Shown here piece by piece: positions 1 through 64,000 of a DNA stretch of 64,000 nt. Under the pieces are notes generated by a model that was not told the DNA's origin, searched no databases, and saw only the letters and a program-made list of their open reading frames with translations. This DNA comes from Candidatus Poseidoniaceae archaeon (lineage in GTDB: Archaea > Thermoplasmatota > Poseidoniia > Poseidoniales > Poseidoniaceae), in NCBI GenBank assembly GCA_024958795.1, contig JANXHP010000008.1, forward strand, positions 2,698 through 66,697, in the 5' to 3' direction. Numbering within the stretch: position 1 is the stretch's first letter; each line of letters opens with the position of its first letter. The translations under genes and the position numbers were made by a program.

Positions 1-656
1 CACTTGGTGGAAATCTTTGTCTTGATACCCGTTGTTTTTGGTATAATCAAGGAGAAGATTGGAGGCGCAGCATAGATTGGTGCCACAAGGCAGATTGTGG
101 AACTGGTGCAGATTGCAGAGTTATTCCAAATCAAAATACACTTTGTGTTGCCACATATCAAGGAGATATCGCTCCTAATTTGATGGTCCTTAATTGCACA
201 GTACACATCGTCGGCCCTTCTGGAGAAAGGCAAGTTCCAATTTGTGATTTTTACCAGTTAGATGGTAAGAAAAAGAATATCCTTGAAGCAGGTGAGTTTT
301 TGCTCAAAGTCACACTTCCAGAAGAGTCTCAACAAAGAATTGGCTGTTACCAAAAATTACGTGTTCGTGATTCATGGGATTTCCCAGAGGCTGGTATTGC
401 CGCATCATGGATTGCAGGTGATGAAAAGTCACTTCTCATCGCATCTACCGCTTTGGAATCTATTCCGAAGATGCATGATGAACAAGTATCAGAAGTATTA
501 GCCGATGGCTGGAACGGAGCAGATAGCATCAAATCCCTTTCTGTAGCAATTCAAAAATCAATAAAACCAGTAAATAATACTACACTGACTCCAAGATATA
601 GGAAGAAGATGGTTCGTGTTTTGACAAAGCGAGCGATTGAAGGAATTTTACAATGA
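1..656 (+). CDS. Molybdopterin-dehydrogenase family (xanthine DH / CO-DH / 4-hydroxybenzoyl-CoA reductase type) FAD-binding medium subunit, C-terminal part; the 5' end lies outside the window
   Basis: Frame 3 is open from the window edge (LGGNLCLDTRCFWYNQGEDWRRSIDWCHKADCGTGADCRVIPNQNTLCVATYQGDIAPNLMVLNCTV) and continues into ORF 180..656. It shows the GGNLC motif, a Cys-rich insert, and a CoxM-type C-terminal domain (YQKLRVRDSWDFPEAGIAASW). Confidence 0.7.
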   Translation, partial: LGGNLCLDTRCFWYNQGEDWRRSIDWCHKADCGTGADCRVIPNQNTLCVATYQGDIAPNLMVLNCTVHIVGPSGERQVPICDFYQLDGKKKNILEAGEFLLKVTLPEESQQRIGCYQKLRVRDSWDFPEAGIAASWIAGDEKSLLIASTALESIPKMHDEQVSEVLADGWNGADSIKSLSVAIQKSIKPVNNTTLTPRYRKKMVRVLTKRAIEGILQ

Positions 657-674
657 GGTGCTTGTTTGAATCGA

Positions 675-1613
675 ATGAGATCTAGAACAATTATCGTAAT
701 ATTACTGCTAATGATATTACCGATTACAATAACGTCATCAGCACAGTTTGGCTCTCAAAGTTGGGAATTGGGTTGGGTGACCAATGTTGACGGAAATTAT
801 GAAGTTGAAATGGAAGATGATTGGGATATTAGTGGAGAATTGGTAATCTTCATTGAAAACTCTCGCCAAAATGAATTAAATGTTAATTTTGATTTAGAAT
901 GGGATTCAGATATTCCATTTATCGTTGACGGGCCAGAGTCGGGAACGGTTGCAGGGGGGGAGAATCTTTCTTTCACCTTTACATTAACAGAAGATAGCAC
1001 CCTTGACATACGAAGTTTCAGCCCATCGGATACATATGTTCTAACATTGACTGCAGATGAAGTAGTATCTGACCAAACCGTATCTAGCCAAGACCTTGAT
1101 GCAGGAGTAAAGTTGCCAAAGATATTCAATCTTCAACCCGATGATATCCCAGATCAATCCATGCATTCAGATACCTGGATTGAAGTTGAAATATTAGTTT
1201 CAAATTGGGGCAATAATAGAGATGCGGTGACAAGTGCTGATGTTGATATTAGAAGTTGCCCTAATCTCAAAGCAGAAGGTTTGGAACAATTTGATAATTT
1301 GGTTGTTGAACCTACTGATTTAAACAATAATGTCGCAAAAGGGTTTGAAGTAAAATTCGTAGCTTCTGTTAGCCATCCTGACCGAACTTGTGAAGTCACA
1401 TTCTCAGTAATTTCTGAAGGAGATGAAAGAGTTCGTTCAACAACATTCGATCTAAAGGTTTCTGCGGCAGAAGTTGTTGTCGATGATAACTCAGGAGATG
1501 GCGGTTCATCGGATGGCGACGGATTAAGTGAAAATACTAGCAATTTAGCATGGTATGGTTTCTATGAATTATTATTCACTCTTCTATTTGCGGCATATAT
1601 TTCTAGACGCTGA
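675..1613 (+). CDS. Secreted, C-terminally membrane-anchored hypothetical protein (surface beta-rich domains)
   Basis: ATG at 675 gives MRSRTIIVILLLMILPITITSSAQ, which looks like a signal peptide. The ORF-track start at 666 is TTG. A Ser/Gly/Asp linker precedes a C-terminal hydrophobic anchor (WYGFYELLFTLLFAAYISRR). I recognise no enzymatic motif. Confidence 0.6.
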   Translation: MRSRTIIVILLLMILPITITSSAQFGSQSWELGWVTNVDGNYEVEMEDDWDISGELVIFIENSRQNELNVNFDLEWDSDIPFIVDGPESGTVAGGENLSFTFTLTEDSTLDIRSFSPSDTYVLTLTADEVVSDQTVSSQDLDAGVKLPKIFNLQPDDIPDQSMHSDTWIEVEILVSNWGNNRDAVTSADVDIRSCPNLKAEGLEQFDNLVVEPTDLNNNVAKGFEVKFVASVSHPDRTCEVTFSVISEGDERVRSTTFDLKVSAAEVVVDDNSGDGGSSDGDGLSENTSNLAWYGFYELLFTLLFAAYISRR

Positions 1614-1790
1614 GCAGTGGCACATTTTCACAACAAAAAAAATTGATATTATTATTCAATAAAGAATTATTATTATTGCCTCCGCAATTATCCGGCGTGT
1701 TGTTTCCGCATTCCGGCATATTTCCCTCAAAACGAATAGAAACAGGGGGGCGGTTCAACAATTGAAAATGCGCAGTGATGGACAACTATT

Positions 1791-3449
1791 ATGAGTGGAG
1801 CGAAGTTCCGACGAATGCTTGTATTGAGTTATGCTTATGCAAACACCGATGGAGAGACTGAAATGGCAGAAGGCGAGGGTTCCCGTTTCAGTCTTGAGAC
1901 ATGGCTGATGGTCGGCTTAATTTCCTCGCTATTATTGTCCACAGTCGTGATTGCATTAGTTTCTTCAAACAAAGAAACAGTGTTCTCTCCATATGATAAT
2001 AGTTCAGAACATTCCGACCAACAATTAACAGTTATGCGTTCAGATTTAGGTGATGGCGGTTTTAATTACAATATTGCTAACACCATGTCAACTCCGATGT
2101 TAGTAAATGATTGGAAAGAACCACATCGCACACTATTGGTTATCGCTGCACCAGAGAAACCATTTGATTCAGCAGAAGCAACAGCACTGCATGATTTTGT
2201 CACAAAGAAAGGTGGTAAAGTAATTCTCGCAGCAAATAGTACCAATGCGCAATTGGTCGCTGAAGAATTTGGTGTCAAATACTTTGATGCATCTGTTGTT
2301 GATCCTTACCAGTATTATGAGGTTGCAAATGAAAAAGGCGAACGTATAGAGCCAGACCAAAGAAGACTTTGGGCAGTTGCAAGTATTGATAGAGAAGTAT
2401 CTGAAATGGGCGAAGAATCTAGAATTCCTTGCAGTCAAGCAATGATTGACCTCACACAAATCAGCAATTGTAGAATGCCAGTACTATTCCACCGTCCAAC
2501 AGCAATTCAGGTATTGGATGAACAGGCTGATACTGGGCGCGAAATTAGTGTATTAGCACATGCATCAACTCCAGCATTCATTGCTCGTCATGATATGGAT
2601 GTAAACAATCAGAACAATCCAACTCTAGGTGAAGGCAAGACTGGGCTAATCGTTCGTATTGACTATCCAGTAAATAGCGGAATTATTGATAAGAAGCCTA
2701 ACAACGATATTGGTGAAGTTTCAGTAACTGGAAGTATTGTTTTTGTTTCAGACCATTCGGTGTTAGCAAATCATCTTTGGGATATTGACTTAGCTGGAGA
2801 AACAGGAAAGCAACAATGTACTTCACCACTATATGTTAACAATAATCACAAATGCTGGAGCACTTCAAGCAATGGATTATCCGCTTCACAGGGTGACACA
2901 CAATGGTATGGAAACTCTCAATATTTCTCCGCTCTAATTTATGATATGATGGAATTTGACAACGGTGAAATGTCAACTACTGTCACCAGCCGTCCTGACC
3001 AGTTCAATTTGGTATTCGACGAAAGTCGACACATCTCCAGTTCATTGAGCATGCCTTTTACTGAAGCAATGGGTGCAATCGTATTACTTACCAGCGATGT
3101 GGTATTGAAGTGGTTGATAATTCTCAATCTCTTCGCCCTTCTATCCATTGCAATTATGGTTGTACCTGAGAAGGAAAATTGGAGGCACGTCTTTGATTTG
3201 ACTCGCTTCCGCGAACGCCCAACCAAAGTTGATTCTTCACAATATCACGTGCGCACAAGAGAAGCATTGCTCTCTAAGGTGCGTCAATTTAATGACTTGA
3301 CGCACGATGAATTCGCGCTCAAGAGCCCAGCGGAAATAATGCAATTAGTCCGCGACCCACGATTGGTTGAATTAATCAGCAGTAATCGTGTCTACTCCAA
3401 CGAAGAACTAAGGGAAGTAATCCCACAAATTCGACGTTGGGGTAAATGA
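1791..3449 (+). CDS. Membrane protein, DUF4350-like, of the kind found upstream of MoxR/DUF58 pairs
   Basis: There is an N-terminal TM (WLMVGLISSLLLSTVVIALV) and a late TM pair (AIVLLTSDVVLKWLIILNLFALLSIAIMVV). The segment LLVIAAPEKPFDSAEATALHDFVTKKGGKVILAANS resembles the DUF4350 core. The gene lies immediately upstream of MoxR. The family call is from memory. Confidence 0.5.
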   Translation: MSGAKFRRMLVLSYAYANTDGETEMAEGEGSRFSLETWLMVGLISSLLLSTVVIALVSSNKETVFSPYDNSSEHSDQQLTVMRSDLGDGGFNYNIANTMSTPMLVNDWKEPHRTLLVIAAPEKPFDSAEATALHDFVTKKGGKVILAANSTNAQLVAEEFGVKYFDASVVDPYQYYEVANEKGERIEPDQRRLWAVASIDREVSEMGEESRIPCSQAMIDLTQISNCRMPVLFHRPTAIQVLDEQADTGREISVLAHASTPAFIARHDMDVNNQNNPTLGEGKTGLIVRIDYPVNSGIIDKKPNNDIGEVSVTGSIVFVSDHSVLANHLWDIDLAGETGKQQCTSPLYVNNNHKCWSTSSNGLSASQGDTQWYGNSQYFSALIYDMMEFDNGEMSTTVTSRPDQFNLVFDESRHISSSLSMPFTEAMGAIVLLTSDVVLKWLIILNLFALLSIAIMVVPEKENWRHVFDLTRFRERPTKVDSSQYHVRTREALLSKVRQFNDLTHDEFALKSPAEIMQLVRDPRLVELISSNRVYSNEELREVIPQIRRWGK

Positions 3450-3466
3450 AATAGGAGGAAATTGAC

Positions 3467-4603
3467 ATGCAACCCCCAGCACCACCAGCAGCCCCAGCAG
3501 TTCCTGCACCTGTGGCCCCTGCAGCGCCTATGCCTGCCCCTGCTCCTGCGGCACCAATGCCAGCAGTAGCACCAGCAGCACCAGCGCCAGCAGCACCAGC
3601 CCCAATGCCTGCAGCTACTGCCCAACCAAGACATCAGAGCACACCTGAGGTCCGAGAACGCCTACAAGCAGTCGGAGCGATCGCAACAGCGATTTCTGCG
3701 GAAATTCAAAAGGTAATTATCGGAAAGGCCCACGTTATTGATAATGTGTTGGTTAATATCCTCGCCAACGGTAACCTTCTGTTCGAAGATTACCCAGGTT
3801 TGGCTAAGACTCTGATGACAAATACCTTTGCCGATGCACTCGGCTGTGACTTTAAGCGTGTACAATTTACACCGGATTTGTTACCAGCTGATATCACCGG
3901 TACTAACATCTATGATGCTAAGAAGGGAGAGTTTACTTTCAAGCCAGGACCTTTGTTCTGTAACCTTCTACTAGCGGACGAGATTAACCGTGCTCCACCA
4001 AAGACTCAAGCAGCTTTGCTTGAGGCTATGCAAGAGAAGCAAGTTACAATCGGAACAGTAACCCACAAGTTACCTGCACCATTTATTGTAATGGCAACTC
4101 AAAACCCTGTAGAGCAAGAAGGTACATACCCTCTCCCAGAAGCACAACTTGACCGTTTCATGTTCAAGATGTCCGTAGGATATCCTGACCGTGCTGATGA
4201 AGACGAAATTCTTTCCCGTCGTATTAGCCGTGGAAAGGATGCAGTTGATGTCGATGTAATTACTGACCCACAACGAGTTATTGCTATGCAACAAGCTTGT
4301 GAAGATGTATATGTTGATCCTGCACTTCGTATGTACATGGTAGAAATCGTAGCAAGAACCCGTGAGGACCCTCGTGTTCTCGTCGGTGCTTCCCCTCGTG
4401 GTAGCCAAGCGCTTCTGAAGACTTCCCGTGCATCAGCCGCTCTACGTGGCCGTGACTTCGTTACACCAGATGATATTAAGTCAGTTGCAGAAATTGCAGT
4501 TGCACACCGTCTCATCCTCAAGCCTGAACACCAAATTAAGGGTCTTGAACCGGGCGAAGTAATTCAATCAATTTTGCGCGAAGTACCTGTGCCTACTGTT
4601 TGA
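3467..4603 (+). CDS. MoxR-family AAA+ ATPase with a 57-aa Pro/Ala-rich N-terminal extension
   Basis: Walker A is YPGLAKT and Walker B is LLLADEINRAPPKTQAALLEAMQE, within the typical MoxR core. A GGAGG Shine-Dalgarno sequence sits 8 nt upstream of the ATG at 3467. No alternative in-frame Met occurs before the ATPase core. Confidence 0.9.
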   Translation: MQPPAPPAAPAVPAPVAPAAPMPAPAPAAPMPAVAPAAPAPAAPAPMPAATAQPRHQSTPEVRERLQAVGAIATAISAEIQKVIIGKAHVIDNVLVNILANGNLLFEDYPGLAKTLMTNTFADALGCDFKRVQFTPDLLPADITGTNIYDAKKGEFTFKPGPLFCNLLLADEINRAPPKTQAALLEAMQEKQVTIGTVTHKLPAPFIVMATQNPVEQEGTYPLPEAQLDRFMFKMSVGYPDRADEDEILSRRISRGKDAVDVDVITDPQRVIAMQQACEDVYVDPALRMYMVEIVARTREDPRVLVGASPRGSQALLKTSRASAALRGRDFVTPDDIKSVAEIAVAHRLILKPEHQIKGLEPGEVIQSILREVPVPTV

Positions 4604-4638
4604 ATCTAAACTCTGTAATTGATAAAGAGGTGTTTTAG

Positions 4639-5952
4639 ATGTGGAGTCGTAAATCAGCAATGTTAGGAAGTTTGGCTGTGTCCATGTATTTACTTGGACT
4701 CACCTTGCGAAACTCCCAACTTGTTACAATCGCTGTAGTCATCTTTGTTTTCCTTACCTGGGCTGCCCTTTTCGGTGGCCATGCAGACGTCGCAAGTACT
4801 GGACGTCGTGCAGATGAATGGAAGGGAGAAGAAGGAGCTGCACTCGGTAATGTCTCTGCAATGCGTAAATTATCTAGCGCTCGTATTTTCGAAGACGGGG
4901 AGTTAGATGTAACGCTGCGAATGCAAAACCACTCTTCATTAGCCAAGATATTGGAGGTTAGAGATAGAGTTCCAGAAGTAATGAGAATCAAACAAGGTTC
5001 TAATTACATTTTGATGGAACTTGGTCCTCGCCGTGAAACAATGATTGAATACACTGTTGAATGTCCACTACGTGGCTTCTATAGTCTGGGTCCTGTGGCT
5101 GTTAGGATCCAAGACGCTTTTGGATTATTTCACAAGGAAAAAGAATTGCATGTCTACAATGATTTCCTTGTGTTCCCTAAGATGGAAGACCTTACTGATA
5201 CATTCGTCAAGTCTCGTGTTCCGAAGATTTTCACCGGTGCGGTAAATATCAGACAACCAGGTCCTGGTTCCGAATTCTATTCACTTCGTGAATATTTTGA
5301 AGGAGATTCCTTTAGAGCAATTAACTGGTCAGCATATGCTCGTACTGGTAGATTGATGGTTAACGAACGTGAACGTGATGCAGTATCCGATATTATCATC
5401 ATTGTTGATTCAAGAGCAGTTTCTGAAACTGGTCCTGTCTCTAGAAATGCTTTGGTATATTCAACAAGAGCAGCAGCATCATTGGCTAAGTATTTCCTTA
5501 GCCGTCGTGACTCTGTCGGTGTTATTACATATGGAAATGAAGTTGTCAGTGTTGATAGAGATACTGGAAAGAAGCAACTATACATTATTCTAACCAAGTT
5601 ATCAGGTGCAGTTGCTGGCGGTAATATTCCACTACAAGTAGTAGTAAACAGAATAATGCCTCACATCAACAAGGGTAGCCCGATTATCTTCTTGTCCAAT
5701 CTTGAAGATGACCCAACTATTGTTAATGCACTACGAGACTTTAGAGCAAGGAATTTCGATGTAACAGTTCTTACACCTTCATCCCTTGAATTTGAGTTTG
5801 ATGCTAAGCGTATTGATAGAACTGGATATGAAGTAATGAAGACTGAAAGAGATGTATTAATCAGCGAATTAAGAGGTCTTGGAGTCAATATTATGGATTG
5901 GGAGCCTGATATGCTACTATCTACTGCACTTGCAGGAGCAAGAGGATTCTGA
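4639..5952 (+). CDS. DUF58 (vWA-like) protein, the usual MoxR partner
   Basis: Two N-terminal TM helices are present, plus the DUF58 signature REYFEGDSFRAINWSAYARTGRLMVNERE followed by IIIVDS. A GAGGTG Shine-Dalgarno sequence is upstream. Confidence 0.85.
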   Translation: MWSRKSAMLGSLAVSMYLLGLTLRNSQLVTIAVVIFVFLTWAALFGGHADVASTGRRADEWKGEEGAALGNVSAMRKLSSARIFEDGELDVTLRMQNHSSLAKILEVRDRVPEVMRIKQGSNYILMELGPRRETMIEYTVECPLRGFYSLGPVAVRIQDAFGLFHKEKELHVYNDFLVFPKMEDLTDTFVKSRVPKIFTGAVNIRQPGPGSEFYSLREYFEGDSFRAINWSAYARTGRLMVNERERDAVSDIIIIVDSRAVSETGPVSRNALVYSTRAAASLAKYFLSRRDSVGVITYGNEVVSVDRDTGKKQLYIILTKLSGAVAGGNIPLQVVVNRIMPHINKGSPIIFLSNLEDDPTIVNALRDFRARNFDVTVLTPSSLEFEFDAKRIDRTGYEVMKTERDVLISELRGLGVNIMDWEPDMLLSTALAGARGF

Positions 5953-5961
5953 GGTGATATT

Positions 5962-6885
5962 ATGACTATTAAAAAGCCAACAGGAGACACTTCACACTTG
6001 TATGATGGAAAGACTGTTCGTTCAGCTGCTCCATCAAGAAAGAAAGCTGCAGGACAAATGGGACTTGGTTCTGAAATTCCAAAAGATGCTATTCCATCAG
6101 TTGAAATTCCATCCTTTATTGAGAGTCTATTAGGTGGCCCTCTTGTGCCAAAGATGAAATTCTTACCTCCAGATAAGATGGTGCAAAACCTTCAGATTGG
6201 AGTTTATGGAGTACTGATTGCTCTTGCTCTTCTAACATTTATTGTCTCACCAGAGGAAGGATCAATTTGGTACATGATGACAGGAAGTCTTGGATTTGCA
6301 TTCATTATGCAAATGCTGATAATTATTTCAGCGACAGTTGCTGGTTTCTGGGGAACTTTCCAAAGAGATGCACGTTTTTCCATAGCAAGTAATCTGTTAT
6401 TCATACTTGCAATTTTACGATTCGCATCATCAAAGGTGACTTTGTCTAATGATGTGTTTGGATTATCAGATAGTCCAACAATGCTATCCATTTTAGTTGT
6501 TGTTTATTCAGTACTTTTGATAATGTATTTCGAATTATCAAATGGTGTGATTCGCTATTCAATGTTGGATACGAGTATTCGTACCAATGAAGTATACGTA
6601 ATGAATCCAAAGAAGATTGTTGGAAAATATCACCGTTCACTCATTTTGAACCCTATTCTTGCTACTATTCTAGCAATGATTGTGCTAAATGCAAACAAGA
6701 TATTGCCATTCATCGTTGGTATTTTCTCTGAAGATGTAGCAATGCGTATGGAAGAATCAGTTGAATTGATTTCAGTATACGGTGTTGCACTTGGAACATT
6801 ATTTGTATTCTTGGTTGTAGGTGGATTGTTTGCATTGAATCTTCCAACCCACTTGCAGAATTACCGAGAGAATAAATCAGAGTGA
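5962..6885 (+). CDS. Polytopic membrane protein, hypothetical (last gene of the MoxR cluster)
   Basis: The ORF is 307 aa with about 6-7 hydrophobic helices after a basic, probably cytoplasmic N-terminus. A GAGGTG Shine-Dalgarno sequence follows 9 nt after the DUF58 stop. Confidence 0.6.
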   Translation: MTIKKPTGDTSHLYDGKTVRSAAPSRKKAAGQMGLGSEIPKDAIPSVEIPSFIESLLGGPLVPKMKFLPPDKMVQNLQIGVYGVLIALALLTFIVSPEEGSIWYMMTGSLGFAFIMQMLIIISATVAGFWGTFQRDARFSIASNLLFILAILRFASSKVTLSNDVFGLSDSPTMLSILVVVYSVLLIMYFELSNGVIRYSMLDTSIRTNEVYVMNPKKIVGKYHRSLILNPILATILAMIVLNANKILPFIVGIFSEDVAMRMEESVELISVYGVALGTLFVFLVVGGLFALNLPTHLQNYRENKSE

Positions 6886-6897
6886 ATTAATATCTCT

Positions 6898-8235
6898 TCA
6901 TTGATGAAGAGAATTACATAGATTGAATCTATCACTCATTTCTACTAGCATTGACTTAATGTCCTTTTCTTTAACTAACAATCTCAAAGAGTGAGGAGAT
7001 TGACTGAGTAATTGCAAATCCCATCTATTTTCAATTTCATCAAATAATGTTAGTTGCTCTTGTTCAGAGCCATTTCCTACTAAAGATATCATTGCTGAAT
7101 ATGTTTTAACATCAGGTGTTTGGAAATGGTTTGTAATGATTTGTTGAGATCTGATTAGGTCGTGCTGAGAGATTATCAATTTCAATTCACCTGGTTGAGA
7201 ATGTAAATGCCAACAAGTAATATCTTCGTTTGATAAGTCTACCAACAATTGACCTAAGTTTTTGCTTTGTTCTTCAAGTGAGAGTGTCTCTATGGACAAA
7301 TATGCTACACTTGCAAGGCAACCAACTCCTTTGACTCTATATTCTTCATGAATATCAGGTCCAATGACTGTTTGTGCAAACTCCTTTTCCCTGTAGAGAT
7401 GCATTATTTCCAAAGGAATTCCTACAGTTGCTAGAGGTTCTACAGTCGCAGGATGGAGAACAGGAGTATCCAATCTGGAAAGTTCCATCGCTTCTCCATA
7501 TCCAAGGTAGTGTATTGCAGTTGTTTCTATTCCCCAACGTGGGTTTATTGGCAACACTCCAGCAACATCTTTCCATAGAATTACTCTTTCTGCATCAACA
7601 AGATTAGCAATTGCAGTAGCCGTATGATCGCTACCACCACGCCCTAGTAACGCTAATTCTCCATCAATACCCTGCCCAAACCAGCCAGTGATAACTGGTG
7701 TACCTTGCAAAGCCGATAGGTCAAGATTATTTTTTGATGCTTCTAAATCAACGGTAGGAGCCTTACCGCTTCCATTCAACCTCAAACCAATATCCTCTGC
7801 TCCTACAGGGTGAGAATCAATTCCTTTCGTGTTAAGGAAATGAGATACAACCAATGCACTCAATCTTTCTCCAGCAGCCAGTAATCGATTCTTTGCTACA
7901 TGATCTTCTGGTTTGACTGCAAGTTCAACCAATGAAGTTTCAATTCCATTTAGAACTGCTTTGAATAATATCCCAAGACTTGAGTCTGCTAATCCAGGTG
8001 AAAAGCGTAAGTGCTGTTCTTCTAAATCATGTACTAAGCGGCCAGCATAGCGAGGTTCATGCGATGCTCTAAGCAATCTATCAGTAGTTCCCCATAATGC
8101 AGAAACAACAAGTATTACTTGTCCATTGGTTTGTTGAATCACTTGCGAAATCCGTTCAAGGTCTGAAGAATCTCGCAAACAAGAACCTCCAAATTTGTGA
8201 ACTGTAATCATTTCCTTAGTCATCAAAATAGCCAC
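6898..8235 (-). CDS. Aspartate kinase with C-terminal ACT-type regulatory region
   Basis: Motifs seen: VHKFGGSCL, VVSALWGTTDRLL, LLGRGGSDHTATAIA and ILWKDVAGVLPINPR. The start is uncertain: 8235, 8223 or 8211. The 8235 start overlaps the aroC stop by 20 nt. Confidence 0.85.
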   Translation of the reverse strand: MAILMTKEMITVHKFGGSCLRDSSDLERISQVIQQTNGQVILVVSALWGTTDRLLRASHEPRYAGRLVHDLEEQHLRFSPGLADSSLGILFKAVLNGIETSLVELAVKPEDHVAKNRLLAAGERLSALVVSHFLNTKGIDSHPVGAEDIGLRLNGSGKAPTVDLEASKNNLDLSALQGTPVITGWFGQGIDGELALLGRGGSDHTATAIANLVDAERVILWKDVAGVLPINPRWGIETTAIHYLGYGEAMELSRLDTPVLHPATVEPLATVGIPLEIMHLYREKEFAQTVIGPDIHEEYRVKGVGCLASVAYLSIETLSLEEQSKNLGQLLVDLSNEDITCWHLHSQPGELKLIISQHDLIRSQQIITNHFQTPDVKTYSAMISLVGNGSEQEQLTLFDEIENRWDLQLLSQSPHSLRLLVKEKDIKSMLVEMSDRFNLCNSLHQ

Positions 8236-9352
8236 CCCTCAATGCCAAATCAGTCAAAATAAAAGTTGCCATCGCTTCAACAACTGCTACAGCGCGTGGA
8301 CCTATTACCGGATCATGCCTTCCTTTAACAACAAGATTTTCCTCAATTCCGCTTTCCAAATTCAAAGTTAATTGTGGTCTTGCAATGCTGGAAGGTGGTT
8401 TGAAAGCAACATTGATTTTCAATGGTGCTCCGCTTGCTAACCCAGCGATTGCTCCATCAGGTGATTTGCCCTTCAATTTAGGTTTAGAAGCAGGGCCACT
8501 CCATGCATCATTATGCTGTGAACCGCGCATTTGTACAGCATTAAACCCTCTTCCAAATTCAATACCTCTCGCAGCAGGAATAGCCATCATCGCCCTTGCA
8601 AGAGCCGGTTCAATACCATCAAACCAAGGTTCTCCCAAACCGAGAGGTAAGCCAGAAATGCATAGTTCTACTTTACTACCAACAGAATCCAATTCACCCC
8701 TAAGAGTTGTTAGATATTGTGCCATTAATTTAGCTGCAACTGGGTCTTTACATCTCAAATTAATACAATCTTCATTTTGCCAATCATCTGGGCAAGATTG
8801 GATATCGCGAGCAGTAATATTGCCAATAGCCGATACATGGGCTTCAATTTTAACCCCCATCTTGTCGACAATGGGCGCTAATATCGCTGCAACTGCAACG
8901 ATTGGTGCAGTCAATCTAGCACTTGAGGTGCCGCCACCTCTCAAATCAGCCTTTCCTTCAGTTTTAATGTGCATTAACAGGTCTTGGTGTCCTGGGCGAG
9001 GGTGATGTGGGAGAAATGAATAATCACTTGATTTCACATCATTATTTGCAATTCTAATTTTACATGGTTGACCATTTGTTTTTCCATCTTCCACGCCGCT
9101 CAATATTTCTACAATGTCACTCTCTTTTCTTTTGCTTGAATATTTTCCACCCGGCTTGCGTTTATCCATTGCACGTTGGATTGCATCAGCATCAATAACA
9201 ATACCAGAAGGCATTCCTTCAACGATTGCACCTACTTCTGGACCATGGCTGGTACCAAATAGGGTCAAACGAATGGCTTGGCCGATGCTCATTTGCATAC
9301 TTGACTCACCCAAGCCAGTAAACACTGTTTGAATAATGTGTTTGTTGCTCAC
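8216..9352 (-). CDS. aroC: Chorismate synthase
   Basis: Motifs seen: IRLTLFGTSHGPEVGAIVEGMPSG and RPGHQD, with a full-length AroC-like pattern. The start may be the internal Met at 9292. There is a 4-nt ATGA overlap with the upstream gene. Confidence 0.9.
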   Translation of the reverse strand: MSNKHIIQTVFTGLGESSMQMSIGQAIRLTLFGTSHGPEVGAIVEGMPSGIVIDADAIQRAMDKRKPGGKYSSKRKESDIVEILSGVEDGKTNGQPCKIRIANNDVKSSDYSFLPHHPRPGHQDLLMHIKTEGKADLRGGGTSSARLTAPIVAVAAILAPIVDKMGVKIEAHVSAIGNITARDIQSCPDDWQNEDCINLRCKDPVAAKLMAQYLTTLRGELDSVGSKVELCISGLPLGLGEPWFDGIEPALARAMMAIPAARGIEFGRGFNAVQMRGSQHNDAWSGPASKPKLKGKSPDGAIAGLASGAPLKINVAFKPPSSIARPQLTLNLESGIEENLVVKGRHDPVIGPRAVAVVEAMATFILTDLALRGGYFDD

Positions 9353-10257
9353 TCAATTTCGTCTTGGACATCAACAGCATTGAGGAATTTTGTTTCAATT
9401 AACTTAACATCAGGATATCTTGAGGTATACCATTGTTTCAGTCGTTCACATGATGGTTTGCTAATAGATGGAGCAACCAATACAATCACAGTTCCAGAAC
9501 CCGACATCCCTGCTGCTCTTGCACCATTAACAAACGCATCATTTGTCAATTTTCTAGCAGTTGAATCCGAGATAATTCCAACCATTGCTCTACCATTCCA
9601 AGTTAGTGCGACAAGTTCTTGTCCTTCTTGAATCGCATTTAATGCGTGAACAAAATTTTGTTGCTGTGCTGAAAAGGCTTCAGGATCAGGTCTTGAAGTT
9701 CGCTCACCTCTTGACAGAATTAAGACGAACCAGTCATCAGCAGGAGGTCCAGAACCCTCCATTAGTACCCCTTCTTCAATTGTTTCAGCATTCACATCGA
9801 TTAATTTCCAACCATTTGTTGCGCAAGCCCAAGCATCATCAATAGAACCGGTGATAGAAACACCTGCTTCCAATTGTGCTTGAGCAGACATTAGTACGAG
9901 GTCTTTGTCTTCTAATTCCATTTCCATTGAATTATTCAATGCGCGTAGTGCAGCGATTGAAACAGCGGCAGATGATTTCAAACCTTGACGCGGTGGGATT
10001 TTTGAAGCGACTGCCCAATGCAAATCCTCTTTTTCTAATTTGTTTGGTAATGAATGTCCACTGGCAACCCATACATTGACGACAGCCTCTAGCAAACCAT
10101 CAGGATCGGATAATGCCCTCTTACTTTCTTTATCGAGAAGGCGAACTGCAACTGGTAAATCAAGTGCCATACTACATCCATAGCCCAAGCCAGCAGCGTG
10201 AAGAAGACTACAAGCGCCATGTGCTTGCCCTTTACCTATCACCGCCATTCTTCTCAC
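9349..10257 (-). CDS. aroK: Archaeal-type (GHMP-family) shikimate kinase
   Basis: The size is about 300 aa, with a GHMP-like pattern (GLKSSAAVSIAALRAL; GMSGSGTVIVLV). Its position in the aro operon and the 4-nt overlaps on both sides support the call. Confidence 0.75.
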   Translation of the reverse strand: MRRMAVIGKGQAHGACSLLHAAGLGYGCSMALDLPVAVRLLDKESKRALSDPDGLLEAVVNVWVASGHSLPNKLEKEDLHWAVASKIPPRQGLKSSAAVSIAALRALNNSMEMELEDKDLVLMSAQAQLEAGVSITGSIDDAWACATNGWKLIDVNAETIEEGVLMEGSGPPADDWFVLILSRGERTSRPDPEAFSAQQQNFVHALNAIQEGQELVALTWNGRAMVGIISDSTARKLTNDAFVNGARAAGMSGSGTVIVLVAPSISKPSCERLKQWYTSRYPDVKLIETKFLNAVDVQDEIE

Positions 10258-11288
10258 CTCTCAACTACTTCGCTTGGCACCGCAACACCGATATGTCTGG
10301 CATCGCGACTACTCCACCCGAGAATCTGTTCGCCAATGGTTAAATCAGTTACGGCTATCAATTTTCTCTGAGAAGTGACTAAACGGACAGTCTCTGCTTG
10401 TTGTGTGAAGACTTGGGACTCTTTATCATTTGTATTCTTGAATGAGAATAATAACATCGGCCTACGTTCAATTTTCAATCTTCCAATGGTAGCAGATTTA
10501 CAGTTTTGTGAATCAGAAACAATTAACACTTCATCACCTGCCTTTAGTTCACTCAAATATTTTGTTGTTCTATCAGCCATCACGATATATGCATGAGGTG
10601 GTCCTGCATTTACTCTAAATGGACGCGAAGGAACATATTCGGAAGCAAGCGTTTCACCATGTATTAATACCATACAAGAAGAACTTGAACCAATTAACAT
10701 ACCTTCACCAATTTCCAAAAGACTTGTCAAATCAATACAATATCTATCCGAGATACCTCCCGATTCAATATTGGTTATCAGTAATGGTTGTAATTCAATA
10801 ATTTCATTATCTTCAACATCATTAATTGGTTCAACAATTTCACCACGTTGTGATTTTGCAATCGTTGCAGAATCAATCATTTGCTGTTCAGGTCTAATCA
10901 CCAAAGCATCAACTCCAATTTCTAACGCAAAAGCAGCTCCTTGTGCTTCTGCAGGAGTGCGGATTAATGCAGCAATTTTGGTAGGACTTCCAGTACAAGC
11001 AGCAATAATATTCTCTATGGGTATCATTGACCAATCTTCAAATTCTAATAATAACCAATTTACACTTCCAACCAATGAGCGTGCAATATCTTGACCCTCA
11101 GATCCATTAATATTGATTATTTGGCCAATGACCTCATCATCTTTAATAATACTATTTCCATTGCTAATAATATTTGGAATATCAGTTTCATTAGGTTGTT
11201 CTATAGATTTAATAATACAATCGATTGAATCTAAACCATAGTTTGATAATTCTGTAAAGTTATCGCGATTATCTAGCCACACTTGCAT
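10254..11288 (-). CDS. aroB': 3-dehydroquinate synthase type II (archaeal AroB')
   Basis: The ORF is 344 aa and lies directly downstream of the AroA' aldolase. Its length and pattern fit the DHQ synthase II family rather than NAD/Zn AroB. Confidence 0.75.
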   Translation of the reverse strand: MQVWLDNRDNFTELSNYGLDSIDCIIKSIEQPNETDIPNIISNGNSIIKDDEVIGQIININGSEGQDIARSLVGSVNWLLLEFEDWSMIPIENIIAACTGSPTKIAALIRTPAEAQGAAFALEIGVDALVIRPEQQMIDSATIAKSQRGEIVEPINDVEDNEIIELQPLLITNIESGGISDRYCIDLTSLLEIGEGMLIGSSSSCMVLIHGETLASEYVPSRPFRVNAGPPHAYIVMADRTTKYLSELKAGDEVLIVSDSQNCKSATIGRLKIERRPMLLFSFKNTNDKESQVFTQQAETVRLVTSQRKLIAVTDLTIGEQILGWSSRDARHIGVAVPSEVVER

Positions 11289-11297
11289 ATTCTCACC

Positions 11298-12095
11298 TCA
11301 TAGGCCACATGACGAAATAGCATCTTCAACAGAATAATTCTGATGAACTAACAAAACGATAGCCTTTGCTATTTTTTCAACTTCGGGATGAGAAAATACT
11401 TGCCTACCCATACAAACTCCGCTTGCACCACTATCCAATGCAGTTCTTACCATTTTTAGAATCTCTAATGAGTCTCCAGTTGAAGGTCCACCAGCAACTA
11501 ACAATGGAATTGGAACACCTTGACAAATTTGTGAAAAACTTTCAGCATCTCCAGTCCATACCGTCTTCGCAGCATCACATCCAAGTTCGAAAGCAAGTCG
11601 AGCAGCATGTGCATTACCAAGTGTTGAATCTCCATCCATAATACTCAAATATTCACCTCTAGCATATATCATGCCGAACATCGGCAATCCTAATTTGTAA
11701 CTTTGACGGCTGATTTCGCCCATCCTTTCAATCATGTCGGCTTCATTTGGGCTACCAATATTCACCTGGCATGAAACTCCAATCCCTCCTCTTGACAGTA
11801 CTTCGTCTGGATGACCTACAAGCACTTTGTTTGCAATATCGGGACCTGCATGCCTTGTTGAAACTGATAAATGTACTACCATATTTGTGTTTGTACCTTG
11901 ACATAGGTGAGAATATTGGCTAACAACGCCTTTTTGAGCGAGTATTACATCAACTCCAGCAGAAATTAATGCTTTTATCGTCCCTTCAGTATCCATCAAA
12001 CCTTGCACAGGAAAATCAGATGCTCCATGATCAATAGGAATCCATACACCCCTGCCATTCGGCAATAGTTTCTCTAGGCGTGCAGCCCTATCCAT
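11298..12095 (-). CDS. aroA': 2-amino-3,7-dideoxy-D-threo-hept-6-ulosonate synthase (AroA', DhnA-type class I aldolase)
   Basis: This is a 265-aa DhnA/FbaB-like TIM barrel (VWIPIDHG, DAAKTVWTGD with a candidate Schiff-base Lys, VAGGPS). It is the first gene of the aro operon. Confidence 0.8.
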   Translation of the reverse strand: MDRAARLEKLLPNGRGVWIPIDHGASDFPVQGLMDTEGTIKALISAGVDVILAQKGVVSQYSHLCQGTNTNMVVHLSVSTRHAGPDIANKVLVGHPDEVLSRGGIGVSCQVNIGSPNEADMIERMGEISRQSYKLGLPMFGMIYARGEYLSIMDGDSTLGNAHAARLAFELGCDAAKTVWTGDAESFSQICQGVPIPLLVAGGPSTGDSLEILKMVRTALDSGASGVCMGRQVFSHPEVEKIAKAIVLLVHQNYSVEDAISSCGL

Positions 12096-12161
12096 GCTAC
12101 TCCCACGAGCATCATAGGGTCAAGGTTTCGCATGTGTATTCATAACGAATAATGCGAACAA

Positions 12162-12806
12162 TCAATCATTTCTTAATGATTCAGCAGCCCAATTCATCAG
12201 ATTTGATTCTGCTCTGCTAAGGTGTTCTTGCAGTGTTGAGCGAGGAATATTCAAATTCTCAGATAGTTGTCTCAAACTAGTCTTTTTCGGAGTTTGATAA
12301 TAACCAACAGAACAAGCTGCAATTACACATTCTCTCTGTTTATCTGTTAGCAGTTGCTCTAATGCCCCTTCATCATCAACCATTTCGACGACCTTCACCT
12401 GATCAGGAGGTAAAAACAACTTACAGATTTTCAAGAAATTAGAAATCCCTTGCGGCACCCCTCTAACGGTAATTTCCATTCCATCGCCTCCGAATGAGTA
12501 AGGGGGAATGATGTGAATATCTTGAAAATCTATTGCTGCTACTGAAAGTGGATGAGAATTCCAAATAACAAGGTGACCGGCTCCGTTTTTTTCCAAATAA
12601 GAATCCTCAAATGTCAAAAATGGAATCTCATTCAAATCATCTGGCCCCTTCCCATCTTTGAATGTTGGAATAATTAATTGGCGTACCCCTTTTTCACTAA
12701 CGTCTAAATGCGCAACAACTTCCAATTTAGTGGCTATTTTTGCAATAGAAGCATATTCTGAAGTTGCAATGCTTTGTGCATTCCAAGAGATATGTGCTTC
12801 TCTCAT
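12162..12806 (-). CDS. Bat-type (HTH_10) transcriptional regulator
   Basis: The C-terminal segment LTDKQRECVIAACSVGYYQTPKKTSLRQLSENLNIPRSTLQEHLSRAESNLMNW is the characteristic HTH_10 / bacterio-opsin-activator-type HTH. Confidence 0.8.
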   Translation of the reverse strand: MREAHISWNAQSIATSEYASIAKIATKLEVVAHLDVSEKGVRQLIIPTFKDGKGPDDLNEIPFLTFEDSYLEKNGAGHLVIWNSHPLSVAAIDFQDIHIIPPYSFGGDGMEITVRGVPQGISNFLKICKLFLPPDQVKVVEMVDDEGALEQLLTDKQRECVIAACSVGYYQTPKKTSLRQLSENLNIPRSTLQEHLSRAESNLMNWAAESLRND

Positions 12807-12859
12807 AGTTACACTAATCTGTTGCGATTAATAACAATAATTGATTAGTAGAATGACAT

Positions 12860-12875
12860 TGCACCAGTCAGTGCA
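12860..12875. promoter_or_regulatory. Inverted repeat TGCAC-N6-GTGCA abutting a TATA-like box, in a divergent promoter region
   Basis: tgcaccagtcagtgca is followed immediately by catatttatatc. It lies between the HTH_10 regulator gene (minus strand) and the ABC transporter operon (plus strand). Confidence 0.35.
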
Positions 12876-12938
12876 CATATTTATATCGGAGTCACGGCAA
12901 AAATATAACACGGGCTTTGCCTAATTGAGAGTGAATTA

Positions 12939-13721
12939 ATGTCAATTGTTGATTTGAATGGTATTAGCAGGATTTATGGTGAAGGCGATACCGAAGTTCG
13001 TGCTCTTGATGATATTGATTTATTGATTGAACCAGGGGAGATAGTTGCGCTATTAGGTCCATCGGGCTCTGGAAAAACAACATTGTTGAACATTATTGCT
13101 GCACTGGACCCCCCTACCTCTGGAAATTATTCCTTCACAGGTGAGGAAGTGGAATTAGGTGATGTCGGAAAAATGACAGATTTCAGGAGGAAAAACATTG
13201 GATATATATTTCAATTTTTCAATCTAGTAGGTGACTTAACTGCACTGGAAAACACCATGCTGGTACAAGACTTATCTGGTAAAAGAGATAAAAAGTATGC
13301 ACTAGAATTACTGGAAAGGGTAGGCCTCAAAGGACTTGAAGATAGGTTTCCTTCTCAAATGAGCGGAGGGCAAAGGCAAAGAGTAGCAATCGCCAGAGCA
13401 CTTTCTAGTCGTCCAAAAATGATGCTAGGAGATGAACTAACAGGCAACCTCGACTCGGAGACATCAATTCAAGTGCTGGACACGCTAATTGATATTTGCC
13501 GGAAAGAAGGAATGACAGTATTATTCGTCACTCACGATCGCAGTCTAACCAAATATGCCACTAGAGTCTTACAACTTGAAAGCGGAAAAATAATTAGTGA
13601 CGAAATTGGTGGTCTTTCGACGATTAGCGGCCAAGTTGAAAGTGCTGCAAAAGATGTAATTACTGGTGCAAAAAAAATCGCTGGAAAAATTTTAGAATTT
13701 GCCGATGAAGTCATTAGGTGA
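12939..13721 (+). CDS. ABC transporter ATP-binding protein (MacB/LolD/FtsE-like)
   Basis: Walker A is GPSGSGKTT, the ABC signature is MSGGQRQRVAIARAL, and Walker B is MMLGDELT. Confidence 0.95.
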   Translation: MSIVDLNGISRIYGEGDTEVRALDDIDLLIEPGEIVALLGPSGSGKTTLLNIIAALDPPTSGNYSFTGEEVELGDVGKMTDFRRKNIGYIFQFFNLVGDLTALENTMLVQDLSGKRDKKYALELLERVGLKGLEDRFPSQMSGGQRQRVAIARALSSRPKMMLGDELTGNLDSETSIQVLDTLIDICRKEGMTVLFVTHDRSLTKYATRVLQLESGKIISDEIGGLSTISGQVESAAKDVITGAKKIAGKILEFADEVIR

Positions 13722-16105
13722 GCAAAGTGAGTAGACTCTTACTAACAAGATTAAGGCGCAGTATGATGCGCTCTAAGTTACGTGTATTCACAGTGGTAGC
13801 CATAGTGGCATTAGCCACTTATACAGGCGTAACGTTATCTGAACATGGAAGAAATGCTGGATATGTTTACGAAGATTTCTATGCTGAAACAAATCTATCC
13901 GATTTGATAGTTTCAGATGTGGAACAACCTCGAAGCAACTTCACACGACTATGCGATTCACATTCCGATTGGACTTGTGAATCAAGATTGACTTTACAAG
14001 GACAGACTTATCATTCTTCAACTGATGAAAATAAATGGATTCAATCCCTTTGGCACGGAATGGAACTTGGAGAGGTATCGGGACTGTATCTTATTGAAGG
14101 ATCACTCACTCCAGGTGATGGTGAAATCGTTATTGATGCCCATGCTGCAGAAGGATTGAATTACAAAATAGGTGACCAAGTCCGAATTATTGCTGGCAAT
14201 GGTACAAATGAATTGACTATTATTGGAATCGCAAATTCTCCAATGCACTTATGGTATGCTGCTGAGGGAACTTTGTTCCCCAGTAATGATGGGTACGTCG
14301 TTGGGTATCTTGATGCAGAATATCTGGCGAGCATTGGAGGCTTTGACCCTCTAACAAGGAATGAGATGTACATTGATATGCCAGGAAATCCATCATTTGA
14401 TTTATCAGAAACACTTGACTTGGATGAAGGAGCGGAATTAACTATTTCTCGATTGGAATTAGTTGAGGAGATGCGTTCTTTAGATATGGAAGGAGATGTT
14501 GTTGATAGGAGTGGAATGACAAGTCCAGAACTTCTTAGAATCGATTTAGAAGGTACAAAAAAATCATCACCATTTATTCTAACTGTATTACTTCTTGTTT
14601 CCGGATTGATGATTGCGATTTCAATTAGCCGATTAGTAAAATCACATTCACAAGAAATCGCAGTACTTCGCACCATAGGAGCATCTGGTAAGGACATAAT
14701 GACCGGATATCTATTGATACCATTATTCCTCGGAATACCAGGAGTGATAATTGGTATTCTTCTTGGAGTTTCACCGATAGGATCTCAAATGATGACAGAA
14801 TTTTATTTTAATTTCTTTGGAATACCAGTAGTAATTGTTAGGCATTATCCAGACCTATTATTGAAAATCGGTCTGGGTAGCATTGTGTTAATCTCGTTAT
14901 TTGGAATAAGGCCTGCATTACGAGCTTCACGCCTTCAGCCATTAGATATTCTAAATCGGACAAGTCAAAAGCCACCATCAAGATTCATGGTCAAAATAAC
15001 TTCTGCATTACCTCCTGGTCCTAGTTTAGCAATACGCTCAACATTTAGAAATCCTTCAAGACTGATTGCTACATTGGTAATGTTATCACTTTCAATGGTA
15101 ATAATGGGTGGTACAATGATGATGCAGGTCGGATTTGAGACGCTGTTCAATGAAACAATGGATGAGCAAGAAAATTGGGATGCTCAAGCATATATGTGGC
15201 CGGCGAATGTTGGAGAAATAGAATCATGGGCTCAACAAAACGCTTCAGATTATGAATTGTTAATACGCAGTAGTGGCAATGCTTCGAATGACCCAAGAAT
15301 TTTCACTATCTATGGCTTGGAAAACATTGTCAGCGACGAATCAGCAATGCATCGTTTCAATATCGTCAAAGGTGAGATACCAACGATTGGACAAAATCCC
15401 CCTCAAGTATTAATCGATGAAGGGATGGCGAGTGAACTTGATTGGGATGTTTCAGATAAGGTGAAAATCTCCCAAGGTTCAGCTGAAGTAGAGGTTGAGG
15501 TGACAGGAATAGTTAGGGAATTAGAGCGTACAATGGTATTCTATAGAACTGATTATGCGCCGATTACCGGTTGGGATGCTAATGGAATAAGATTGACATT
15601 TGATGAAGGTCAACAATTAGACGATGATGTGAGAAGTTTAACATCAGTAGTAATTACCAAAGAAGAATTGCTAACTGGTTTTAGGGAGTTATTAAAGCAA
15701 CAAGCGTCATTAATGATGTCAACATATATGATTGGTGCAATAATGGCAGTTGCAATTCTATTCAATACATTGATGATGAATTTAGCTGAACGAGATAATG
15801 AATTAGCAACATTAAGAGTTCTTGGTGCTAGCGTAAAAGATTTAGCAATAATATTGACAATTGAGCACGCCTTTATCGGTATTATAGGCGGTATTGCAGG
15901 CGTTGCAACATCGATTCTAATGTTCCAAGGAATGGCTTCGGCATTCTCTACTTGGCAATTCTTTATCCCGGTAACTATTGATTTATTAGTAGCAGTGAAG
16001 GTATTATTGTTCATATTAATCGCATCGTTAGCAACAACACCGTTTGGTATGTGGAGAATCAGAAAAATGGACCTTTTGGACGTAGTTTCTCGACACCAAA
16101 ATTAG
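13718..16105 (+). CDS. ABC transporter permease with duplicated FtsX/MacB-type domains (795 aa)
   Basis: The GTG start overlaps the upstream stop (GTGA). There are two blocks, each a large extracytoplasmic domain followed by a 3-TM FtsX-like bundle (LRTIGASGKDI... and LRVLGASVKDL...). Confidence 0.9.
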   Translation: MSKVSRLLLTRLRRSMMRSKLRVFTVVAIVALATYTGVTLSEHGRNAGYVYEDFYAETNLSDLIVSDVEQPRSNFTRLCDSHSDWTCESRLTLQGQTYHSSTDENKWIQSLWHGMELGEVSGLYLIEGSLTPGDGEIVIDAHAAEGLNYKIGDQVRIIAGNGTNELTIIGIANSPMHLWYAAEGTLFPSNDGYVVGYLDAEYLASIGGFDPLTRNEMYIDMPGNPSFDLSETLDLDEGAELTISRLELVEEMRSLDMEGDVVDRSGMTSPELLRIDLEGTKKSSPFILTVLLLVSGLMIAISISRLVKSHSQEIAVLRTIGASGKDIMTGYLLIPLFLGIPGVIIGILLGVSPIGSQMMTEFYFNFFGIPVVIVRHYPDLLLKIGLGSIVLISLFGIRPALRASRLQPLDILNRTSQKPPSRFMVKITSALPPGPSLAIRSTFRNPSRLIATLVMLSLSMVIMGGTMMMQVGFETLFNETMDEQENWDAQAYMWPANVGEIESWAQQNASDYELLIRSSGNASNDPRIFTIYGLENIVSDESAMHRFNIVKGEIPTIGQNPPQVLIDEGMASELDWDVSDKVKISQGSAEVEVEVTGIVRELERTMVFYRTDYAPITGWDANGIRLTFDEGQQLDDDVRSLTSVVITKEELLTGFRELLKQQASLMMSTYMIGAIMAVAILFNTLMMNLAERDNELATLRVLGASVKDLAIILTIEHAFIGIIGGIAGVATSILMFQGMASAFSTWQFFIPVTIDLLVAVKVLLFILIASLATTPFGMWRIRKMDLLDVVSRHQN

Positions 16106-16153
16106 TACTGTTAGAGGAATGTTTCAATAGTTACCACCTGCAGAGGCCAAACT

Positions 16154-17845
16154 ATGGAACCCGGTGCATTGGGCATGACCATTGTTTTTGGTGGTGCATT
16201 TTTCGTTGGTATTTGGGCTATTTTTCTTCGTAAGGGAGCAGATGTAAATGTTCGTCAAGGAATGAGTGCTGAGGGATTGCGTAATGCTAACAATGCACCT
16301 GGCTTTGGACGAGCCAAAAATGAATTTGACCGTAAACTCGCTTTGGTTGAAGAGCGTAGAAGGAGACGTGAAGCAATTGAGAATCGTTTGCAACTAGAAG
16401 AATCAGATCGTATAGCCAAAGAAGAAGCTGAAAGAATTGCTAAACAAGTGACTGAGGAAAGAGAGCAGGCAGAACGTGAGAGAATTGCTGCTGAACAAGA
16501 AGCAGAGCGTCTTCGCTTAGAACAGGAAGAGGAAGAAAGGCTCCGCTTAGAACAAGAAGAAGCAGATAGAATCGCCCGCGAAGAAGAAGAGGCACGTTTG
16601 GCTGAAGAAAGAGAAACCTTGCGTCAACAGGAAATGGCTGATGCGGAAAAGCAGAGATTGAGAGAAATAAAGAAGGCTGCAAAACAGGCTGAAATGGAAT
16701 CTCGTGAAGCAGCACAACGAGCGATGTCTGAATTACAAGAAAGATTAGCGCGTGAAGGTGCTCGTTCATCTGATGTCCAAGTATCTCTAATGTGGAATAA
16801 TTACAATGATTTGGATTTACACATAGTATGTCCAAGTGGTGAACGTATCCATGGTGGGAATAAAATTTCCAATTGTGGTGGCGAACTGGATGTTGATGCC
16901 AATGTAAGGGCTGAAACCAAGAAACCTGTTGAAAATGTTGTTTGGCCGGAAGGTAAAGCACCTGCTGGAGTATACCAAGTCTATGTTCACCATTACAAGA
17001 AGCATGCAAAGCGCAGAACAAGAGATCCAACAAAGTTCCAAATCATTGCTTCAAATGGAGGAGATGTTATGGAATATAATGGTGCATTGACTCACGGAGA
17101 CCCGATTAAGTTAGTATGTGAATTCAAGGTTGCATCTCCTGAGGAGAGAGCTGCTAAGAAGAGAGAACTTGAAGAACAGATATTAGTTGCAAACGCTCTA
17201 GAAAATAAAGAAGAGGAAGAAGAGGAATCCGATTCAGACTCTGAAGAGCAAACAATAGATGCAGATTCTAGTGAAGCGAATGATGAGGTTTCTGAATCAG
17301 ACTCTGAAGGGCAACCTATAGCCGCAACCACGCAGACAATGACCGAATTGCAAAAGCGACTAAAGCGTGAAGATGGTCGTTCTTCTGATGTCCAAGTCTC
17401 TCTAATGTGGAATAATTTCAATGATTTAGACCTGCATGTGATCACTCCAAGTGGCGAAGCATTACACGGTGGAAACAGGAGTTCTGAATGTGGAGGGGAA
17501 CTGGATGTCGATGCCAACGAGAATGCTGAAACCAAGAAACCTGTTGAAAATGTTGTTTGGCCAGAAGGTAAAGCACCTGCAGGAGTATACCAAGTCTATG
17601 TTAACCATTACAAGAAGCACGCTAAGCGCAAAACAAAAGATCCAACAGAATTCCAAGTCATTACTTCAAATGGAGAAGATGTTATGGAATATAATGGTGC
17701 ATTAACTCATGGAGACCCGAAGAAGTTAGTTTGTGAATTCACAGTAGCATCTGCTGAGGAAGAAGACGATGCGGATGATTCTAACCCTGGTGAAATTCCA
17801 GGAATGCCAGATTTAGATGAACTATCCGAACAACTGAAAGATTGA
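16154..17845 (+). CDS. Membrane-tethered protein: N-terminal TM + ER/K charged helix + two tandem DUF2135/YfaP-like modules + acidic tail
   Basis: The TM is GMTIVFGGAFFVGIWAIFL followed by RK. About 145 aa of E/R/K/A/Q repeats follow. Two modules carry SSDVQVSLMWNN(Y/F)NDLDLH..PSGE...CGGELDVDAN...KKPVENVVWPEGKAPAGVYQVYV.HYKKH. The linker is EEEEEESDSDSEE. Confidence 0.85.
   Translation: MEPGALGMTIVFGGAFFVGIWAIFLRKGADVNVRQGMSAEGLRNANNAPGFGRAKNEFDRKLALVEERRRRREAIENRLQLEESDRIAKEEAERIAKQVTEEREQAERERIAAEQEAERLRLEQEEEERLRLEQEEADRIAREEEEARLAEERETLRQQEMADAEKQRLREIKKAAKQAEMESREAAQRAMSELQERLAREGARSSDVQVSLMWNNYNDLDLHIVCPSGERIHGGNKISNCGGELDVDANVRAETKKPVENVVWPEGKAPAGVYQVYVHHYKKHAKRRTRDPTKFQIIASNGGDVMEYNGALTHGDPIKLVCEFKVASPEERAAKKRELEEQILVANALENKEEEEEESDSDSEEQTIDADSSEANDEVSESDSEGQPIAATTQTMTELQKRLKREDGRSSDVQVSLMWNNFNDLDLHVITPSGEALHGGNRSSECGGELDVDANENAETKKPVENVVWPEGKAPAGVYQVYVNHYKKHAKRKTKDPTEFQVITSNGEDVMEYNGALTHGDPKKLVCEFTVASAEEEDDADDSNPGEIPGMPDLDELSEQLKD
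16724..17150 (+). repeat. Intragenic tandem duplication, copy 1 (period 615 nt)
   Basis: It aligns to 17339..17765 without gaps. The core 16910..17004 differs from 17525..17619 at only 3 of 95 positions. Confidence 0.9.
17339..17765 (+). repeat. Intragenic tandem duplication, copy 2
   Basis: See copy 1. Both copies share the same reading frame and the same domain signature. Confidence 0.9.
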
Positions 17846-17855
17846 ATCTAATTTC

Positions 17856-17872
17856 TTCTTCACAGTGAAGAA
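17856..17872. terminator. Perfect 8-bp hairpin between convergent genes
   Basis: ttcttcac-a-gtgaagaa lies in the 31-nt gap between the stops at 17845 (plus strand) and 17877 (minus strand). A T-rich tract (atttcttctt) is adjacent. Confidence 0.4.
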
Positions 17873-17876
17873 TGTC

Positions 17877-18989
17877 TCAAGATAAAATATCTTGAAGTGT
17901 TCCCTCATCAATAGACTTCTTAATTGAACGAGCGATTCTTCTTCCAGTAGACATGAATGGTTCATTGATATCAGAATATGGAGAACCTCCAACGAATGGA
18001 TTTGAGCCTGCGACTATTCTAGCACTGATTTCAAAGACTTTGAATTCAAGTTGGTCTGTAACAATTGTTTCAAGGCAGAATGGGCCTATCATTCCTTTTG
18101 CACCCTCTTCTAGTTCAAATGATGCTGCAACAGTACCTTCAGCCATTTCAAAAGCACGTGGAAGTAGTGATTCACGAATTACTACAGGTTGGTTACCTGT
18201 TACTACGAATGAAGGTTCTAATCCCTTTTCTCTCAAATCTCGAAGTGAACCTAATTTGTAAAATTCATCAACATTTGCTTCATCCCTTCTGTCCATGCTC
18301 AATAATTCAAGGCGACCTAGATTTTTTCCAGCGTGACTACCTCGGCCTTGAACTTGGAATCCATCACTTGCAGTTGGATCAAAGAAGAAATGAAGATAAT
18401 AACGGCATCCTAATGCATACTCTTGAATTGTAAATTCATCTTCTAAGTCGGCATTTCTGCGGAAATCCCTGTAATCTCTAGCGATGAAATAACCTCTTCC
18501 ACCTTTTGCTCCAGCATATTTGACGATAACAGGGCCATCGATGTCATGAGGGTCATTGTAGACCTTTGGCATAGTACATCCGCCAGCTTCTAACCATTGG
18601 CGCTGTCTTTCTCGACTACTTTCCCAATGTAATATCCCTCTATTACCAAATGTTGGTACTTGTAAAGTTCTAAAATTGGATGAACCAAGATATTCTACAA
18701 GTGAACCATGTGGTATTATCACAACATTTCTTTTGCGAAACCATTCAGCATAATCCAACATTTCTCTATAATCTTCAAGCATTAACCATTCATCAGGTTC
18801 AGCACCAGGGAATGCTTTGTAATATCGACGCCTGTTTTCACCTACTGCAATTCCTAAAGTTTTGAATCCCTCAAGACGAGCACCATGAAGAATTTGTAAC
18901 GAAGAGTGAGAAGCAACCACTCCAATTGTGATTTGACTTGGGTCATAGTCGGCCAGCCATGTAGCCAGTGTATCGGAATCTACGCCCAT
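17877..18989 (-). CDS. purP: 5-formaminoimidazole-4-carboxamide ribonucleotide (FAICAR) synthetase PurP
   Basis: There is a strong match to archaeal PurP: ITIGVVASHSSLQILHGARLEGF, VIVKYAGAKGGRGYFIA, VVIRESLLPRAFEMAEG, MIGPFCLE and FEISARIVAGSNPF. The track ORF extends to 19079, but that N-terminal 30 aa looks non-native, so the Met at 18989 is preferred. Confidence 0.9.
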   Translation of the reverse strand: MGVDSDTLATWLADYDPSQITIGVVASHSSLQILHGARLEGFKTLGIAVGENRRRYYKAFPGAEPDEWLMLEDYREMLDYAEWFRKRNVVIIPHGSLVEYLGSSNFRTLQVPTFGNRGILHWESSRERQRQWLEAGGCTMPKVYNDPHDIDGPVIVKYAGAKGGRGYFIARDYRDFRRNADLEDEFTIQEYALGCRYYLHFFFDPTASDGFQVQGRGSHAGKNLGRLELLSMDRRDEANVDEFYKLGSLRDLREKGLEPSFVVTGNQPVVIRESLLPRAFEMAEGTVAASFELEEGAKGMIGPFCLETIVTDQLEFKVFEISARIVAGSNPFVGGSPYSDINEPFMSTGRRIARSIKKSIDEGTLQDILS

Positions 18990-19169
18990 GTTGAGGGGTT
19001 TAGTATTCCCCCTATATGCGTTATCCCAATTAGAATGTGTAAAAGCAATAATGAAGATAATTATCAATCGCACAATCACTTTCAGTATTTACTTCATCCA
19101 TTTTTCCCACTTCTTGATTCCCATTACAAGTAGGTGTATACTTCAAAGGCTTGAAGGCTATCGCCAACC

Positions 19170-20261
19170 ATGGCAGAGAACAACCCAGCATCTCGGATGA
19201 CCTATGGCGGGTATTTACGTATTGAGGACCTACTGAAATTGCAAGATGGGCCACAAGGATATTCTCCAGCACCATGTAATAACGAATTACATTTCATCAT
19301 AGTCCATCAATCATTTGAGTTGTGGTTTAAGTTAGTACTAAGGGAGTTAAAAGAGGCATACCAATTGCTATCTGCAAGAAGCGTAGATGAACAATCAATA
19401 CCGCAAATAGTTCACCATCTTGAAAGAGTTACTACAATCATGAATTTGATGACTCATCAATGGGATGTAATGCAAAGCCTTGCTCCACAAGAATTTTTAG
19501 CATTCCGAGATAGATTAGGAACTTCTTCTGGATTTGAATCTTGGCAAATGAGAGAGTTAGAAGTAATTCTGGGCTTGGATAATTCACAGAGGATGGGTGG
19601 AATGGATCCACTAGCACATATGAGAAAATTAGTTGGAGAAGGGAAAATCAGCCAAGAAGTGTTTAACAATTTTGAAGAAGTTTCTTCTCAACCATCTCTA
19701 AATGATGTGCTAAATGATTGGTTGGGCCGAACACCAATCAATGGCTCTGTATCATCCGATACAGATGATGAGAAAATAGTGTTACAATTCGTAGAAGGAC
19801 ATTTAGCTGCAATGAAGGAACATGGCGAATCTGTCATCTCCCATATCGTTGATATTGGTCATGGAGATGAAGGGCCGGTTAGGTCAAGGATTGAAGCGGG
19901 AATTGAAGGTGCTCGTTCATTCTTAATGCCGGAAGGAGAGATTAGTAGAAGCAGAGCAGGCTTGCTTTTCATTGAATCCTATCGTGAATTACCCCTTCTT
20001 GCTTGGCCAAGGAAATTAATCGATACAGTTGTTGAATTAGAACAGTCCATGCTATTATTCCGTTCACATCATGCAAGAATGGTTGAAAGAATGATTGGCC
20101 GAAGAATGGGAACAGGTGGTTCAAGTGGCGTAGACTATCTTGATGCTACTCTAAAGTACAGGATTTTTGTTGACCTTTGGTCGGTTCGCACTTTACTGGT
20201 AAAGCGAGACGCTTTGCCGGATGTGAATAATTTAGAATTCTATGGTTTTGCTCAGTCATGA
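19170..20261 (+). CDS. kynA: Tryptophan 2,3-dioxygenase
   Basis: MTYGGYLRIEDLLKLQ, ELHFIIVHQSFELWFKLVLRELK and the C-terminal GTGGSSGVDYL are TDO hallmarks. Confidence 0.85.
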   Translation: MAENNPASRMTYGGYLRIEDLLKLQDGPQGYSPAPCNNELHFIIVHQSFELWFKLVLRELKEAYQLLSARSVDEQSIPQIVHHLERVTTIMNLMTHQWDVMQSLAPQEFLAFRDRLGTSSGFESWQMRELEVILGLDNSQRMGGMDPLAHMRKLVGEGKISQEVFNNFEEVSSQPSLNDVLNDWLGRTPINGSVSSDTDDEKIVLQFVEGHLAAMKEHGESVISHIVDIGHGDEGPVRSRIEAGIEGARSFLMPEGEISRSRAGLLFIESYRELPLLAWPRKLIDTVVELEQSMLLFRSHHARMVERMIGRRMGTGGSSGVDYLDATLKYRIFVDLWSVRTLLVKRDALPDVNNLEFYGFAQS

Positions 20262-20278
20262 GCAAAAAGTATTGACAA

Positions 20279-20533
20279 TCAATCTAAGTGAGGGTCAATA
20301 TCGATTGGAATCAATTCGTGTTCATACTCATATAGAGCAATCTTTAGAGGATCTAATACGAAACGAACATCTGCTTCTTCCAATCCATAAAGAGTAATTA
20401 ATTCTGCTTTAAAGGCATTACGTAGAACATCTTCAGAAGCGTATAATGGGGCGCCCATTCCAATTTGTAGTGCACGAGCACCAATGATTCTTGCTCGTTC
20501 AAAACGTGTGTGTTGTCGTGCTGGTTTTACCAT
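20279..20533 (-). CDS. rpoK: DNA-directed RNA polymerase subunit K (Rpo6)
   Basis: [22 protein letters not shown] is the RpoK/Rpb6 core. The ORF is 84 aa. Confidence 0.9.
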
Positions 20534-20620
20534 TTCTATGACACCTGCGAGCGAACTCGCATTCGTGGGCTACTGCCTCCTCTTTTTGAACCTACCCCCG
20601 AAGGACGTTTCAGGAAATTA

Positions 20621-21550
20621 TCATTCTTGCTCAAGAATTGATTGTTTTGGACGCTTGATTTCCTTTACCCAGAGCATTATTGCAGGAGTAATTAAGATGA
20701 CCATAATTAGAAACCAAATCACCGCAAACACTGCTGGATTAGATGTTTGTTTGTAGTTTGTTGTTTCTTTTTCATCATCATTAAATTCCATATTTCCAGC
20801 AGTTTCATCGCTATATGAGTGTAGTTGCGGTGAACCATCATTTTCTAAAATGAAAATCAGACGGCCATTCCAACCTTGAAGCATTCCACTGATATTTACT
20901 CCAATTGTGTTAGAGATATTTGAATCACTAAAATCAATTGTGATTGAATCCGTCGCTAAATATTGATGAGTAAAGTTTCTGCTTTCATGTTCAATAGAAT
21001 CAAGTCTCCAGATTGTCAACTTTTGGCCAATTGAATAATTCCAACGGATGATATCATCTTTCAATATTACATCGCTAAGGTTGTTATTTTGTAATCCATC
21101 ATGGCTATCAAGTGATTGATTCAAGTCAAATGCTTGACTAGAACCAGTAAGCAAACCATTACCATCTATTACTATACTTGGAATAAATAATAATCGGAAT
21201 TTATCATCAAATCTAAATTTTGAATAATTTAGGTAAGTATAATCTTCACTTGATGCATGATGTTGAAGAATCACGGTATCTGTTCTGTTAAGAGTCGCTA
21301 AATTGTCTTCGACTATTTGACAAGGTTCACACCAATCTGCTCCAAAATATTCCACAATATGTTCGCTCTCACTTGCTTCGCAATCTAACGAGTGTTGGTA
21401 GCAAGAATAGTCAATATATTGGACTGCAATAATATCACCCTCATCTAAATCGTCTTCACCTTCTGAAGATGTATTTGTAATTGATGTTGATAGTAAAAGG
21501 AATATCGCGGCCCAAAAGAAAACCCATCTCCTATTGCCGGACATTAACAA
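20621..21550 (-). CDS. Extracytoplasmic thioredoxin-fold protein (CxxC) with signal peptide and C-terminal TM anchor
   Basis: The signal peptide is RRWVFFWAAIFLLLSTSITNTSS. The motif YFGADWCEPCQ fits WCxxC. The C-terminal TM is AVFAVIWFLIMVILITPAIMLWV. The gene is divergent from ctaA. Confidence 0.65.
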   Translation of the reverse strand: MLMSGNRRWVFFWAAIFLLLSTSITNTSSEGEDDLDEGDIIAVQYIDYSCYQHSLDCEASESEHIVEYFGADWCEPCQIVEDNLATLNRTDTVILQHHASSEDYTYLNYSKFRFDDKFRLLFIPSIVIDGNGLLTGSSQAFDLNQSLDSHDGLQNNNLSDVILKDDIIRWNYSIGQKLTIWRLDSIEHESRNFTHQYLATDSITIDFSDSNISNTIGVNISGMLQGWNGRLIFILENDGSPQLHSYSDETAGNMEFNDDEKETTNYKQTSNPAVFAVIWFLIMVILITPAIMLWVKEIKRPKQSILEQE

Positions 21551-22661
21551 GCGCTACGGGAATGTGTTCAAAAGGGGTATGCAACAGGCTTCAAGCATGG
21601 ACCGAGTTTGGTGGGCCCGCCCTAGCGCCTTCCCTCTCGCACTATTGGTAATTTCATTATTGATTATCGTAGTTGGCGGCACGATTAGAATCAACGATGC
21701 TGGAGAGTCATGTCCTGATTGGCCACAATGTTTTGGCACATGGACATTTGATGTTTCTGTTGAAGAGCAGCAACAATTCTGGGAAGATAACCCCGAACAC
21801 GAAGATTCACGTGGTACCGACCATCGATACTCCACATTCCAAATTTTCACTGAATGGTTCCATCGTTTGCTTGTTGCAATTGTAGCAATACCTGTATTAT
21901 TGAATTTTGTTATGGCAAGAAAATTGAAAGAAAAATATGGTGATAGGACGGTAAAGGTTTCATTTCTAGCAGGAATATTACTCATTTGTCAAGCGGCAGT
22001 AGGAGCGGTGACAGTTGTTCTTGATAATGTGGATTGGTCAGTTGCATTACATCTTTCTTTAGCATGTATTTGGGCATCAGTATTGTTGTATCAGTATCTA
22101 TGGATGAGAATTTGCGAAGGAGCAAATTGGTCAATACTAAAGTCATCACAACAATTTTTCATTGAACAAGCAAAAAGAATTGATTCAATGACTGCAGCTG
22201 TATTTGTATTGTTAATTCTTGGTGCTTGGGTCGCTAGTACAGCAGGTGGCCAATACAATCAAGGTTGTTCTGTAGGATTTCCTAACGGTTGGCCAAAATG
22301 TAATGGTACCTTTTTGCCTTCGCTTGATGGCCCAGGAATAATGGTTCAAATGATTCACCGTACTGGTGCATTAGTAGTTGGAATATTACTGATATTATCT
22401 ACTACAAAAATCACTGAAAGCGTTAGACAAGATCAGAACGCATCGGGATTCAAAACATTTGCATCCATAACAACCGGATTCTGGGGTTTAAATCTCTTGG
22501 TTGGTGCTTCATATATCATTTTAGCACAATTAGATGAATTCCCTGAATGGCTTTCACTGGTTCATTTAGTGGTTGGAGTCGGTAGCGTTCTAATGGCAAT
22601 GTGTGCAAGTATTTTGATACGCTTTAGCAAAGAAATTTCAATGGAATTATCTGAGGAATAA
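21534..22661 (+). CDS. ctaA: Heme A synthase (CtaA/COX15)
   Basis: The CPDWPQCFG motif is present, with eight hydrophobic helices and conserved His residues. The start is probably a later Met (21579 or 21597), because 21534 overlaps the divergent gene. Confidence 0.85.
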   Translation: MPDINKRYGNVFKRGMQQASSMDRVWWARPSAFPLALLVISLLIIVVGGTIRINDAGESCPDWPQCFGTWTFDVSVEEQQQFWEDNPEHEDSRGTDHRYSTFQIFTEWFHRLLVAIVAIPVLLNFVMARKLKEKYGDRTVKVSFLAGILLICQAAVGAVTVVLDNVDWSVALHLSLACIWASVLLYQYLWMRICEGANWSILKSSQQFFIEQAKRIDSMTAAVFVLLILGAWVASTAGGQYNQGCSVGFPNGWPKCNGTFLPSLDGPGIMVQMIHRTGALVVGILLILSTTKITESVRQDQNASGFKTFASITTGFWGLNLLVGASYIILAQLDEFPEWLSLVHLVVGVGSVLMAMCASILIRFSKEISMELSEE

Positions 22662-22663
22662 TC

Positions 22664-23677
22664 ATGACTGAGGCCAACAATCAATCAATTCCACATCCTG
22701 GAATGTTGAATGTATTTCTTCAATTAATGAAATTAAGGGTTATTGTATTGCTACAAGTAACAGCGGTTTGTGCAATATTAGTCCATGATTTGTTAGCCCG
22801 CCATGACTTGATAAACATAGATCGAACTTGGATGGATACGCTAAACACAATCCTCATCACTGTGGTTGCAGGAACTCTTTCTGCTGGTGGTTCTAATGCC
22901 ATTAATATGTGGTATGATGCAGATATTGATGTCCTAATGAGGCGTACTCAAAACCGCCCAATTCCATTAGGTCATATTTCTGCGAAGGGTGCACTAATCT
23001 TTGGAATAATCATCGCAGTATTAGGTTCATCATTGTTTTTCTTAGTTCACTGGAAGGCAGCATTTTGGTCCTTTTTTTCAGTTGGATTTTATGTTTTTAT
23101 TTATTCAATGCTGCTAAAACGCAGAACTCCGCAAAACATCGTCATCGGTGGAATAGCAGGGGCGACTCCACCTGTAATTGGTTGGGCAGCAGCGGCAGCA
23201 GGTTCAATTGAATCAAACAACCCTTTTGATTTGGGTTCGCCAATCCCTTGGATGTTATTCATGCTGATTTTCTTGTGGACTCCTCCTCATTTCTGGGCTT
23301 TAGCTCTGTACCGTTCTGGTGAGTATGCGAAAGCAAAAGTTCCGATGATGAATGAAGTGAAGGGTCCAAAGCGTACTGTCACGGAGTCAAAAATATACTG
23401 TGTTCTATTATTGCTATTGGGTTCAGTGCCACTGTTTTGGCCCGAATCAGGATTGCCATTACTATGGTCAATTATTGCGACTGTACTGTCATTGTGGTAT
23501 GCGAAATCGGTTTGGAACATCGATCCAATGGAGGGATTAGATGAAAATGGAAGAATGCCAAAAGCGGCTAAATCTTTCTTCCGCTCATTGTATTATTTAG
23601 GGTGGATGTTCCTTGTTTTAGTAGTGGTATGTGCCATCCCTCCTGAGTTACTTGGCTCTCTTGGTCCAATAGTTTGA
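22664..23677 (+). CDS. ctaB: Protoheme IX farnesyltransferase (heme O synthase)
   Basis: UbiA-family motifs are present (NMWYDADIDVLMRRTQNRPIP; PPHFWALAL). The gene lies 2 nt after ctaA. Confidence 0.9.
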   Translation: MTEANNQSIPHPGMLNVFLQLMKLRVIVLLQVTAVCAILVHDLLARHDLINIDRTWMDTLNTILITVVAGTLSAGGSNAINMWYDADIDVLMRRTQNRPIPLGHISAKGALIFGIIIAVLGSSLFFLVHWKAAFWSFFSVGFYVFIYSMLLKRRTPQNIVIGGIAGATPPVIGWAAAAAGSIESNNPFDLGSPIPWMLFMLIFLWTPPHFWALALYRSGEYAKAKVPMMNEVKGPKRTVTESKIYCVLLLLLGSVPLFWPESGLPLLWSIIATVLSLWYAKSVWNIDPMEGLDENGRMPKAAKSFFRSLYYLGWMFLVLVVVCAIPPELLGSLGPIV

Positions 23678-23769
23678 AAGTGATACACTGCATGGATATT
23701 ACCTATTGATATTGGCATGATGGTGAACCGTCATCTTGATGACGGGTTCGCCGGTGGCCGCAACTACAA

Positions 23770-23857
23770 GCGGTGATCGCATAGCCTGGCCATTGCGCTG
23801 GATTGCTAATCCAGTGGGCTCGTTCTCACGGGAGTTCGAATCTCCCTCACCGCGCCA
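23770..23857 (+). tRNA. tRNA-Ser (anticodon GCT/GCU), class II, with genomically encoded CCA
   Basis: I folded it by hand. The acceptor stem is GCGGTGA/TCACCGC. The D stem is GCAT/TTGC, and the anticodon stem is CTGGA/TCCAG with loop TTGCTAA. There is a 15-nt variable arm. The T arm is GGGAG-TTCGAAT-CTCCC and the discriminator is G followed by CCA. Total length is 88 nt. Confidence 0.9.
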
Positions 23858-23868
23858 ATTACTTTCTT

Positions 23869-26838
23869 TCAGTCAAAGAAATCGTCAAATTCATCATCAC
23901 TAATATTTGATTTACGACGGTTTCTTGCAGCAAGAACTCGCTTCAATCTCTTTCTCTTCTTCAGAATGAGAGGGATCATAATAATGCTCAAAAACAGAAT
24001 GGTAATGAGTGTTCCACCAGAATACAGGAATATCTCTTTTTGCATTGATTCTTGTAAATCTCCAAGCCATGGAACTCCTAATGGTGGTTCTTCAGGTGGT
24101 GGAGGTACTGGGACAATATGTTGGTTATATTGCCACCAAAGGTCTTCGATGTGAACTCTATTGACATTATTAGATGGGAATATAGCCATAGTATTTTCAT
24201 TACCTACCCAATCAATAGGTGCAAGGATGTAATAGTATGTCCTGTATGGTCTTATCCCATCAATTTCTGTTCCACTTTGGTTGAAATATCCAGTTTCACC
24301 AGGGATTGCTTGGATGTCGCTAACGATTGGTGTAATGAATCTTAAATCTACATTAATTGGACGTGAATCAACTCTGTACAAATTCCAAGTAACAGGGCCG
24401 CTCGCTTCATGTTCAGGCCATATCCAAGTCAAATTTACTTCGTAGCACATATTCCATTCACGTGAAATATCATAACAATCACTTGAGTTAGTGAAATCGT
24501 AACTAGAAACAAAATTGGAAATTGAAACAGATGGTGGAATGGCATCACCACAAATAAGCCCAGGATTTCCATCCATATTCCTTACAATATTGGCTTTTTG
24601 ATAGTCAGGTATTCCAGCTCTATCAGCAGGAATAATTGCGTATGAAGCACATTCCCCGGTCTCCAAAGGAATAGGGTCCAGCCAATTATCTATGTTGACT
24701 GGAATGGTTGTAATAATTGTGTCAAGAGTCAACTCATCCCAGACAAGCGGGTTAATCCCATCACCTGGGTCTGGGAAATAAGTAGAACTGGTTTCGGAAC
24801 CAAGAATTTTGTATATTTTCCAGCCACCAAGATATGGATTTGATAAATCTCCTGAAGAAGTCCAATTCAATTTTATTTGTCCATCTTTGAGGAGAGTATT
24901 GTCAACATTTCCTAAAGTAACATTTGCTTCTGGCAATTCTCCAACGATCAAAATCGCTCCGTTGGAAGTCATTTTTAGAGTAAATGTTCCATCTTCATTA
25001 TTGGTTAATTCATTAGGTCCTTCAACATATGACCAAATATTATGGCTAAGTGAATTAATCTGTCGAACATCAACAGTTGAGAGGTTGATATTCGAGGGTA
25101 ATATTGCACTCATGTTGAGTGTAATCTCCATTGATTCCATTCCAACATCATCAGAACCGTCTAAGGTCGATAGGATCTCAAAAGACATCAACCGCAATGG
25201 TTCTTGACCTGACCCTACGCCATAATTTGTCCCCAAAACCGGTAGTATTGATTCTGTTTCAAGATACGCTTCAGAACGAGTAATAGCGCTTCCAGTATAA
25301 TATGGCTCATCACTGACATCAATATATTCGAATATTGTAATATATTCGTGAACGGTATCAATTGTTCCAAATGAATCTATTATTCTAAGCGTGATAGTGT
25401 GGTCTCCCAATCCCAAAACACTTCCACTGATGTTAAGGATTTGACCATATCCTAAGTTGATGATTCCCGATACCCACCATGAAAAATTTAGGGGCTCAGC
25501 AGCTGTACTTCCAAATCTTGCAACCATCTCAATATCGTCACCAGTATTGTATCTGCCGTTGAAGTTTTCTTGATATATTTCTGCGTGTATATCGCCTGCA
25601 AGTATATCGGCTTGCTCACTGATGATATTATTTGAAGTACTTTGATCTGGACCTCCAAGATATGTATTTGGAGCAGAAATCTTTAGGATTCTGTTGTCCC
25701 CAGTTACAGTGAGGTTAAATTTACAAATTTGGCTTTCGCTTGGCATTAGTGAAATTACTTGACAGTGTTCTTCCATTTTTAATTCACTGCCTATGTCAAA
25801 TACCTCAAACGAAACAAAGAAATTATGAACTGTTTTATTGCCTAAATTTATTACTTCTGAATATACCATTTCATTACCAAAGTAATAGTTTTCTGAAGAA
25901 GAATCATGCCCAGGAGACATTACCGACACACTAACATCTATTGTATCATCAATAATGATGAGCGTTGAAGTAATGTCATTGAAATCATTTAGGTCACTAT
26001 AAGGTGTGCCAGTGCTGTTATACAAGCCCCATATTAGAACATATGTCCCTTCAAATGGATAATTGAAAACAGGCATTTGGTGTTCAAAGGGCATCATATT
26101 ACCTCCAGAGGTCAAACCGGTGTTGAAAGAGTATGCTTCTGCAAGCATTACAGATTCGGCTTGATCCCATAATTGCCACCCAATGGTTGCATTGAAATTA
26201 CATGAACCACAACTGTTGACAGTACCCTTTGCTTTAAGGGAATAATCAGTGTTTGAATTCAATATTTTTTGACCGTCATAGGTGGAAAGCCCTTCTATGT
26301 CATTATGCGGACTCCACGATTCGTCAACAACCAAATCAACAAACGATTGAGTAAGGTTGAAATTAAATTTGAAGAGATCATTACTCGAAAATTGGTCAGA
26401 TTCATCAAATGAATAAACTACAGTGATTATTCCATCTGCACCTGAAGATGGATTCCAATTATTGGTAGATGTGACATTTGAGTACTGGCCTGGAGCAATA
26501 TTTGTTAAGAAAAATTGACCTCTATCATCAAAGGTTGATTTACAAACAGAACCATCTACGTCGCCGATACAAACATGCCAACGCATTACTCTGTTCAAAC
26601 CAGCAGCTGTCAAACCTTGATTCTTTATTTGTGCAGTAAATGAAACTGAGTCAAAATATGAAACCCAATTATCCTTTTCTGGTGAAATAGTATCGGTAAT
26701 TGCCAAATCACCAGTAACAGAAGCACTCGCTCCTGGCAGAGTTGCTAGACCTCCAAGTGAAGAAATAAGAAGTAATAATACGAGGAACAAACTACTACTT
26801 TTGGCCCTGTATTGATATGGCTCGCGCTGCGACATCAT
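23869..26838 (-). CDS. Large (989 aa) secreted surface protein with C-terminal TM anchor and basic cytoplasmic tail
   Basis: The signal peptide is SSLFLVLLLLISSLGGLATLPGASA. The beta-rich sequence contains many N-x-S/T sequons. A PPPPEEPP stalk precedes the TM (LITILFLSIIMIPLIL) and the tail KKRKRLKRVLAARNRRK. Confidence 0.75.
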   Translation of the reverse strand: MMSQREPYQYRAKSSSLFLVLLLLISSLGGLATLPGASASVTGDLAITDTISPEKDNWVSYFDSVSFTAQIKNQGLTAAGLNRVMRWHVCIGDVDGSVCKSTFDDRGQFFLTNIAPGQYSNVTSTNNWNPSSGADGIITVVYSFDESDQFSSNDLFKFNFNLTQSFVDLVVDESWSPHNDIEGLSTYDGQKILNSNTDYSLKAKGTVNSCGSCNFNATIGWQLWDQAESVMLAEAYSFNTGLTSGGNMMPFEHQMPVFNYPFEGTYVLIWGLYNSTGTPYSDLNDFNDITSTLIIIDDTIDVSVSVMSPGHDSSSENYYFGNEMVYSEVINLGNKTVHNFFVSFEVFDIGSELKMEEHCQVISLMPSESQICKFNLTVTGDNRILKISAPNTYLGGPDQSTSNNIISEQADILAGDIHAEIYQENFNGRYNTGDDIEMVARFGSTAAEPLNFSWWVSGIINLGYGQILNISGSVLGLGDHTITLRIIDSFGTIDTVHEYITIFEYIDVSDEPYYTGSAITRSEAYLETESILPVLGTNYGVGSGQEPLRLMSFEILSTLDGSDDVGMESMEITLNMSAILPSNINLSTVDVRQINSLSHNIWSYVEGPNELTNNEDGTFTLKMTSNGAILIVGELPEANVTLGNVDNTLLKDGQIKLNWTSSGDLSNPYLGGWKIYKILGSETSSTYFPDPGDGINPLVWDELTLDTIITTIPVNIDNWLDPIPLETGECASYAIIPADRAGIPDYQKANIVRNMDGNPGLICGDAIPPSVSISNFVSSYDFTNSSDCYDISREWNMCYEVNLTWIWPEHEASGPVTWNLYRVDSRPINVDLRFITPIVSDIQAIPGETGYFNQSGTEIDGIRPYRTYYYILAPIDWVGNENTMAIFPSNNVNRVHIEDLWWQYNQHIVPVPPPPEEPPLGVPWLGDLQESMQKEIFLYSGGTLITILFLSIIMIPLILKKRKRLKRVLAARNRRKSNISDDEFDDFFD

Positions 26839-26918
26839 CCAATGCCTTACAAGGGGGATTCAAAGAGTCATCGCCCACGAAAGGGTTTGAGAAGGTAAAA
26901 AATGCAATTTTACAATTA

Positions 26919-26938
26919 GCCGGAAAAATATTTCCGGC
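26919..26938. promoter_or_regulatory. Perfect 8-bp inverted repeat GCCGGAAA-AATA-TTTCCGGC in a divergent intergenic region
   Basis: Read directly from the sequence. It lies between the start of the surface-protein gene (26838, minus strand) and the LTD-protein start (27021, plus strand). Confidence 0.4.
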
Positions 26939-27020
26939 ATCTAAGAAAGGGCGATTTTCTATTGCTCATGATGGAGAAATATGCGGCAACCTCTTCAATC
27001 GTCAAACAACACCTCGTATT

Positions 27021-28097
27021 ATGCAGGAACCCGTTTACTCTCACACAGAGAGGGAGGATGGAGCAATAACTGCAGTAGTTGAATTCCTAACAGCGTTTGT
27101 ACTGTTCTTGATGATACTAACTGCATTTTTGTCTTTAGCCCAATTACAAATGGGTTCGAATGACCCTGCTCTAGACCGATTAGATGGTGCTGTAGTACTG
27201 GGGATGGATCGTATTAGTTCAGATGAGGGCTGGTTTGTTCCTCTAAAAAATGAGGAATTAGATTTTGGTAATGCAACTGCAAATTGGCATTTGTTTTCAG
27301 CCGAGCAATTAGATGCAGGTAGAGTTCAAGCAGGACTATTGGTTGATGGAGAAATAAATGAGACGAAAATTAATGCATTGCATAATGTTAGTGAGGATGG
27401 ATTTGCATTAGGAATTGGATTAAATGAAGGATATAGTTTCCACTTAAACATAATGATTACCGATAGTAGTGACCTTCAACGAATGGACAAAGTATTGTTC
27501 GATGGTGGTACGGAGAAGCACGGTACACGTTCATCTTCAACATCTTACCGTAATTTCTATCAAAATGATGAAACTATTCAAATTATTCTTGAAGTTCATG
27601 ATGGTGGACGTAAGGAGAATCAATTACAAATTACGGAAGTACATCCACGTCCAACACAAATAGGTCCGGAGTGGATTGAAATACATAATCCGAATGACTT
27701 TGCAGTATCTTTGTATGGTTGGTCACTGACTCACACATCAGGTTCTTCAACCTCAAATTTGCTTCTAAAAGAGGGAATAATTACTGGTCATGCAACTGCT
27801 TTGTTCACTGGAGATCCTTCAAGTCAAGATAATGGAAATGCAAGTGAAGTTATTGATCTGGGTGCTGAAGGATTCCTTGGAGTAGGTTCAATTGATAATT
27901 TAGCAAATGGTAATGGGCAATTAACTTTGAAATATACACAAGTGTTTGAATCACGTCCAGTTGATATTCAGCGAATTAATTGGGGTGGAGACTCAGGATT
28001 ATTCCTAATCAACGGTCAATCAATTGTTTGGGATGGCACCTCTATGTTTGATTCTGCTTCATGGTCAATTACTGATGACCCATCTCCAGGAAATTGA
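27021..28097 (+). CDS. Membrane-anchored lamin-tail-domain (LTD) protein with pilin/TadE-like N-terminal hydrophobic segment
   Basis: The C-terminal LTD pattern is LQITEVHPRPTQIGPEWIEIHNPNDFAVSLYGWSLTH...NGNGQLTLKY. The N-terminus is EREDG-AITAVVEFLTAFVLFLMILTAFL. The track ORF start at 26817 overlaps the divergent gene, so the Met at 27021 is preferred. Confidence 0.7.
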   Translation: MQEPVYSHTEREDGAITAVVEFLTAFVLFLMILTAFLSLAQLQMGSNDPALDRLDGAVVLGMDRISSDEGWFVPLKNEELDFGNATANWHLFSAEQLDAGRVQAGLLVDGEINETKINALHNVSEDGFALGIGLNEGYSFHLNIMITDSSDLQRMDKVLFDGGTEKHGTRSSSTSYRNFYQNDETIQIILEVHDGGRKENQLQITEVHPRPTQIGPEWIEIHNPNDFAVSLYGWSLTHTSGSSTSNLLLKEGIITGHATALFTGDPSSQDNGNASEVIDLGAEGFLGVGSIDNLANGNGQLTLKYTQVFESRPVDIQRINWGGDSGLFLINGQSIVWDGTSMFDSASWSITDDPSPGN

Positions 28098-28202
28098 TTT
28101 TTGGACAAATTGCGATGACAAAAGTGTTGTCAACAGCACAATTCACAACCTGTTGGCGGCGCACAGTTCATCAACTCAAACTGTTTCGATGTATTTGTTC
28201 CC

Positions 28203-28985
28203 ATGCAGCCCGCAGCAGTTTACACCCGTGATAGATGCGTAACAGGCATCCATGGATTAGATGAAATTCTTCGTGGCGGAATACCATATGGGTCAACAGT
28301 ATTATGTTCAGGAACATGTGGTTCTGGAAAGACCACAGTTGGAATGGAATTCTTGGTGAGAGGAGCACTCGCAGGCGAGGCGTGCGCGCATTTTACAGCG
28401 ACTGAACCTTCGGTAAAGTTGCTAGAAAACATTCGCCAATTCGCATTTTTTGACATGAATATGGTTGACACTGGCTTGATCAATGTTTTTGATATGGACG
28501 TGTTATATTCTTGGTTAGGATTGGAAAAATCATCTTTTGATTTGGATGACGTTCACGCTTTAATCAAAGCGATTGTCGATATAGTGAATACTATTGGTGT
28601 TACACGTTTGGTAATTGATTCTGTTACAACACTTTGTTACAAGATTAAGTCCGAACAACTAATCAGAGATTTCCTTTTTACTTTAGGAAAGAAATTGTCA
28701 ACCTTAGGTTGTACAACCATACTAGTTTCAGAAATCACATCCGCTACAGAAAATGCTCATTGGTCATCTTTCGGTGTTGAAGAAGCAATTGCTGACGGCA
28801 TTATTGTAATGGGTGATGTTGAAAGAATGGGACACCTTCTAAGATTTTTACAAGTGGTAAAAATGCGTGGAACTTCACATTCTAGGGCAAAACATGCGAT
28901 TGAATTAACACCGATTGGTGTAATGTTAACTCCTATGCTCAAATGGGGCGCTCAGAGTGATAAACAAGGCAAATGGGGTGCTTGA
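28203..28985 (+). CDS. KaiC-like / RecA-superfamily ATPase (single domain, intact motifs)
   Basis: GIHGLDEILRGGIPYGSTVLCSGTCGSGKTT contains the Walker A motif. RLVIDS is Walker B. The LRFLQVVKMRGTSHS motif is typical of KaiC/RadA-like proteins. Confidence 0.85.
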   Translation: MQPAAVYTRDRCVTGIHGLDEILRGGIPYGSTVLCSGTCGSGKTTVGMEFLVRGALAGEACAHFTATEPSVKLLENIRQFAFFDMNMVDTGLINVFDMDVLYSWLGLEKSSFDLDDVHALIKAIVDIVNTIGVTRLVIDSVTTLCYKIKSEQLIRDFLFTLGKKLSTLGCTTILVSEITSATENAHWSSFGVEEAIADGIIVMGDVERMGHLLRFLQVVKMRGTSHSRAKHAIELTPIGVMLTPMLKWGAQSDKQGKWGA

Positions 28986-28987
28986 TC

Positions 28988-29572
28988 ATGTTTGAATTAG
29001 ACCAAAGAATCGCGGAACAACTCACAGAAGTCGCTCTTAACAGTGCAGTTCAAGTTCGCTGCGGAAACTCAAACGCATTCATGGTTACTGCTAGTACTAT
29101 GATTCCATTAATGCAAATGTTTGAGATGGGTGGTGTATATATTTCTGGAAGCAGAAGCGCAATGGAAATGATAGAGGCCTTTGAGACAATTGGAATTGAT
29201 GTGTCTCACATTCAGTTCATTGATTTGGTTTCTTCAGGCGTATTAGGTGGTACAGATGTCGACAGAACAAATATCCATTTCATCGATTCACCTATCATGT
29301 TAGAATCTGTATTACTTAGGACTCTATATCTGTTGAGAACAACATCTCTTGAACGTAATTTCGTAATATTAGATAGTGTAAACTCATTGGCGATTTACAA
29401 TGAAGACAGGATGCTTGCTGAATATCTTCATACATTCATCAACACCTTTAGACAAAGAGAAGTTCTTTCCGTGATATTGAATGTTCCAGACCAAACACCT
29501 CCATTGGTATTATCAAATCTTGATTTGTATTGTACAGACCTAATTGACAGAGGGCAAGTCGTAATTCATTGA
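28988..29572 (+). CDS. RecA/KaiC-fold-like protein lacking a P-loop (DUF835-like, predicted inactive)
   Basis: There is no GxxxxGK[ST] motif. A Walker-B-like strand is retained (NFVILDSVNSLA), as is the downstream pattern EYLHTFINTFRQREVLSVILNV. The ATG at 28988 follows the upstream stop by 2 nt. The family call is inference. Confidence 0.5.
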   Translation: MFELDQRIAEQLTEVALNSAVQVRCGNSNAFMVTASTMIPLMQMFEMGGVYISGSRSAMEMIEAFETIGIDVSHIQFIDLVSSGVLGGTDVDRTNIHFIDSPIMLESVLLRTLYLLRTTSLERNFVILDSVNSLAIYNEDRMLAEYLHTFINTFRQREVLSVILNVPDQTPPLVLSNLDLYCTDLIDRGQVVIH

Positions 29573-29582
29573 GGTATTTGTT

Positions 29583-30386
29583 ATGAATAAACAATATACA
29601 TTCAAGAAAGAAGACGAAGAGTTCTTCGGAGAAGTGGGCTCTTTTGGAGTCCCAAAATTCGATGGTGAAATGCATGGTGGTGTCCCAAGGGGGTTCACGA
29701 TGGTCAGTTTTACAGATACTGGTTCGGGTTCTGAGTTATTCGGTAAACAATTTACTTCACCAGCCGAGGAATCAGAAAACACACTATATGTTTCAACTAA
29801 TGAAGGGCAACAAGAAATAGCCCGTGTTTTCAAAAAATATGGATGGCCTTTAGACATCAGTGTTAGAACCATTGGAGAAGAATACAATAGTGAAGTTTTG
29901 GAGAAGGAACTTCTAGCTAGCAGATATCGGCTTGAAGGATTTAGATTAGAAGATATTCAAAGATTAGCTCAAACAAGATTTGTTGATGAAACACATCAAG
30001 ATTATCTAACCGAAGTAACAAATGAAATCATGTCACTTGGGCCATATTTTAGAGTGGTAATTGACAATTTGGATTTCTTCTTGCAACGAGAAGATAACGC
30101 CAAAGTAGTCGCCATGGTTAGAATGTTGCAGGCTCATGCCCAACTGATGCGAGGCCTATTGCTAATCAACATCTCTAATGATGGATTAAACCCTTCAATA
30201 AAGCAAGAATTAGCATCGATTGCTGACATGGTACTTTCATTCAAAGTAAGAACAATTGGAACAGACTTTGAAACATCAATGATCGTTTCAAAATTCCGTA
30301 ACGCTCCTGAGAATTTGAAAATACTTGTATTCAGAGTTACGCCTGCAGAAGGTATCACTCCAGAAACTGTTGAGCGTATTTCTTGA
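29583..30386 (+). CDS. KaiC-like paralog with degenerate Walker A (predicted non-catalytic)
   Basis: FDGEMHGGVPRGFTMVSFTDTGSGSELFG aligns to the KaiC N-terminal region, with GSGSE in place of GSGKT. The Walker-B-like segment is RVVIDNLD. The C-terminal SKFRNAP occupies the place of the K(M/L)RG motif. Confidence 0.65.
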   Translation: MNKQYTFKKEDEEFFGEVGSFGVPKFDGEMHGGVPRGFTMVSFTDTGSGSELFGKQFTSPAEESENTLYVSTNEGQQEIARVFKKYGWPLDISVRTIGEEYNSEVLEKELLASRYRLEGFRLEDIQRLAQTRFVDETHQDYLTEVTNEIMSLGPYFRVVIDNLDFFLQREDNAKVVAMVRMLQAHAQLMRGLLLINISNDGLNPSIKQELASIADMVLSFKVRTIGTDFETSMIVSKFRNAPENLKILVFRVTPAEGITPETVERIS

Positions 30387-30447
30387 GTATTGCTGCGACT
30401 ACATTCAAGGCGACAACTCAAAAGGCAGTCCCTAGCCCGCGAAAGAT

Positions 30448-31191
30448 ATGGCTACGCGTGATGCTACTGGTGGTTTTGACCCCTCCGGCATCGATGAAGA
30501 AGAATGGAATAAATTGAAGTTGCAACTTGAGGCAACTATTCCAAATTATGACAGAGTCAATAGATTGATGACTTTCGGGCAAGATAAGCGATGGAGAAAG
30601 AATGTTCGTAATCATGCTACTGAAGGTATGAAAGTACTCGAAGTAGGATGCGGCCCCGGTTCTTTTGCAGAAGATTTAGTAGGCTTGGATGTAACGTGTC
30701 TTGACCCATCAGCGTTGATGCTAAAATTTGCTAAACAACGTGTCGATGCAGCGCGAGCTTTACGCGGAGAATCTCCAGCTGAGTATGTAGAAGCGATTGC
30801 GGAAAGCATTCCGTTGCCAGATAATACATTTGATATGGTATTTTGTTTATTTTCGTTTAGAGATTTTAAGGATAAGAAGCAGGGATTGACTGAGATTATT
30901 AGGGTTCTAAAGCCAGGTGGCCAACTTGTAATCTGTGATGCTGGAAAAGCAAATTGGTTACATGGTCTATTCGGCGCCATATGGATGGCTACAGTTGTAC
31001 AATTGATGGCACGAATTGTCACCAAAGATAAGAATCATCCTTGGAAAGGTCTTGCGAGGACTTACACCCATTATGGCAGCAATGGATATTATCGGAAAAT
31101 GATGAGAGAAGTTGGCTATAATGAAGTGCAAGGTCGCTTACTTCTTCCTCTTGGAATGGCGAGTAGATTCCGTGGAAGAAAGCCTCAATAA
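30448..31191 (+). CDS. UbiE/MenG-family SAM-dependent methyltransferase (demethylmenaquinone/ubiquinone type)
   Basis: YDRVNRLMTFGQDKRWRK is the family N-terminal motif. The SAM-binding segment is VLEVGCGPGSF. LKPGGQLVICD is also present. Confidence 0.8.
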   Translation: MATRDATGGFDPSGIDEEEWNKLKLQLEATIPNYDRVNRLMTFGQDKRWRKNVRNHATEGMKVLEVGCGPGSFAEDLVGLDVTCLDPSALMLKFAKQRVDAARALRGESPAEYVEAIAESIPLPDNTFDMVFCLFSFRDFKDKKQGLTEIIRVLKPGGQLVICDAGKANWLHGLFGAIWMATVVQLMARIVTKDKNHPWKGLARTYTHYGSNGYYRKMMREVGYNEVQGRLLLPLGMASRFRGRKPQ

Positions 31192-31327
31192 TGAGATATT
31201 TTCAAAGGGTATAATCTTGAAAAATCAATGTTTTTGATATTTTTTAGGGTGAAATTGCCAACTTGATGCCCCACTAATCTCATAAACCCCTTTCATCTCG
31301 CCGTCAATATTGGTGATTGTAATGGGT

Positions 31328-31639
31328 ATGGCTGAAGTTCTCCGAAGCATCAAGGATGCGGAACAGGCTGCTGAAAAGCGCTTGTCTAACGCACAAGATG
31401 AATCCTCTAAAATTATGGCAGATGCCCGAAGAAAAGCGTCTGAATTAATCACTGAAGCAACTGATGATTCGGTTAAGAATACTCAATCTACATTGGATAA
31501 ATCACGTAAAGCAGCAAACAAAGATGCTGACAAGGTCAAATCCAAGGGAGCAAAAGGAGTCGAAACTATCGAATCCGCTGCAAGTGATCGTCAAGGCGAT
31601 GCAGTACAATTAATCGTAGATTCTCTAATGCCACAGTAA
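31328..31639 (+). CDS. atpH: A-type ATP synthase subunit H
   Basis: This is a ~103-aa charged helical protein (MAEVLRSIKDAEQAAEKRL...) at the head of the atp operon. A GGTGA sequence lies upstream of the ATG at 31328. The track start at 31310 is less likely. Confidence 0.75.
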   Translation: MAEVLRSIKDAEQAAEKRLSNAQDESSKIMADARRKASELITEATDDSVKNTQSTLDKSRKAANKDADKVKSKGAKGVETIESAASDRQGDAVQLIVDSLMPQ

Positions 31640-31649
31640 GGGTGATTCA

Positions 31650-33716
31650 ATGTTTGTAACCGTTGACATGTCCCGTTTGACAGTGGCTGCACCTGTTGAT
31701 AAGATGGAGCAGGTACTACGTATTTGTTCTGACATGGGATGCGTACACATTGAGGAATATGGCAATTTTGAAGATGGCATTGGAGTTGGACAAGCAATTG
31801 ATAACGATAATGCAAATTCAGTCAGTAGCTTGTTAACAAAAGTTCGTGGTGCAAATGCGCATTATTCTCCTAACAATGTCAAAGGACCAAAGTCCGCTTC
31901 TGAAGTTCAAAAAATAATTGATTCTGGTTTCGAAGAAATTGTTGACCAAGGATTAGCGTTTGCCGATGCGGTAAGAGATGCTGAAGCAGAAATTGAATCA
32001 AAGAGTAACCAACTGGCTATTTTGAAGAGAATAGAACCACTAAACATTCCATTGGATTTGCTAACAAGCACAGACCGTTTGGAAGTTTATGTAGTTGAAT
32101 CGGCAAAATCAAATACACTTTACAACACAATTGTCCAAGATTTGGGCAAGGATGTAGAAGTGCATGCTGAATCAAATGTAGTAGCAATCGCATGCCTACC
32201 GAAACATGCTACTGATGTTCAATTGATAATGAATGAACAAAATGCAAGAGCAATCCAAGTTCCTAGTGGAGAAGGTTCTCCTTCAAAGGTAATCTCCTCA
32301 CTAACAAAAGAAATTGGCAAACTGCAAAAGACAGTGGCTGAGAATTCTACTAAAGGAGATTCCTGGATTGGCACACATGGTAGAGACCTCGTAATAATGG
32401 AAGAGTATCTTACAAGAGAAGATGCTATTTTCACAGCACCAACACTCTGTGCAGTATCCAATCAAGCATTTGCAATTGATGCATGGGTTCCAACTTCTAA
32501 TGCATCCATGATTGAGAATGCCCTTTCATCCATCGCTTCCCATGTTGAGGTTGAAGAATATGTTAACGATCATCATCACGATGAAGATGATGATGGCCAT
32601 CACCATGCAACACCTCCAATCGCATTAGAAAATGGAGATGTTTCAAAACCATTCGAGGTACTTGTTGATTTGGTAGGTCGTCCAAAGTATGGCACAATTG
32701 ACCCTACAAAATTGATGATGCTAACATTCCCTATATTCTATGGAATGATATTGGGAGATTGGGGATATGGAATAATTATTCTACTTCTAGCAAATTGGCT
32801 TGGAAGTAAACCGTTCGCTGTTGAACCAATAGCCAAGAACGGAATGATTATCCTAAAATGGATGGGTGTTTGGTGTATCATTTGGGGGATTATTTTCGCT
32901 GAAGGATTTGGATTCATTTGGGATGGTTCACCAGGTGCAACAGGACCACATATTGGAATCCTTGCAGATTTCTATACATGGACATACAACACATTCCATG
33001 TTCCTGGAGTTATTGGTGACTTAACTGGATTAACTGGATTGCATATGCCTTTCCACAGAGCAGTTGAAGGACATGGTTTGCAAGAATATATTCTTCTTGC
33101 AGTCTATATTGGAGTCGTACATCTTTTCGCTGGTTCTATTATTGGATTTATCAATGTCTACAGAGCACACGGACTTACAGCCGCATATTTCGAAAAGGGT
33201 TCATGGATACTGATTCTCATCGGTGGTTTCATGCAATGCAGAAACTTGGTTAGTGGATACAATGAATTGTTTGAATTCCAGATATGGACTGCGTTTTTGT
33301 TAATTGGAATTGGTAGCCTAATAATCGGTCTTGCAGTGTTTGAGAAATTAGGATGGATTGGTGGGATCATCATGGGTCCAATTGAGACATTCGGTCTTCT
33401 TGCAAATACACTCTCTTACTTGCGTATTATGGCAGTCGGTGTATCCGGTGTAAAAATCGCAGAAATCTCAATTACAATGGGATGGCAAATGATGTGGGGA
33501 GGAGATATTGTCAGTTTCATTTTCGGATTCATCATTTTCATCTTCATACAAATATTCGCTTTAGGCCTAGGAATACTCTCGCCGAGTATTCACGCAATCC
33601 GTCTCCACTTTGTGGAATGGATGGGCAAGTTTTACGACGGCTCTGGTGTGATTTTCAATCCACTAGGCGGCCGCACCCTACACGTTGAGGGTATATCACA
33701 GTCCAATGGACAATAA
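31650..33716 (+). CDS. atpI: A-type ATP synthase subunit I (a-subunit homolog)
   Basis: The ORF is 688 aa. A soluble N-terminal half is followed by a polytopic C-terminal half containing LSYLRIMAVGVSG (the essential Arg region). Confidence 0.9.
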   Translation: MFVTVDMSRLTVAAPVDKMEQVLRICSDMGCVHIEEYGNFEDGIGVGQAIDNDNANSVSSLLTKVRGANAHYSPNNVKGPKSASEVQKIIDSGFEEIVDQGLAFADAVRDAEAEIESKSNQLAILKRIEPLNIPLDLLTSTDRLEVYVVESAKSNTLYNTIVQDLGKDVEVHAESNVVAIACLPKHATDVQLIMNEQNARAIQVPSGEGSPSKVISSLTKEIGKLQKTVAENSTKGDSWIGTHGRDLVIMEEYLTREDAIFTAPTLCAVSNQAFAIDAWVPTSNASMIENALSSIASHVEVEEYVNDHHHDEDDDGHHHATPPIALENGDVSKPFEVLVDLVGRPKYGTIDPTKLMMLTFPIFYGMILGDWGYGIIILLLANWLGSKPFAVEPIAKNGMIILKWMGVWCIIWGIIFAEGFGFIWDGSPGATGPHIGILADFYTWTYNTFHVPGVIGDLTGLTGLHMPFHRAVEGHGLQEYILLAVYIGVVHLFAGSIIGFINVYRAHGLTAAYFEKGSWILILIGGFMQCRNLVSGYNELFEFQIWTAFLLIGIGSLIIGLAVFEKLGWIGGIIMGPIETFGLLANTLSYLRIMAVGVSGVKIAEISITMGWQMMWGGDIVSFIFGFIIFIFIQIFALGLGILSPSIHAIRLHFVEWMGKFYDGSGVIFNPLGGRTLHVEGISQSNGQ

Positions 33717-33730
33717 TGGAGGTAGCAAAA

Positions 33731-34033
33731 ATGAATGTAAACACCCTAAAAAATAGCCTACGCGCACTGATTGTAATGCTGGCACTAACCCTTGTAGCAC
33801 AAGGTGTAGCAGCAGAAGCAGCCACTGACGCAACATCTGGAATAACTGGAGATATCGGAGTCGGCCTTTCCCTTGGCCTTGCCGGAGTCGGTGCAGGTAT
33901 TTCTCAAGCAGGAATCGGCAGCGCAGCTGTTGGTATGCTTGCTGAGGACAGTAGCAAGTTCGGTACTGCAATTATCTTCACAGCTCTGCCTGAATCAATT
34001 GTGATTCTAGGTGCATTGCCAATGTTCATCTAA
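33731..34033 (+). CDS. atpK: A-type ATP synthase subunit K (proteolipid c)
   Basis: A Gly/Ala-rich hairpin (GLAGVGAGISQAGIGSAAVG ... ALPESIVILG) carries the carboxylate Glu. A GGAGGT Shine-Dalgarno sequence at 33719 favours the ATG at 33731 over 33716. Confidence 0.85.
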   Translation: MNVNTLKNSLRALIVMLALTLVAQGVAAEAATDATSGITGDIGVGLSLGLAGVGAGISQAGIGSAAVGMLAEDSSKFGTAIIFTALPESIVILGALPMFI

Positions 34034-34089
34034 AGATGGCACAACAGATTGGGTTATCCCAATCATAGAATAAATTCGGAGGAAATATC

Positions 34090-34653
34090 ATGACACTTGA
34101 AACATTAGCAAAAGACATCGCATCATCTGCGGAAGCAGAAGCAAAAGCCATCTTGAAAGAGGCAAAGGCTTCAGCCAAGAAGATTGTTGCAGAAGCAGAA
34201 GCCAAGGCCAACACTATCCGCGAGGAAGCAGAAAGCCGTACTTCACGTGAGGCAGAACAACTTGCAAGAGAAATCGTTGCAAGTGCTCGTCAATCCAATC
34301 AAAAGGATGTGCTTGTAGCACGTCGCGCAGTATTGGATGCCACATTTGAAACAGCACGAGGACAACTAGCAGACCCAGCATTATCTGGAAGGGCTTCAAT
34401 TCTGAAAGGATTGATGGCTCAAGCAGATGAAGTGGCGGTTGGTGACTTTACTGTTCGCCCAGTTGCTATTGATCGTGCGGCTCTATCTGATATCGCTGGC
34501 TCTAGAGGCATGGGCGATGATGTTGAAGGCTTAGGCGGCTTTATTCTTGAAGCAGCAGATGGTTCAGTTTCTTTCGATATGAGATTTGATACGCTTCTCG
34601 ACCAAGTATGGATTGACAAGCGTGCATTAATCAATTCAACACTTTTTAATTGA
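34090..34653 (+). CDS. atpE: A-type ATP synthase subunit E
   Basis: The ORF is 187 aa with a long N-terminal charged helix (AEAEAKAILKEAKASAKKIVAEAEAKA) and a globular C-terminus. Operon position supports the call. Confidence 0.85.
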   Translation: MTLETLAKDIASSAEAEAKAILKEAKASAKKIVAEAEAKANTIREEAESRTSREAEQLAREIVASARQSNQKDVLVARRAVLDATFETARGQLADPALSGRASILKGLMAQADEVAVGDFTVRPVAIDRAALSDIAGSRGMGDDVEGLGGFILEAADGSVSFDMRFDTLLDQVWIDKRALINSTLFN

Positions 34654-34662
34654 GGAATAAAT

Positions 34663-35703
34663 ATGGTAATGCTCGGTAGAAAACCCTATGTCGCCGCTCG
34701 CGCTAAATCGCGTAAGCAAAAACTAGCGGACCGTGCACGCCTACGTCAATTAATCAATCAATCACCTGAACAAATGACTGTTGCTGTTGGTGACATGGGT
34801 TACCGCACAGAAATGGATCTATATGCTGGAAAATATTCTGGTGGAGATCTAGTTGAGGCAGCGCTAACTCACAATTTGGAGCATGAGTTGAAGGAGATTG
34901 TAGGAATGTGTAATGGTTCAATCCGTGCAATTGTAGAAGTATACACTCTTCGTTTTGAATATCAAAATGCCAAAGTAGTTCTACGGGCAGTAATTAACGA
35001 TGTTGACCTAGATAAAGTGTCAAACAGTATATTGCCTGCATTGAATGATATCAACACTCCTTGGTTGAAGATGGTAGAAAATGCAGATGACCTAAGGTCT
35101 GCTGCAACTCAAATGCGAAGAATGTCATTCGGTTCAGAACTAATGTCTCTACCAGATGATGCTAAATTAGCAGATTATGAGAATGCACTTGATAGACATT
35201 ATTTCAAGAAGTCATTGACATCACTTAGCCAAAAAGGTGCTGATGTTAGATTTTTGAGAGACTTGTTAAAATCAGAAATAGACCACCGTAACATCCTCAA
35301 TATTATTGAGGCCGAAGCAGTTGGCATCGCTAATGATGAAATCATTGAGTTGTTAATTCCAGGTGGTAGATTGATTCCAGAAAGAGCATTCTCTTCTATT
35401 GCAGCTGGTGGAAAAAGAGCTGCACTTGATATTCTAAGAAGTGCTAATCGCTTTGAAATGCAATCATTTGAAGAAGCATTAACTGTATCGAAATCCGAAA
35501 ATAGTCTTGATTCAGTAATTAATTGGTTTAAAGCTAGAGAACACGCATTATTACAGCGCATGAGTTACCTACACCCTGTTTCAGCCTTACCTATTGTTAA
35601 TTATGTGGCATTAAAGGTACAGGAAGTTACAGATTTACGTTTAATCGTTCGTGGACGTCTAGCAGGACTGCCACCTGAAGTGTTAGAGGCACACATACTC
35701 TGA
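34663..35703 (+). CDS. atpC: A-type ATP synthase subunit C
   Basis: This is a 346-aa helical protein at the canonical E-C-F position of the operon. Confidence 0.85.
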   Translation: MVMLGRKPYVAARAKSRKQKLADRARLRQLINQSPEQMTVAVGDMGYRTEMDLYAGKYSGGDLVEAALTHNLEHELKEIVGMCNGSIRAIVEVYTLRFEYQNAKVVLRAVINDVDLDKVSNSILPALNDINTPWLKMVENADDLRSAATQMRRMSFGSELMSLPDDAKLADYENALDRHYFKKSLTSLSQKGADVRFLRDLLKSEIDHRNILNIIEAEAVGIANDEIIELLIPGGRLIPERAFSSIAAGGKRAALDILRSANRFEMQSFEEALTVSKSENSLDSVINWFKAREHALLQRMSYLHPVSALPIVNYVALKVQEVTDLRLIVRGRLAGLPPEVLEAHIL

Positions 35704-35712
35704 GGTGATAAT

Positions 35713-36012
35713 ATGGAGATCGTAATAGTCGGTACACCAGAATTCACACTCGGATTCCAGTTAGCTGGAATTTCCACTCTCTACAATCCTGAAGATGATG
35801 AAGCAATGGCTTCAACATTGAGAGGATTGCTAAATAACAAAAATGTGGGGGTTGTCGTAATTGACTCCGCAACCCAAGCCGCATTACCCGAGCGTCTTCG
35901 CGAAAGACTCTCAACATCCGTCTCCCCAACCGTTCTTGGTATCGGTACTGAGGAGGACACCACTTTGCGAGATACAATTCGTAAAGCAATAGGAGTCGAC
36001 CTATGGAAGTGA
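35713..36012 (+). CDS. atpF: A-type ATP synthase subunit F
   Basis: The ORF is 99 aa and begins MEIVIVGTPEFTLGFQLAGI, the typical subunit F N-terminus. Confidence 0.9.
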   Translation: MEIVIVGTPEFTLGFQLAGISTLYNPEDDEAMASTLRGLLNNKNVGVVVIDSATQAALPERLRERLSTSVSPTVLGIGTEEDTTLRDTIRKAIGVDLWK

Positions 36013-36041
36013 ATTTCCAAAAAATAATGGAGGAATAAAAA

Positions 36042-37781
36042 ATGAAGAATGAAGGATTAATTTACCGTATTTCCGGTCCAGTGGTTACCGCCATTGACAT
36101 GAAAGCGGCGATGTACGATGTTGTCCGTGTTGGTACGGAAGGACTGATGGGCGAAGTGATTGAATTACACGGCGATAAGGCTGTTATCCAAGTTTACGAG
36201 GATACATCTGGAATACGCCCTGGAGAAGTAGTAGTAAATACCGGTGAGACTTTATCAGTTTCACTTGGACCTGGTTTACTAACTCAAATCTATGATGGAA
36301 TTCAAAGACCTCTTCCTACACTTGAAAAAGAAATGGGTGTTTTCCTAACTCGTGGTGTAGATGCTGATGCATTTGACCTTGAGAAGATTTGGACCTTTGA
36401 GCCGCAAGTCTCTGTTGGAGATAGCGTCGTTGGAGGACAGGTTATTGGACACGTCCAAGAAACAGATACCATCGTTCACAAGATTATGGTCGTTCCAGGA
36501 AATGGTGGAGTGGTCAAGTCTATTGAATCCGGAGATTTCAATGTCACACAAACCATCTGCACTTTTGAAGATGGAACTGAAATGCAGATGATGCAAAAGT
36601 GGCCTGTACGAACTCCTCGCCCATATCAACAAAAGTATGCACCAGTTATTCCTCTTGTTACTGGAATGCGTATTCTTGATTTCCTTTTCCCACTGGCAAA
36701 GGGTGGCGCAGCAGGTATCCCTGGACCTTTCGGCTCTGGTAAGACAGTGACACAGCAATCTCTTGCAAAATATTCTGATGCACAACTGGTTGTTTACATC
36801 GGTTGCGGAGAGCGTGGAAATGAGATGACTGAAGTATTGGATGAATTCCCTCATCTAATCGACCCAAATACTGGAAAGCCATTGATGAACAGAACAGTGA
36901 TGATCGCAAATACATCAAATATGCCTGTTGCTGCACGTGAAGCTTCTGTGTACACAGGAATTACAATCGCTGAGTATTATCGTGACATGGGTTACGATGT
37001 TGCTCTAATGGCTGATTCAACATCTCGTTGGGCAGAAGCAATGCGTGAGATTTCCTCTCGTCTTGAAGAAATGCCTGGTGAAGAAGGTTATCCTGCTTAC
37101 CTATCAACTCGTATTGCTGAGTTCTATGAACGTGCAGGTCGTGTTGAGACATTGAATGGCGAAGACGGCTCCATTACTGTAATCGGTGCTGTATCGCCTC
37201 CTGGTGGTGACATTTCAGAACCTGTATCACAAGGTACACTTCGTATTGTCAAGGTTTTCTGGGGTCTAGATGCAGGTCTTGCAAGACAACGTCACTTCCC
37301 TGCGATTAACTGGTTGAATTCATATTCACTATACCCGCAGAGTCTTGACCAATGGTTTAGAGATAACATTGCACAAGATTTCCCAGAAGTTCGTATTGAA
37401 CTATCTGGATTGTTGCAAATTGAATCCGAGTTACAAGAAATTGTACAACTTGTTGGTTCTGATGCACTTCCGGTTGACCAACAATTGACTCTTGAAGTTG
37501 CTCGTATGATTCGTGAGTATTTCCTACAGCAAAACGGATTCCACGATGTAGATGCATATTGTGATATTCATTTACAATACAAGATGGCAAAGGCAATCTT
37601 AGCATTCCAAGAATCAGCTAAGTCCGCAATGGCATCTGGAGCACAACTTGGGGATGTTGTAAACGTCCCTTCACGTTCAGATCTAATGCGTGGTCGTTTA
37701 AACAAAGGATATGTCGACACTATCGATGACATGGTAAAAACCATGAACGATGAAATCGCTGCTACCGTGGAGGAGAACTGA
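36042..37781 (+). CDS. atpA: A-type ATP synthase catalytic subunit A
   Basis: Walker A is GPFGSGKTV. Other motifs are [16 protein letters not shown] and [18 protein letters not shown]. The ORF is 579 aa with no intein. Confidence 0.97.
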
Positions 37782-37793
37782 GGGGGAATTATC

Positions 37794-39173
37794 ATGACTG
37801 GAAAGGAATATAGAACAATTACAGACGTCAAGGGACCTCTAGTTTTCTTGAATAAGACTGAACCTGTTGCATTTGGTGAAATCGTTTCTCTACGATTGTC
37901 CAATGGAACTGTAAAGAACGGACAAGTTCTTGATACATCTAACGATTTAGTTATCGTACAAGTGTTTGAAGGAACTGCAAAGATTGACAGAGAGGCTGGT
38001 GTAACATTCTTAGGGGATGTTTTCAAACTCCCTGTTTCAACTGATTTAGTCGGGCGTATTCTCGATGGTGCAGGAAGACCTCGTGATGGTGGACCAGATA
38101 TCGTTGCAGAAAAGTACGACGATATTATCGGAGCAGCTATCAATCCGTTCAGCCGTCGTAGCCCACACGATTTCATTCAAACTGGAATCTCCGCTATTGA
38201 CTGTTGCACTTCATTAGTTCGTGGACAAAAGTTGCCGATTTTCTCAGCATCAGGTCTACCGCACAATGATATTGCATTGCAAATTGCTCGTCAAGCGAAG
38301 TTGACAGGTTCTGATGAAGAGTTCGTAGTAGTATTCTGTGCTATGGGAATTACTGCTGAAGAATACAATTTCTTCCGTGCAGATTTGGAGAGAACTGGTG
38401 CGCTTGAAAAGGCGGTATTATTCGTTAACTTAGCGGATGACCCTGCTGTTGAGCGTATTATTACCCCTCGTCTTGCTTTGACCGCTGCAGAATACCTTGC
38501 ATTCGAAAAGGATTACCACGTACTGGTTATCTATACTGATATGACAAATTATTGTGATGCTCTGCGTCAAATTGGTGCAGCTCGTGAAGAAGTACCTGGA
38601 CGTCGTGGTTATCCTGGATATATGTACACTGATTTAGCAATGCTTTACGAGCGTGCGGGATTGATTAAGGGTAAGAAGGGTTCAATCACTCAATTCCCTA
38701 TTCTAACAATGCCTGGAGACGATATTACTCACCCGATTCCTGACTTGTCTGGATATATTACTGAAGGACAAGTGGTTATTTCTCGTGAATTACATCAGCA
38801 AGGTATCTATCCGCCGATCAACGTACTACCTTCATTGTCCCGTCTAATGGGTTCCTGTATTGGAGAGAAGACAACTCGTGAAGACCACAAGTCTGTTTCC
38901 GACCAAATGTATGCTGCATATGCTCAAGGCCGTGAATTACGCGGTCTAGTTGCAATTGTTGGTGAAGATGCACTCAATGAACGTGATAAGCAACTTCTAG
39001 ATTTCTCAGGTGTATTTGAGGATAAGTTCCTTCGCCAATCTCGTGATGAAGATCGCAGTATTGATGAAACACTTGACTTATGTTGGACTTTGATGTCTGC
39101 AATTGATACCAAGTACCTAGTACGTTTGGACCAAAAGTGGATTGACAAGTATCATCCTGACAACAGGAAGTGA
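37794..39173 (+). CDS. atpB: A-type ATP synthase subunit B
   Basis: Motifs seen: [16 protein letters not shown] and [21 protein letters not shown]. The ORF is 459 aa. Confidence 0.97.
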
Positions 39174-39198
39174 ATTTACTAACAATAATTGAAGGGAG

Positions 39199-39825
39199 GT
39201 GAAAGTTATGGCACTTGATATTAAACCAACACGCAGTGAACTTATCAAGCTCAAGGGGCGCATTAAGCAAACTAAAAATGGGTATAAACTTCTCAAGATG
39301 AAGCGTGATGGTCTTTTCCATGAATTCCGTAAACTATTATCTGAAATGATTGAAGCAAAGCGTGACCTTACCGACACTTATCGTCTAGCAAAGCAACGTA
39401 TTGACTTAGCTAATGCGATAGAAGGTGGTTTGGCTGTACGTGCTGCGGCAATAGCCAATACAGCAACTCCACAAGTTGAAGTTGAGCGCCGAAACATCAT
39501 GGGTGTTGTAGTTCCAAGTGTAAGTGGAAGTAATTTGAAATCAACATTCTCTGAAAGAGGTGTTGGATACATTGGTTCTTCACCATATATCGATGAGGCT
39601 AGTGATTCCTTTGGTAATTTAATTGAGAAGATTGTTCGTGCTGCAGAAATGGAAGGTACACTGAAAAGATTACTTTCAGAAATTGAAGCAACAAAGAGGA
39701 GAGTCAATGCACTTGAATTCAAGGTAATCCCTGAATTGGAAGAAGCAAGAGTTTTCATTCAACTTCGTCTTGAGGAAATGGAAAGAGAAGAAACCTTCCG
39801 TTTGAAGAGATTCAAGAACAAGTGA
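39199..39825 (+). CDS. atpD: A-type ATP synthase subunit D
   Basis: IKPTRSELIKLKGRIKQTKNGYKLLKMKRDGL is the typical subunit D N-terminus. The ORF is 208 aa. Confidence 0.95.
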   Translation: MKVMALDIKPTRSELIKLKGRIKQTKNGYKLLKMKRDGLFHEFRKLLSEMIEAKRDLTDTYRLAKQRIDLANAIEGGLAVRAAAIANTATPQVEVERRNIMGVVVPSVSGSNLKSTFSERGVGYIGSSPYIDEASDSFGNLIEKIVRAAEMEGTLKRLLSEIEATKRRVNALEFKVIPELEEARVFIQLRLEEMEREETFRLKRFKNK

Positions 39826-39920
39826 ATACTTTTCACTGATATCTTCACTTCAGTTGAGGCTGTGTGAGGGATTGATTGAAGACGGAGTGGTGTTGAGCGT
39901 TATCTTGAGGTGGCTGTTGC

Positions 39921-42467
39921 ATGAACGATGATGATGATTCAACAGTTGACCTTGAACAGATGGATGCTCATAAGAAATCATGGGACCAGTATGCTCTTTT
40001 AGCAAATATTCTAGAGCGAGAATATTACTTGATTGAACAAGTTGGAGGTCGATGGCCAAGTTGGATAATCGATGTAAAACAAGATAGAGATGTCCACGAG
40101 TCTTTGAAAAAAGTCAATCATCATTTGGACAAACTTGGATGGATGGTGAGACTAACTGAGGACGAACCTTGGTTAGTAACCATTCTACCAGTTCCAGATA
40201 GACAGTTTCCTCCGAGAACTATGCATTATTTCTTGTGGGCAATGACTGCATTAACAGCTACTTTAGCAGGATCAATATGGATAGAAAACTCATCTCCTTC
40301 CGAAGGTTGGTTCGGTCATGGGCTATTCATTGATTCATTTATTGGGTTTACATTACCAGTCCTAGCAACACTATTTATTGCATCAGTAATTCAGGTAAAA
40401 GCTGCAGCAAAACAGGGCCTTAGAGTAGGACATATTGCTCCAATTCCAGATATTTCAATTGCATTTTGGTCGGTAGGATTGTTTTCACCATCATCATTAA
40501 TTTGGCCTTTTGGCCTATTACTAATTTCATCATTACCTCGTATGAGTTCACGCCCATGGGACAATAGAGCGCAATTAGGGACGATCTCACTAATTGTACC
40601 ATCAATAATGATATGTAGCGGTTTTGTATTGTGGGCCATTGGACTATTTTTGACTCCAGAATTAGTAAATTTGATATCAGCGCCACGCTCTATAGAACCG
40701 CCATTGATTGTTGAATTAATTGCAGTTGCATTTTTTGATGATATCCATATTAGACTTGCTTGGGCACATCCATTGGCAAAAGCAGGTTCAGTTCTAACAT
40801 TCTTTGGCTGGGTTTCGCTATTACCAATTCCGACATTCCCAGGTGGAAGATTGATGGTTTCTCGCCTTGGTTCAGTGATGGCTAGAAATTCTGGCACCCA
40901 AGTTAGGTTATTCTTTGTAATTCTAATATTCGCTTGGCTGTTCAATGCCTTTGATGGGTTTTCAGTTTGGACTCTCGTACTCGTTTTAATACTGCCATTC
41001 TTGTATTATTTGGGTGGAGAGCCAAGGATACCAATTATCTTGGATGAGCCAGCAGGATTAGATGTCAAAACAGAAAAGAGACTTGGCATTTTCTTTTTCT
41101 TATTTTTCATGTTAGCATTGCCAAGTCAATCTCCAGTATTATTGCAAGATGAGTGGCAATCGCCATTGGAATTCCAATTTGATGAAATTGAGGCAGCATC
41201 AATAGGAGATGATGGTGTCTGGATGACCAATTTGACAATTCAAGTTGTCAATCCTTCATTTGTTGAACAATCTTACGCAATAGATGTGATTAGAGATGGA
41301 GGGCAATCAATTGGTGAATGGCAATATGAATGGAATTGCAAAGGGGAAGATAAACTAGATGTCAATGGATTTGGATGCGGTGAAGACTTGTTGCCAGGAA
41401 GAGTTGCAACATTTGCTTTGAATATTAGTTGGAGTCACCCAGACCATTCTCCAATGGGCGAAAATTTCTCTTTGGTATTGTGGACTGAGGAGGGCTACAA
41501 ATTGCAAACCCTCCAAGTTAGTCCAGCCTTAGCAGTTTATCCAATTTCTGATTGGAGTATTGTTGAGGATAATGGTGAAATAAAACGCTGTATCAAAATA
41601 CTTGGAAATCTAGGTCCAGATGATTCATTACTGGTCAACTTCCCTAATGAAAACACAGCTTTTACTACTGAAACAAGGTTGTATTGGATTGAAGGGCAAA
41701 CCGATATGAATGCCAATTTGAGTGAAATGCCCGATGAGATTTGCGTTATTGGACTTGATCCAATTATTTTGAGAGCATGGGATCTAAATCATATTTCAAT
41801 AAATGGTAATATTTTCGCAGGTACGATGCCAGCAAAGCCATTGACGGCAATAGTTCCACATGATGGTTGGAGATTATTCAGTGATGAATTACGTGGATTT
41901 GGTGCTGAATTTTCTATTGGCGGACTACTTACACAAGGAGAACAATGTCCAATTGACTCCCATATTAGCACACCTCCAAGCCCATTGGATGGAGAGTGGA
42001 TATGGGATATGAGTGTAAGGGACGCTGGACAAGTTCCATTGATTGAAAATGAGACAAATTTGACATTATTGATGGAAGATGGAACAAATGTAAGTCTCTG
42101 TCAAAATCAGTTAAATCCAAACCCTCAAATGACTTTTGCAGTAGAACAAGGTCCTGAATTGATATTAGTTCGTTCAAATATCAACTATCGATTATGGACT
42201 AATATTTGGGCTGCAGCGATAAATGGAACTCTAATTGCATCAAATAGCATTTCCACATTCTCCTTCTATAATCCTTCAAACATTTCAGTTCCAGTAATGG
42301 TAACGCATGAGGGAAGTGGTTCACAATGGCAAATAATTAACAGTTCAGCAACACTTGAACAAGGCTTGACTGAATACAATTTTGCACCATCAAATAGTAC
42401 ATTTTCAACAATGTGGATTAGTCACCAAGATGGTAGTGTAGTGATTCATTTAGGAAGTTATATCTGA
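39921..42467 (+). CDS. Site-2-protease (M50)-like polytopic membrane protein lacking zinc ligands, fused to a ~430-aa extracytoplasmic C-terminal domain
   Basis: The architecture is M50-like: an N-terminal soluble domain followed by a TM core. SLLPIPTFPGGRLM sits in place of the NxxPxxxLDGG motif. ...IASVIQVKAAAKQGL... sits in place of HExxH-x3-A-x2-G. The C-terminal half is rich in sequons. Confidence 0.55.
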   Translation: MNDDDDSTVDLEQMDAHKKSWDQYALLANILEREYYLIEQVGGRWPSWIIDVKQDRDVHESLKKVNHHLDKLGWMVRLTEDEPWLVTILPVPDRQFPPRTMHYFLWAMTALTATLAGSIWIENSSPSEGWFGHGLFIDSFIGFTLPVLATLFIASVIQVKAAAKQGLRVGHIAPIPDISIAFWSVGLFSPSSLIWPFGLLLISSLPRMSSRPWDNRAQLGTISLIVPSIMICSGFVLWAIGLFLTPELVNLISAPRSIEPPLIVELIAVAFFDDIHIRLAWAHPLAKAGSVLTFFGWVSLLPIPTFPGGRLMVSRLGSVMARNSGTQVRLFFVILIFAWLFNAFDGFSVWTLVLVLILPFLYYLGGEPRIPIILDEPAGLDVKTEKRLGIFFFLFFMLALPSQSPVLLQDEWQSPLEFQFDEIEAASIGDDGVWMTNLTIQVVNPSFVEQSYAIDVIRDGGQSIGEWQYEWNCKGEDKLDVNGFGCGEDLLPGRVATFALNISWSHPDHSPMGENFSLVLWTEEGYKLQTLQVSPALAVYPISDWSIVEDNGEIKRCIKILGNLGPDDSLLVNFPNENTAFTTETRLYWIEGQTDMNANLSEMPDEICVIGLDPIILRAWDLNHISINGNIFAGTMPAKPLTAIVPHDGWRLFSDELRGFGAEFSIGGLLTQGEQCPIDSHISTPPSPLDGEWIWDMSVRDAGQVPLIENETNLTLLMEDGTNVSLCQNQLNPNPQMTFAVEQGPELILVRSNINYRLWTNIWAAAINGTLIASNSISTFSFYNPSNISVPVMVTHEGSGSQWQIINSSATLEQGLTEYNFAPSNSTFSTMWISHQDGSVVIHLGSYI

Positions 42468-42476
42468 GGTGAAATT

Positions 42477-43403
42477 ATGAAGATTTCTATTTTGGGTACA
42501 GGTTCAATCGGAACATTATTCGCAGCTATATTTTCTCGTTCCGAACACGAAATCCACCTTCACGGGCGCGGTGAACATCTAGCGATGATTGCTACAAATG
42601 GGATTGATGTTATCGGAGAAGAATCATTTTCTGTTAGTAGTCAAAGATTTGAGTTAACCTTTGATGAGGCTGGAATCCCTAGTCATTATGATGGTAGTTC
42701 TGATGTAGTTATTGTTGCAGGTAAAGCACGTTCAATTGATCCCCTAAGTAAAATAGCTGCAAAATTAATCAAATCCGATGGTATTGCTTTCGCCATTACC
42801 AATGGATTAGGTAATGCCGAGAGACTATCTCATGAACTTGGAATTCATAGAGTAGTATATGCTTCAACGACTCACGGAGCAAATATTCCAAATGCTTCAA
42901 CAGTGGAATGGGCGGGGAAGGGACAATTGAATCTTGCAATATCAACAAAATCACAAAGTGAAAAATTGAACTCTTTCTGCGATAGTATTGCCGGTACCGG
43001 AATAAATTGTGAAATCAGAGAGGACGGTCGCAGTATGGTTTGGAATAAAGTTTTGATAAATATTGCAATTAATCCACTAGCAGCATTAGCCGGTGTAAAA
43101 AATGGAGACTTGTTGGAAACAGAAATGTTTGCAAATGCTGTTTTTACTATGATAGAAGGTGCCAATGTTGCTAGAGCAGAACAGATAGATGTAGGGACAA
43201 ACCAGCAATTGGAAGAGGTGCTAAGGCATGTATTAGTATCAACATCTTCAAACTCCTGTAGTATGCTCGAAGATTTAAAGGAAGGAAGAACTACCGAAAT
43301 TTCAGTTCTAAATCGTGAAATCGTTAACAGAGGTGAAAAACTCGGTATTAGGACTCCATTGAACAATATGCTTGCATCAATTATTGAACTGATTACTCCT
43401 TGA
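42477..43403 (+). CDS. panE: 2-dehydropantoate 2-reductase (ketopantoate reductase)
   Basis: MKISILGTGSIGTLFA is a Rossmann motif. The ApbA/PanE pattern is present (NGLGN, WNKVLINIAINPL, SMLEDLKEGRTTE). Confidence 0.85.
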   Translation: MKISILGTGSIGTLFAAIFSRSEHEIHLHGRGEHLAMIATNGIDVIGEESFSVSSQRFELTFDEAGIPSHYDGSSDVVIVAGKARSIDPLSKIAAKLIKSDGIAFAITNGLGNAERLSHELGIHRVVYASTTHGANIPNASTVEWAGKGQLNLAISTKSQSEKLNSFCDSIAGTGINCEIREDGRSMVWNKVLINIAINPLAALAGVKNGDLLETEMFANAVFTMIEGANVARAEQIDVGTNQQLEEVLRHVLVSTSSNSCSMLEDLKEGRTTEISVLNREIVNRGEKLGIRTPLNNMLASIIELITP

Positions 43404-45051
43404 CTAGATCTTGATTGAAATGAAGTCCACAGTTTTCCTTTCTTGCGATAGCATCTTTGGTAACAAGTTGACCTACTAATATTAGATTTCTCAATTCAAT
43501 AATTGATCGAGTAGGTATTGATTCTCTCCATAACCTATCCACTTCATGTCCTAGCAATTCCAGTCGTCTAGCAGCTCTGTTTAATCGACTAAACCGTCTA
43601 ACAATTCCTACTTCTTGTGACATAGTTCGTCTTAATTCATTTTTGTCATGAACAACTGGTGCGTGTTCAGAAAGGTTATTGAGACCATCCGCCCTCCATT
43701 TTGGCAATTCCTTTTGATGATTTGTTGGTGGATTAGAGATAATATGCTCGGCTGCCCTTGCTGCATAAACTACAGCTTCTAACAAACTGTTTGAAGCCAA
43801 TCGATTTGCACCATGCATTCCAGTACACGCAACCTCACCAATTGCATATAAATGTGGGAATATTTCACCATTTTCTCTAACAAGAGGGCGTCCGAGGTCA
43901 TCTACTTCTAGGCCGCCTACTACATAATGGGCGGCAGGGGAGATTGGTAGAGGGTCATGTCCAAGTTTCAAACCATGTCTTTTCAATCTCGAACTAATAT
44001 TTGGAAAATGTGAGTTTAGAAGAGTTTCATCTAAGTGTGAAGTTATGAGGTAAACATGTGGCTTTCCTGTGATTTTTAATTGTTTATCGATTGCTCTAGC
44101 AACGATATCACGTGTTGCCATAGACCCCATTGATGAATGCTTTAGTGTGAAAGAATATTGTTCAGGGGACGTGATTACACCATCTTCCTTGCATTGTTGT
44201 TGCCATTTGTCTAGGCCTTCATCATCAAGGATTACTCCTCCTTCTCCACGCATCGCTTCTGTGATTAAGAATGGCCTATCACTTTTAGTTGCTAATGCAG
44301 TAGGATGAAATTGAATATATGCGAGGTTTTTCACCTTTGCACCTGCTCTATAAGCCATCGCCAAACCATCACCAGTAGCGACCTTTGGGTTGGTTGTTTG
44401 GTGCCATAGTTGTCCAAAACCTCCAGTTGCTAAGATTAAGATGTCTGAATGTACAGTCATTACTTCTTGGGTATTCTGGTCTAAGCACCAAACACCTGCT
44501 ATGCCAGCATTAGGGTTTCCATGTTCTGCCTGGATTAGGTCAATTGCTAAATTATTAGGCATTAATTCAATATTTTCATGCTGCTCAGCAGTTTGGCTAA
44601 GAGCCCTTTCAATCTCTTTTCCAGTAGCATCCTTGGAGTGCAATATACGCCTATTAGAGTGACCACCTTCTTTAGCCAAATGGAACTCTCCCTCAGCATT
44701 CTTTTCAAAATTGACACCAATATCTAACAGGTCTTGAATTCTATCACTCGCCTCGTTGATGACACTATTAACAACTGAAACATCACATTGACCATCTCCA
44801 CATTTCAAAGTGTCTTCAATGTGAGACGTAAGTCCAATTCCGTCTGTTTTGTCAAGGATTGCAGCAATTCCTCCTTGGGCCCAATTTGTTGAAGAATCAA
44901 TAGGCCTTTGTTTGGTAATTACTTTGACAAAATTCCCAGCATTCGCAAGACGAATGGCGCAAAATAATCCGGCGATTCCACTACCGATAATAACGATTTG
45001 AGAAGCGCCACTCGTCCTCATTAGTGTTGCCACAACTCTACACTTATTCAC
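43393..45051 (-). CDS. nadB: L-aspartate oxidase
   Basis: The FAD-binding segment is IVIIGSGIAGL. The pattern is NadB/fumarate-reductase flavoprotein-like (WAQGGIAA, HPTAL, RGEGG, GANRLASNSLLE), with no Fe-S or membrane partners nearby. The start may be the Met at 45021. Confidence 0.85.
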   Translation of the reverse strand: MNKCRVVATLMRTSGASQIVIIGSGIAGLFCAIRLANAGNFVKVITKQRPIDSSTNWAQGGIAAILDKTDGIGLTSHIEDTLKCGDGQCDVSVVNSVINEASDRIQDLLDIGVNFEKNAEGEFHLAKEGGHSNRRILHSKDATGKEIERALSQTAEQHENIELMPNNLAIDLIQAEHGNPNAGIAGVWCLDQNTQEVMTVHSDILILATGGFGQLWHQTTNPKVATGDGLAMAYRAGAKVKNLAYIQFHPTALATKSDRPFLITEAMRGEGGVILDDEGLDKWQQQCKEDGVITSPEQYSFTLKHSSMGSMATRDIVARAIDKQLKITGKPHVYLITSHLDETLLNSHFPNISSRLKRHGLKLGHDPLPISPAAHYVVGGLEVDDLGRPLVRENGEIFPHLYAIGEVACTGMHGANRLASNSLLEAVVYAARAAEHIISNPPTNHQKELPKWRADGLNNLSEHAPVVHDKNELRRTMSQEVGIVRRFSRLNRAARRLELLGHEVDRLWRESIPTRSIIELRNLILVGQLVTKDAIARKENCGLHFNQDLVKE

Positions 45052-45099
45052 GCCATCGGTTGCGATAGCACTATGACTTAGGTGTGAATAAAGAGGTAC

Positions 45100-45870
45100 A
45101 TGGCGGGGTTGAGAAGGAAGATTGCAACCATGTTTGGTGTTGCAATCTTGGTCTTTGTTTTCGCAAATGTCCAGCTAGGTATTGTTGCACCAGCTGCAAT
45201 AGATGGAGCGCCCAATTCAAAAATTGATGTATTGAAAATGACTGAGCCGCATTGTTCCTTTGATGAGATTTCAGATAATCTCAAAGATGGCGGTCAAAGT
45301 TATTGCATAGGCTCAACCGGTGATTGGGATGGTGCAGATTTAATCATGTTTTTAGAGGGTTTAGTGCTAATTTTTGCGGGGAGATTTAAATTGCCTAAAG
45401 GAGCTGGATGGATGCAAAGATCTAGGAAACTCGCTATGGCCACTGGAGGAGTGCTATTCTTTCTTGCAGTTCTCGACAGATTACTGTTATTGCCAACACC
45501 TGCCAATTCAACAGGATTAGCAGAATTAATGCCAATCAATGTCTCACCATGGATGATCCAAATAGGTATTGCAATTATTGGAGCAGCATTATTGCGAGGA
45601 CCAAAATATTGGGACTCTGAAGCCCAGCAAATCACACAAACTTCAATTGAAAGAAGAAGAGTGGTAGCAGACCAATTTAGGTCAACTTTCAATCAGCACC
45701 CAACTGCAGTAGAAGGTGATTCAGTTTCATTATCAAGAACTTCCAAATTATTGAGAAATGACCACAATTTGTTAATGCAAAAGTCAAGATATGGGGTAAA
45801 GGTATTTGCTACGTGTCCATATTGCGCTGGTGCTGGATGTAATAAATGTGGAAAAAGAGGCATACTGTGA
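45100..45870 (+). CDS. Membrane protein with C-terminal DnaJ-type zinc-finger motif
   Basis: It has about four hydrophobic helices. The C-terminus is CPYCAGAGCNKCGKRG, which reads as CxxCxGxG followed by a CxxC. Confidence 0.55.
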   Translation: MAGLRRKIATMFGVAILVFVFANVQLGIVAPAAIDGAPNSKIDVLKMTEPHCSFDEISDNLKDGGQSYCIGSTGDWDGADLIMFLEGLVLIFAGRFKLPKGAGWMQRSRKLAMATGGVLFFLAVLDRLLLLPTPANSTGLAELMPINVSPWMIQIGIAIIGAALLRGPKYWDSEAQQITQTSIERRRVVADQFRSTFNQHPTAVEGDSVSLSRTSKLLRNDHNLLMQKSRYGVKVFATCPYCAGAGCNKCGKRGIL

Positions 45871-46045
45871 GTTGTTGTTGAATAGAAAATCACAATTTTT
45901 TGACTAATAATATTTGCTTTTGGCTTTTTTTATTTGGTATTCAAAAGCGCTTCACTGAACCTTGAGAAAGGGATTGTTTAATACCTGTCGCGATTGGGTG
46001 TTTGAAATAAGGTCGGGGCGAAATTCTCGACAAAGAGGGATAGGG

Positions 46046-49000
46046 ATGTATCTTAAAGCACTTGAAGTTTGTAATTTTAAATCGTTTAAGGGCGAAGTAA
46101 CAGTGCCTTTAGACAGGGGATTCACGGCGATTACTGGGCCTAATGGTTCTGGTAAATCCAATTGCGGTGATGCGATTCAATTCGTATTAGGGCCACGTTC
46201 AAATAAAGTGATTAGGGCTCAAAATTCAAAAGATTTGATTTTCAATGGTGGTAAAAACAGCAAACCTGCCCGTTCTTGTTCAGTGACATTGGTCTTTGCT
46301 AATCCGGTATTATCCAATGGCCGTCGTCGTCTTCCATTAGATTCTGATGAAGTTCGTTTGTCCCGTACTGTTCGATTGACAAAAGCAAATAATGTAGTGA
46401 CTCAATATCTATTAGATGATGTAGAGAGTAGTCAAAAATCATTCCATCGTCTTCTCGGTGCAGCAAATGCTCGCCCTGATGGGTACAACATCGTTCTCCA
46501 AGGCGATGTAACAAAACTGGCGAAGATGACTTCTAAAGAGCGCCGTAAGGTACTTGACGGCGTTGCAGGAGTGACTTCATACGATGATGAAATTAGAAAG
46601 GCTGACAAACAAAGAGATCAAGTTGAAGGATATATTGAAAGAATCGCTATGCTCGAAGAGGAACAAAAAGGTCGACTCAAAGAATTACGCAAAGAGAAAG
46701 ACCTTGCGATAAAAGTCCGTGATTTGGTTGAAGAACTGACTGAATCAAGAGTAATTTCATATCAGGCAAAGTATGCGTCTCAAAAGGCAGAAATTGCTTA
46801 CCAGGTCAATGAACAAAGCAGATATGTTGCCGAATCAAATGACTTAAAAGAAGAAGTTAAACAAGGAAGTAAAATACTTCTTGGGTTAGAGGATAAAATT
46901 GGTGAATTACAGAAAGAAATTGAGGCACTAATGGGTGGAGATAATAATGGATTACAGCAACAAATTCAGCAATTACAAGTAACCATCGCAACCAATGGAG
47001 ACTTAATTCGAGATGCTGAGGAAAAGGATGGTGAAGATAAACTTGAATTGCAAGAATTACTTGATAGTCTTCAAGAAGCAAATGATTCATTAACGGAATT
47101 TGCAGATAGCCTTTCTTCAGCAAGAGGTGATTTAGAAAGTGCTAAACAAGCCTTCAAAGAAGCAGAACAAGAAGAGGCAGCGGTTAGTAAATTGTTAGAA
47201 TCTTCAGGTGAATCAACTGCTCAACTTTCACGCAATTTATCAAAAGCAACTGAGAATGTTGAAACTTGTAGGAAAGCAATGGCAGATGCACAAAGTGAAG
47301 TTGACCGTACAGCAGCTCAAGCAGAAGTAATTGAAGAACAACTTGTTACAGCCCAAGATGCTGCAGAGGAAGCACGTTTAGCATTTGAAGAACTTGAACT
47401 TAAGGGTGAAGAATTTGGTGGTGGAGATCCTGAGAAGGATAGAGTGAAACTTGCAAAGGAATTACACGCATCACAAAATGCCGAGTCAAAGTTGACAGAA
47501 GAATCACAACTTGTTGAGAATCGCCTTCGTGAAACTGAACGAAAGTTAATCAGTGCAAGAAATGAATTGGAAACAAGAACTGGTGCCAAGGGATTAGCAG
47601 GTGGTTCAGCCGCTGTTATCGCAGCAAGAGATAGAGGGGAGTTACGCGGAATTATAGGAACAATTGCCGAATTATGTGCTCCAAAAGATAGTTCGCACGA
47701 AGATGCTCTTTCTGCTGCGATAGGCGGAGGAATGACTTCGGTTGTGGTTGAAAATGATGAAGTTGCAGCTAATGCCATCAAATGGCTATCAGAGAAAAGG
47801 GCTGGAAGAGCAACCTTCCTTCCTCTAAACCGACTAGCAAATACTAGAGCAGCCGGTAAGGCAGTAATGGTGGCAAGGAAGCCTGGTGTCATTGGCTTTG
47901 CTTACGAATTACTTGATTACGATCCAAGAATCGATATTGCGGTCCGCTTTGCTTTGAGGAACACACTGATTGTAGATTCAATGTCTACTGCTAGGGCTAA
48001 TATGGGTGGTGTACGATTGGTTACACTGCGTGGTGATGTTACTGAAACAGGCGGTGCAATGATCGGTGGTTCAAAGCGGAAAATGTCAGTATCCTTTGGA
48101 GGTAGAGTTCAAGGTGCAAACGAAGTTGAGAGTTTAACCGCAGAGGTTGAGCGTCTTAGATTGATGGCAGAAACTGTAAATGGTGCCTTGGCTGATGCAA
48201 GAAAGGTACAATTGGAAGTTAGGGGCAAAATCAATGTTCTAACAGATGGAGAACATGCTTCAAAGCAACAAGAATGGCGTGCTGAACTAAAGCAAGCCAA
48301 AACTAATCACAATAAATTACTAGGTGAGGTTGCAGATATTGAAAGAAAATTGAGCACATTGGAAAGTCAAGCGGGTCAAAAACTCGCTGCATTGGATAGT
48401 GCACAAAGTAATTTCGAGCAATCCGAAATTGACAGAGCTACAGCCCAATCTAGTCTAGAAGATGCTAGCCCTGAACATCTAAAGGAAAGACTGCACAAGG
48501 CAGAGGTCAAGAGATTAGAAGCTCAAGGATTGAGAAATAGGGCACAGGATGCTCTTGGAAGTGGCTCTGATCATAGAGATTTGCTCAACAATAGAGTTGT
48601 TGAAATCGGTGAAAGAATTATCTCAATAGAGGTGACAATCGTATCTCGAAGTGAAAAGATTGACCAGATGCAAGCCGCTATAGCAACTGATTCTATAGAA
48701 TTGACAGCCAAGGAACTTGAGCGTTCTGAATTCCTTGAGGAAAATCAAGGATTAGAAAATGAGCGCGTTCAATTGGTAGAAGAAAGAGCATCTCTTAGAG
48801 CAGATTTGACTCAGAAATCAAATGATGCATCATCACGCACTCAAATGGCGGAAGAAATCGGCCGTTCTTTATCATTAAAGCAGGAAACTCTTGATGAATT
48901 ATTATCTGAAATGTCTGAAGCTGAAATTGAACCAGCATCTAGCGATACCACTCTACCAAGCGTAGGGGATGCAGAAAAGAAAGTTAGAGGGATTGAACGT

Positions 49001-49957
49001 CGGCTTGAAGGATATGGGCCTGTTAATATGCTCGCTATTGAGCAATATGACCAATGTCAAGAACGCCTTGATGGAATGAAGGGCGATTTCAAAACTCTAC
49101 AGACCAGGCGTAAGCATCTGTTGGATGTAACAGAACAATTAGAATCGCAAAGAAAGGAACGCTTGCTCGGAGTATTGGAGAGAGTCAATGAGAATTTCAA
49201 GATTGCATATGAAGCATTGAGTGATGGAGGCCGAGGTGAATTATTCCTTGAAAATCCGAAAGAACCATTCAAGGGTGGTCTAGAGTTATGGGCTCAACCT
49301 CGAGGAAAATCTGCCAAGGTTACACGCCATCAGTTATCTGGTGGAGAGCAATCAATGGCAGCACTCGCTTTGATTTTCGCAATTCAAGATTATGACCCAA
49401 GTCCATTCTACTACTTTGATGAAGTAGATCAAAACCTTGACGGATTCAATGCAGAACGTATTGCTAAGATGTGTAGAGAGCGTTCAAAGAGAGCGCAATT
49501 TATCATGGTAACACTTCGTAAAGTTTCATTACGATTAGCAGACCATCACATCGGTATTACGCACGGTGGAGATGGATGCAGTCGCCGTATTGTTGACTTT
49601 GATAAGGCAAGGGCATTGAAGTTAGGTGCTAAAGCAATGAAAGAAGCAAAAGCTGCGGCTGATAAAAACCAATCACGTATTGATGAAGAAGCAGCAGCAT
49701 CAGTTGAGATGCCTCAAGTTCCAGAATCATTGGAAACACCACAGTCCTTAGGAGGGCTGTTAGCACATTTGAAGGATGATATGTCGGAAGACGAAGTTGA
49801 ATCAAGTACCCTTGCTTCTTTGAGTGAGCGTACTGCTGATATGACTGAAGATATTGAGGAAAGGGCAGAAGTCGCTAAAGCCGTACTAGCCGATGAAGAA
49901 GTAGAGTCGAAGGTTGAAAATATTCAGATCACAACAGATGAGGAAACATTGGAGTGA
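46046..49957 (+). CDS. smc: SMC chromosome segregation ATPase
   Basis: MYLKALEVCNFKSFKG...ITGPNGSGKSN contains the Walker A motif. Long coiled coils and a hinge (GIIGTIAELC) are present. The signature is LSGGEQSMAALALIFAI and Walker B is FYYFDEVDQNLD. The Met at 46046 is preferred over the track start at 45962. Confidence 0.95.
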   Translation: MYLKALEVCNFKSFKGEVTVPLDRGFTAITGPNGSGKSNCGDAIQFVLGPRSNKVIRAQNSKDLIFNGGKNSKPARSCSVTLVFANPVLSNGRRRLPLDSDEVRLSRTVRLTKANNVVTQYLLDDVESSQKSFHRLLGAANARPDGYNIVLQGDVTKLAKMTSKERRKVLDGVAGVTSYDDEIRKADKQRDQVEGYIERIAMLEEEQKGRLKELRKEKDLAIKVRDLVEELTESRVISYQAKYASQKAEIAYQVNEQSRYVAESNDLKEEVKQGSKILLGLEDKIGELQKEIEALMGGDNNGLQQQIQQLQVTIATNGDLIRDAEEKDGEDKLELQELLDSLQEANDSLTEFADSLSSARGDLESAKQAFKEAEQEEAAVSKLLESSGESTAQLSRNLSKATENVETCRKAMADAQSEVDRTAAQAEVIEEQLVTAQDAAEEARLAFEELELKGEEFGGGDPEKDRVKLAKELHASQNAESKLTEESQLVENRLRETERKLISARNELETRTGAKGLAGGSAAVIAARDRGELRGIIGTIAELCAPKDSSHEDALSAAIGGGMTSVVVENDEVAANAIKWLSEKRAGRATFLPLNRLANTRAAGKAVMVARKPGVIGFAYELLDYDPRIDIAVRFALRNTLIVDSMSTARANMGGVRLVTLRGDVTETGGAMIGGSKRKMSVSFGGRVQGANEVESLTAEVERLRLMAETVNGALADARKVQLEVRGKINVLTDGEHASKQQEWRAELKQAKTNHNKLLGEVADIERKLSTLESQAGQKLAALDSAQSNFEQSEIDRATAQSSLEDASPEHLKERLHKAEVKRLEAQGLRNRAQDALGSGSDHRDLLNNRVVEIGERIISIEVTIVSRSEKIDQMQAAIATDSIELTAKELERSEFLEENQGLENERVQLVEERASLRADLTQKSNDASSRTQMAEEIGRSLSLKQETLDELLSEMSEAEIEPASSDTTLPSVGDAEKKVRGIERRLEGYGPVNMLAIEQYDQCQERLDGMKGDFKTLQTRRKHLLDVTEQLESQRKERLLGVLERVNENFKIAYEALSDGGRGELFLENPKEPFKGGLELWAQPRGKSAKVTRHQLSGGEQSMAALALIFAIQDYDPSPFYYFDEVDQNLDGFNAERIAKMCRERSKRAQFIMVTLRKVSLRLADHHIGITHGGDGCSRRIVDFDKARALKLGAKAMKEAKAAADKNQSRIDEEAAASVEMPQVPESLETPQSLGGLLAHLKDDMSEDEVESSTLASLSERTADMTEDIEERAEVAKAVLADEEVESKVENIQITTDEETLE

Positions 49958-49962
49958 GATAA

Positions 49963-51231
49963 ATGGCGCAACATCAGGCTGTTTTGGATAAATGGTTCCT
50001 TAGACAGGATATCATTGACCAACTATTGGAATCTGGTGAAGAAAGTGAAGAAGCTCAGTATTTCAGCGACCGAATCATATCGATTGCAGAAACTGATGAG
50101 GCAGAACATCAAAGTTTAGAAGATCCTTTTGATCGTTCTGTAGCCCTAGTTCTATCTTTGGTTAGAGAAGAAGGCTTGGATGCATGGAATATTGATCTAT
50201 CTGCATTCCTAAAAGTTTTCACATCAAGAGTAAAATCTCAATCAACCGAATTGGATTTACCTGCCTGTGGGCGATTAATTCGTCTTTCATGGGAAGTACT
50301 AAATCATCAAGCAGCAATACTGTTTGAACGCGTTCAACGCGCTGATGAAGAAGATGATTGGGGTGATGAAATGGAATTTGGCTGGGAAGCAGAATATGAT
50401 GATGAAGCATTTTTCTTTACAAATACTGTATTAGAAGGAGGTGCTGATTCAGTATTGCCTTCTTTATTTGGAGAGCGAGTACGCAGAGCTGAAGGCCGTC
50501 CAGTGACTCTTGGAGAGTTGTTATCTGCATTCAAAGATGCTGCAGATGATGCAGAAGAATTGAAACTGCGAGAAGCCAATAGAATTGCTCACGAAATAGA
50601 ACTGGCTGATTACTTGGCTAACATTGGTGGCAGGATGCACAATGAAGACCTTGAAGGGGACATTGAACGTTGCTGGAGAGCAATGAGGCAGACTTGTTTG
50701 AAAGCAGGTGCCAATAAAGTCCCTGTTATTGATGTTATGAATGAATTGAAAACAATTCTTGAACAAACATTTGGTGCAGTACCGGAAGGATATCAAGACG
50801 AAGCAAAGGTTTCTTCATTTATTGCTGGATTGTTCCTAACACATCGTGGATTTGCTAGTATTTCTCAAGACATTGTTCCTGAGGGAATCATATTCCTTGA
50901 AGATTTGAGGCCTAGCAATAGTTTTGCGGAGATAGTAGAACTGGTAAAGGCAGAGCAGGAAACAGAATCCGTTCGAATTCAAACCCAGATTACAGGTTCC
51001 CAACGTCATGCAGATAATTTGTCGCAAAGGGCCAAGAAGGCCAAGGAAAAGGAAGAGAGATTACTAAAGAAGGCTGCTAAATTAGCCGACGCAGAGAAGG
51101 TTGTGGAAATAGTTCTAGGGCCAGAACAAAGCCAACACATTTCAAATGAAGAGGAATCTGCAGAATCAAATCAAAATGATTCTAATACTGGCGAGGAATC
51201 AATGGGAAATCACGAATGGTTAGTGGAGTAA
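49963..51231 (+). CDS. scpA: Segregation and condensation protein A (kleisin), unusually long (422 aa)
   Basis: The N-terminal region EEGLDAWNIDLSAFLKVF is ScpA-like. The gene sits between smc and scpB. Confidence 0.8.
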   Translation: MAQHQAVLDKWFLRQDIIDQLLESGEESEEAQYFSDRIISIAETDEAEHQSLEDPFDRSVALVLSLVREEGLDAWNIDLSAFLKVFTSRVKSQSTELDLPACGRLIRLSWEVLNHQAAILFERVQRADEEDDWGDEMEFGWEAEYDDEAFFFTNTVLEGGADSVLPSLFGERVRRAEGRPVTLGELLSAFKDAADDAEELKLREANRIAHEIELADYLANIGGRMHNEDLEGDIERCWRAMRQTCLKAGANKVPVIDVMNELKTILEQTFGAVPEGYQDEAKVSSFIAGLFLTHRGFASISQDIVPEGIIFLEDLRPSNSFAEIVELVKAEQETESVRIQTQITGSQRHADNLSQRAKKAKEKEERLLKKAAKLADAEKVVEIVLGPEQSQHISNEEESAESNQNDSNTGEESMGNHEWLVE

Positions 51232-51243
51232 GGAGTTATTTAC

Positions 51244-51858
51244 ATGAGCGAGTTACCATTGGAATCATTATTGGAAGCAACCTTATTTGGAGCAGGTCGC
51301 TCCATGACTGTTGAGGAATTATCAGAATCATTAGGGTATGATTCAGAAGAAATGATAGATTCACTCAATTCACTACAGGCTACATTGAAGCGCCGCCGTG
51401 GTGGCGCTCTACAAATAGCAGAAATCGGTAACCGATGGGCTATTGAAGTCAAACCGAAGATAGCGGATCATTTGCCCAAAGAAGCAAGAACTGAAATGCC
51501 TCAAAAATTGCTCAAAGCCGCAGCTCTAATCGCATATCACCAGCCAATGGCACAATCTAGATTGGTTGAATTATTAGGTCAGAAGGCATATGATTATGTT
51601 AGAGAACTAGCACAATTAGGTATGGTTGATAGAAGAAAGGATGGAAATACTCGTCGATTGATTACTACACGAAGATTTTCGGAGTCTTTTGGATGTCCTT
51701 ATACTGAAAGAAAGAAGGTAAAAGCCTGGTTTAGAGAACAAGTACAATCTTCTGGGATGCTAGAAGGCATGGTAGGTTCTGAAGCGTTGCAGGAAGAGGA
51801 TAATATTGACTTAACAATACAATCGACTCTACAGGTTTCGGCTCAAGCAGAGGAATGA
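51244..51858 (+). CDS. scpB: Segregation and condensation protein B
   Basis: LEATLFGAGRSMTVEELSESLG and AALIAYHQPMAQSRLVELLG are tandem wHTH ScpB motifs. Confidence 0.9.
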   Translation: MSELPLESLLEATLFGAGRSMTVEELSESLGYDSEEMIDSLNSLQATLKRRRGGALQIAEIGNRWAIEVKPKIADHLPKEARTEMPQKLLKAAALIAYHQPMAQSRLVELLGQKAYDYVRELAQLGMVDRRKDGNTRRLITTRRFSESFGCPYTERKKVKAWFREQVQSSGMLEGMVGSEALQEEDNIDLTIQSTLQVSAQAEE

Positions 51859-51859
51859 A

Positions 51860-53158
51860 TCATTCATTTCTTAACTCTTCAAGTAATTCTTGAACTTTTG
51901 TTTGAGTTTTTGGTCCTGATAGGGCTTGTAAACGTTGAGCAACGATTTCAACTTCATCACCAGTAGCGCCTGCGCTAACCGCCATATTACGAGAATGTAA
52001 CTTCATGTGTCCTGCTTGTATACCGCTTGTTGATAGCGCCCTTAATGCACCTAAATTCTGTGCTAATCCTGATGCTGCTATAACTCCAGCCAATTCTTGA
52101 GCAGAATTAACTCCGAGGATGGCTAAATTAGCTCTAGCAACAGGATGTACCTTACTTGCTCCCCCAACAATTCCTACAGCCATTGGAGTCTCAATGGTCC
52201 CTACAAGGTCTCCATTCTCGTCCTGAGTCCATTGTGTCATCGATGTGTAGATTCCTGATTTGTGGGAAGCCCAAGCATGGCATCCTGCCTCAATTGCTCT
52301 CCAATCTTGCCCACAGGCTACTGATACACTACTGATAGCATTCATCACTCCCTTGTTATGGGTAACTGCCCTAAATGGGTCAGCAATAGCAAAATGGTGT
52401 GCTTCTAGTATTCCATCAATCACCTGCAATCCATTCTCGCGGGTACCATCATCGGATAACTCCTCAGCTGTAAAAGTGGCTTCCACCCTTGCTAATCGGT
52501 GGGCTGCGAGGTTGGATAGTATTTTCAAGTGAACTCTGCCACCGGTTAATCTTTCAACTTCTGGTGCAATTAATTCACACATAGTATTGACTGCATTTGC
52601 ACCCATTGCATCCCTTGTATCAACCAATATATGCATAATTAGCATTGAACCAGATAAGGTTTCAATCACTCGCAATTCAATATCTTTACATCCACCGCCC
52701 AATTTTATCATCGTACTTGGTCGATCATTACATATCCTCATAAGTTCATCTTTAGAGTTTTCAATAATTGAGGTTGCTAATGGAATGTCTGACAATTCAA
52801 GAATCTGCAATTGCCCAATCATCATAGGATCGTCATTATTTGTGCGAAAACCACCCCTAGAAAGGCAACGTTTAGCCATATTTGATGCTGCAGCCACAAC
52901 GCTTGACTCTTCTAAACAGAATGGAATTAGGTAGTGTTTTCCATCAATAACAAAGTTTGTTGCGACTCCAACAGGTAATGACATAGTTCCAATGACATTC
53001 TCAATCATATTGTTCGCAGAATCTTCAGATAACTCTCCATGGGCTGCCAGTGCATCGATTTGAGCCTGACTTAGGCCTGCTGCTTCAGCAACGATCTGTC
53101 TACGTTCAGCAACAGTTAGTCTGAAAAAACCACTTAGACGACTATTTTCAACTGACAT
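51860..53158 (-). CDS. hmgA: HMG-CoA reductase, class II type
   Basis: ENVIGTMSLPVGVATNFVIDGKHYLIPFCLEESSVVAAASNMAK, DAMGANAVNT and GTIETPMAVGIVGG fit the class II pattern. The Met at 53158 (MSVENSRLSGF) has a GAGGA sequence upstream and is preferred over 53191. Confidence 0.9.
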   Translation of the reverse strand: MSVENSRLSGFFRLTVAERRQIVAEAAGLSQAQIDALAAHGELSEDSANNMIENVIGTMSLPVGVATNFVIDGKHYLIPFCLEESSVVAAASNMAKRCLSRGGFRTNNDDPMMIGQLQILELSDIPLATSIIENSKDELMRICNDRPSTMIKLGGGCKDIELRVIETLSGSMLIMHILVDTRDAMGANAVNTMCELIAPEVERLTGGRVHLKILSNLAAHRLARVEATFTAEELSDDGTRENGLQVIDGILEAHHFAIADPFRAVTHNKGVMNAISSVSVACGQDWRAIEAGCHAWASHKSGIYTSMTQWTQDENGDLVGTIETPMAVGIVGGASKVHPVARANLAILGVNSAQELAGVIAASGLAQNLGALRALSTSGIQAGHMKLHSRNMAVSAGATGDEVEIVAQRLQALSGPKTQTKVQELLEELRNE

Positions 53159-53257
53159 CCCGCTTCCTCTATGCATAGCCACTAACCTCAATCACATCAA
53201 GACATCGCTTTGATTGACCTGTGAGTGTTGATTCAGGATTTCTAAGTTTCTCAAATA

Positions 53258-53369
53258 TTAACGGGATTAACGCTTTCTCTAACGCGTTAATGATGCGTTA
53301 ATGATGTGTTAAACGGAGTGATAATGGCTAGAAATTAGTCCTTTGGTGTTTTGATTACCGTGTCTTAAC
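53258..53369. promoter_or_regulatory. Cluster of seven TTAAC/GTTAA half-sites, including a TAACGCGTTA palindrome and a GCGTTAATGAT tandem direct repeat
   Basis: TTAAC occurs at 53258, 53267 and 53365. GTTAA occurs at 53286, 53297 and 53308. The palindrome spans 53280..53289. The direct repeat spans 53284..53294 and 53295..53305. The cluster lies in the 272-nt divergent intergenic region, the longest non-coding stretch in the window. Confidence 0.6.
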
Positions 53370-53430
53370 ACGTCTTTGTTGCCTGTTGATTAGGTCAAAC
53401 AATAAATACCCATTGGCAATTGCTCTAGTT

Positions 53431-55434
53431 ATGCGGATTGAAGGTAAAGAGATTGAACTTCCCCTATTGTTGCAGAACCCATTTTCCACAGCTCCTTTGG
53501 AAGAAGGTCAAAAAAGCCTCTTAGTAGGCCGAAAAGAGATATTTAATAATCTAACACAGCATATTAGTTTCCGTTCTACTAGACGAATATTGATGGTAGG
53601 GAGTGTCGGTTCAGGGCGGACTTCATTGCTACGATGCTTGGCTAATGTTGCTCCAAAAGCGCTACATGTCGACCATATTCATGCTTCTGCTCCAGCAAAA
53701 AGTCTGTTAGAATCATTATATTCGCAATTGGTTGGACAAAATATTCCTACACAGTATACAGCGATTGTATCAGAAATGGTTGAAACTAGTAAATCGTTCA
53801 CTGGAAAATTACCATTGGTCGTTATTGACGTTCCTACTGTTGATTCCTCAGTTCTAAATGTTGCACTGAGAGATACATTGCCCGTAATTGAGAGGCTGCA
53901 GGTATTGATGGTTGTAGTATTAGATCATAAGCAAAAAGCACACTTACCAGAATCGGTATTAGAGAGGTTTGACTTGGTAAGTACATTGAATCCACTTAGT
54001 GTTGAATCGGTTCAAGAGCTGGTGAATTTGAGAATACGTTCAGCATGTAGCACTCGATATTCGTTGCCAAAAGAGGATGCTGAGCACCTGCTATCCATAA
54101 CAGACGGATTGCCAGCCTCAATTATTAGGGTGATGAGAGATGCTGTTGATTCCAATAGGATGGCGCAAAATCAAGTGGCTCAAAGTAGTGATAATTATGA
54201 TTCTCGCGATAGAAGAGGGTTTGATACAAGTGCAATATTGCCCACACAACAGCCTGATGCCTCAACAACAGGCATTTTTACCTCAAATAAAGGCCAATAT
54301 GGCGATGATTTGAATTCCGAGTCAAGTAATGTGGAAAATGATGAAGAGGCCGGATTAGACGCTTCAAAGGGACAAAATCAACAATCTGATATTTTTGGTG
54401 GATTAATGGATCAAATTGGAAATGAATACAATGAAGTTATTGAAAAATCAATAGAACCCTCAGAAGAAGGCGATGTTGAGATATTGGATGCGTCTGAATC
54501 ATGGCAAACTAGGGCTCAAGATGACGAATTAGATACAGAACAATCACAACAGAATGAATGGCAAGAAGTACCTGGTTCAGGGGGTTCGCTGTTTGGATTC
54601 GATTTAGATTTAGAGGATTTAGGAGATTCACAGGATAATGATGAACCATTAGTGGAAACTCCATTTGATATTTTTAATTCAGAAGAGATCAAAAATGAAA
54701 CAGTGAAGCCAATTCCATTGAAAATGGCAGGTATGTTCGGCTCATTAGTCGGAAGAATGAGGGACGTACCAGATGCAGAAAATCAAAATCAAGATGATTT
54801 TGAAATCACGAAAGGAGGAGATGGTGCCGAATTATGGATTGCTAAAGATTCTAATCTAATTGATGAATCAAACGATGATGACTTAGAAGGGGATGGGACT
54901 GCGGTATTGTATGATGAAACGAGCATAGTGGATGGCGAATTTGATGAACAAGTAGAATACGAAGTAAATGATATTAGTCAAGAAGAGAGTTACATTGAAT
55001 CGGAAATAGTAACCAATGCTGATATGAAGACGTTTTCAACTTTAGTCAATGCACTTCAAACTGCTTTGTTAGCGCCACAAAAACCAGATGGTACAATTGA
55101 TCGTAGAAAGTTAATCGATGCATTGACAAGTTTACGGCAACCAAGGGTTGGGGAAAGAGTTGATCATCCATTAAATCCGGGTGTGTTGTCAAATTTATCA
55201 CCTCATGAAGCAGTTGTTGTAGCAACTGCTAATGAAAGAAAATACTCTCCTTCCGATAAAGAACTATTACAAGAATTGAAAATAAAAAGGTCTAGATTAT
55301 CTCAAATAAGTAATCGCTTACTGAGGGGCGGTATCCTCAATGTTCGTACGGTTGGGAAAAGCCGAATGTTCACATTGACTCAAACTGCAAGGGCCCAATT
55401 GACTGCTTGGAACATGATGGGAGGTGAGTCTTGA
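53431..55434 (+). CDS. Orc1/Cdc6-architecture AAA+-like protein with degenerate Walker motifs, ~300-aa acidic disordered linker and C-terminal winged-helix domain
   Basis: The Walker A position reads MVGSVGSGRTSLL, with Arg in place of Lys. The Walker-B-like segment is LPLVVIDVPT. The lid region is LSVESVQELVNLRIRS. The central region is rich in D/E/N/Q. The C-terminus (LKIKRSRLSQISNRLLRGGILNVRTVGKSRMFTLT) is wHTH-like. The track start at 53386 is TTG, so the ATG at 53431 is preferred. Confidence 0.6.
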   Translation: MRIEGKEIELPLLLQNPFSTAPLEEGQKSLLVGRKEIFNNLTQHISFRSTRRILMVGSVGSGRTSLLRCLANVAPKALHVDHIHASAPAKSLLESLYSQLVGQNIPTQYTAIVSEMVETSKSFTGKLPLVVIDVPTVDSSVLNVALRDTLPVIERLQVLMVVVLDHKQKAHLPESVLERFDLVSTLNPLSVESVQELVNLRIRSACSTRYSLPKEDAEHLLSITDGLPASIIRVMRDAVDSNRMAQNQVAQSSDNYDSRDRRGFDTSAILPTQQPDASTTGIFTSNKGQYGDDLNSESSNVENDEEAGLDASKGQNQQSDIFGGLMDQIGNEYNEVIEKSIEPSEEGDVEILDASESWQTRAQDDELDTEQSQQNEWQEVPGSGGSLFGFDLDLEDLGDSQDNDEPLVETPFDIFNSEEIKNETVKPIPLKMAGMFGSLVGRMRDVPDAENQNQDDFEITKGGDGAELWIAKDSNLIDESNDDDLEGDGTAVLYDETSIVDGEFDEQVEYEVNDISQEESYIESEIVTNADMKTFSTLVNALQTALLAPQKPDGTIDRRKLIDALTSLRQPRVGERVDHPLNPGVLSNLSPHEAVVVATANERKYSPSDKELLQELKIKRSRLSQISNRLLRGGILNVRTVGKSRMFTLTQTARAQLTAWNMMGGES

Positions 55435-56480
55435 TGGCTTGGGAGATTACTTGGTCTAAACAAGCACCAAGCATTATCGCTACAATCGCAGCAAGCGAAG
55501 GCGGTTTAGTAGTTAGTAATGGTTTGAATCTTTCATTCTTTGAACATGATGGTAGTGAAAGATGGTCTGTAGATATGCCATTCAAAGTTCATGCAATTGA
55601 AAGCGGTCAAGGAATTCTTGGTATTTTAGCAGCTCATGGATTTTATGTTATGTCTACTAGAGATGGTTCACTATTGCATGAAGGAAGAAGCAGCCCTGGT
55701 GGTTTCACTGGAATAAAAGCAAGACCAGGTGGGGGTTGGGTGCTATCTGGTAGAGATGGGAATTTACATCTTTTCTCACAAGAGGGTAGAGGAATTCGAC
55801 GCATGGATAGTGGCATGGTTAGGAGATTAATTGGCTGGCTAGATAGAGAACATTTGATGTGGCAAGCAAGCGATGGAAGAATCTGGTGTGGTAGATTAAC
55901 CGGATCTGATAAGAAAAGGTGCCTAGAAGACAGGATTTGGAGTTGGTCTAGCAATTTAGAAAATGGTAGGATTATTTTACAATCAAGTGATGGAAGCTTG
56001 TGGCAAGGTATTCCACATCCATTTGGGTGGGATGATTTGATTAGACTTGAACAAGATTCCATAGAAGCAATGGAAGGGATAATCAGTGCTGATGGCTGGT
56101 GGGTATTGGGTATTGAAGGACGCCTCTATCATATTTCTAGAACATTGGAAGAGGATATTGAAATTCTTGGAGAGTCAATGGACTTGGGAGAACTTTTGGT
56201 TGGTTTAACGCCTGACTCAATGGTAACTGCTACACGTTCTGGATTAATTCGTAAGTGGTCAGCACCACATCTAGCACAATCTGAACGAAAGGGACTCTAT
56301 GAAGCTGCAGCAGAGGCTGCAATGGCAAGAAATTGGGATGAAAGAAAGGATTTATTCATGCGAGCACAAACTGCAGAAGATGAAGGAAAACTATCGGTTG
56401 CAGTCGAATTGTATGGTGCGCTTGGCCGTAAGGAAGATGTTCGCCGCCTCTTAAAACGACAAAAGGAGGGTGGAGAATGA
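55431..56480 (+). CDS. Cytoplasmic beta-propeller (PQQ/WD-like repeat) protein with C-terminal helical tail
   Basis: The pattern ..DG.l......G.......w.. recurs about every 40 aa (DGSERWSV, RDGSLLHEG, RDGNLHLFSQEG, SDGRIWCG, SDGSLWQG, IEGRLYHIS, RSGLIRKW). No signal peptide is present. There is a 4-nt ATGA overlap with the upstream gene. Confidence 0.55.
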   Translation: MMAWEITWSKQAPSIIATIAASEGGLVVSNGLNLSFFEHDGSERWSVDMPFKVHAIESGQGILGILAAHGFYVMSTRDGSLLHEGRSSPGGFTGIKARPGGGWVLSGRDGNLHLFSQEGRGIRRMDSGMVRRLIGWLDREHLMWQASDGRIWCGRLTGSDKKRCLEDRIWSWSSNLENGRIILQSSDGSLWQGIPHPFGWDDLIRLEQDSIEAMEGIISADGWWVLGIEGRLYHISRTLEEDIEILGESMDLGELLVGLTPDSMVTATRSGLIRKWSAPHLAQSERKGLYEAAAEAAMARNWDERKDLFMRAQTAEDEGKLSVAVELYGALGRKEDVRRLLKRQKEGGE

Positions 56481-56776
56481 GTGATGATCTTGTTGAAGTC
56501 TCAGAGGAAAAAGTGATGCAGTATCTAGATATTACAAAAAGAGCTAGAGAAAAAGCAACACCACTCTTTCCAGAAGGAAGCGAGCAATCAAAACAATTAG
56601 CAATAATGATGAGAATGGCAGATGATTATTCATCAGATGCCAAACATTTTTTGAATATTGGTGATAGAGTAAGGGCATTTGGAGCAATTAATTACGCTCA
56701 TGCTTGGATTGATGCTGCTGTAAAACTTAGGTTGTTAGACGGGCATGGCGATGATGTATTGTTCACCTTACCATAA
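56477..56776 (+). CDS. DUF357-family small protein
   Basis: This is a 99-aa helical protein. ADDYSSDAKHFLNIGDRVRAFGAINYAHAWIDAAVKLRLL matches my recollection of the archaeal DUF357 core. There is a 4-nt overlap with the upstream gene. Confidence 0.5.
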   Translation: MSDDLVEVSEEKVMQYLDITKRAREKATPLFPEGSEQSKQLAIMMRMADDYSSDAKHFLNIGDRVRAFGAINYAHAWIDAAVKLRLLDGHGDDVLFTLP

Positions 56777-56782
56777 TAATTT

Positions 56783-57235
56783 TCAATTATTTCTTTGTGC
56801 TAAATTTTCAAGTGTAGTAATCGCTGAAACAATATATGTGATTTTGTCTTGTGCTTCTTCAATAAATGGGACAATACATTCGTTAATGGTTCCAGTTAAC
56901 TGATAAATGTGTGAGGGTCTACCACGGCCTGCAGCAGCAGTAGAATCCAATTTTACAACCTTTAAGCGACGTAGTTCAGCGATTGCAACGCTAACATCTG
57001 GTTGCCTAATATTGCAATTATCTTGTAACATTTTTGATGTTGAAGGTCCATGTACATGTAGGCAAACTAAGCATTTTGCAGTATGACTCTGAACACCTAG
57101 TTTAATCAATGTAAAAACCAGTTGTTGTGAACTTTCTATCTTGTTGAAACCATCCATTTCCACCAAACTATTTTCAGCCTGCATGGCCTTTACGTTGATA
57201 TCTTCATATATGAACTTCTTACCGGCAATATTCAA
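56783..57235 (-). CDS. Winged-helix transcriptional regulator (TrmB/MarR-like)
   Basis: LIKLGVQSHTAKCLVCLHVHGPSTSKMLQDNCNIRQPDVSVAIAELRRLKVVKL...GRGRPSHIYQL fits a helix-turn-helix plus wing pattern. Confidence 0.6.
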   Translation of the reverse strand: MNIAGKKFIYEDINVKAMQAENSLVEMDGFNKIESSQQLVFTLIKLGVQSHTAKCLVCLHVHGPSTSKMLQDNCNIRQPDVSVAIAELRRLKVVKLDSTAAAGRGRPSHIYQLTGTINECIVPFIEEAQDKITYIVSAITTLENLAQRNN

Positions 57236-57323
57236 TTTTGGTTTCTATTTTTTTAGTTGATATTAATAATCTTATTGCCGACAAATTTGAGATTAAAAAA
57301 TAATAAGACCTTAGTAATCAATT

Positions 57324-57713
57324 CTATAGATTATCAATCACGTTCAATCTCTTATTTTTTGCAACTTCAATAATAAGGATACCCGAATCAAACAATCGAC
57401 GCTTTAATTCAGTATCAACAGTCAAAACCGGAATGCCTTCATTTATTGCAAATGATATAATTTGATCATCGGGATGATCGCCTGAATTTTCAGGTGCATC
57501 AATCATCACAGTTCTTGCTCTTAACAATTGTAGCAAAAGGGATTTTTTCTTTGACCGTTTGGAGTTGATTTCTTCTAATTCCTTCTCAACATCGGGCAAC
57601 AAAAGAAGTTGACTTGGGCCCATTAATTGCAATAATGCATCATCGATGTTGATTCCAGCATCAATTACTGCAACCCAACCGCACGCATCAACAATTATTC
57701 TTTGCACATTCAC
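57324..57713 (-). CDS. PIN-domain ribonuclease (Fcf1/Utp24-like housekeeping type)
   Basis: The acidic residues are spaced as in PIN domains (IVDACGW, VEKELEE, PDDQII, LTVDTEL). The gene lies directly downstream of the aIF2-gamma gene, a neighbourhood I recall as conserved in archaea. Confidence 0.6.
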   Translation of the reverse strand: MNVQRIIVDACGWVAVIDAGINIDDALLQLMGPSQLLLLPDVEKELEEINSKRSKKKSLLLQLLRARTVMIDAPENSGDHPDDQIISFAINEGIPVLTVDTELKRRLFDSGILIIEVAKNKRLNVIDNL

Positions 57714-57757
57714 TGCTAATCAGCAATCTTTGATGAAATGTGCGTTTGTCAGCACAG

Positions 57758-58996
57758 TTATTGTATTGTTCCGTAGCCAATTAATCTCCAACGAGAACCA
57801 ACACGTCGTGATAATGAAACTCTTTGTCCAGTATCAGCACAGATAGGAAGTCTTAATTCAAGACCAGTACGACTTTTTTCAGCGTTCTTAGTAACGCCAA
57901 CAGAAGTTGCAGTAGCAACATTTAGCATTAACATTTCATTATTTCGTAATGGATGAATCTTCTCTGGTTTTTCACCTTCTCCAGCGACCATATTATCCAT
58001 TAGATTGACAGAGATTTCAAGTTTTGAGCGCACTTCTGGTAAATCTCCTTTTCTTGCAACAACTTGTCCACTCAAGTTATCAGCAGTTGTGATACTTGGG
58101 TCTAATTGAGTTGCCATTCCACACAGGCCACCAGCGTGCATATTTTTCAAATTTAATCCACCACCTTGCATACTGCTAACAATTGCTTCAATCGGCTCCC
58201 AAGTTGATTTATTGCCCTTCTCTATTTTTCGTCCTGGTCCAATAATAATTTCATCACCATCATTGAATTCACCTTCAACAATACTTCCACCGATTACGCC
58301 ACCTCTCAGTTTGCTTGGTCGTGTTCCAGGTCTATTGATATCAAAAGAGCGAGCTACATGCATTATTGAACGCTTATCCTTTGAACGGTCAGGTGTAGGA
58401 ATTGTTTGTTCAATAGCATCGATTAAAATGTCAAGGTTCACATCATGGTGTGCTGATACTGGAATAACTGGAGCGTTTTCAGCTATTGTTCCTTTCAAGA
58501 AGGACTTGACTTCTTGGTATGACTCCATAGCACGCTCTTTACTGACTAAATCAATTTTATTTTGAACTATTACAATATTGCTAATACCTGCAATTTCTAG
58601 TGCCATTAAGTGCTCTCTAGTTTGAGGTTGAGGACATGTTTCATTTGCAGCAACCATCAACATTGCACCGTCCATTATGGATGCACCAGTGATCATTATT
58701 GCCATCAATGTCTCGTGACCAGGGGCATCTACGAATGAAACAACCCTTTTCAGTTCCTTTTCAACATCATCTCCACCATCAGGACGGCGACCTGTTGCGT
58801 AGTATTGTCCCTCTTTGGTTTGATAAAATGCAGTGTCGGCATATCCCAATTTAATAGAAATACCGCGCTTTCTTTCTTCGGAATGAGTATCTGTCCAAAC
58901 TCCAGAAAGAGCTTGAGTTAGAGTTGTTTTTCCATGGTCAACGTGACCTACAAGGCCAATGTTGATTTCAGGTTGAGAAGGAAGCTTTCTTGCCAT
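57758..58996 (-). CDS. eif2g: Translation initiation factor aIF2 gamma subunit
   Basis: G1 is GHVDHGKTTL and G3 is DAPGHE. NKIDL is present, with domains II and III following. The ORF is 412 aa. Confidence 0.97.
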   Translation of the reverse strand: MARKLPSQPEINIGLVGHVDHGKTTLTQALSGVWTDTHSEERKRGISIKLGYADTAFYQTKEGQYYATGRRPDGGDDVEKELKRVVSFVDAPGHETLMAIMITGASIMDGAMLMVAANETCPQPQTREHLMALEIAGISNIVIVQNKIDLVSKERAMESYQEVKSFLKGTIAENAPVIPVSAHHDVNLDILIDAIEQTIPTPDRSKDKRSIMHVARSFDINRPGTRPSKLRGGVIGGSIVEGEFNDGDEIIIGPGRKIEKGNKSTWEPIEAIVSSMQGGGLNLKNMHAGGLCGMATQLDPSITTADNLSGQVVARKGDLPEVRSKLEISVNLMDNMVAGEGEKPEKIHPLRNNEMLMLNVATATSVGVTKNAEKSRTGLELRLPICADTGQRVSLSRRVGSRWRLIGYGTIQ

Positions 58997-59035
58997 TGCT
59001 TCCTACTCCTCATTTTACGAATTCCCTCTCGGGTT

Positions 59036-59527
59036 TCACTCCGATGCTTCTTCGCTACCAGAAGAAGTGATATCAGCAAGGCTCTTATTGCCTGCTTCAG
59101 TAACTTTCAAGTTGATTTGACGAGTATCTTGGGTAATGGTGTTACCGCGGAAGTTTCTACGCTTACGTAGTCCGTCTAGTTTGTAGCGGAAACGCTTCTT
59201 TTCCCCACCTTTACTCTTGAATACAAGAGAGTGCCCCTTGAATCCAGTAGAAGCGGTGACCAGAATAGATTGGCGAGAACCACCTTCAAGGTCACGGCGA
59301 AGAGGCGTTCCAGTTTTATCTGAACCACCAGTGATTTGTAATTTGAAACCAGAAAGAGTTTGTTCACCTTCTCCAACGAAAATACCGTCAACAGTATCTC
59401 CAATTTTCTTGCCCAATAATTGAGCATGATTGTTTCCACTAATCTTCAATGAGTAAGACTTGCCACCATTGGCAGGATCTGTATCATTTACGACGGCTAC
59501 GAATTCTCCTTGTTGTCCAACAGCCAT
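59036..59527 (-). CDS. rps6e: 30S ribosomal protein S6e
   Basis: GFKLQITGGSDKTGTPLRRDLEG, RKRRNFRGNTI and the overall S6e pattern are present. Confidence 0.9.
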   Translation of the reverse strand: MAVGQQGEFVAVVNDTDPANGGKSYSLKISGNNHAQLLGKKIGDTVDGIFVGEGEQTLSGFKLQITGGSDKTGTPLRRDLEGGSRQSILVTASTGFKGHSLVFKSKGGEKKRFRYKLDGLRKRRNFRGNTITQDTRQINLKVTEAGNKSLADITSSGSEEASE

Positions 59528-59600
59528 AATCTACACCACTAGAATAACTCGCCGACAAGAGACCCATATTTAGGCTCACCGCATAGGTCTACAATTGCAT

Positions 59601-60803
59601 TTAGCGTTGCAGTCGCTTAGGAAGCAGCAATTCTAGGCGGCTTGAAAGGTCTGCAGGCAGGTGGTGTGGCATACTGAGATGAGTTGTTCTACCCCTGCCA
59701 TCACTAACAGTAGCGACCTTAGAATCAATCAACTGCTCCTGTTCTAGGTACTTTACATATTTCCAAATCGTCGTGTGACTCTTTTGTTTCTGTTCGTATT
59801 CTTCACAGACTACAGCGTAAAGGGATTCAACATCACCCATCGTCATTGTCGCTTCAGTCTTCAATCTCCTGCACATCGCTAGAAGAACTAACATCTGATG
59901 AGCCGAAAGGATATCAACGACTTCTAATTTGGTTCCAATGTTGAATGCGACACTATCATTTGCTTCATGAATATCTTCAATCAATATCTCTCTTACACTA
60001 TGTGAATCTTGTCTATATTCGCATCGTTCAACAGCTGCAGATAATAATTCAATACCTCTTCTTGCATCGCCAGTTGCAGCGGCCTTTTCCGCAATTAAAC
60101 GGATTATTTTTGGAGAGTAAGTTCCAGTAACGAGAGAATATTCTGCTCTTTGCTGGATTATCTTTTCAATTCCTTCTACAGTATAAGGTGGGATTTTGAT
60201 ATGATTGGTACTCCCCATTCGTGATAAGACGGCTGTTTCTAATAGGTCAAGAACCTGTTCTTGACTAATAATTATCAGAGAGATAGTTCCTTTTCCCGAT
60301 TGGTCTTCATCTATCCTTAGAAGTTGGTAAAGAAGGTCATCACCGGAGCGCCTCAACATATGGTCTACTTCATCTAGTACAACGATTAAGTGGGCCGAAT
60401 CCCTTCTAATTAATTTGCGAAGACTGATTAACAATTCACCCATTGAAAGCCCTCTATCTGGATGACCCGGATCTAATTTGTGTAATATTCTTTGAACAAC
60501 TCGCATGCTTGTCGATGCGTTTCTGCAATTTATCTGAACGGTTTTTATTTGTCTCTTATTTGCAAGATGTCGCTGGATATCTCTACAAAATGTTCCTGCT
60601 AGGACAGTTTTCCCACTTCCCACAGGTCCGGTGATGACTGCACGTCCAGCTCCATCAGGATGTGATAGCGTGGAAAATTTGCTCGCCAATTGATTCTGAA
60701 TGTCATCTCTACCAACTAATTCATCAGGCATAAAATCAAAATCAAGACCTTCTGGATTGGCTAAGACGAAACCCGCTCCAATTCGGTCAAGGTAGTTGCT
60801 CAT
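59601..60803 (-). CDS. cdc6: Orc1/Cdc6 replication initiator
   Basis: LVGRDDIQNQL precedes Walker A ITGPVGSGKTV. Walker B is LIVVLDEVDHM. The C-terminal winged helix is GRGRTTHLSM. The ORF is 400 aa. Confidence 0.92.
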   Translation of the reverse strand: MSNYLDRIGAGFVLANPEGLDFDFMPDELVGRDDIQNQLASKFSTLSHPDGAGRAVITGPVGSGKTVLAGTFCRDIQRHLANKRQIKTVQINCRNASTSMRVVQRILHKLDPGHPDRGLSMGELLISLRKLIRRDSAHLIVVLDEVDHMLRRSGDDLLYQLLRIDEDQSGKGTISLIIISQEQVLDLLETAVLSRMGSTNHIKIPPYTVEGIEKIIQQRAEYSLVTGTYSPKIIRLIAEKAAATGDARRGIELLSAAVERCEYRQDSHSVREILIEDIHEANDSVAFNIGTKLEVVDILSAHQMLVLLAMCRRLKTEATMTMGDVESLYAVVCEEYEQKQKSHTTIWKYVKYLEQEQLIDSKVATVSDGRGRTTHLSMPHHLPADLSSRLELLLPKRLQR

Positions 60804-60816
60804 AACATAGGAAGGC

Positions 60817-60858
60817 TCTCGTCAACCGTTATTGAACATAGGGGCAGTTGAGACGAGA
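60817..60858. promoter_or_regulatory. Interrupted inverted repeat (TCTCGTCAAC ... GTTGA-GA-CGAGA) with a flanking AACATAGG direct repeat, immediately upstream of cdc6
   Basis: Read directly from the sequence. AACATAGG occurs at 60804..60811 and 60835..60842. A T7 tract on the cdc6-sense strand precedes the repeat and is probably the dph2 terminator. Confidence 0.35.
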
Positions 60859-60894
60859 AAAAAACATTTCTTTCTGATAATGTAATATTGCGGC

Positions 60895-62004
60895 TCAAGG
60901 AATTTCATCAAATTGATAACCGAGTTCCCATTGTTTTTCGCCCAATGAAACCTCTAATTCGAATGGAGTAAGCATTGGCTTACTATAGCGCACTGCATCA
61001 TCTATGGCAATTCTTGGACAGGATGTGTTTACAAATGCATCAACTGGATAGAAATCTATCAGTTCTGGGCCAATATGTTCTAATGCCAGCAAATATCCTT
61101 TCTTACCATGCTTCTCTAACATTCTCTTCATTCTCAGTGCTAGAGTTCGACGCATTTGTCCAGGTTTTTCTCCGATTAGAATACCAAAGCTTTGAGCCTT
61201 ATCACAAGCCATGATGAGGCCAAACCGTTGTCTTAGAATTCTCTCAATTCTTTCAAGTGACATTTCTTCTGCATCTCCGCTATATGGGTCTAGCATTGCA
61301 AGTGGTTTTCCAGTGTGCAATACTAATCCGATTGGATGAAAATCACCACTTCCTAAGAACAAGTAGTGTCCAATATCATCTTGGTCACCCGAATAATTGC
61401 AACCTAGAACCTGTCCTGGAAATGAGAGGCGGGCACCACCTAATGGAATTGTGACATCAAATCCAGCCTTTTCAAGTCGGTCATGGAAATCTGGCAATAG
61501 GTGCAGATGTTGAATAGAACCAACCAATCCCAATTTAGTATCAGTGAGAGGTGCTAAACGCCCAACAGCATCTAAAAACTTCTCTTGGGCATCTTCTGTT
61601 GTAAGGTCAGTAGGGTTTTCTTGGTCCAATAGGCGTTGTTTTGCCATAGCGCGGTGATTTTCCAAGAAAGGTAGAACAGGAGTTAATTCAGGGTCACCAT
61701 CATATGTTACATCAATAAATTGTGTTGGCATACCTGATTCAATATTCATTTGACTATGACCCATATGTGCGACTAATTCAACACCCATCATCTTCATCTT
61801 ATCATGAACAAGGTCACATGCTCCGTAACATGGGTCTGCTGCAAGTACTACCTTTGCACTTGTTTCAGTTTCAATTTGATCCATCATTTCCAGTGCTTGA
61901 ATCTTCAAACCTTCTGGAAGTTGCAGAGCAATTAGACGGTGGTCACTGGAACGAATTCTATCCATCAACTCAGTGAGTTCGAAATCGTGACGGTCTAAGT
62001 CCAT
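60895..62004 (-). CDS. dph2: 2-(3-amino-3-carboxypropyl)histidine synthase (diphthamide synthesis, Dph2)
   Basis: LIALQLPEGLK is the family N-terminal motif. Conserved Cys residues fit the radical-SAM-like [4Fe-4S] site (DPCYGACD, TSCPRIAIDD). Confidence 0.85.
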   Translation of the reverse strand: MDLDRHDFELTELMDRIRSSDHRLIALQLPEGLKIQALEMMDQIETETSAKVVLAADPCYGACDLVHDKMKMMGVELVAHMGHSQMNIESGMPTQFIDVTYDGDPELTPVLPFLENHRAMAKQRLLDQENPTDLTTEDAQEKFLDAVGRLAPLTDTKLGLVGSIQHLHLLPDFHDRLEKAGFDVTIPLGGARLSFPGQVLGCNYSGDQDDIGHYLFLGSGDFHPIGLVLHTGKPLAMLDPYSGDAEEMSLERIERILRQRFGLIMACDKAQSFGILIGEKPGQMRRTLALRMKRMLEKHGKKGYLLALEHIGPELIDFYPVDAFVNTSCPRIAIDDAVRYSKPMLTPFELEVSLGEKQWELGYQFDEIP

Positions 62005-62071
62005 GATGCTCCCCTATTCGCAGGGGCAATAATCCCCTTCATCAAACCATGCTTTGTAATAATGAAACAAA

Positions 62072-62641
62072 TCAGTCAAGAATTACGATATTTGCGCCAT
62101 CCATTTCAAGACGAACTAAAGATTCAATTTTGATATTTGGAAACTCTTGCTGAAGTGTTTTCAGTCCAGGTCCCTTTTCAACAACAGTGATGATATGCAT
62201 TATTTTTGCTCCTGTTTTTTCAATTCCATTGATTATTGCCCTGATTGTTCCGCCAGTTGATAATACATCATCAACAATGACAACTCTTTCACCTTCATTG
62301 ATATCATTTAGAAACATCTCGCCTTTTGAATATCCAGTTGATTGGTCGATTGTCACTTCACCTTCAAGACCATACTGTCTTTTTCTAATCACAACTAATG
62401 GTTTTCCAGAATATATGCTAAGTGGAGCAGTAAGAGGTAAACCCATTGCCTCAATACCAAGAATAAGATCTACATTTTGCCAATTTATTGCTTCTAAGCA
62501 CAAATCAGTAACTGCAGAAAGAACTTCAGGGTCAAGTCTCGGCACTCCATCGGTAAGTGGATGAATGAAGTATGGGTAATCACCTTTCCAAATTACAGGT
62601 GCATTCTGCAAACTGTGTCGGAGTCGTTGCATTGCATCCGC
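62072..62641 (-). CDS. hpt: Archaeal hypoxanthine/guanine phosphoribosyltransferase
   Basis: There is a near-colinear match to archaeal Hpt: YPYFIHPLTDGVPRLDP, GIEAMGLPL, VIRKRQYGLEGEV, DQSTGYSKG and VVIVDDVLSTGGT. The Met at 62641 is preferred, and 62674 is possible. Confidence 0.88.
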   Translation of the reverse strand, partial: ADAMQRLRHSLQNAPVIWKGDYPYFIHPLTDGVPRLDPEVLSAVTDLCLEAINWQNVDLILGIEAMGLPLTAPLSIYSGKPLVVIRKRQYGLEGEVTIDQSTGYSKGEMFLNDINEGERVVIVDDVLSTGGTIRAIINGIEKTGAKIMHIITVVEKGPGLKTLQQEFPNIKIESLVRLEMDGANIVILD

Positions 62642-62680
62642 CATAATGGAAACCCACTGTTGGTAGGGTATCACCTTTGC

Positions 62681-63112
62681 TCAAAGTTCAGAAATGTACT
62701 CAATGTATTCTTCCGGTTCCAAGAGTTTTTCTAAATCAATTTCATGAGGGTCTAGGAGGATAATCCACCCTTGGTCATATGCAGATTCATTTACAATATC
62801 AGGGTTTATTTCAACTTCTCCATTTACTTCAGCAACTTGTCCTGAGAATGGTGACGGGAATGAGAGTTTTTCATTTGAAGTCCAAACCGAGAACATATCT
62901 GCACCAAATTCTTCAACTTCCAATCCAGTTTGTGGTAATACAACTCGCAATACTTCTCCATGTTCAACAGCTAAATATTCACTGACACCAATCATTAATC
63001 GGTCTTCTTTTTCTTGATACCAAAGGTGGTTAGTAGAGTATTTTCGATTGTGAGCAACACTAAATTCAACAATTTCGTCATCCATGTAGGCGGTCTCCTT
63101 ATTTCGCCGCAT
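62681..63112 (-). CDS. Glycine-cleavage H-protein-like (lipoyl/biotinyl-domain fold) protein
   Basis: YSTNHLWY...MIGVSEYLAVEHGEVLRVVLPQTGLEVE...SPFSGQVAEVNGEV follows the GcvH pattern. The start may be the Met at 63085. Confidence 0.65.
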   Translation of the reverse strand: MRRNKETAYMDDEIVEFSVAHNRKYSTNHLWYQEKEDRLMIGVSEYLAVEHGEVLRVVLPQTGLEVEEFGADMFSVWTSNEKLSFPSPFSGQVAEVNGEVEINPDIVNESAYDQGWIILLDPHEIDLEKLLEPEEYIEYISEL

Positions 63113-63208
63113 AAATTATCATATATCAACACATGGATGAATTGCAATTTTGAATAATTGTGCAAACGGATTAAGAAAGCGAGCCTTTTGGCACTGATGG
63201 GTAGGGTC

Positions 63209-64000
63209 ATGGATTTCGCGCAAACCGATGAACAGGAAATGATTAGAGAGTTGGTTAGAGACTTTGCAGAGACCGTATTAGCCCCTACAGTTGAGCATCG
63301 AGATGAAAATCAAATCTCTCCGAGCGAGGAATGGGAACAATTTCTAGAATATGGACTTCAAGCAGTTACAGTGCCCGAGAAATATGGTGGCTCACCAATT
63401 GACGATGTATCCGAATCAATAATTATTGAAGAATTGGCGAGAGTAGATCCTTCATTTGCAGTAATGTACTGTGTTCATGTAGGGTTATGCTGTAAAACAA
63501 TTGCACTTCATGGTAATGAAGAACAGAAGGAGAAATATTTACCTCGACTGGCAGAAGGAGAGGTTGGAGCATATTCATTGAGCGAAGCAGGTGCAGGTAC
63601 AGATGCTGCAGCAATGACTTGTAAAGCAAAGTTGAGTGATGATGGCTCTCATTATATCTTAAACGGAGAGAAAATGTGGGTTACAAACGGAATACAAGCT
63701 AAAATTATTGTATTGTTCGCCAAAGATGTTGACCATCCAGAATATGGAGTGAAGAGACATGGTGGAACTACAGCATTTATTGTTGAATCAAGTTTTGAAG
63801 GCTTTTCAGTGGGTAAGAAGGAAGATAAGTTAGGAATTCGAAGTTCAGATACCTGTACTCTCATTTTACAGGATTGTAAAGTACCAGTAGAAAACGTAAT
63901 CAAGCAAGTAGGAAAAGGATTCCCTATAGCAATGAACGCATTGGATAACAGCCGAATTGGTATTGCAGCACAAGCATTGGGAATTTCTCAAGGTGCTTTT
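63209..64000 (+). CDS. Acyl-CoA dehydrogenase, N-terminal ~264 aa (3' end outside the window)
   Basis: I translated this by hand from the ATG at 63209: MDFAQTDEQEMIRELVRDFAETVLAP...YSLSEAGAGTDAAAMTCKA...YILNGEKMWVTNG...GIRSSDTCTLILQDCKVP...LDNSRIGIAAQALGISQGAF. The frame is open to the window end, which is why it is absent from the ORF track. Confidence 0.92.
   Translation, partial: MDFAQTDEQEMIRELVRDFAETVLAPTVEHRDENQISPSEEWEQFLEYGLQAVTVPEKYGGSPIDDVSESIIIEELARVDPSFAVMYCVHVGLCCKTIALHGNEEQKEKYLPRLAEGEVGAYSLSEAGAGTDAAAMTCKAKLSDDGSHYILNGEKMWVTNGIQAKIIVLFAKDVDHPEYGVKRHGGTTAFIVESSFEGFSVGKKEDKLGIRSSDTCTLILQDCKVPVENVIKQVGKGFPIAMNALDNSRIGIAAQALGISQGAF

What the first reader, a model, noticed from the sequence alone, without database searches (positions are those of the whole stretch)
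16154..17845. Membrane-tethered ER/K-helix protein carrying two tandem DUF2135/YfaP-like modules, downstream of the MacB-type ABC transporter
The sequence shows the following parts in order:
- One N-terminal TM helix (GMTIVFGGAFFVGIWAIFL) followed by RK. By the positive-inside rule this places the remaining ~535 aa in the cytoplasm.
- About 145 aa composed almost only of E, R, K, A, Q and L (EERRRRREAIENRLQLEESDRIAKEEAERIAKQ...RLRLEQEEEERLRLEQEEADRIAREEEEARLAEERE...). This is the composition of ER/K single alpha-helices, which act as rigid spacers in eukaryotic myosins.
- Two ~125-aa modules with the signature SSDVQVSLMWNN(Y/F)NDLDLH..PSGE..HGGN...CGGELDVDAN...KKPVENVVWPEGKAPAGVYQVYV.HYKKH.
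- A poly-acidic linker (EEEEEESDSDSEE) between the modules, and an acidic tail.

The module signature (L.W...DLDLHV..P.GE....GG.L..D....PE....G.Y.V.V..Y) matches my recollection of the function-unknown DUF2135 domain. That domain is found in YfaP and at the C-termini of vWA/VIT proteins. I do not know of a described archaeal protein with this TM + ER/K stalk + double-module layout. Its start is 48 nt after the ABC permease stop, which suggests co-transcription.
Basis: partly seen in the sequence, partly recalled or inferred. Interest (0 to 1): 0.72.

Follow-up and report, generated by a model that had tools for sequence, protein, structure and literature searches.

The report
Membrane-tethered helical stalk with DUF2135 modules
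This is a real, strongly conserved gene of the abundant marine Group II archaea (Poseidoniales): a membrane-anchored protein that most likely holds two copies of an uncharacterised beta-sandwich domain (DUF2135/YfaP-like) on a long, highly charged single helix inside the cell, and it is not functionally tied to the neighbouring ABC transporter.

Summary
ORF 16154-17845 (+) encodes 563 aa in this order: N-terminal TM helix, a roughly 140-150-aa E/R/A/L/Q/K region, two modules 82% identical over a 141-aa alignment, a poly-acidic linker and an acidic tail.

- **Domain:** Pfam DUF2135 scores above its cutoff. E. coli YfaP aligns to the module (hhalign 96.9%).
- **Charged region:** it has no heptad seam. 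AlphaFold2 models one continuous helix (residues 51-200, about 22 nm).
- **Topology:** a K/R-free N-tail with K/R after the TM, across all 75 loci whose start could be examined, supports the bulk of the protein being cytoplasmic.
- **Transporter link: refuted.** Only 17 of 77 Poseidoniales loci carry the ABC/FtsX pair upstream. A TATA-like element lies 33-36 nt before the start codon in at least 70 of 75 loci, whatever the upstream gene.
- **Conservation:** the two-module architecture is present in 77 of the 80 Poseidoniales loci kept, out of 253 matching stretches in species-representative genomes, at one syntenic position. Module identity is 77%, close to PurP and RpoK.
- **Fold:** a beta-sandwich with no significant PDB match. 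It is only remotely related to subtilase C-terminal, P-domain and PPC jelly rolls.

Function is unknown. My best model is a cytoplasmic spacer-and-binding-module tether. I rate it a new architectural variant of a known uncharacterised domain family, of moderate interest.

The parts
16119..16130 (+). Conserved upstream element ATGTTTCAATAG, which contains a TATA-like octamer TTTCAATA centred about 28 nt before the ATG. I read it as the gene's own promoter for a leaderless or near-leaderless mRNA.
   Evidence: The motif ATG-N-TT-C-AA (or ATGG[AT]AATAA) lies 33-36 nt before the TM-proximal ATG in 70 of 75 Poseidoniales loci. The other 5 loci carry one-base variants at -33. This holds whether the upstream gene is FtsX, HTH_10 or the DeoC-type aldolase. 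The exact 12-mer occurs only once in the 64-kb window. The promoter reading is an inference from the archaeal TATA consensus.
16154..17845 (+). Complete coding sequence, 563 aa plus stop
   Evidence: Full-length homologues cover 95-100% of the query.
16160..16231 (+). N-terminal transmembrane helix (residues about 3-26), preceded by a K/R-free acidic N-tail (MEPGALG) and followed by RK
   Evidence: AF2 helix over residues 3-26. Charge-bias analysis.
16229..16342 (+). Conserved juxtamembrane segment (residues 26-63; R..A.VN.R.GM.AEGL....FG..K...DRKL), modelled with low confidence
   Evidence: Invariant columns in alignment A1. Mean pairwise identity is 64%, against 53% for the stalk. pLDDT is below 50 for residues 26-51.
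16304..16753 (+). ER/K-type charged helix (residues 51-200), about 22 nm long if fully helical, acting as a stalk or spacer
   Evidence: AF2 models a continuous helix over residues 51-200, with pLDDT 78-91 over residues about 61-190. There is no heptad periodicity. Stalk length is held to 118-163 aa in 115 homologues.
16766..17134 (+). DUF2135/YfaP-like beta-sandwich module 1 (residues 205-327), preceded by the conserved helix MSELQERLAREGA (191-203)
   Evidence: Pfam PF09906. AF2 model with pLDDT 87.2 and pTM 0.84. hhalign to E. coli YfaP. 79-81% identity across lineages.
17135..17338 (+). Inter-module linker (residues 328-395): a short helix followed by a disordered poly-acidic stretch. In most other lineages this position holds a second 68-72-aa ER/K helix.
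   Evidence: AF2 models a helix over residues 329-364, and pLDDT is below 50 for residues 362-396. Alignment A1. Linker-2 lengths.
17381..17749 (+). DUF2135/YfaP-like beta-sandwich module 2 (residues 410-532), preceded by the helix MTELQKRLKRED
   Evidence: It is about 70% identical to modules of other lineages, so it is more diverged than module 1.
17750..17842 (+). Acidic C-terminal tail ending in the short motif IPGMPDLDELSEQL, which is conserved as LPxAPDLDxL in several lineages
   Evidence: Alignment A1. AF2 models a short helix over residues 554-562 within an otherwise disordered tail.
12939..16105 (+). Upstream ABC ATPase (12939-13721) and FtsX/MacB_PCD permease (13718-16105). They are neighbours, not part of the feature.
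   Evidence: Pfam and NCBIfam. The pair is present upstream of the gene in only 17 of 77 loci.
12162..12806 (-). HTH_10 (bacterio-opsin-activator-type) regulator. It is the more frequent divergent neighbour, and a functional link is untested.
   Evidence: Pfam PF04967, E = 2.2e-17. It lies upstream in 55 of 77 loci.

Best explanation
The gene encodes a single-pass membrane protein found across the order Poseidoniales (Marine Group II archaea).

**Proposed arrangement**
- A very short acidic N-tail faces outward, and the remaining roughly 535 residues lie in the cytoplasm.
- After a conserved juxtamembrane segment comes a helix of about 150 residues. It is highly charged (ER/K-type) and has no hydrophobic seam, so it most likely behaves as a stable single alpha-helix, that is, a semi-rigid spacer of about 20 nm.
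- The helix carries two copies of a roughly 125-aa beta-sandwich module with a short leading helix. The module belongs to the DUF2135/YfaP family and is remotely related to the Ca2+-stabilised jelly-roll domains at the C-termini of subtilases (P-domain/PPC type).
- An acidic tail with a short linear motif follows.

**Proposed mechanism (inferred, not shown)**
The modules are binding modules. Their invariant Asp/Asn/Glu cluster (DLDL, LDVDxN, EN) would hold a divalent cation. Their conserved surface, which includes a basic loop HHYKKHxKRR seen in the Poseidoniales orthologues aligned here, would hold a conserved cytoplasmic partner or polyanion. The stalk fixes the distance between that partner and the membrane, making the protein a membrane tether or ruler.

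**Transcription**
The gene has its own TATA-like promoter, probably giving a leaderless mRNA. It is independent of the ABC transporter that happens to lie upstream in this genome.
For: **Shown by tool results**
- ORF and architecture.
- DUF2135 membership.
- Module fold, a helix plus a beta-sandwich, with pLDDT 87.
- Continuous helix over residues 51-200.
- No heptad periodicity, low a/d occupancy and a high density of i/i+4 salt-bridge pairs.
- K/R-free N-tail with K/R after the TM in all archaeal members with an N-terminal TM and in all 75 loci.
- Sequon density of 0.18 per 100 aa and 14% K+R, like the cytoplasmic neighbours. The two putative surface ORFs in the same window have 1.6-2.9 sequons per 100 aa and 5-6% K+R.
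- Module forms without any TM or signal peptide exist: P0051-P0056, and P0061, which is fused to a double zinc ribbon.
- Median module identity is 77% over 69 distant genomes. The comparison values are PurP 84%, RpoK 86%, FtsX 35% and the surface ORF309 34%.
- Stalk and linker lengths are held within narrow ranges.
- The conserved -35 element is independent of the upstream gene.
- The transporter is absent from 60 of 77 loci.
- Remote similarity to subtilase C-terminal jelly rolls, P_proprotein and PPC.

**From the literature**
SAH domains are described as semi-flexible linkers in prokaryotic and eukaryotic proteins (PMC5378345 abstract).
Against: - No ligand or partner is identified, and function is not shown for any DUF2135 protein (no papers).
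- In bacteria the domain is mostly extracytoplasmic. E. coli YfaP has a signal peptide. Co-occurring domains include OmpA, PD40, C-type lectin and CarboxypepD_reg. Members with GYF_2 or a Zn-ribbon before the TM carry K/R on the N side.
- A Ca2+-type acidic cluster is more typical of extracellular domains.
- In some Poseidonia lineages the conserved upstream ATG is in frame. That would add an Arg-containing N-extension (MFQVVVRRG...) and weaken the charge-bias argument there.
- A monomer AF2 model cannot distinguish a single helix from an oligomeric bundle.
- Module composition does not differ clearly between the predicted-inside and predicted-outside groups.
- The cation-binding role of the acidic cluster was not examined on coordinates.
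Confidence: 0.5

Rival explanations
1. Same protein, opposite topology. The TM is a signal-anchor and the stalk and modules are outside the cell. The roughly 22-nm helix would then span the space between the membrane and the surface layer, as TolA domain II spans the periplasm. It would present Ca2+-binding DUF2135 modules to the S-layer, to glycans or to external ligands.
For: - The domain family is predominantly extracytoplasmic in bacteria. YfaP has a signal peptide. Co-occurring domains include OmpA, PD40, Lectin_C, CarboxypepD_reg, NPCBM and SpaA. There are 32 cluster representatives with K/R on the N side of the TM.
- The invariant D/N/E cluster and the relationship to Ca2+-binding subtilase jelly rolls fit an extracellular setting.
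- The stalk length is comparable with archaeal pseudo-periplasm widths (my own knowledge).
Against: - The N-tail has no K/R and at least one acidic residue, and K/R immediately follow the TM (RK, RR, then RRRRR at residues 68-72), in every locus. This is the opposite of a Sec signal or signal-anchor.
- The whole protein has one N-X-S/T sequon, against 16 and 9 in the two putative surface proteins of the window.
- K/R content is cytoplasm-like.
- Conservation is at housekeeping level, unlike the surface ORFs.
- The cysteines neither co-vary nor persist, so there is no disulfide signature.
Confidence: 0.2
2. One reading: the protein is an accessory subunit or substrate adaptor of the upstream MacB/LolCDE-type ABC transporter, co-transcribed with it.
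For: Same strand, 48-nt gap, and no obvious T-rich or hairpin terminator after the permease gene. The arrangement recurs in 17 loci from at least two divergent lineages, with FtsX 93% and about 35% identical to the window's.
Against: - 60 of 77 loci lack the transporter, although the gene and its other flanking genes stay in place. This includes relatives of 85-90% identity.
- The gene's own conserved promoter-like element is retained between the permease stop and the ATG.
- The transporter evolves much faster than the modules (FtsX 35% against 77%).
Confidence: 0.05
3. The charged region is an oligomeric coiled coil or helical bundle, not a single helix, so the protein is a dimeric or trimeric fibrous membrane protein.
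For: The region contains 16% hydrophobic residues and 16% Ala. Mean helical hydrophobic moment is 0.78, between the Myo10 SAH (0.40) and tropomyosin (1.06). Many prokaryotic E/K/A-rich stalks are oligomeric (my own knowledge).
Against: Hydrophobic residues have no 3.5-residue periodicity (power 0.07 against 1.68 for tropomyosin). The strongest period is no better than in shuffles (203 of 1000 reach it). Best heptad a/d occupancy is 0.29 on average and 0.38 at most, the same as the Myo10 SAH control and far below coiled-coil controls.
Confidence: 0.2

Closest known systems
E. coli YfaP / Pfam DUF2135 (PF09906)
   Same: The module is homologous to the C-terminal part of YfaP. hhalign gives 96.9% probability, E = 1.7e-10 and 32% identity over 75 columns, sharing W...DLDLHV.TP.GE....G.LD.D....PE....G.YQVY..YY. 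Pfam PF09906 scores above its cutoff. Function is unknown for both.
   Different: - YfaP is a 258-aa periplasmic protein with a signal peptide and one module. It lies in the yfaA-yfaT-yfaS-yfaQ-yfaP alpha-2-macroglobulin cluster.
- This protein has an N-out/C-in anchor, a 150-aa charged helix and two modules, and it has no such neighbours.
- The Pfam model (48 positions) matches only about 22 residues of the roughly 125-aa module. It recognises only 6 of 101 family representatives at E <= 1e-4.
C-terminal beta-jelly-roll domains of subtilases (KP-43 1wmd, SubHal 5fax, Tk-SP 3afg); Pfam P_proprotein (PF01483) and PPC (PF04151)
   Same: Shared strand motifs: (I/V)SL.W....NDLDL.(V/I)..P.G and ...VEN......G.Y.V.V..Y. 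The family profile hits these chains at E = 0.002-0.03. Other family members hit P_proprotein (down to 1.8e-8) and PPC (1.8e-8). The fervidolysin sandwich domain is among the best Foldseek hits (probability 0.80).
   Different: Similarity is marginal. No Foldseek PDB match reaches E <= 1e-3, and TM-scores are at most 0.42. No protease domain is attached, the context is cytoplasmic and membrane-tethered, and the Poseidoniales orthologues aligned here carry the basic loop KKHxKRR.
ER/K single alpha-helix (SAH) domains of myosin-6/-10, caldesmon and similar proteins
   Same: Composition dominated by E, R, K, A and Q. High density of opposite charges at i/i+4 (0.24, against 0.34 for the Myo10 SAH control and 0.12 for tropomyosin). 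No heptad seam, and a long uninterrupted predicted helix. SAHs act as semi-flexible spacers (PMC5378345).
   Different: The region is less pure, with 54% charged residues plus 16% Ala and 16% hydrophobic, and it is R-rich not K-rich. It is attached to a membrane anchor in an archaeon, not to a motor. Monomeric behaviour is untested.
TolA (TM anchor, long charged helical domain II, globular domain III)
   Same: The overall plan is alike: an N-terminal single TM, then a very long Ala/Lys/Glu-rich helix as a spacer, then a C-terminal globular binding domain (my own knowledge of TolA).
   Different: TolA has a positively charged N-terminus and projects into the periplasm, whereas charge bias here predicts the opposite orientation. 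There is no sequence relationship, and no TolQ/R-like partners are nearby.

Membership tests
DUF2135 / YfaP family (PF09906) | Score above the Pfam gathering threshold for PF09906 | tested here: met
   E = 2.5e-8 and 34.3 bits against a cutoff of 22, with 2 stretches. The best stretch covers residues 474-495, which is profile positions 1-22 of 48.
DUF2135 / YfaP family (PF09906) | Homology to the founding protein, E. coli YfaP, beyond the short Pfam segment | tested here: met
   hhalign of YfaP against module alignment A2 gives 96.9% probability and E = 1.7e-10. YfaP residues 142-217 align to module positions 17-97.
DUF2135 / YfaP family (PF09906) | YfaP-like context: signal peptide, periplasmic location and the alpha-2-macroglobulin (yfaS) gene cluster | tested here: not met
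   There is no signal peptide, and the N-tail is K/R-free. The neighbours are HTH_10, ABC/FtsX and PurP, not yfaS/T/A/Q homologues. The protein is therefore a member of the domain family but not a YfaP orthologue.
ER/K single alpha-helix (SAH) | Long helix rich in E/K/R with dense i/i+4 opposite-charge pairs and no heptad hydrophobic seam | tested here: met
   54% of residues are E/R/K/D. The i/i+4 opposite-charge density is 0.24. Best a/d occupancy averages 0.29. Power at period 3.5 is 0.07. AF2 models a helix over residues 51-200.
ER/K single alpha-helix (SAH) | Stable, monomeric helix in solution | not testable with these tools
   This needs CD, AUC or SAXS on the isolated segment. A monomer AF2 model says nothing about oligomeric state.
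Subtilase C-terminal jelly-roll / P-domain / PPC superfamily | Significant sequence or structural match to a solved member | tested here: inconclusive
   The family profile against PDB gives a best E of 0.002 (5fax) and 0.0058 (1wmd). Foldseek against PDB gives a best E of 0.014, with nothing at or below 1e-3. For the window protein itself, Pfam P_proprotein scores only E = 0.0044, below its cutoff. Other family members score up to 1.8e-8.
Subtilase C-terminal jelly-roll / P-domain / PPC superfamily | Bound Ca2+ coordinated by conserved Asp/Asn residues | not tested
   Conserved D219, D221, D246, D248, N250, E260 and N261 are compatible with this. Model coordinates could not be inspected, and no metal prediction was run.
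MacB/LolCDE-type ABC transporter system (as an accessory component) | Conserved genomic linkage with the ATPase and the FtsX permease | tested here: not met
   The transporter lies upstream in 17 of 77 loci and is absent in 60 of 77, including close relatives.

The most novel reading that the evidence does not exclude
Poseidoniales, among the most abundant archaea of the surface ocean, carry a housekeeping-grade cytoplasmic 'molecular ruler'. It would be a membrane-anchored true single alpha-helix of fixed length (about 20 nm) that positions cation-binding DUF2135 jelly-roll modules at a set distance under the membrane, for example to tether the nucleoid or another large polyanionic assembly. 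That would be a prokaryotic use of the ER/K spacer principle so far characterised mainly in eukaryotic motors. It would also give DUF2135 its first functional handle.
Probability: 0.2. Interest if true: 0.7.

Novelty: new variant of a known kind. Interest (0 to 1): 0.45.

Why it matters
- **An uncharacterised, large family.** The profile built here finds 8482 cluster representatives at 50% identity, in architectures with 1 to 12 copies. The search found no paper mentioning DUF2135. The Pfam model captures only a sixth of the real module.
- **A defined experimental target.** The Poseidoniales protein has a fixed genomic position and housekeeping-level conservation. It has a clear modular plan: anchor, spacer of constrained length, then two modules.
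- **Possible payoff.** If the stalk is a genuine single alpha-helix on the cytoplasmic face, this would be a clean prokaryotic example of a membrane-anchored ER/K spacer. It could also hint at how uncultured Marine Group II archaea organise the space under their membrane.
- **Annotation.** The gene should not be annotated as part of the ABC transporter operon, nor as a YfaP orthologue.

Tried and rejected
- **Sequence search of module 1 against PDB:** no hit even at E <= 10.
- **Foldseek of the module model:** nothing at E <= 1e-3 against PDB or BFVD. The best hits are generic beta-sandwiches: ACE19, PLAT, MmpS5, fervidolysin and EbpB. One phage 'tellurium-resistance-like' protein reached TM 0.53 with E = 0.047.
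- **NCBIfam and PADLOC on the protein:** no family. There is no defence-system context.
- **Literature:** zero papers for 'DUF2135'. The 'YfaP' hits are irrelevant or only lists. The supplements of the archaeal hypothetical-protein survey PMC9258230 mention neither PF09906 nor DUF2135.
- **PF27332.1:** this accession is precomputed for some homologues, but it is not in the local Pfam copy, so I could not identify it.
- **P0040 as a soluble single-module homologue:** rejected. In L082 it is the 3' fragment of a frameshifted gene encoding TM, stalk and one module, at the same syntenic position.
- **Disulfide or Zn site formed by the module cysteines:** rejected. The first Cys is lost in module 2 (T431). 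Across the family the two positions do not co-vary.
- **Composition of modules predicted inside versus outside:** no clear difference, so it is not informative.
- **EF-hand in the tails of some orthologues (P0168):** only sub-threshold matches (E = 0.003-0.007).
- **Sigma-70 promoter and intrinsic-terminator scan:** not informative for an archaeon.
Full report

Yes. ORF 16154..17845 (+) is 563 aa and starts at the first start codon after an in-frame stop. It contains these parts, in order:
- An N-terminal hydrophobic helix, GMTIVFGGAFFVGIWAIFL, followed by RK.
- A 140-aa stretch (residues 64-203) that is 85% E, R, A, L, Q or K, with 1% G+P.
- Two modules that align without gaps and are 82% identical over a 141-aa alignment.
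- An acidic linker, EEEEEESDSDSEE (residues 354-366), and an acidic tail.

The upstream ORFs are an ABC ATPase (12939-13721) and an FtsX/MacB_PCD permease (13718-16105). The permease ends 48 nt before the ATG.

**2. What is the module?**

*Family membership.*
- Pfam DUF2135 (PF09906) matches above its gathering score (E = 2.5e-8, 34.3 bits against 22), once in each module.
- I fetched E. coli yfaP from MG1655. Its product has a signal peptide.
- YfaP residues 142-217 align to my module alignment with hhalign probability 96.9% and E = 1.7e-10.

*Coverage of the Pfam model.*
- The Pfam model has 48 positions, and only positions 1-22 match (KKPVENVVWPEGKAPAGVYQVY).
- The conserved unit is about 125 aa plus a 14-aa leading helix ((S/T)ELQxRLxREGAxS).

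*Size of the family.*
- A profile of 12 module sequences, searched against 1.84 billion cluster representatives, found 8482 proteins at E <= 1e-3 and 5510 at E <= 1e-10.
- Among the best 141 proteins listed, a local domain scan found 1 to 12 copies per protein.
- Only 6 of 101 of these representatives are recognised by the Pfam model at E <= 1e-4.

*Fold.*
- AlphaFold2 on module 1 gives a confident model (pLDDT 87.2, pTM 0.84). It shows a short helix and a sandwich of about ten strands.
- Foldseek finds no significant match in the PDB. The best E is 0.014 and TM-scores are at most 0.42, all to generic sandwiches.
- Foldseek finds no significant match in BFVD either.
- A phmmer search against the PDB finds nothing.

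*Remote relatives.*
- A 28-sequence family profile gives marginal hits to the C-terminal jelly-roll domains of subtilases: SubHal 5fax at E = 0.002, KP-43 1wmd at 0.0058 and Tk-SP 3afg at 0.027. These align the ISL.W...NDLDL..P.G and VEN...G.Y.V motifs.
- Other family members hit Pfam P_proprotein and PPC at up to E = 1.8e-8.
- I conclude that the module is a distant relative of the P-domain/PPC-type jelly roll. It does not profile confidently to any characterised enzyme or binding family.

*Conserved residues.* The nearly invariant residues are acidic or amide side chains (D219, D221, D246, D248, N250, E260, N261) together with W214, P227, G243, W264 and G272. I read the acidic cluster as a divalent-cation site by analogy with subtilase jelly rolls. 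This is inference, because I could not inspect coordinates.

**3. The charged region**
- Hydrophobic residues show no 3.5-residue periodicity. Power is 0.07, against 1.68 for the first 140 residues of tropomyosin. The strongest period is matched by 20% of shuffles.
- The best heptad a/d occupancy in 28-residue windows averages 0.29, with a maximum of 0.38. This equals a myosin-10 SAH control and is far below tropomyosin (0.57 and 0.88) and GCN4 (0.85).
- The density of opposite charges at i/i+4 is 0.24, against 0.34 for Myo10 and 0.12 for tropomyosin.
- Full-length AlphaFold2 with a 12-sequence alignment gives one uninterrupted helix over residues 51-200, with pLDDT about 78-91. At 1.5 Å per residue that is roughly 22 nm.
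- In 115 full-length homologues the stalk is 118-163 aa, mostly 123 or 141. The second linker is 68-72 aa. Sequence identity in the stalk is only about 50%, against about 80% in the modules. Length and composition are therefore conserved more than sequence, as expected of a spacer.
- The coiled-coil refutation criterion is not met. Oligomeric state cannot be settled in silico here.

**4. Topology**

*Evidence for the C-terminal part being inside.*
- In every archaeal member with an N-terminal TM, the N-side flank has no K or R and usually one or two acidic residues. The 15 residues after the TM hold 2-6 K/R.
- All 75 Poseidoniales loci with a recognisable start begin M-(4-8 K/R-free residues containing D or E)-TM. 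This is the reverse of a Sec signal or signal-anchor, and it predicts N-out/C-in.
- The protein has one N-X-S/T sequon (0.18 per 100 aa) and 14% K+R. That resembles PurP, TDO and the ABC ATPase. The two putative surface ORFs in the window have 1.6 and 2.9 sequons per 100 aa and 5-6% K+R.
- Forms with no TM exist: P0051-P0056, checked on contig L083, and P0061, which is fused directly to a double zinc ribbon.

*Evidence against.*
- The domain is clearly extracytoplasmic in many bacteria. Examples are YfaP's signal peptide and co-occurrence with OmpA, PD40, C-type lectin and CarboxypepD_reg. A further example is the set of proteins with GYF_2 or a Zn-ribbon, then a TM, then the module, where K/R lie on the N side of the TM.
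- In some Poseidonia lineages the conserved upstream ATG is in frame, which would add an Arg-bearing extension.

I put the cytoplasmic orientation at roughly three to one.

**5. Genomic context and the transporter**
- A scan of one genome per GTDB species found 253 stretches that encode a relative. The best 80 are all Poseidoniales, and 77 of the 80 carry two modules.
- The gene sits in one syntenic block. The order is DHQ synthase II, DeoC-type aldolase, (HTH_10), (ABC ATPase + FtsX), this gene, then PurP on the opposite strand (convergent). After PurP come Trp dioxygenase, Rpb6/RpoK, ORF309, CtaA and the UbiA-family gene I call CtaB.
- The ABC/FtsX pair is present in only 17 of the 77 loci whose upstream side is covered. 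41 loci have only HTH_10 and 19 have neither.
- Relatives of 85-90% identity (L002, L005, L028) lack the transporter.
- FtsX is 35% identical in distant loci, while the modules are 77% identical.

*The upstream element.*
- A 12-nt element (ATGTTTCAATAG in the window, 16119-16130) lies 33-36 nt before the TM-proximal ATG in 70 of 75 loci. One-base variants occupy the same place in the other five.
- This holds whether the upstream gene is FtsX, HTH_10 or the aldolase.
- The exact 12-mer is unique in the 64-kb window.
- It contains TTTCAATA, one mismatch from the archaeal TATA consensus TTTAAATA as I know it. The octamer is centred about 28 nt before the ATG, the geometry expected for a leaderless mRNA.
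- The gene therefore has its own promoter. The 48-nt gap is a consequence of a two-gene cassette sitting just upstream of that promoter. Read-through from the transporter genes cannot be excluded in this genome, but functional coupling is not supported.

**6. Conservation and evolution**
- Median module identity to the window's module 1 over 69 distant loci is 77%.
- Comparison values are PurP 84%, RpoK 86%, CtaB 71%, TDO 68%, aldolase 63%, ABC ATPase 59%, FtsX 35% and ORF309 34%. This is purifying selection at housekeeping level.
- Within a protein the two modules are often as similar to each other (84-91%) as to their orthologues in other clades. Within one clade, m1 and m2 form separate groups. 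This suggests an old duplication with intermittent gene conversion.
- In the window's lineage, module 2 is more diverged (about 70% to all others) and has lost the first Cys. The second ER/K linker has been replaced by a disordered poly-acidic stretch.

**7. Best explanation and rivals**

*Best model (confidence about 0.5).* The protein is a cytoplasm-facing, membrane-anchored tether. A conserved juxtamembrane segment is followed by an ER/K single-helix spacer of constrained length. The spacer carries two cation-stabilised DUF2135 jelly-roll binding modules, then an acidic tail with a short linear motif (LPxAPDLDxL in several lineages). The protein is expressed from its own promoter.
- Shown: the architecture, the domain family, the absence of a heptad seam, the charge bias, the conservation, the independent promoter-like element and the non-linkage to the transporter.
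- Inferred: single-helix behaviour, cytoplasmic location, cation binding, and the existence of a conserved partner that may be polyanionic, given the HHYKKHxKRR loop.

*Rivals.*
- Opposite topology, with a pseudo-periplasm-spanning stalk (0.2).
- An oligomeric coiled coil (0.2). This is not exclusive of the tether idea.
- An accessory subunit of the transporter (0.05).

**8. Comparison with the known, and novelty**
- The protein is a member of the DUF2135 domain family but not a YfaP orthologue. Its localisation signal, copy number and gene context all differ.
- It works like an SAH-spaced tether and resembles TolA in plan, but with the opposite predicted orientation.
- Public databases already hold hundreds of these proteins as 'hypothetical' or 'YfaP family'. 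I found no publication on the domain or on this architecture.
- I classify it as a new variant of a known, uncharacterised kind.
- Interest is moderate (0.45). It is a well-defined and strongly conserved unknown in a globally abundant archaeal order. Its function remains unknown, and the most eye-catching functional suggestion, coupling to the transporter, is refuted.

Noticed in passing
window 16119-16130 (and the equivalent -33..-36 position in loci L001-L078): The conserved upstream element always keeps an ATG. In the window it forms a 3-codon mini-ORF (ATG TTT CAA TAG, MFQ*), out of frame with the gene. In L004 and L045 it reads MLQ*. In Poseidonia-type loci it is in frame and gene callers extend the protein (MFQVVVRRG...M). 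Promoter (BRE/TATA) or a tiny uORF or leader element: unresolved.
   Followed up: partly
window 16766-17134 versus 17381-17749; proteins P0132, P0185, P0175, P0223, P0158, P0161, P0241, P0242: The two modules of one protein are often as similar to each other (84-91%) as to orthologous modules in other clades. This suggests gene conversion or repeated duplication. Module 2 of the window's lineage evolves faster, at about 70% identity to everything else.
   Followed up: partly
Pfam PF09906 versus residues 205-327 and 410-532: The Pfam DUF2135 model (48 positions) matches only about 22 residues of a roughly 125-aa domain. It detects 6 of 101 diverse family representatives at E <= 1e-4. The family found by a full-module profile is much larger: 8482 representatives at 50% clustering.
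   Followed up: yes
proteins P0244, P0256, P0261, P0264, P0274 (about 930-1090 aa): These are giant relatives. They have the same K/R-free N-tail and TM, two modules, and hundreds of residues of helical sequence built from a repeated motif of the type A(S/T)(T/S)VEELExIE(I/F)xGVNEEQ. No Pfam family matches that repeat.
   Followed up: no
proteins P0248, P0249, P0283, P0282, P0297 (1566-2505 aa): Very long proteins with 9-12 tandem module copies. At least three begin with a signal-peptide-like N-terminus. Their origin was not determined, and the library carries no names.
   Followed up: no
locus L082 7576-8498: P0040 (165 aa, which looked like a soluble single-module protein) is the 3' part of a frameshifted gene encoding TM, a stalk of about 110 aa and one module. 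It sits at the same syntenic position in a long-read assembly with many broken genes. A one-module version of the gene therefore exists in some lineage.
   Followed up: yes
window 20621-21550 (-) and 23869-26838 (-): Two ORFs (309 and 989 aa) with no Pfam hit at E <= 1e-5. Both have a hydrophobic N-terminus, many N-X-S/T sequons (2.9 and 1.6 per 100 aa) and a hydrophobic segment near the C-terminus, so they are likely surface proteins. ORF309 contains a thioredoxin-like WCEPC motif and evolves fast, at about 34% identity across loci.
   Followed up: no
window 17877-19079 (-): The PurP (formate-dependent FAICAR synthetase) ORF as listed starts at a GTG with a hydrophobic extension of about 30 aa. 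Homology begins near residue 35-50, so the true start is probably the internal Met (MGVDSD...). Its stop lies 31 nt from the stop of the studied gene, in convergent orientation.
   Followed up: no
window 12162-12806 (-) and loci L012-L061: An HTH_10 (bacterio-opsin-activator-type) regulator is the divergent upstream neighbour in 55 of 77 loci, usually with a 95-190-nt shared intergenic region. It is fast-evolving, at about 38% identity. Whether it regulates the studied gene was not tested.
   Followed up: no
homologues P0130, P0132-P0141, P0185 and others: A precomputed Pfam accession, PF27332.1, is attached to some full-length homologues. It is absent from the local Pfam copy, so I could not establish what it models.
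   Followed up: partly

Follow-up and report, generated by a model that had tools for sequence, protein, structure and literature searches.

The window analyzed here is the whole 64-kb stretch of DNA, which belongs to an archaeon of the Poseidoniaceae (Marine Group II), Group IIa lineage. Marine Group II ranks among the most abundant archaea of the plankton; its members are uncultured, and their surface structures and attachment have been inferred only from genes. Translation of the open reading frames yielded three consecutive genes, designated g1, g2, and g3, at the positions where an earlier note had placed three KaiC-like paralogs. The gaps of 2 nt (g1-g2) and 10 nt (g2-g3) that it gave were confirmed on the sequence: only 'TC' separates the g1 stop codon TGA from the g2 ATG at 28988, and 'GGTATTTGTT' lies between the g2 stop codon and the g3 ATG at 29583. 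Shine-Dalgarno-like motifs, GGGGTG and GAGGT, are located 7–12 nt 5' of the g2 and g3 starts. An alternative g2 ATG at 28973 would overlap g1; we favored the start at 28988 because the N-terminus that it gives, M-[FI]-E-L-D, is conserved in orthologs, including those of Group IIb. The genes and motifs of the locus are as follows.

23869 to 26838, minus strand: surface protein of 989 aa, divergently transcribed (ORF translation; no Pfam family)
27021 to 28097, plus strand: pilin-like LTD protein, 358 aa from the ATG at 27021, with the longest ORF running from 26817 (Pfam LTD, 36.6 bits)
27063 to 27143, plus strand: nearly invariant helix of the LTD protein, [GA]|[LIVM][TV]AV[IV]EFL[ST]AF.LFLMILTAF
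28203 to 28985, plus strand: g1, KaiC-like ATPase of 260 aa, one domain, nucleotide-binding motifs intact (Pfam KaiC, 179.8 bits)
28311 to 28334, plus strand: Walker A of g1, GTCGSGKT (translation), unchanged in all 65 distinct orthologs
28605 to 28622, plus strand: Walker B strand of g1, RLVIDS, with D139 invariant
28860 to 28871, plus strand: KMRG motif of g1, aligning with the KLRG/KFRG segment of KaiC CI
28988 to 29572, plus strand: g2, truncated KaiC fold of 194 aa (Pfam KaiC, 22.4 bits; AF2 model; Foldseek)
29357 to 29392, plus strand: Walker-B-like stretch of g2, NFVILDSVNSLA (translation)
29480 to 29569, plus strand: C-terminal 30 residues of g2, NVPDQTPPLVLSNLDLYCTDLIDRGQVVIH, with 2 substitutions relative to the Group IIb lineage L001
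29583 to 30386, plus strand: g3, full-length KaiC fold of 267 aa with a pseudo-P-loop (Pfam KaiC, 59.7 bits; family alignment)
29712 to 29735, plus strand: pseudo-P-loop of g3, TDTGSGSE, with the glycines kept, Lys replaced by Ser, Ala, or Met, and Thr replaced by Glu or Asp
29793 to 29807, plus strand: single Glu of g3, in STNEG, retained
30048 to 30080, plus strand: Walker-B-like strand of g3, FRVVID, retained
30291 to 30302, plus strand: finger-like motif of g3, KFRN, retained

The intact Walker A, Walker B, and KMRG motifs that had been ascribed to g1 were all located at the sequence level, and within the trio only g1 matched the functional Walker A pattern GxxGxGK[ST]. We read the KMRG motif, on general grounds of KaiC biology, as the Lys/Arg finger region. 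Residues G37, G40, G42, K43, T44, E68, and D139 were invariant in 10 orthologs drawn from Poseidoniales and other Thermoplasmatota-type loci, and g1 of Group IIa was 79% identical to that of Group IIb. The closest PDB sequences were the KaiC CI domain, PH0186, and PH0284; at the position of the Glu-Glu pair of KaiC CI, g1 carries only one Glu (TATEPS).

In g2 the β1-loop-helix segment reads VQVRCGNSNAF, and thus the P-loop is absent; the catalytic Glu and the C-terminal K/R-finger hairpin are missing as well, and the protein retains a Walker-B-like strand, FVILD, with an invariant D129, and a family motif, DSP.MLE. The earlier description of g2 as lacking a P-loop but keeping a Walker-B-like strand was therefore borne out, both by translation and by alignment of the family. 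Identity between Group IIa and the L001 lineage was 66% for the whole protein, the C-terminal 30 residues being almost unchanged; used as a search pattern, these residues found 274 species genomes. Against Pfam KaiC (PF06745, gathering cut-off 26.6 bits) g2 itself stayed under the cut-off (22.4 bits, E 8.8e-5). All 58 of 58 members of its family matched KaiC at E <= 1e-3 (best 2.6e-9), and in a scan of ten g2-profile matches P0263 (33.5 bits) and P0266 (30.3 bits) lay above the cut-off. The AF2 model of g2 (pLDDT 88.8, pTM 0.87) gave FlaH (4yds) as the top Foldseek match, with KaiC-CI and PH0284 (E 6e-7 to 1.5e-6, TM up to 0.70); the PH0186 structure was also matched, and RecA was listed too. 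When the g2 family was compared by hhalign with the g1 and g3 families, neither match was significant (3% and 2% probability), so the kinship of g2 rests on the sub-threshold or borderline Pfam matches together with the predicted fold.

A resemblance of g2 to the DUF835-type derivative of KaiC, put forward in the earlier note, held only for some of its relatives. The g2 protein gave no match to DUF835 (PF05763, cut-off 33.1 bits) even at E <= 1, and none to DUF7504 or DUF7090 (cut-off 27 bits); within the g2 family, matches at E <= 1e-3 were to DUF7504 in 25 of 58 members, to DUF7090 in 15 of 58, and to DUF835 in 3 of 58. Relatives above the cut-offs were P0271 (DUF7090, 32.2 bits) and P0294 (DUF7504, 34 bits). 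In another relative, P0305, a separate DUF835 domain is N-terminal to the g2-like domain, which elsewhere is also fused to membrane, TPR, or DUF835 modules. From their co-matches with KaiC, we read DUF7504 and DUF7090 as probable P-loop-less KaiC-like domains; they appear to be families related to g2, not demonstrably the same family.

The third protein proved, on translation, to be KaiC-like with TDTGSGSE in place of the expected GxxGSGKT, as had been noticed before. The pattern in its family is GxG[S/A/M][E/D], and the Lys and Thr were lost in 71 of 71 Poseidoniales orthologs. By hhalign the g3 family matched the g1 family with 96.6% probability (E 6.5e-10), and the AF2 model of g3 (pLDDT 83.9) matched KaiC, FlaH (third), SSO2452, and PH0186 at E about 1e-12, and PH0284 as well; a weak Pfam match to DUF7125 was also seen. 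The KaiC/RecA fold claimed for both degenerate proteins is thus supported for g3 by Pfam, hhalign, and Foldseek, and for g2 by its model, Foldseek, and the Pfam matches of its family. As g2 has no P-loop and g3 has neither the Lys nor the Thr, both share the fold but are not to be called ATPases. Values of dN/dS were 0.007–0.042 across the three genes and 0.01–0.04 for g2 and g3, with 0.02–0.04 for g2 by itself; these two, though degenerate, are under strong purifying selection.

Upstream of g1, the LTD protein has a short charged leader, then a hydrophobic helix, and toward its C-terminal end a Lamin Tail Domain. Its N-terminal motif was conserved in 69 orthologs and the remainder was about 45% identical, and this combination of a nearly constant N-terminal helix with a diverging remainder is typical of pilin-like proteins. 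In lineage L177 the LTD ortholog begins 13 residues ahead of the motif. The sequence pattern of the N-terminus fits a putative class III signal peptide, with a leader of ~13 aa, Gly or Ala at −1, and an invariant helix. The rule for such peptides, reportedly set out by Szabo and colleagues in 2007, calls for a short charged leader, Gly or Ala at −1, a conserved hydrophobic helix, and cleavage by an A24 enzyme. Neither Pilin_N (PF07790) nor another Pfam pilin family was found in the LTD protein at E <= 10, whether the full sequence or just its first 80 residues were searched, and a custom Pilin_N HMM run over the window gave no match. The divergent 989-aa protein carries a signal sequence at its N-terminus, a linker rich in Pro, and, at the C-terminal side, a transmembrane helix; it also has a basic tail.

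The three genes are not found together in this genome alone. We examined 80 Poseidoniaceae species loci, counting a locus wherever its contig covered the block, and in every covering locus the giant protein, LTD, g1, g2, and g3 genes formed an intact block. In all of these loci (33–80% identity), and in L001 and L176 of Group IIb, the gene for the 989-aa protein lay divergently beside the LTD gene. Group IIb has the same five-gene block, unbroken but between other flanking genes, indicating that it moves as a unit. In 74 of 80 loci g1 and g2 were separated by 2 nt, and 9–14 nt separated g2 from g3 in Poseidoniaceae loci; genes of the set overlapped by 4–8 nt in other lineages. Outside Poseidoniales, 61 metagenome loci were covered on the upstream side of the g2-like gene, and in 60 of them a g1 ortholog lay directly upstream of it, its P-loop, where read, being G..GTGKT. 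Fifty non-Poseidoniales loci, from many different metagenome samples, were informative in having at least 1.5 kb of downstream sequence; 38 carried the triad and 12 a g1-g2 pair, and in all 50 there were one to three same-strand Pilin_N-type genes within 250 nt downstream. Without a dedicated link, it would be difficult to account for adjacent pilins in 50 of 50 loci from so many samples. The trio or pair is linked to pilin-type genes across Thermoplasmatota, and has so far been seen only there; the co-conservation that the earlier note had made a test of its proposal was therefore found in Poseidoniaceae, in Group IIb, and, as triads or pairs, in other Thermoplasmatota.

The identity of the neighbors varies. 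In Group IIa the gene after g3 is ubiE, not a Pilin_N gene. In the Group IIb-type lineage L177 the order is A24-like peptidase, LTD, g1, g2, g3, and Pilin_N, with 9 nt between g3 and the pilin, and in L176, also of Group IIb type, a Pilin_N-like gene starts 11 nt after g3. An A24-like prepilin peptidase adjoins the block in only two lineages, both of Group IIb: L177, and L001, where it lies beside g3 (motif GGADAKA; Arc_PepC_II, E 8.5e-6). No A24-like peptidase homolog was found in the window. This synteny bears out the suggestion that the trio is coupled to the LTD and giant surface proteins, and the Pilin_N and A24 neighbors elsewhere strengthen it.

Among known proteins, ArlH (FlaH) provides a close parallel: like the members of the trio it is a KaiC fold of a single domain (about 230–260 aa), it is the best named NCBIfam match of g3, and it is encoded with genes of type IV pilin-superfamily filaments. 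Autophosphorylation of ArlH governs its binding to ArlI, the archaellum ATPase, which is nucleotide-dependent too (bioRxiv 10.1101/2021.03.19.436134). The trio differs from ArlH in lying outside an arlB-F-G-H-I-J operon, with no ArlI or ArlJ nearby, and in comprising three paralogs, of which g2 and g3 lack conventional ATP binding, whereas ArlH is one protein and keeps its Walker A. Scores against the ArlH/FlaH NCBIfam models (NF052589, NF006320; cut-off 215 bits) were 35.3 bits for g1 and 48.0 bits for g3, both below the cut-off, and g2 had no ArlH match, its sole FlaH-type match being to NF004723 (12.7 bits). No T2SSE/T2SSF-type or archaellin gene was present among the ORFs scanned in the 64-kb window, and no T2SSE/T2SSF-type pilus ATPase or platform gene lay within 6–8 kb of orthologs in annotated contexts elsewhere, nor did an archaellin gene adjoin those orthologs; an ArlI-like docking partner is therefore not evident. 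With the ArlH cut-off failed and ArlI/ArlJ-type genes absent from the window, the trio does not map to an already characterized archaellum or pilus set, a match that the earlier note had named as one that would refute its proposal.

A link between KaiC families and the type IV pilus loci of archaea has been reported (PMC4858521), and the KaiC-like arCOG01171, arCOG01174, and arCOG01175 lie near type IV pilus or archaellum loci (Makarova et al. 2016). In Haloferax, the KaiC-like protein CirA regulates pilin-mediated motility, with pleiotropic effects (PMC10983859). CirA thus resembles the trio as a KaiC-like ATPase tied genomically and genetically to pilin-dependent behavior, but is a single active protein of a haloarchaeon, divergent from the arl genes, whereas the trio is a set of hetero-paralogs co-oriented with pilins. 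Cyanobacterial KaiC CI, the best sequence and structure match of g1, has Walker A, Walker B, and K-x-R-G in common with it; KaiC, however, is a double-domain homo-hexamer working with KaiA and KaiB, whereas g1 is single-domain, has T-E in place of E-E, and is accompanied by no KaiB-like gene. Against the circadian KaiC models g1 fell below both cut-offs (TIGR02655, 101.8 vs. 546 bits; NF006799, 131.8 vs. 408 bits). The inactivated KaiC-like Pfam domains DUF835, DUF7504, and DUF7090 are matched by relatives of g2, and DUF7125 weakly by g3; the trio differs from them in that its inactive domains stand alone in a fixed operon with an active paralog and pilin genes, and g2 reaches none of the cut-offs.

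KaiC homologs with inactivated ATPase domains were reportedly described, and KaiC-like ATPases proposed as signaling hubs of archaea, by Makarova, Galperin and Koonin in 2017. For stand-alone inactive domains in one operon with an active paralog and pilin genes, no description was found in the literature searched, which did not cover that paper. The earlier statement that no system of this composition had been described consequently stands for the specific module and does not stand for the ideas behind it, inactivated KaiC homologs and KaiC proteins near pilus loci having already been published (Makarova et al. 2016, 2017). What is new is the module, not the concept.

We propose that g1, g2, and g3, as paralogous KaiC-fold proteins of one operon, would together form a mixed cytoplasmic complex with one active subunit. 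The complex would assist a pilin-type surface structure, or act on it as a switch that depends on nucleotide or phosphorylation; to this reading as a whole we give about an even chance. In this complex g1 would be the sole subunit to bind and turn over ATP. The P-loop of g3, lacking Lys and Thr, would not bind nucleotide in the usual way, and its K-F-R motif may reach the active site of a neighbor, as in KaiC-type rings, and so complete the g1 site in trans. With neither P-loop nor finger, g2 would be a structural or adaptor subunit. The three proteins may form a hetero-oligomeric ring, which fixed gene order, gaps of 2–14 nt or overlaps, and equal purifying selection support indirectly. Its partners would be, in this genome, the upstream LTD protein and probably the divergent giant surface protein and, in relatives, the downstream Pilin_N pilin; two lineages of Group IIb also have an A24-like prepilin peptidase next to the block. 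On the model of ArlH and CirA, the output of the switch would be the assembly, processing, or production of the surface structure.

The same genes might instead encode a generic KaiC-type signaling hub or timer, a phospho-switch or slow ATPase, possibly diel, with a global output and a position beside surface genes that reflects co-regulation; we consider this unlikely. The carriers here are light-driven photoheterotrophs, g1 is closest to the KaiC CI domain, and conservation of g1 and g2 exceeded that of ubiE and of ATP synthase subunit I in the same loci, as expected of a core regulator. CirA has pleiotropic effects, and a hub role has been proposed for KaiC-like ATPases and their inactivated homologs (Makarova 2017). 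However, scanning of ORFs and Pfam matches in the operon found no KaiB, KaiA, thioredoxin-like partner, or obvious output domain, the trio is single-domain and far under the circadian KaiC cut-offs, and a hub hardly accounts for the same-strand pilin adjoining all 50 informative non-Poseidoniales loci. That neighborhood would suit a KaiC-like heteromer acting as the motor itself, extracting or assembling the neighboring pilin-like proteins in place of a PilB/ArlI-type ATPase as a self-contained new system, a reading that we judge improbable. In its favor, the pilins always accompany the pair or triad with no T2SSE/T2SSF gene near any of them in annotated contexts, and peptidase, pilin-like, and KaiC-like genes form one string in L177. 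The operon has no membrane platform protein, though, and we know of no KaiC-like protein that acts as a translocation motor; in every type IV filament system known to us this work is done by PilB/ArlI secretion ATPases. One carrier, L085, is a Methanomassiliicoccales MAG, and Methanomassiliicoccus has been reported to lack any type IV pilus secretion ATPase (PMC4858521), but in archaea the genes for pilins often lie far from those of their machinery (PMC12448462), so that little can be read from the absence of such genes nearby. An extended form, in which the g1-g2-(g3) heteromer, pilin-type proteins, and an A24 peptidase would make up a self-contained, unrecognized Thermoplasmatota biogenesis system, with an Elp456-like hetero-hexamer of one live and two dead paralogs replacing PilB/ArlI, seems to us decidedly improbable.

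Two further readings draw on complexes that, like the one proposed here, bring several RecA/KaiC-fold paralogs into one hetero-oligomer, namely the Elp4/5/6 ring and the Rad51-paralog complexes, some subunits of which carry degenerate nucleotide sites; no orthology with the trio is detectable, their context is tRNA modification or DNA repair as opposed to pilins, and the likeness is architectural only. In Rad55-Rad57, the Shu complex, and aRadC, catalytically dead RecA-fold paralogs assist the recombinase. A mediator of this kind, made of RadA paralogs, fits the automatic NCBI name of g3, 'RAD55 family ATPase', the presence of SSO2452 and RecA among the fold matches, and the MutS and MutL genes a few kb from the block in L176 and L177. 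It is nevertheless highly improbable, as g1 scored 22.4 bits against a cut-off of 172 for RadB and 16.1 against 259 for RadA (NCBIfam), g2 and g3 had no match, and the neighbors that do not vary are of pilin type, with no gene of DNA metabolism regularly beside the block. We give almost no credence to an Elp456-like hetero-hexameric ring (dimer of trimers) that binds RNA or tRNA and serves RNA modification. Its architecture would agree with the RecA-like hetero-hexamer of eukaryotic Elp4/5/6 (PMC11050213), and weak Pfam matches were seen to Elong_Iki1 in 7 of 58 g2-family members (best E 4.2e-4) and to PAXNEB (Elp4) for g1 (E 0.05). Every one of these matches is far under the Pfam cut-offs, however, Elp4/5/6 structures are absent from the top 50 Foldseek matches of g2 or g3, no Elp3 or tRNA-modification neighbor was seen, and the pilin neighborhood argues for a surface-related role.

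Taken with that neighborhood, the preferred reading of a mixed complex with one active subunit points to a role of the module, not described before, in switching cell-surface filaments or aiding their assembly. A conserved, constrained module tied to pilin-like and giant surface proteins offers a concrete handle on the control of filaments or adhesins, and one that extends beyond Marine Group II to soil and sediment Thermoplasmatota. Few archaeal KaiC-like ATPases have known partners, and the module provides a natural, phylum-wide case of an active subunit with one or two pseudo-ATPase paralogs and a candidate output. The g3 proteins also form a series. In non-Poseidoniales orthologs the P-loop, where read, is G.PG.G[LTAI][ED], and in L091 it reads GNPGSGKE; with the Poseidoniales proteins, the series GSGKE, GSG[T/L]E, GSGSE represents a stepwise decay of the P-loop and an example of how a pseudo-enzyme can arise within ring ATPases.

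The three KaiC-type genes (g1, g2, and g3) and the two genes that precede them are arranged in the window as follows:

23869 to 26838, minus strand: giant surface protein
27021 to 28097, plus strand: pilin-like Lamin Tail Domain (LTD) protein
28203 to 28985, plus strand: g1
28988 to 29572, plus strand: g2
29583 to 30386, plus strand: g3

The window is from a Candidatus Poseidoniaceae (Marine Group IIa) archaeon, and its g2 protein has 100% identity to an NCBI MAG protein. The reading frames of the trio agreed exactly with those in the earlier note, as did the gaps of 2 and 10 nt between them: the g1 TGA is followed by TC and then the g2 ATG at 28988, and the g2 TGA by GGTATTTGTT and then the g3 ATG at 29583. 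Translation also gave the motifs that had been quoted, GTCGSGKT (28311-28334), TDTGSGSE (29712-29735), RLVIDS, KMRG, and NFVILDSVNSLA. SD-like motifs (GGGGTG and GAGGT) are present upstream of both internal starts, those of g2 and g3. There is a second possible g2 start at 28973; we favored 28988 because the N-terminus that follows it, M-[FI]-E-L-D, is conserved.

The g1 protein matched Pfam PF06745 at 179.8 bits, its closest PDB sequences were the KaiC CI domain, PH0186, and PH0284, and by sequence it is unambiguously a predicted single-domain KaiC-like ATPase. Its Walker A, GTCGSGKT, was unchanged in 65 of 65 distinct Poseidoniales orthologs; those from outside the order for which the P-loop region was covered have G..GTGKT, mostly GS[VIC]GTGKT. 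When 10 orthologs, from Poseidoniales and from fetched non-Poseidoniales loci, were aligned, the Walker A Gly, Lys, and Thr, Glu68, and the Walker-B Asp139 were invariant, as were most positions of the segment K-M-R-G-T-x-H-S-R. The KaiC CI domain carries E-E at a site where g1, in contrast, carries T-E.

The KaiC/RecA fold that the earlier note had assigned to g3 was borne out by three kinds of comparison: g3 matched PF06745 at 59.7 bits, its family profile aligned to the g1 family at 96.6% probability in hhalign, and its structure model (pLDDT 83.9) matched KaiC, FlaH, SSO2452, and PH0186 at E values of about 1e-12. In 71 Poseidoniales orthologs the P-loop of g3 kept its glycines and never had the Lys or Thr, reading G-[SA]-G-[SAMC]-[ED], and the non-Poseidoniales orthologs for which the P-loop was covered have G.PG.G[LTAI][ED]. 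One ortholog (L091:7656-8405, GCA_024449895.1) has GNPGSGKE, where the Lys persists and Glu stands in for the Thr; this P-loop looks transitional from a live Walker A to the GSG[S/T/L/A/M][E/D] seen in the rest of the g3 proteins. The g3 protein keeps a Walker-B-like Asp (FRVVID) and one Glu (ST.E), with a conserved [KR]-F-R-N where g1 has K-M-R-G.

The relationship of g2 to KaiC was more distant. Alone, g2 scored 22.4 bits against PF06745, under the cut-off; hhalign gave insignificant probabilities of 3% with the g1 family and 2% with the g3 family, and the g2-family profile found no PDB sequence even at E ≤ 10. Pfam KaiC nevertheless matched every one of the 58 sampled family members at E ≤ 1e-3, the best at 2.6e-9, and a confident model built from a 58-sequence alignment (pLDDT 88.8, pTM 0.87) had FlaH, KaiC-CI, and PH0284 as its top structural matches, with TM up to 0.70. 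As hhalign was without significance, the case for kinship comes from Pfam and from the predicted fold, which together support the KaiC/RecA fold claimed for g2. The predicted fold is shortened: the P-loop site (beta1-loop-helix) reads VQVRC-GNSN-AF, and it lacks the catalytic Glu that would follow beta2 and, at the C-terminus, the hairpin bearing the K-x-R finger. The earlier suggestion of a DUF835-type derivative of KaiC held for the P-loop-less, KaiC-like part and failed, when tested, for DUF835 membership. We concluded from these results that a translationally compact operon encodes three KaiC-fold paralogues, one whose nucleotide motifs are intact and two in which they are not.

When 1.84 billion cluster representatives were searched with a g2 profile, 649 clusters matched at E ≤ 1e-3, among them numerous free-standing proteins of about 190 aa as well as fusions of the g2-like domain to membrane, TPR, or DUF835 modules. 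These relatives span Pfam KaiC, DUF7504, and DUF7090, and g2 is part of a broader, poorly characterised group of P-loop-less KaiC-like domains. In P0294, P0301, P0305, and P0307, all larger proteins, the g2-like domain is C-terminal, with multi-pass membrane regions, a DUF835 domain, or TPR repeats as N-terminal partners; as the C-terminal module of such varied proteins, it looks like a reusable adaptor. Another g2-related protein, P0478 (387 aa), looks like a g1 ortholog cut off after ~200 residues and continued directly by a complete g2-like sequence. The fusion may be genuine, hinting at contact between g1 and g2, or it may be an assembly or gene-calling artefact; as a single sequence, missing the C-terminal part of g1 and with its Walker A damaged (SRSVGTGKT), it is too doubtful to serve as Rosetta-stone evidence. 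In the last 30 residues of g2 (NVPDQTPPLVLSNLDLYCTDLIDRGQVVIH, 29480-29569), only two substitutions separate Group IIa from the Group IIb lineage L001, with 66% identity over the whole protein, and this motif is missing from the non-Poseidoniales relatives of g2. It probably serves as an interaction surface specific to the lineage.

A two-motif g2 pattern search recovered relatives from 274 GTDB species genomes, of which the best 80 loci were kept. Every locus among these 80 that covered the region had the order giant protein (minus strand), LTD (plus strand), g1, g2, g3, with a g1-g2 gap of 2 nt in 74 of 80 and a g2-g3 gap of 9-14 nt. Identity to the window was 90-99% for g1, 83-98% for g2, 66-99% for g3, 42-87% for LTD, and 33-80% for the giant protein. 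The Group IIb loci (L001-3) have the identical five-gene block in other surroundings, with gyrA upstream; the block therefore moves as a unit. Retention of the five-gene order in both groups supports the putative association with the LTD and giant proteins that the earlier note had drawn. Relative to four close relatives, dN/dS was 0.007-0.033 for g1, 0.020-0.042 for g2, and 0.008-0.039 for g3, equal to or under that of the neighbouring ubiE; from these low values we concluded that both pseudo-ATPases are functional proteins.

L004:6830-7991 is from a lagoon long-read contig, and four short called genes there make up the orthologs of g1 and g2. These splits are probably assembly frameshift errors, not pseudogenes, because tblastn recovered most of the length of g1 and g2 (63% and 58% identity). 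The ubiE gene (UbiE/MenG-type methyltransferase, 30448-31191) starts 61 nt past g3 in the window, and in several Poseidoniaceae lineages (L051, L055, L056, L058, L059, L061, L064, L068, L070, L071, L082, and L084) it is inverted, with ~0.2-3.5 kb of extra sequence after g3. The insert of L064, the one such Group IIa locus scanned, had no match to Pilin_N, the archaeal type IV pilin family.

Outside Poseidoniales the trio, or its first two genes, had the following arrangements in annotated loci:

L085 (Methanomassiliicoccales MAG): KaiC(240)-g2-like(189), with a Pilin_N gene 1.4 kb downstream
L088: KaiC-g2-Pilin_N
L091: KaiC-g2-g3
L092-L094: KaiC-g2-g3-Pilin_N (one or two)
L095: KaiC-g2-Pilin_N

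We also scored the ORFs of 80 metagenome loci with HMMs for g1, g2, g3, and Pilin_N. The g1 gene was immediately 5' of g2 in 60 of the 61 loci with upstream coverage, and the 50 with at least 1.5 kb downstream comprised 38 triads and 12 pairs; in all 50, one to three Pilin_N-type genes lay on the same strand within 250 nt downstream. The trio is thus co-conserved, in fixed order in all covering Poseidoniales loci and as g1-g2(-g3) beyond them. Three related loci (L088:8395-8613, L092:8232-8441, and L094:8893-9132) have, after the pilins, a conserved small protein (69-79 aa, ending ...GW.WWV) that may be of the winged-helix type. It was found in none of the 39 metagenome loci reaching at least 500 nt beyond the last pilin, and we therefore placed it outside the core module.

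In the window there was no Pilin_N gene past g3 and, with a custom HMM, no Pilin_N-like ORF in the whole 64 kb; a search for a homolog of the A24-like (prepilin) peptidase found none, and no T2SSE- or T2SSF-type (pilus ATPase or platform) gene was present among the 36 ORFs scanned against Pfam. The LTD protein matched neither the Pfam pilin families nor the custom HMM. Its leader of ~13 residues, of mixed charge, precedes a helix, [GA]|[LIVM][TV]AV[IV]EFL[ST]AF.LFLMILTAF, that is near-invariant in 69 orthologs, the remainder being about 45% identical; this N-terminal pattern looks like that of class III (prepilin-type) signal peptides under the FlaFind rule. Two Poseidoniales loci close the gap between the module of the window and the pilin-linked module:

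L177: A24-like peptidase (333 aa), LTD (356 aa), g1, g2, g3, Pilin_N (170 aa); 9-nt gap to the pilin
L176: giant protein (minus strand), LTD-like (384 aa), g1, g2, g3, 173-aa protein starting ...SAVSPVIATVLLLAITV; 11-nt gap

In L001 an A24-like peptidase with the motif HGGADAKA lies beside g3 (Arc_PepC_II E 8.5e-6, under the cut-off). As far as gene content and sequence reveal, the trio is strongly constrained and across the phylum invariably adjoins predicted type IV pilin-type genes, the candidate in the window being LTD.

We propose that g1, g2, and g3 would form a mixed complex in which ATP would be cycled by g1 alone. In KaiC rings and RecA-type hexamers, a Lys/Arg finger completes the site of the neighbouring subunit. 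The K-F-R motif of g3 may likewise complete the g1 active site in trans, g2 may be a structural adaptor, and the complex may be a switch, nucleotide- or phospho-dependent, that controls how a pilin-like surface structure is assembled, processed, or expressed. The proposed switch has precedents: KaiC families are enriched around archaeal type IV pilus loci (PMC4858521), autophosphorylation of ArlH governs its oligomerisation and its binding to ArlI (bioRxiv 10.1101/2021.03.19.436134), and the KaiC-like CirA controls pilin-linked motility in Haloferax (PMC10983859).

The trio could instead function as a generic hub or timer in KaiC signalling, but the pilin adjacency in 50 of 50 loci, drawn from many different metagenome samples, weakens this reading. 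The KaiC-like heteromer could also be the assembly motor itself, which has the appeal that no secretion ATPase lies nearby and that Methanomassiliicoccus is reported to have none (PMC4858521); archaeal pilin genes are, however, often distant from their machinery (PMC12448462), and we regard a secretion-ATPase-independent filament system as very improbable. For a RadA-paralogue mediator, which the trio could in principle be, both scores and genomic context were contrary. An Elp456-like RNA-binding ring could be imagined from weak Iki1/PAXNEB matches, but no Elp structure was among the top fold matches of g2 or g3; with those matches as its sole support, Elp456 orthology was rejected and is kept as an architectural analogy only. 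Membership in ArlH, circadian KaiC, or RadA/RadB was likewise rejected, all scores being far under the curated cut-offs; the genomic context also differs from that of ArlH, circadian KaiC, and RadB, and the trio is, as the earlier note had supposed, not a characterised archaellum set. A defence system was dismissed, PADLOC having given only a 21-bit mad8 match for g1.

KaiC homologues with inactivated domains reportedly exist, according to the 2017 mBio paper of Makarova et al. Inactive homologues and the KaiC-pilus association are already known concepts (2016, 2017). In the literature covered, which did not extend to Makarova et al. 2017, we found no description of a fixed operon in which pilin genes accompany those for an active KaiC and for one or two pseudo-KaiC proteins, nor of the LTD/giant-protein form of the module in Marine Group II.

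Several other genes of the window were noted. The tRNA-Ser(GCT) gene (23770-23857), the sole RNA gene found, lies between a heme O synthase-like gene (22664-23677) and the 3' end of the giant-protein gene. A same-strand run of ORFs at 31310-39825 resembles, judged from translations, an A-type (archaeal) ATP synthase operon, with a small subunit H-like protein, subunit I (688 aa), a proteolipid, and E/C/F-like subunits among the translated ORFs; its large ORFs past 36012 are known from the ORF listing alone. Subunits H and I are syntenic across Group IIa loci, and ubiE and the ATP synthase genes are downstream of the trio in the Group IIa neighbourhood only. At 1791-5952 there is a cluster of a DUF4350 protein, a MoxR-type AAA_3 ATPase, and a DUF58 protein; MoxR/vWA-type sets are possible pilus-associated regulators (Makarova et al. 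2016). Within 45962-51858, a 422-aa ORF (49963-51231) with no Pfam match lies between SMC (1331 aa) and ScpB (204 aa), and by its position could be a divergent kleisin (ScpA-like).

Follow-up and report, generated by a model that had tools for sequence, protein, structure and literature searches.

A core operon of Poseidoniales archaea predicted to encode a STAND-like AAA+ protein with a winged helix, a beta-propeller and a DUF357 protein

The STAND NTPases, among them Apaf-1, the NLRs, MalT and AfsR, join an AAA+-derived NTPase and a lid, whose GxP motif contacts adenine, to WD40 or TPR sensor repeats and, in the bacterial regulators, to a DNA-binding effector; they operate by a slow-switch logic. 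The same order of NTPase, lid and C-terminal winged helix that we describe below is found in PF01637 'ATPase_2'/AAA_16/KAP-type NTPases with a MarR winged helix (P0362, P0367 and P0382), a reference family that to our knowledge is itself uncharacterised. An AAA+ base, a lid and a C-terminal winged helix also make up archaeal Orc1/Cdc6 (TIGR02928; PDB 2qby, 1fnn and 2v1u). In iteron-type operators and centromeres (ParR/parC of plasmid R1; the SegB sites of Sulfolobus), multiple short repeats are spaced by roughly one helical turn, and such arrays sit upstream of the operon for the presumed binding protein. We compared with these systems a three-gene locus and the array of sites upstream of it, both in a 64-kb window, the whole stretch of DNA that was analysed.

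Three ORFs lie on the plus strand at 53431-55434, 55434-56480 and 56477-56776. The three-gene unit claimed in a first-pass annotation of the window is thus present, and its gene order is syntenic in every genome examined, including all 80 Poseidoniales (Marine Group II) species loci. The assumed start of gene 1, ATG 53431, holds; TTG 53386, listed by an ORF tool, would fall upstream of the conserved promoter box. The genes had been described as chained by two ATGA overlaps. At 55431-55434, however, the bases read TTGA within the junction TTGATG, and the conserved gene 2 start, ATG 55434, overlaps the TGA stop of gene 1 by 1 base (TGATG); this 1-nt form is found in 68 of 81 loci and a 4-nt overlap in 13. 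The ATGA at 56477-56480 is a true overlap of the gene 2 stop and gene 3 start, and a 4-nt overlap occurs at this junction in 62 of 72 scorable loci. In every locus that spans the genes, among them those of 80 GTDB species genomes, the stop/start overlaps are likewise kept.

A Shine-Dalgarno sequence for gene 2, GGAGGTGA (55420-55427, plus strand), falls within the final codons of gene 1, where it encodes the conserved C-terminal GGE with its invariant G664 and G665, and another for gene 3, AGGAGGGTGGAG (56464-56475, plus strand), lies within the end of gene 2. Similar motifs precede gene 2 in 76 of 85 loci and gene 3 in 69 of 74; before gene 1 such a motif is rare, being present in 10 of 78 loci and absent from 68. 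Given these sites and the promoter box before the gene 1 ATG, the proposed co-transcription holds, and the signals in the DNA mark genes 1-3 as a genuine operon that would be translated via the embedded Shine-Dalgarno sites. The stoichiometric three-protein complex that had been deduced from the overlaps is not supported. With 94% of the window coding and some 6-7 of its 38 same-strand junctions overlapping, overlaps are not rare here and do not by themselves imply such a complex. DUF357 is unlikely to be an obligate member of one, because it is a near-universal single-copy gene in archaea, whereas genes 1 and 2 turned up in Poseidoniales-type contexts only.

The TTAAC-type array reported next to the operon is real, lies upstream of it and, within the 64-kb window, is unique. 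It spans 53258-53312, at 120-175 nt before the gene 1 ATG, and comprises six dyad half-sites, conserved in register across 21 aligned loci: TTAACG (53258), TTAACG (53267), a central palindrome cTAACG|CGTTAA (53279-53290), CGTTAA (53296) and tGTTAA (53307), with spacings of 9, 12 | 11 and 11 nt. The pattern CGTTAA-N3-7-CGTTAA occurs twice in the 64 kb, both times within the array, against an expectation of 0. Over 75 loci, the average count of exact TTAACG/CGTTAA hexamers in 300 nt is 4.65 upstream of gene 1 versus 0.05 elsewhere, an enrichment of about 88-fold. The only DNA-binding domain immediately adjoining the array in every locus checked is the winged helix of gene 1. A second pair of TAAC-type sites (ATTACC and CTTAAC, ~10 nt apart) is found closer to the promoter at 53354-53369, and appears in the 21-locus alignment as the columns A.T.AC...T..TAAC. 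It is followed by the promoter box AAACAATAAATACC (53397-53410, plus strand), whose consensus AAA.AT.A.ATACC keeps a constant distance to the ATG in the 21 loci. We infer that this BRE/TATA-like box is an archaeal TATA/BRE. It lies ~22 nt, and its centre ~26 nt, before ATG 53431, and this proximity implies a leaderless first cistron.

Gene 1 (53431-55434, plus strand) encodes a protein of 667 aa with a STAND/ATPase_2-like AAA+ module, an acidic disordered linker and a C-terminal winged helix. The AAA+ base and lid (aa 1-250; 53431-54180) were modelled by AlphaFold2 with moderate confidence only (pLDDT 70-83). They carry the N-terminal motifs NPF..P and hhGR..E, followed by the P-loop GSVGSGRTS (53599-53625), in which Arg63 (cgg, 53617-53619) takes the place of Lys, as the first reading of the sequence had it. 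A sequencing error or a strain-specific mutation does not account for this Arg, since all six Arg codons are used at the position across loci. The residue alternates between Arg and Lys among orthologs, with Lys forms in the same gene context and at no fewer than four places in an admittedly crude tree. The P-loop glycines are invariant, and the P-loop therefore appears, from these substitutions, to be under selection. The Walker B motif (PLVVIDVP; of the form hhhhD, with PLVVID at 53815-53832) has no acidic residue after the Asp, also as claimed; the second acidic residue is absent from Arg and Lys forms alike, while the outgroup has DD or DE. The lid contains an invariant G226-x-P228, and the protein has neither a conserved arginine finger nor a sensor-2 Arg.

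The D/E/N/Q-rich insert, put at ~300 aa beforehand, proved to be a linker of 278 aa (aa 251-528; 54181-55014) that AlphaFold2 predicts to be disordered (pLDDT ~25-50), with 27% D+E, 13% N+Q and a net charge of -60. Short motifs are nevertheless conserved within it: FGFDLDLxxL (aa 390-397), LxGRxR (439-444), GAELW (465-469) and hHDExG (494-498), with F390, L392, L394, L397, R442, G465, L468, W469 and E496 invariant. The predicted C-terminal winged helix is indeed present (aa 529-660; 55015-55410, plus strand; pLDDT ~80-87) and is a winged helix-turn-helix of the ArsR/MarR kind. Conservation within the protein is highest here (SPSD...KRxRLSQISNRL...R.VG.SR), and the BigR/ArsR-like matches are weak (NCBIfam E 0.004; PDB 3pqj E 0.03). 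In JGI, relatives bear the name 'ArsR family regulator'.

The Orc1/Cdc6 layout attributed to gene 1 stands as far as the order of AAA+ base, lid and winged helix is concerned, but membership in Orc/Cdc6 does not. As a candidate Orc1/Cdc6 member, gene 1 failed every Orc1/Cdc6-specific model, including TIGR02928, and the Pfam models Cdc6_lid and Cdc6_C matched none of 47 members of its family, whereas the genuine Orc1 of the window at 59601-60803 passed (E 4.8e-68). Gene 1 profiles to a non-Orc family with variant Walker motifs, and the Orc label falls. AAA_16 matched 47 of the 47 family members and nSTAND1 26 of 47, weakly; for gene 1 itself the AAA_16 score was below the Pfam threshold (23.5 versus 32.6 bits) and no Pfam STAND model reached threshold. 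An HMMER profile search of 1.84 billion representatives returned only 228 proteins, the farthest being PF01637/AAA_16/KAP NTPases with MarR or TPR domains. With hhalign, the PF01637/KAP-type proteins with a MarR winged helix aligned at 98.8% (E 4e-17, 233 columns) and the genome's own Orc1 at 95% (E 4e-8), a comparison that favours the outgroup, which was picked from the best matches of the gene 1 profile. Foldseek with the AAA+ module gave Orc1/Cdc6, Orc4, MuB, TnsC and RFC (E 2e-7 to 1e-5) as well as Apaf-1 (3sfz, E 8.5e-6). Gene 1 is an AAA+ fold related to the STAND/'archaeal ATPase' switches and, by hhalign, nearer to PF01637/KAP-type proteins than to Orc1.

With the PF01637/KAP-type proteins gene 1 shares NPF..P, hh[GN]R..EL and the GxP lid motif. 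It differs from them in the Arg (or Lys) of Walker A, in loss of the second Walker B acidic residue, in the gain of the ~280-aa acidic linker, and in being accompanied by a dedicated propeller gene and, upstream, by a conserved array. Unlike STAND proteins, it has its putative repeat domain on a separate polypeptide, the gene 2 product, and lacks the second Walker B acidic residue. With Orc1/Cdc6 it has in common hhGR..E before the P-loop and a PL/PY motif after box VII, but its winged helix is ArsR/MarR-like, the 280-aa insert intervenes, and the Walker B Glu and conserved Arg finger are missing.

Gene 2 (55434-56480, plus strand) encodes 348 aa. As described from sequence, it forms a propeller with a helical tail: AlphaFold2 predicted seven blades (aa 1-276) with 28 strands at a mean pLDDT of 88, followed by a four-helix TPR-like tail (aa 278-346). 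Inspection of the N-terminus, together with a beta-strand in the model there, agrees with the claimed lack of a signal peptide, and the propeller appears to be cytoplasmic. Its likeness to seven- and eight-bladed propellers such as BamB, beta'-COP, G-beta and WDR5 is one of fold only (Foldseek E 1e-13 to 1e-10, TM 0.55-0.75; BamB E 3e-13; 7-bladed WD40 proteins TM 0.65-0.75), with identities of 10-18%; it has no Pfam repeat family match, it is distinguished by the TPR-like tail, and its sequence matched nothing in Pfam, NCBIfam or the PDB. Relatives occur in 257 GTDB species genomes. Gene 3 (56477-56776, plus strand; 99 aa) is a clear DUF357 protein, as stated earlier (PF04010, E 3.7e-19; PDB 2pmr and 2oo2, E 3e-5), and differs from other members in operon context only.

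The three genes might be co-located yet independent, gene 1 being a lineage-specific stand-alone transcription factor, gene 2 and DUF357 unrelated to it, and the overlaps a product of genome streamlining. The compact coding and frequent overlaps of the window fit this explanation, as does the contrast between a near-universal DUF357 marker and two lineage-restricted genes. Synteny is weak evidence for functional coupling, because collinearity across the order extends to all 15 kb of the neighbourhood (SMC-ScpAB-hmgA ... PIN_9-aIF2gamma-S6e-Orc1), and adjacency is thus not independent evidence. On the other hand, the overlaps and embedded Shine-Dalgarno sites persist to ~35-45% protein identity and in the divergent locus L007, genes 1 and 2 share their phyletic range and always occurred together in the loci examined, and conserved motifs within a disordered linker argue for a binding partner. 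P0380, a relative of the gene 1 NTPase domain, carries fused TPR repeats, as is usual for STAND proteins, and by analogy this suggests the propeller as that partner. We consider independence unlikely, though a serious alternative. It is improbable that gene 1 belongs to an Orc-derived DNA-organising complex, a sharper form of the idea in the first-pass annotation, in which gene 1 would bind the array as a site akin to an origin, a centromere or an SMC-loading site and the propeller would be the scaffold. Its best single Foldseek match is archaeal Orc1/Cdc6 on origin DNA (2qby_B, E 2e-7), the hhalign result with Orc1 points the same way, in all genomes the locus is 6 kb away from orc1 and adjoins smc-scpA-scpB, and the arrangement of iterated, helically spaced sites ahead of their own operon is reminiscent of plasmid centromeres. 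Against this stand the missing Orc-specific matches and catalytic residues, the closer relation to PF01637/KAP-type proteins and the STAND-type GxP where Orc has the GDAR sensor 2. The array centre is a CG|CG palindrome, no AT-rich unwinding element was found at the array, the flanking 45 nt being variable and not AT-rich, and the hexamer is not known to resemble archaeal ORB elements. No partition motor NTPase is encoded, and in contrast to iteron centromeres the putative binding site is chromosomal, single-copy and core; a 'partition-like' role is pure speculation.

The array lies in the spacer shared with hmgA (HMG-CoA reductase; 51860-53191, minus strand, divergent from gene 1), ~70-150 nt from hmgA in the window and most loci, and could be an hmgA operator through which gene 1 or another factor regulates isoprenoid lipid synthesis. 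In L007, however, an AhpC gene is inserted between hmgA and gene 1; the array there is upstream of gene 1 only, and TTAACG is absent from the hmgA-proximal spacer. Promoter box and second TAAC pair alike are positioned relative to the gene 1 ATG, and we regard control of hmgA as quite improbable. An anti-virus defence module of STAND type is highly implausible: some distant relatives lie in apparent defence islands (P0362 is beside ORC-CDC6-like, PRTase-CE and HerA-like genes), but PADLOC gave no matches, no effector domain is present, and the system keeps the same core-genome position where seen and was found in 257 GTDB species genomes.

Our preferred reading, to which we give a probability of about 45%, is that the operon encodes a STAND-like transcription factor that is also a hydrolysis-poor nucleotide switch, regulates its own expression and acts together with the propeller. 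This reading builds on what was directly observed: the anatomy, homology and conservation of the proteins, the operon signals, and the array with its linkage to gene 1. The distance of the array counts against it, being far for a simple archaeal repressor. The canonical STAND winged helix packs right after the lid; here ~280 disordered residues detach it, which also speaks against this reading. Under the preferred reading, gene 1 would descend from the STAND-related 'archaeal ATPase' group (PF01637/AAA_16/KAP-type NTPase with a MarR/ArsR winged helix). Having retained elements for nucleotide binding (P-loop glycines and Arg/Lys, Walker B Asp, adenine-contacting GxP) and lost those for hydrolysis (Walker B Glu, conserved arginine finger, sensor-2 Arg), it may be a nucleotide-dependent switch, slow or non-hydrolysing. 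As an oligomer, it would use its invariant winged helix to bind the TTAACG array, on six dyad half-sites one helical turn apart and two promoter-proximal sites, and so control at least its own operon. The linker motifs, the AAA+ module or both may dock the co-translated gene 2 product, whose role would correspond to that of the WD40/TPR sensor arms of single-chain STAND proteins, and DUF357 is probably no more than a co-expressed housekeeping passenger. For the Poseidoniales, the operon would be a core and order-specific one, expressed from a leaderless promoter.

The window derives from a Candidatus Poseidoniaceae (Marine Group II) archaeon. Genes 1, 2 and 3 occupy 53431-55434, 55434-56480 and 56477-56776, respectively, all on the plus strand, and an NCBI MAG protein matches the gene 1 product at 100% identity. 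The first-pass annotation had described ATGA overlaps at both junctions. The gene 2/gene 3 junction is indeed a true ATGA at 56477-56480, but no ATGA is found at 55431-55434, where the junction had been misread. The sequence there is cTTGATGg, with the TGA stop of gene 1 at 55432-55434 and the ATG of gene 2 at 55434-55436, a 1-base overlap. Across loci the gene 1/gene 2 overlap is 1 nt in 68 and 4 nt in 13, and the gene 2/gene 3 overlap is 4 nt in 62 and 1 nt in 5, with the remaining loci within 8 nt. Relatives of gene 2 occur in 257 GTDB species genomes, of which the best 80 are Poseidoniales throughout, save for one evidently mis-binned contig. In all loci long enough to judge, the three genes are adjacent and in the order 1-2-3, so the synteny extends to other genomes. 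A complete archaeal gene 1-gene 2-DUF357 operon is also carried by L069 (NZEQ01000054.1), a contig filed as Verrucomicrobiales bacterium isolate ARS100; the contig almost certainly entered that MAG as contamination during binning. On the divergent contig L007 the full 346-aa gene 2 ORF is intact (10036-11076) and has an ATGA overlap with gene 1; the source annotation calls merely a 158-aa fragment of it (10600-11076). A gene 1-gene 2 fusion was considered for the 1012-aa relative P0282 and rejected. Gene 1 of L007 reaches 1012 aa because its linker is much longer, and gene 2 is intact but mis-called by the annotation.

The ends of the first two genes carry the translation signals of the genes that follow. 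A GGAGG-like Shine-Dalgarno motif lies inside the 3' end of gene 1 (76/85) and of gene 2 (69/74), while such a motif before gene 1 itself is rare (10/78). In the window the Shine-Dalgarno of the next cistron is found in GGAGGTGA at the end of gene 1 (55420-55434) and in AGGAGGGTGGAG at the end of gene 2 (56464-56480). Both proteins end in a conserved C-terminal Gly-Gly-Glu because it is encoded by this embedded signal; at these C-termini a translation signal constrains protein sequence. A conserved box, AAAnATnAaATACC, lies ~22 nt upstream of the gene 1 ATG and is probably an archaeal BRE/TATA element, which would drive a leaderless tricistronic mRNA.

The multi-site array of TTAAC type reported next to the operon is present at 53258-53312, in the spacer between hmgA (HMG-CoA reductase) and gene 1, and reads TTAACG-N3-TTAACG-N6-cTAACG/CGTTAA-N5-CGTTAA-N5-tGTTAA. 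It consists of six half-sites with dyad symmetry, 9-12 nt apart, and a second TAAC pair lies at 53354-53369, directly upstream of the promoter box. The paired motif has no other occurrence in the 64-kb window (0 expected), the central palindrome is likewise unique, and upstream of gene 1 exact hexamers show ~88-fold enrichment. The register of the array is kept in an alignment of 21 divergent loci, including lineages in which gene 1 has Lys at the Walker A position. It is the hexamer sequence that is conserved, with spacers of varying length in between, a pattern that fits protein-binding DNA. An RNA element or hairpin was rejected, since the array region folds weakly as RNA (-13.2 kcal/mol, z -2.9), its hexamers are paired out of register and it lies upstream of the gene 1 promoter. 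An Rfam scan of the window returned one tRNA and nothing else. In L042, the locus from the closed MG-II chromosome CM001443.1, a run of N at about locus position 950-970 interrupts the central part of the array; it reflects either masking or an assembly gap that falls precisely on the palindromic repeat.

We compared the nucleotide-binding motifs of gene 1 across its relatives. The P-loop reads GxxGSG[R/K][TS]S. Arg is found at the Walker A position in 77 of the 79 scored loci and in most representatives, and all six Arg codons are in use. The Arg63 of the window is thus real, and a sequencing error or strain-specific mutation was rejected. It is not a strict family invariant either, as seven representative clusters have Lys, and the two of these that were checked, one of them within Poseidoniaceae, show the same gene 1-gene 2-DUF357 context. 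On a crude neighbour-joining tree, Lys forms appear among the Arg forms at four places or more. The interchange of Arg and Lys, together with the six Arg codons, suggests that the residue is selected to be basic, with the two side chains interchangeable. Walker B is hhhhD followed by V, A, C or Y, which confirms that the catalytic Glu is absent; the second acidic residue is missing in both Lys and Arg forms, and the outgroup of more distant NTPases has DD or DE. The box VII position, Arg176, is not conserved (R/K/S/M), and no sensor-2 arginine aligns in the gene 1 alignment. The P-loop glycines, the basic residue, the Ser/Thr, Asp133 and a GxP motif are conserved, which argues for a protein predicted to retain nucleotide binding with little hydrolysis.

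The structure of gene 1 was predicted with AlphaFold2 using 47 homologs. The model has an alpha/beta P-loop domain with a helical lid (aa 1-250, pLDDT 70-83), a disordered region of 278 aa (aa 251-528) and a winged helix (aa 529-660, pLDDT ~80-87). An AAA+ base and lid with a C-terminal winged helix, as in Orc1/Cdc6, is therefore present in the model, and the anatomy of a degenerate AAA+ module, winged helix and propeller described at first pass was right. In a Foldseek search of the PDB the top match was Sulfolobus solfataricus Orc1-3 (2qby_B, E 2e-7), with Orc4, MuB, Cdc6, TnsC, RFC, RuvB and Apaf-1 within two orders of magnitude of it. Given such closely spaced scores, the predicted fold is that of an AAA+ protein of the initiator/loader/STAND neighbourhood and not specifically Orc.

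Profile comparisons also point away from Orc. Window gene 1 is above no Pfam threshold (AAA_16, 23.5 bits against a cut-off of 32.6); some family members pass AAA_16 (best E 1.7e-10), and ATPase_2 appears only faintly, in P0255, a Lys-form relative. Weak Pfam matches among the 47 members are to AAA_16 (47/47), nSTAND1 (26) and ‘ORC-CDC6-like’ PF24389 (8). TIGR02928, Cdc6_lid (PF22703) and Cdc6_C (PF09079) match neither window gene 1 nor any of the 47 members; the genuine Orc1 of the window (59601-60803) matches TIGR02928 (E 4.8e-68), Cdc6_lid and Cdc6_C. A PDB sequence search with the ATPase part of gene 1, as a single sequence and as a 47-sequence profile, found nothing. With HMMER the gene 1 profile recovered just 228 proteins at E ≤ 1e-3 from 1.84 billion representatives, and on this count the family is isolated. 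Its outermost matches are ~400-aa AAA_16/PF01637/KAP NTPases joined to a MarR-type winged helix or TPR repeats; two distant relatives, P0362 and P0367, are above the PF01637 threshold, both with MarR_2. Using hhalign, the gene 1 N-domain aligned with P0362, P0367, P0382 and a protein of L008 at 98.8% (E 4.2e-17, 233 columns) and with Poseidoniales Orc1 at 95% (E 4e-8), a comparison biased towards this outgroup over Orc1 because the outgroup was picked from gene 1's best matches. Gene 1 and the outgroup share an N-terminal NPF..P, hh[GN]R..EL before the P-loop and the GxP that opens the last lid helix; in gene 1 its G226 and P228 do not vary among 47 sequences. GxP is a STAND lid motif, and its proline contacts adenine (PMC2323615). 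In the hhalign alignment Orc1 carries GDAR where gene 1 has GxP.

Taken against known families, gene 1 does not carry the Orc1/Cdc6 set of Walker A GKT/S, Walker B hhhhDE, box VII Arg finger and GDAR. Its assignment as an Orc/Cdc6 paralog is not supported: the Orc-specific models are unmatched, GxP stands in place of GDAR, and hhalign places it closer to PF01637-type proteins. It shares profile homology and architecture with the PF01637 ATPase_2/AAA_16 plus winged-helix archaeal ATPases, although the window protein stays below the Pfam gathering threshold for PF01637 and AAA_16. Like STAND NTPases it has a helical lid with GxP following the NTPase core. STAND NTPases, however, have two Walker B acidic residues where gene 1 has a single Asp, a winged helix packed straight onto the lid where that of gene 1 follows the 278-aa disordered linker, and a repeat sensor in the same chain, whereas the propeller here is a separate gene. 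The most distant NTPase relatives of gene 1 (L009 56-7971, L008 2093-7205) lie amid ORC-CDC6-like (PF24389), PRTase-CE, HerA/DUF87-like and TPR-fused ATPase_2 genes, surroundings that resemble a conflict or defence island and differ from the core-genome setting seen in Poseidoniales.

The disordered region of gene 1 is acidic (D+E 27%, N+Q 13%, net charge -60) and variable apart from four or five invariant islands, FGFDLDLxxL, LxGRxR, GAELW and hHDExG, which resemble short docking motifs. The winged helix at the C-terminus (SPSD...KRxRLSQISNRL...) is the best-conserved part of gene 1; its sequence is weakly similar to ArsR/BigR/MarR regulators, with a marginal PDB profile match to BigR. Gene 2 is better conserved than gene 1 (43-96% versus 35-88% identity among relatives). 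AlphaFold2 models it as a 7-bladed propeller of 28 strands in seven four-stranded blades (pLDDT 88) followed by four helices, the last pair with a TPR-like pattern. Foldseek returned generic propellers only (BamB, beta'-COP, G-beta, WDR5), with TM 0.65-0.75 to 7-bladed WD40 proteins. It shares seven four-stranded blades with WD40/PQQ-like propellers but lacks their sequence repeat signature, and no match was found in Pfam (WD40 and PQQ families included), NCBIfam or PDB sequences. Gene 3 is a clear DUF357 (PF04010, 68.9 bits versus a 29.4 cut-off, profile positions 1-73 of 73). Its 120 matches listed include no homolog outside Poseidoniales and are at ≥68% identity, and a literature search gave no information on DUF357 function.

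Upstream of the operon lie SMC (partial), ScpA, ScpB and HMG-CoA reductase (minus strand). Downstream, all on the minus strand, are an MreA-like regulator, PIN_9, aIF2-gamma, S6e and the bona fide Orc1/Cdc6; the next ORF (60895-62004) is probably Dph2, by analogy with related loci. The MreA/Lrs14-like winged-helix gene (56783-57235, minus; NCBIfam MreA E 5e-21, below cut-off) sits between DUF357 and PIN_9. The related loci L001 and L003 have no such gene at that position, and L005 has an unannotated one of 136 aa; the MreA/Lrs14-like gene is an insertion specific to this lineage, in a gene order that is fixed otherwise. The cluster PIN_9-aIF2-gamma-S6e-Orc1/Cdc6-Dph2 is conserved (window 57324-60803, minus; L001 9229-12680), with a 4-nt overlap between PIN_9 and aIF2-gamma in L001. 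Only ~70-90 nt separate orc1 from the genes on either side; a non-coding stretch large enough for an origin is thus not evident next to it in this window. A 539-nt gap at 63113-63651 was rejected as a candidate origin. It is the start of an ORF (63211-64000, plus strand, MDFAQTDEQEMIRELVRDF...) that runs past the window end and so was not listed by the ORF tool, giving a false gap; by eye it resembles an acyl-CoA dehydrogenase.

The most economical reading, to which we assign a probability of about 0.45, is an autoregulated operon. The gene 1 product would be a hydrolysis-poor nucleotide switch derived from STAND/‘archaeal ATPase’ proteins, with the winged helix as effector and the TTAACG array as its operator. 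The propeller would be its trans-acting partner or sensor, with the linker motifs as the probable docking site; the analogy is to single-chain STAND WD40/TPR arms and to P0380, a relative fused to TPR repeats. For DUF357 the likeliest role is that of a passenger, co-expressed with the other two. Being one of the 76 single-copy core genes of archaea in the anvi'o collection (PMC12680538), it cannot in general rely for its function on genes 1 and 2, which are lineage-specific. The overlaps had been taken to imply a stoichiometric complex. Since the 15-kb neighbourhood is collinear throughout the order and ~1 in 6 same-strand junctions overlap in this window (94% coding), they show co-expression and not such a complex. 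The main rival, that independent genes are merely co-located, we consider rather unlikely.

An Orc-like role at an origin or in partition is quite unlikely: the tests of Orc membership were negative, there is no AT-rich unwinding element and there is no motor. Type I/II par systems combine a motor NTPase (ParA/ParM) with a centromere binder and repeats; here there are repeats and a putative DNA binder alone, and no ParA/ParM-like gene was found in the operon or its flanks. The array shares its spacer with hmgA and could be the hmgA operator, but in L007, where a peroxiredoxin gene separates hmgA from gene 1, it stays upstream of gene 1 and away from hmgA, which makes this very unlikely. As a long shot, gene 1 and the propeller may form a Poseidoniales-specific chromosome-organising complex nucleated on the array, which could be a centromere-like or SMC-ScpAB loading/anchoring site near Orc1. 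The hydrolysis-poor P-loop would then serve as clamp or switch, with chromatin proteins engaged by the acidic linker. Such a complex would fill the role of bacterial ParB/parS, for which we know of no archaeal equivalent. An anti-virus defence function is highly improbable, given the core, fixed chromosomal position and a PADLOC run without matches.

The first-pass observation was real and largely accurate; apart from the misread junction, the stoichiometric complex is not supported as stated, and the attractive but wrong ‘Orc paralog’ label is now corrected. Few archaea of the surface ocean are as abundant as the Poseidoniales (Marine Group II). They are known mainly from MAGs, the source of every record retrieved here, and conserved gene modules are consequently one of few handles on their biology. 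This operon is present in 257 GTDB species genomes, its chromosomal position is the same in all loci examined and its cis-element is clearly defined; it offers a testable pair in the winged-helix protein and the candidate TTAACG array. For the Walker A lysine it also amounts to an experiment done by nature, in which Arg and Lys switch against a constant background of glycines, Walker B Asp and GxP, with the residues for hydrolysis lost. These swaps are informative on how AAA+/STAND modules become pure nucleotide-binding switches. The system is an order-wide, putative variant of STAND-like nucleotide-switch regulators with a well-defined cis-element.
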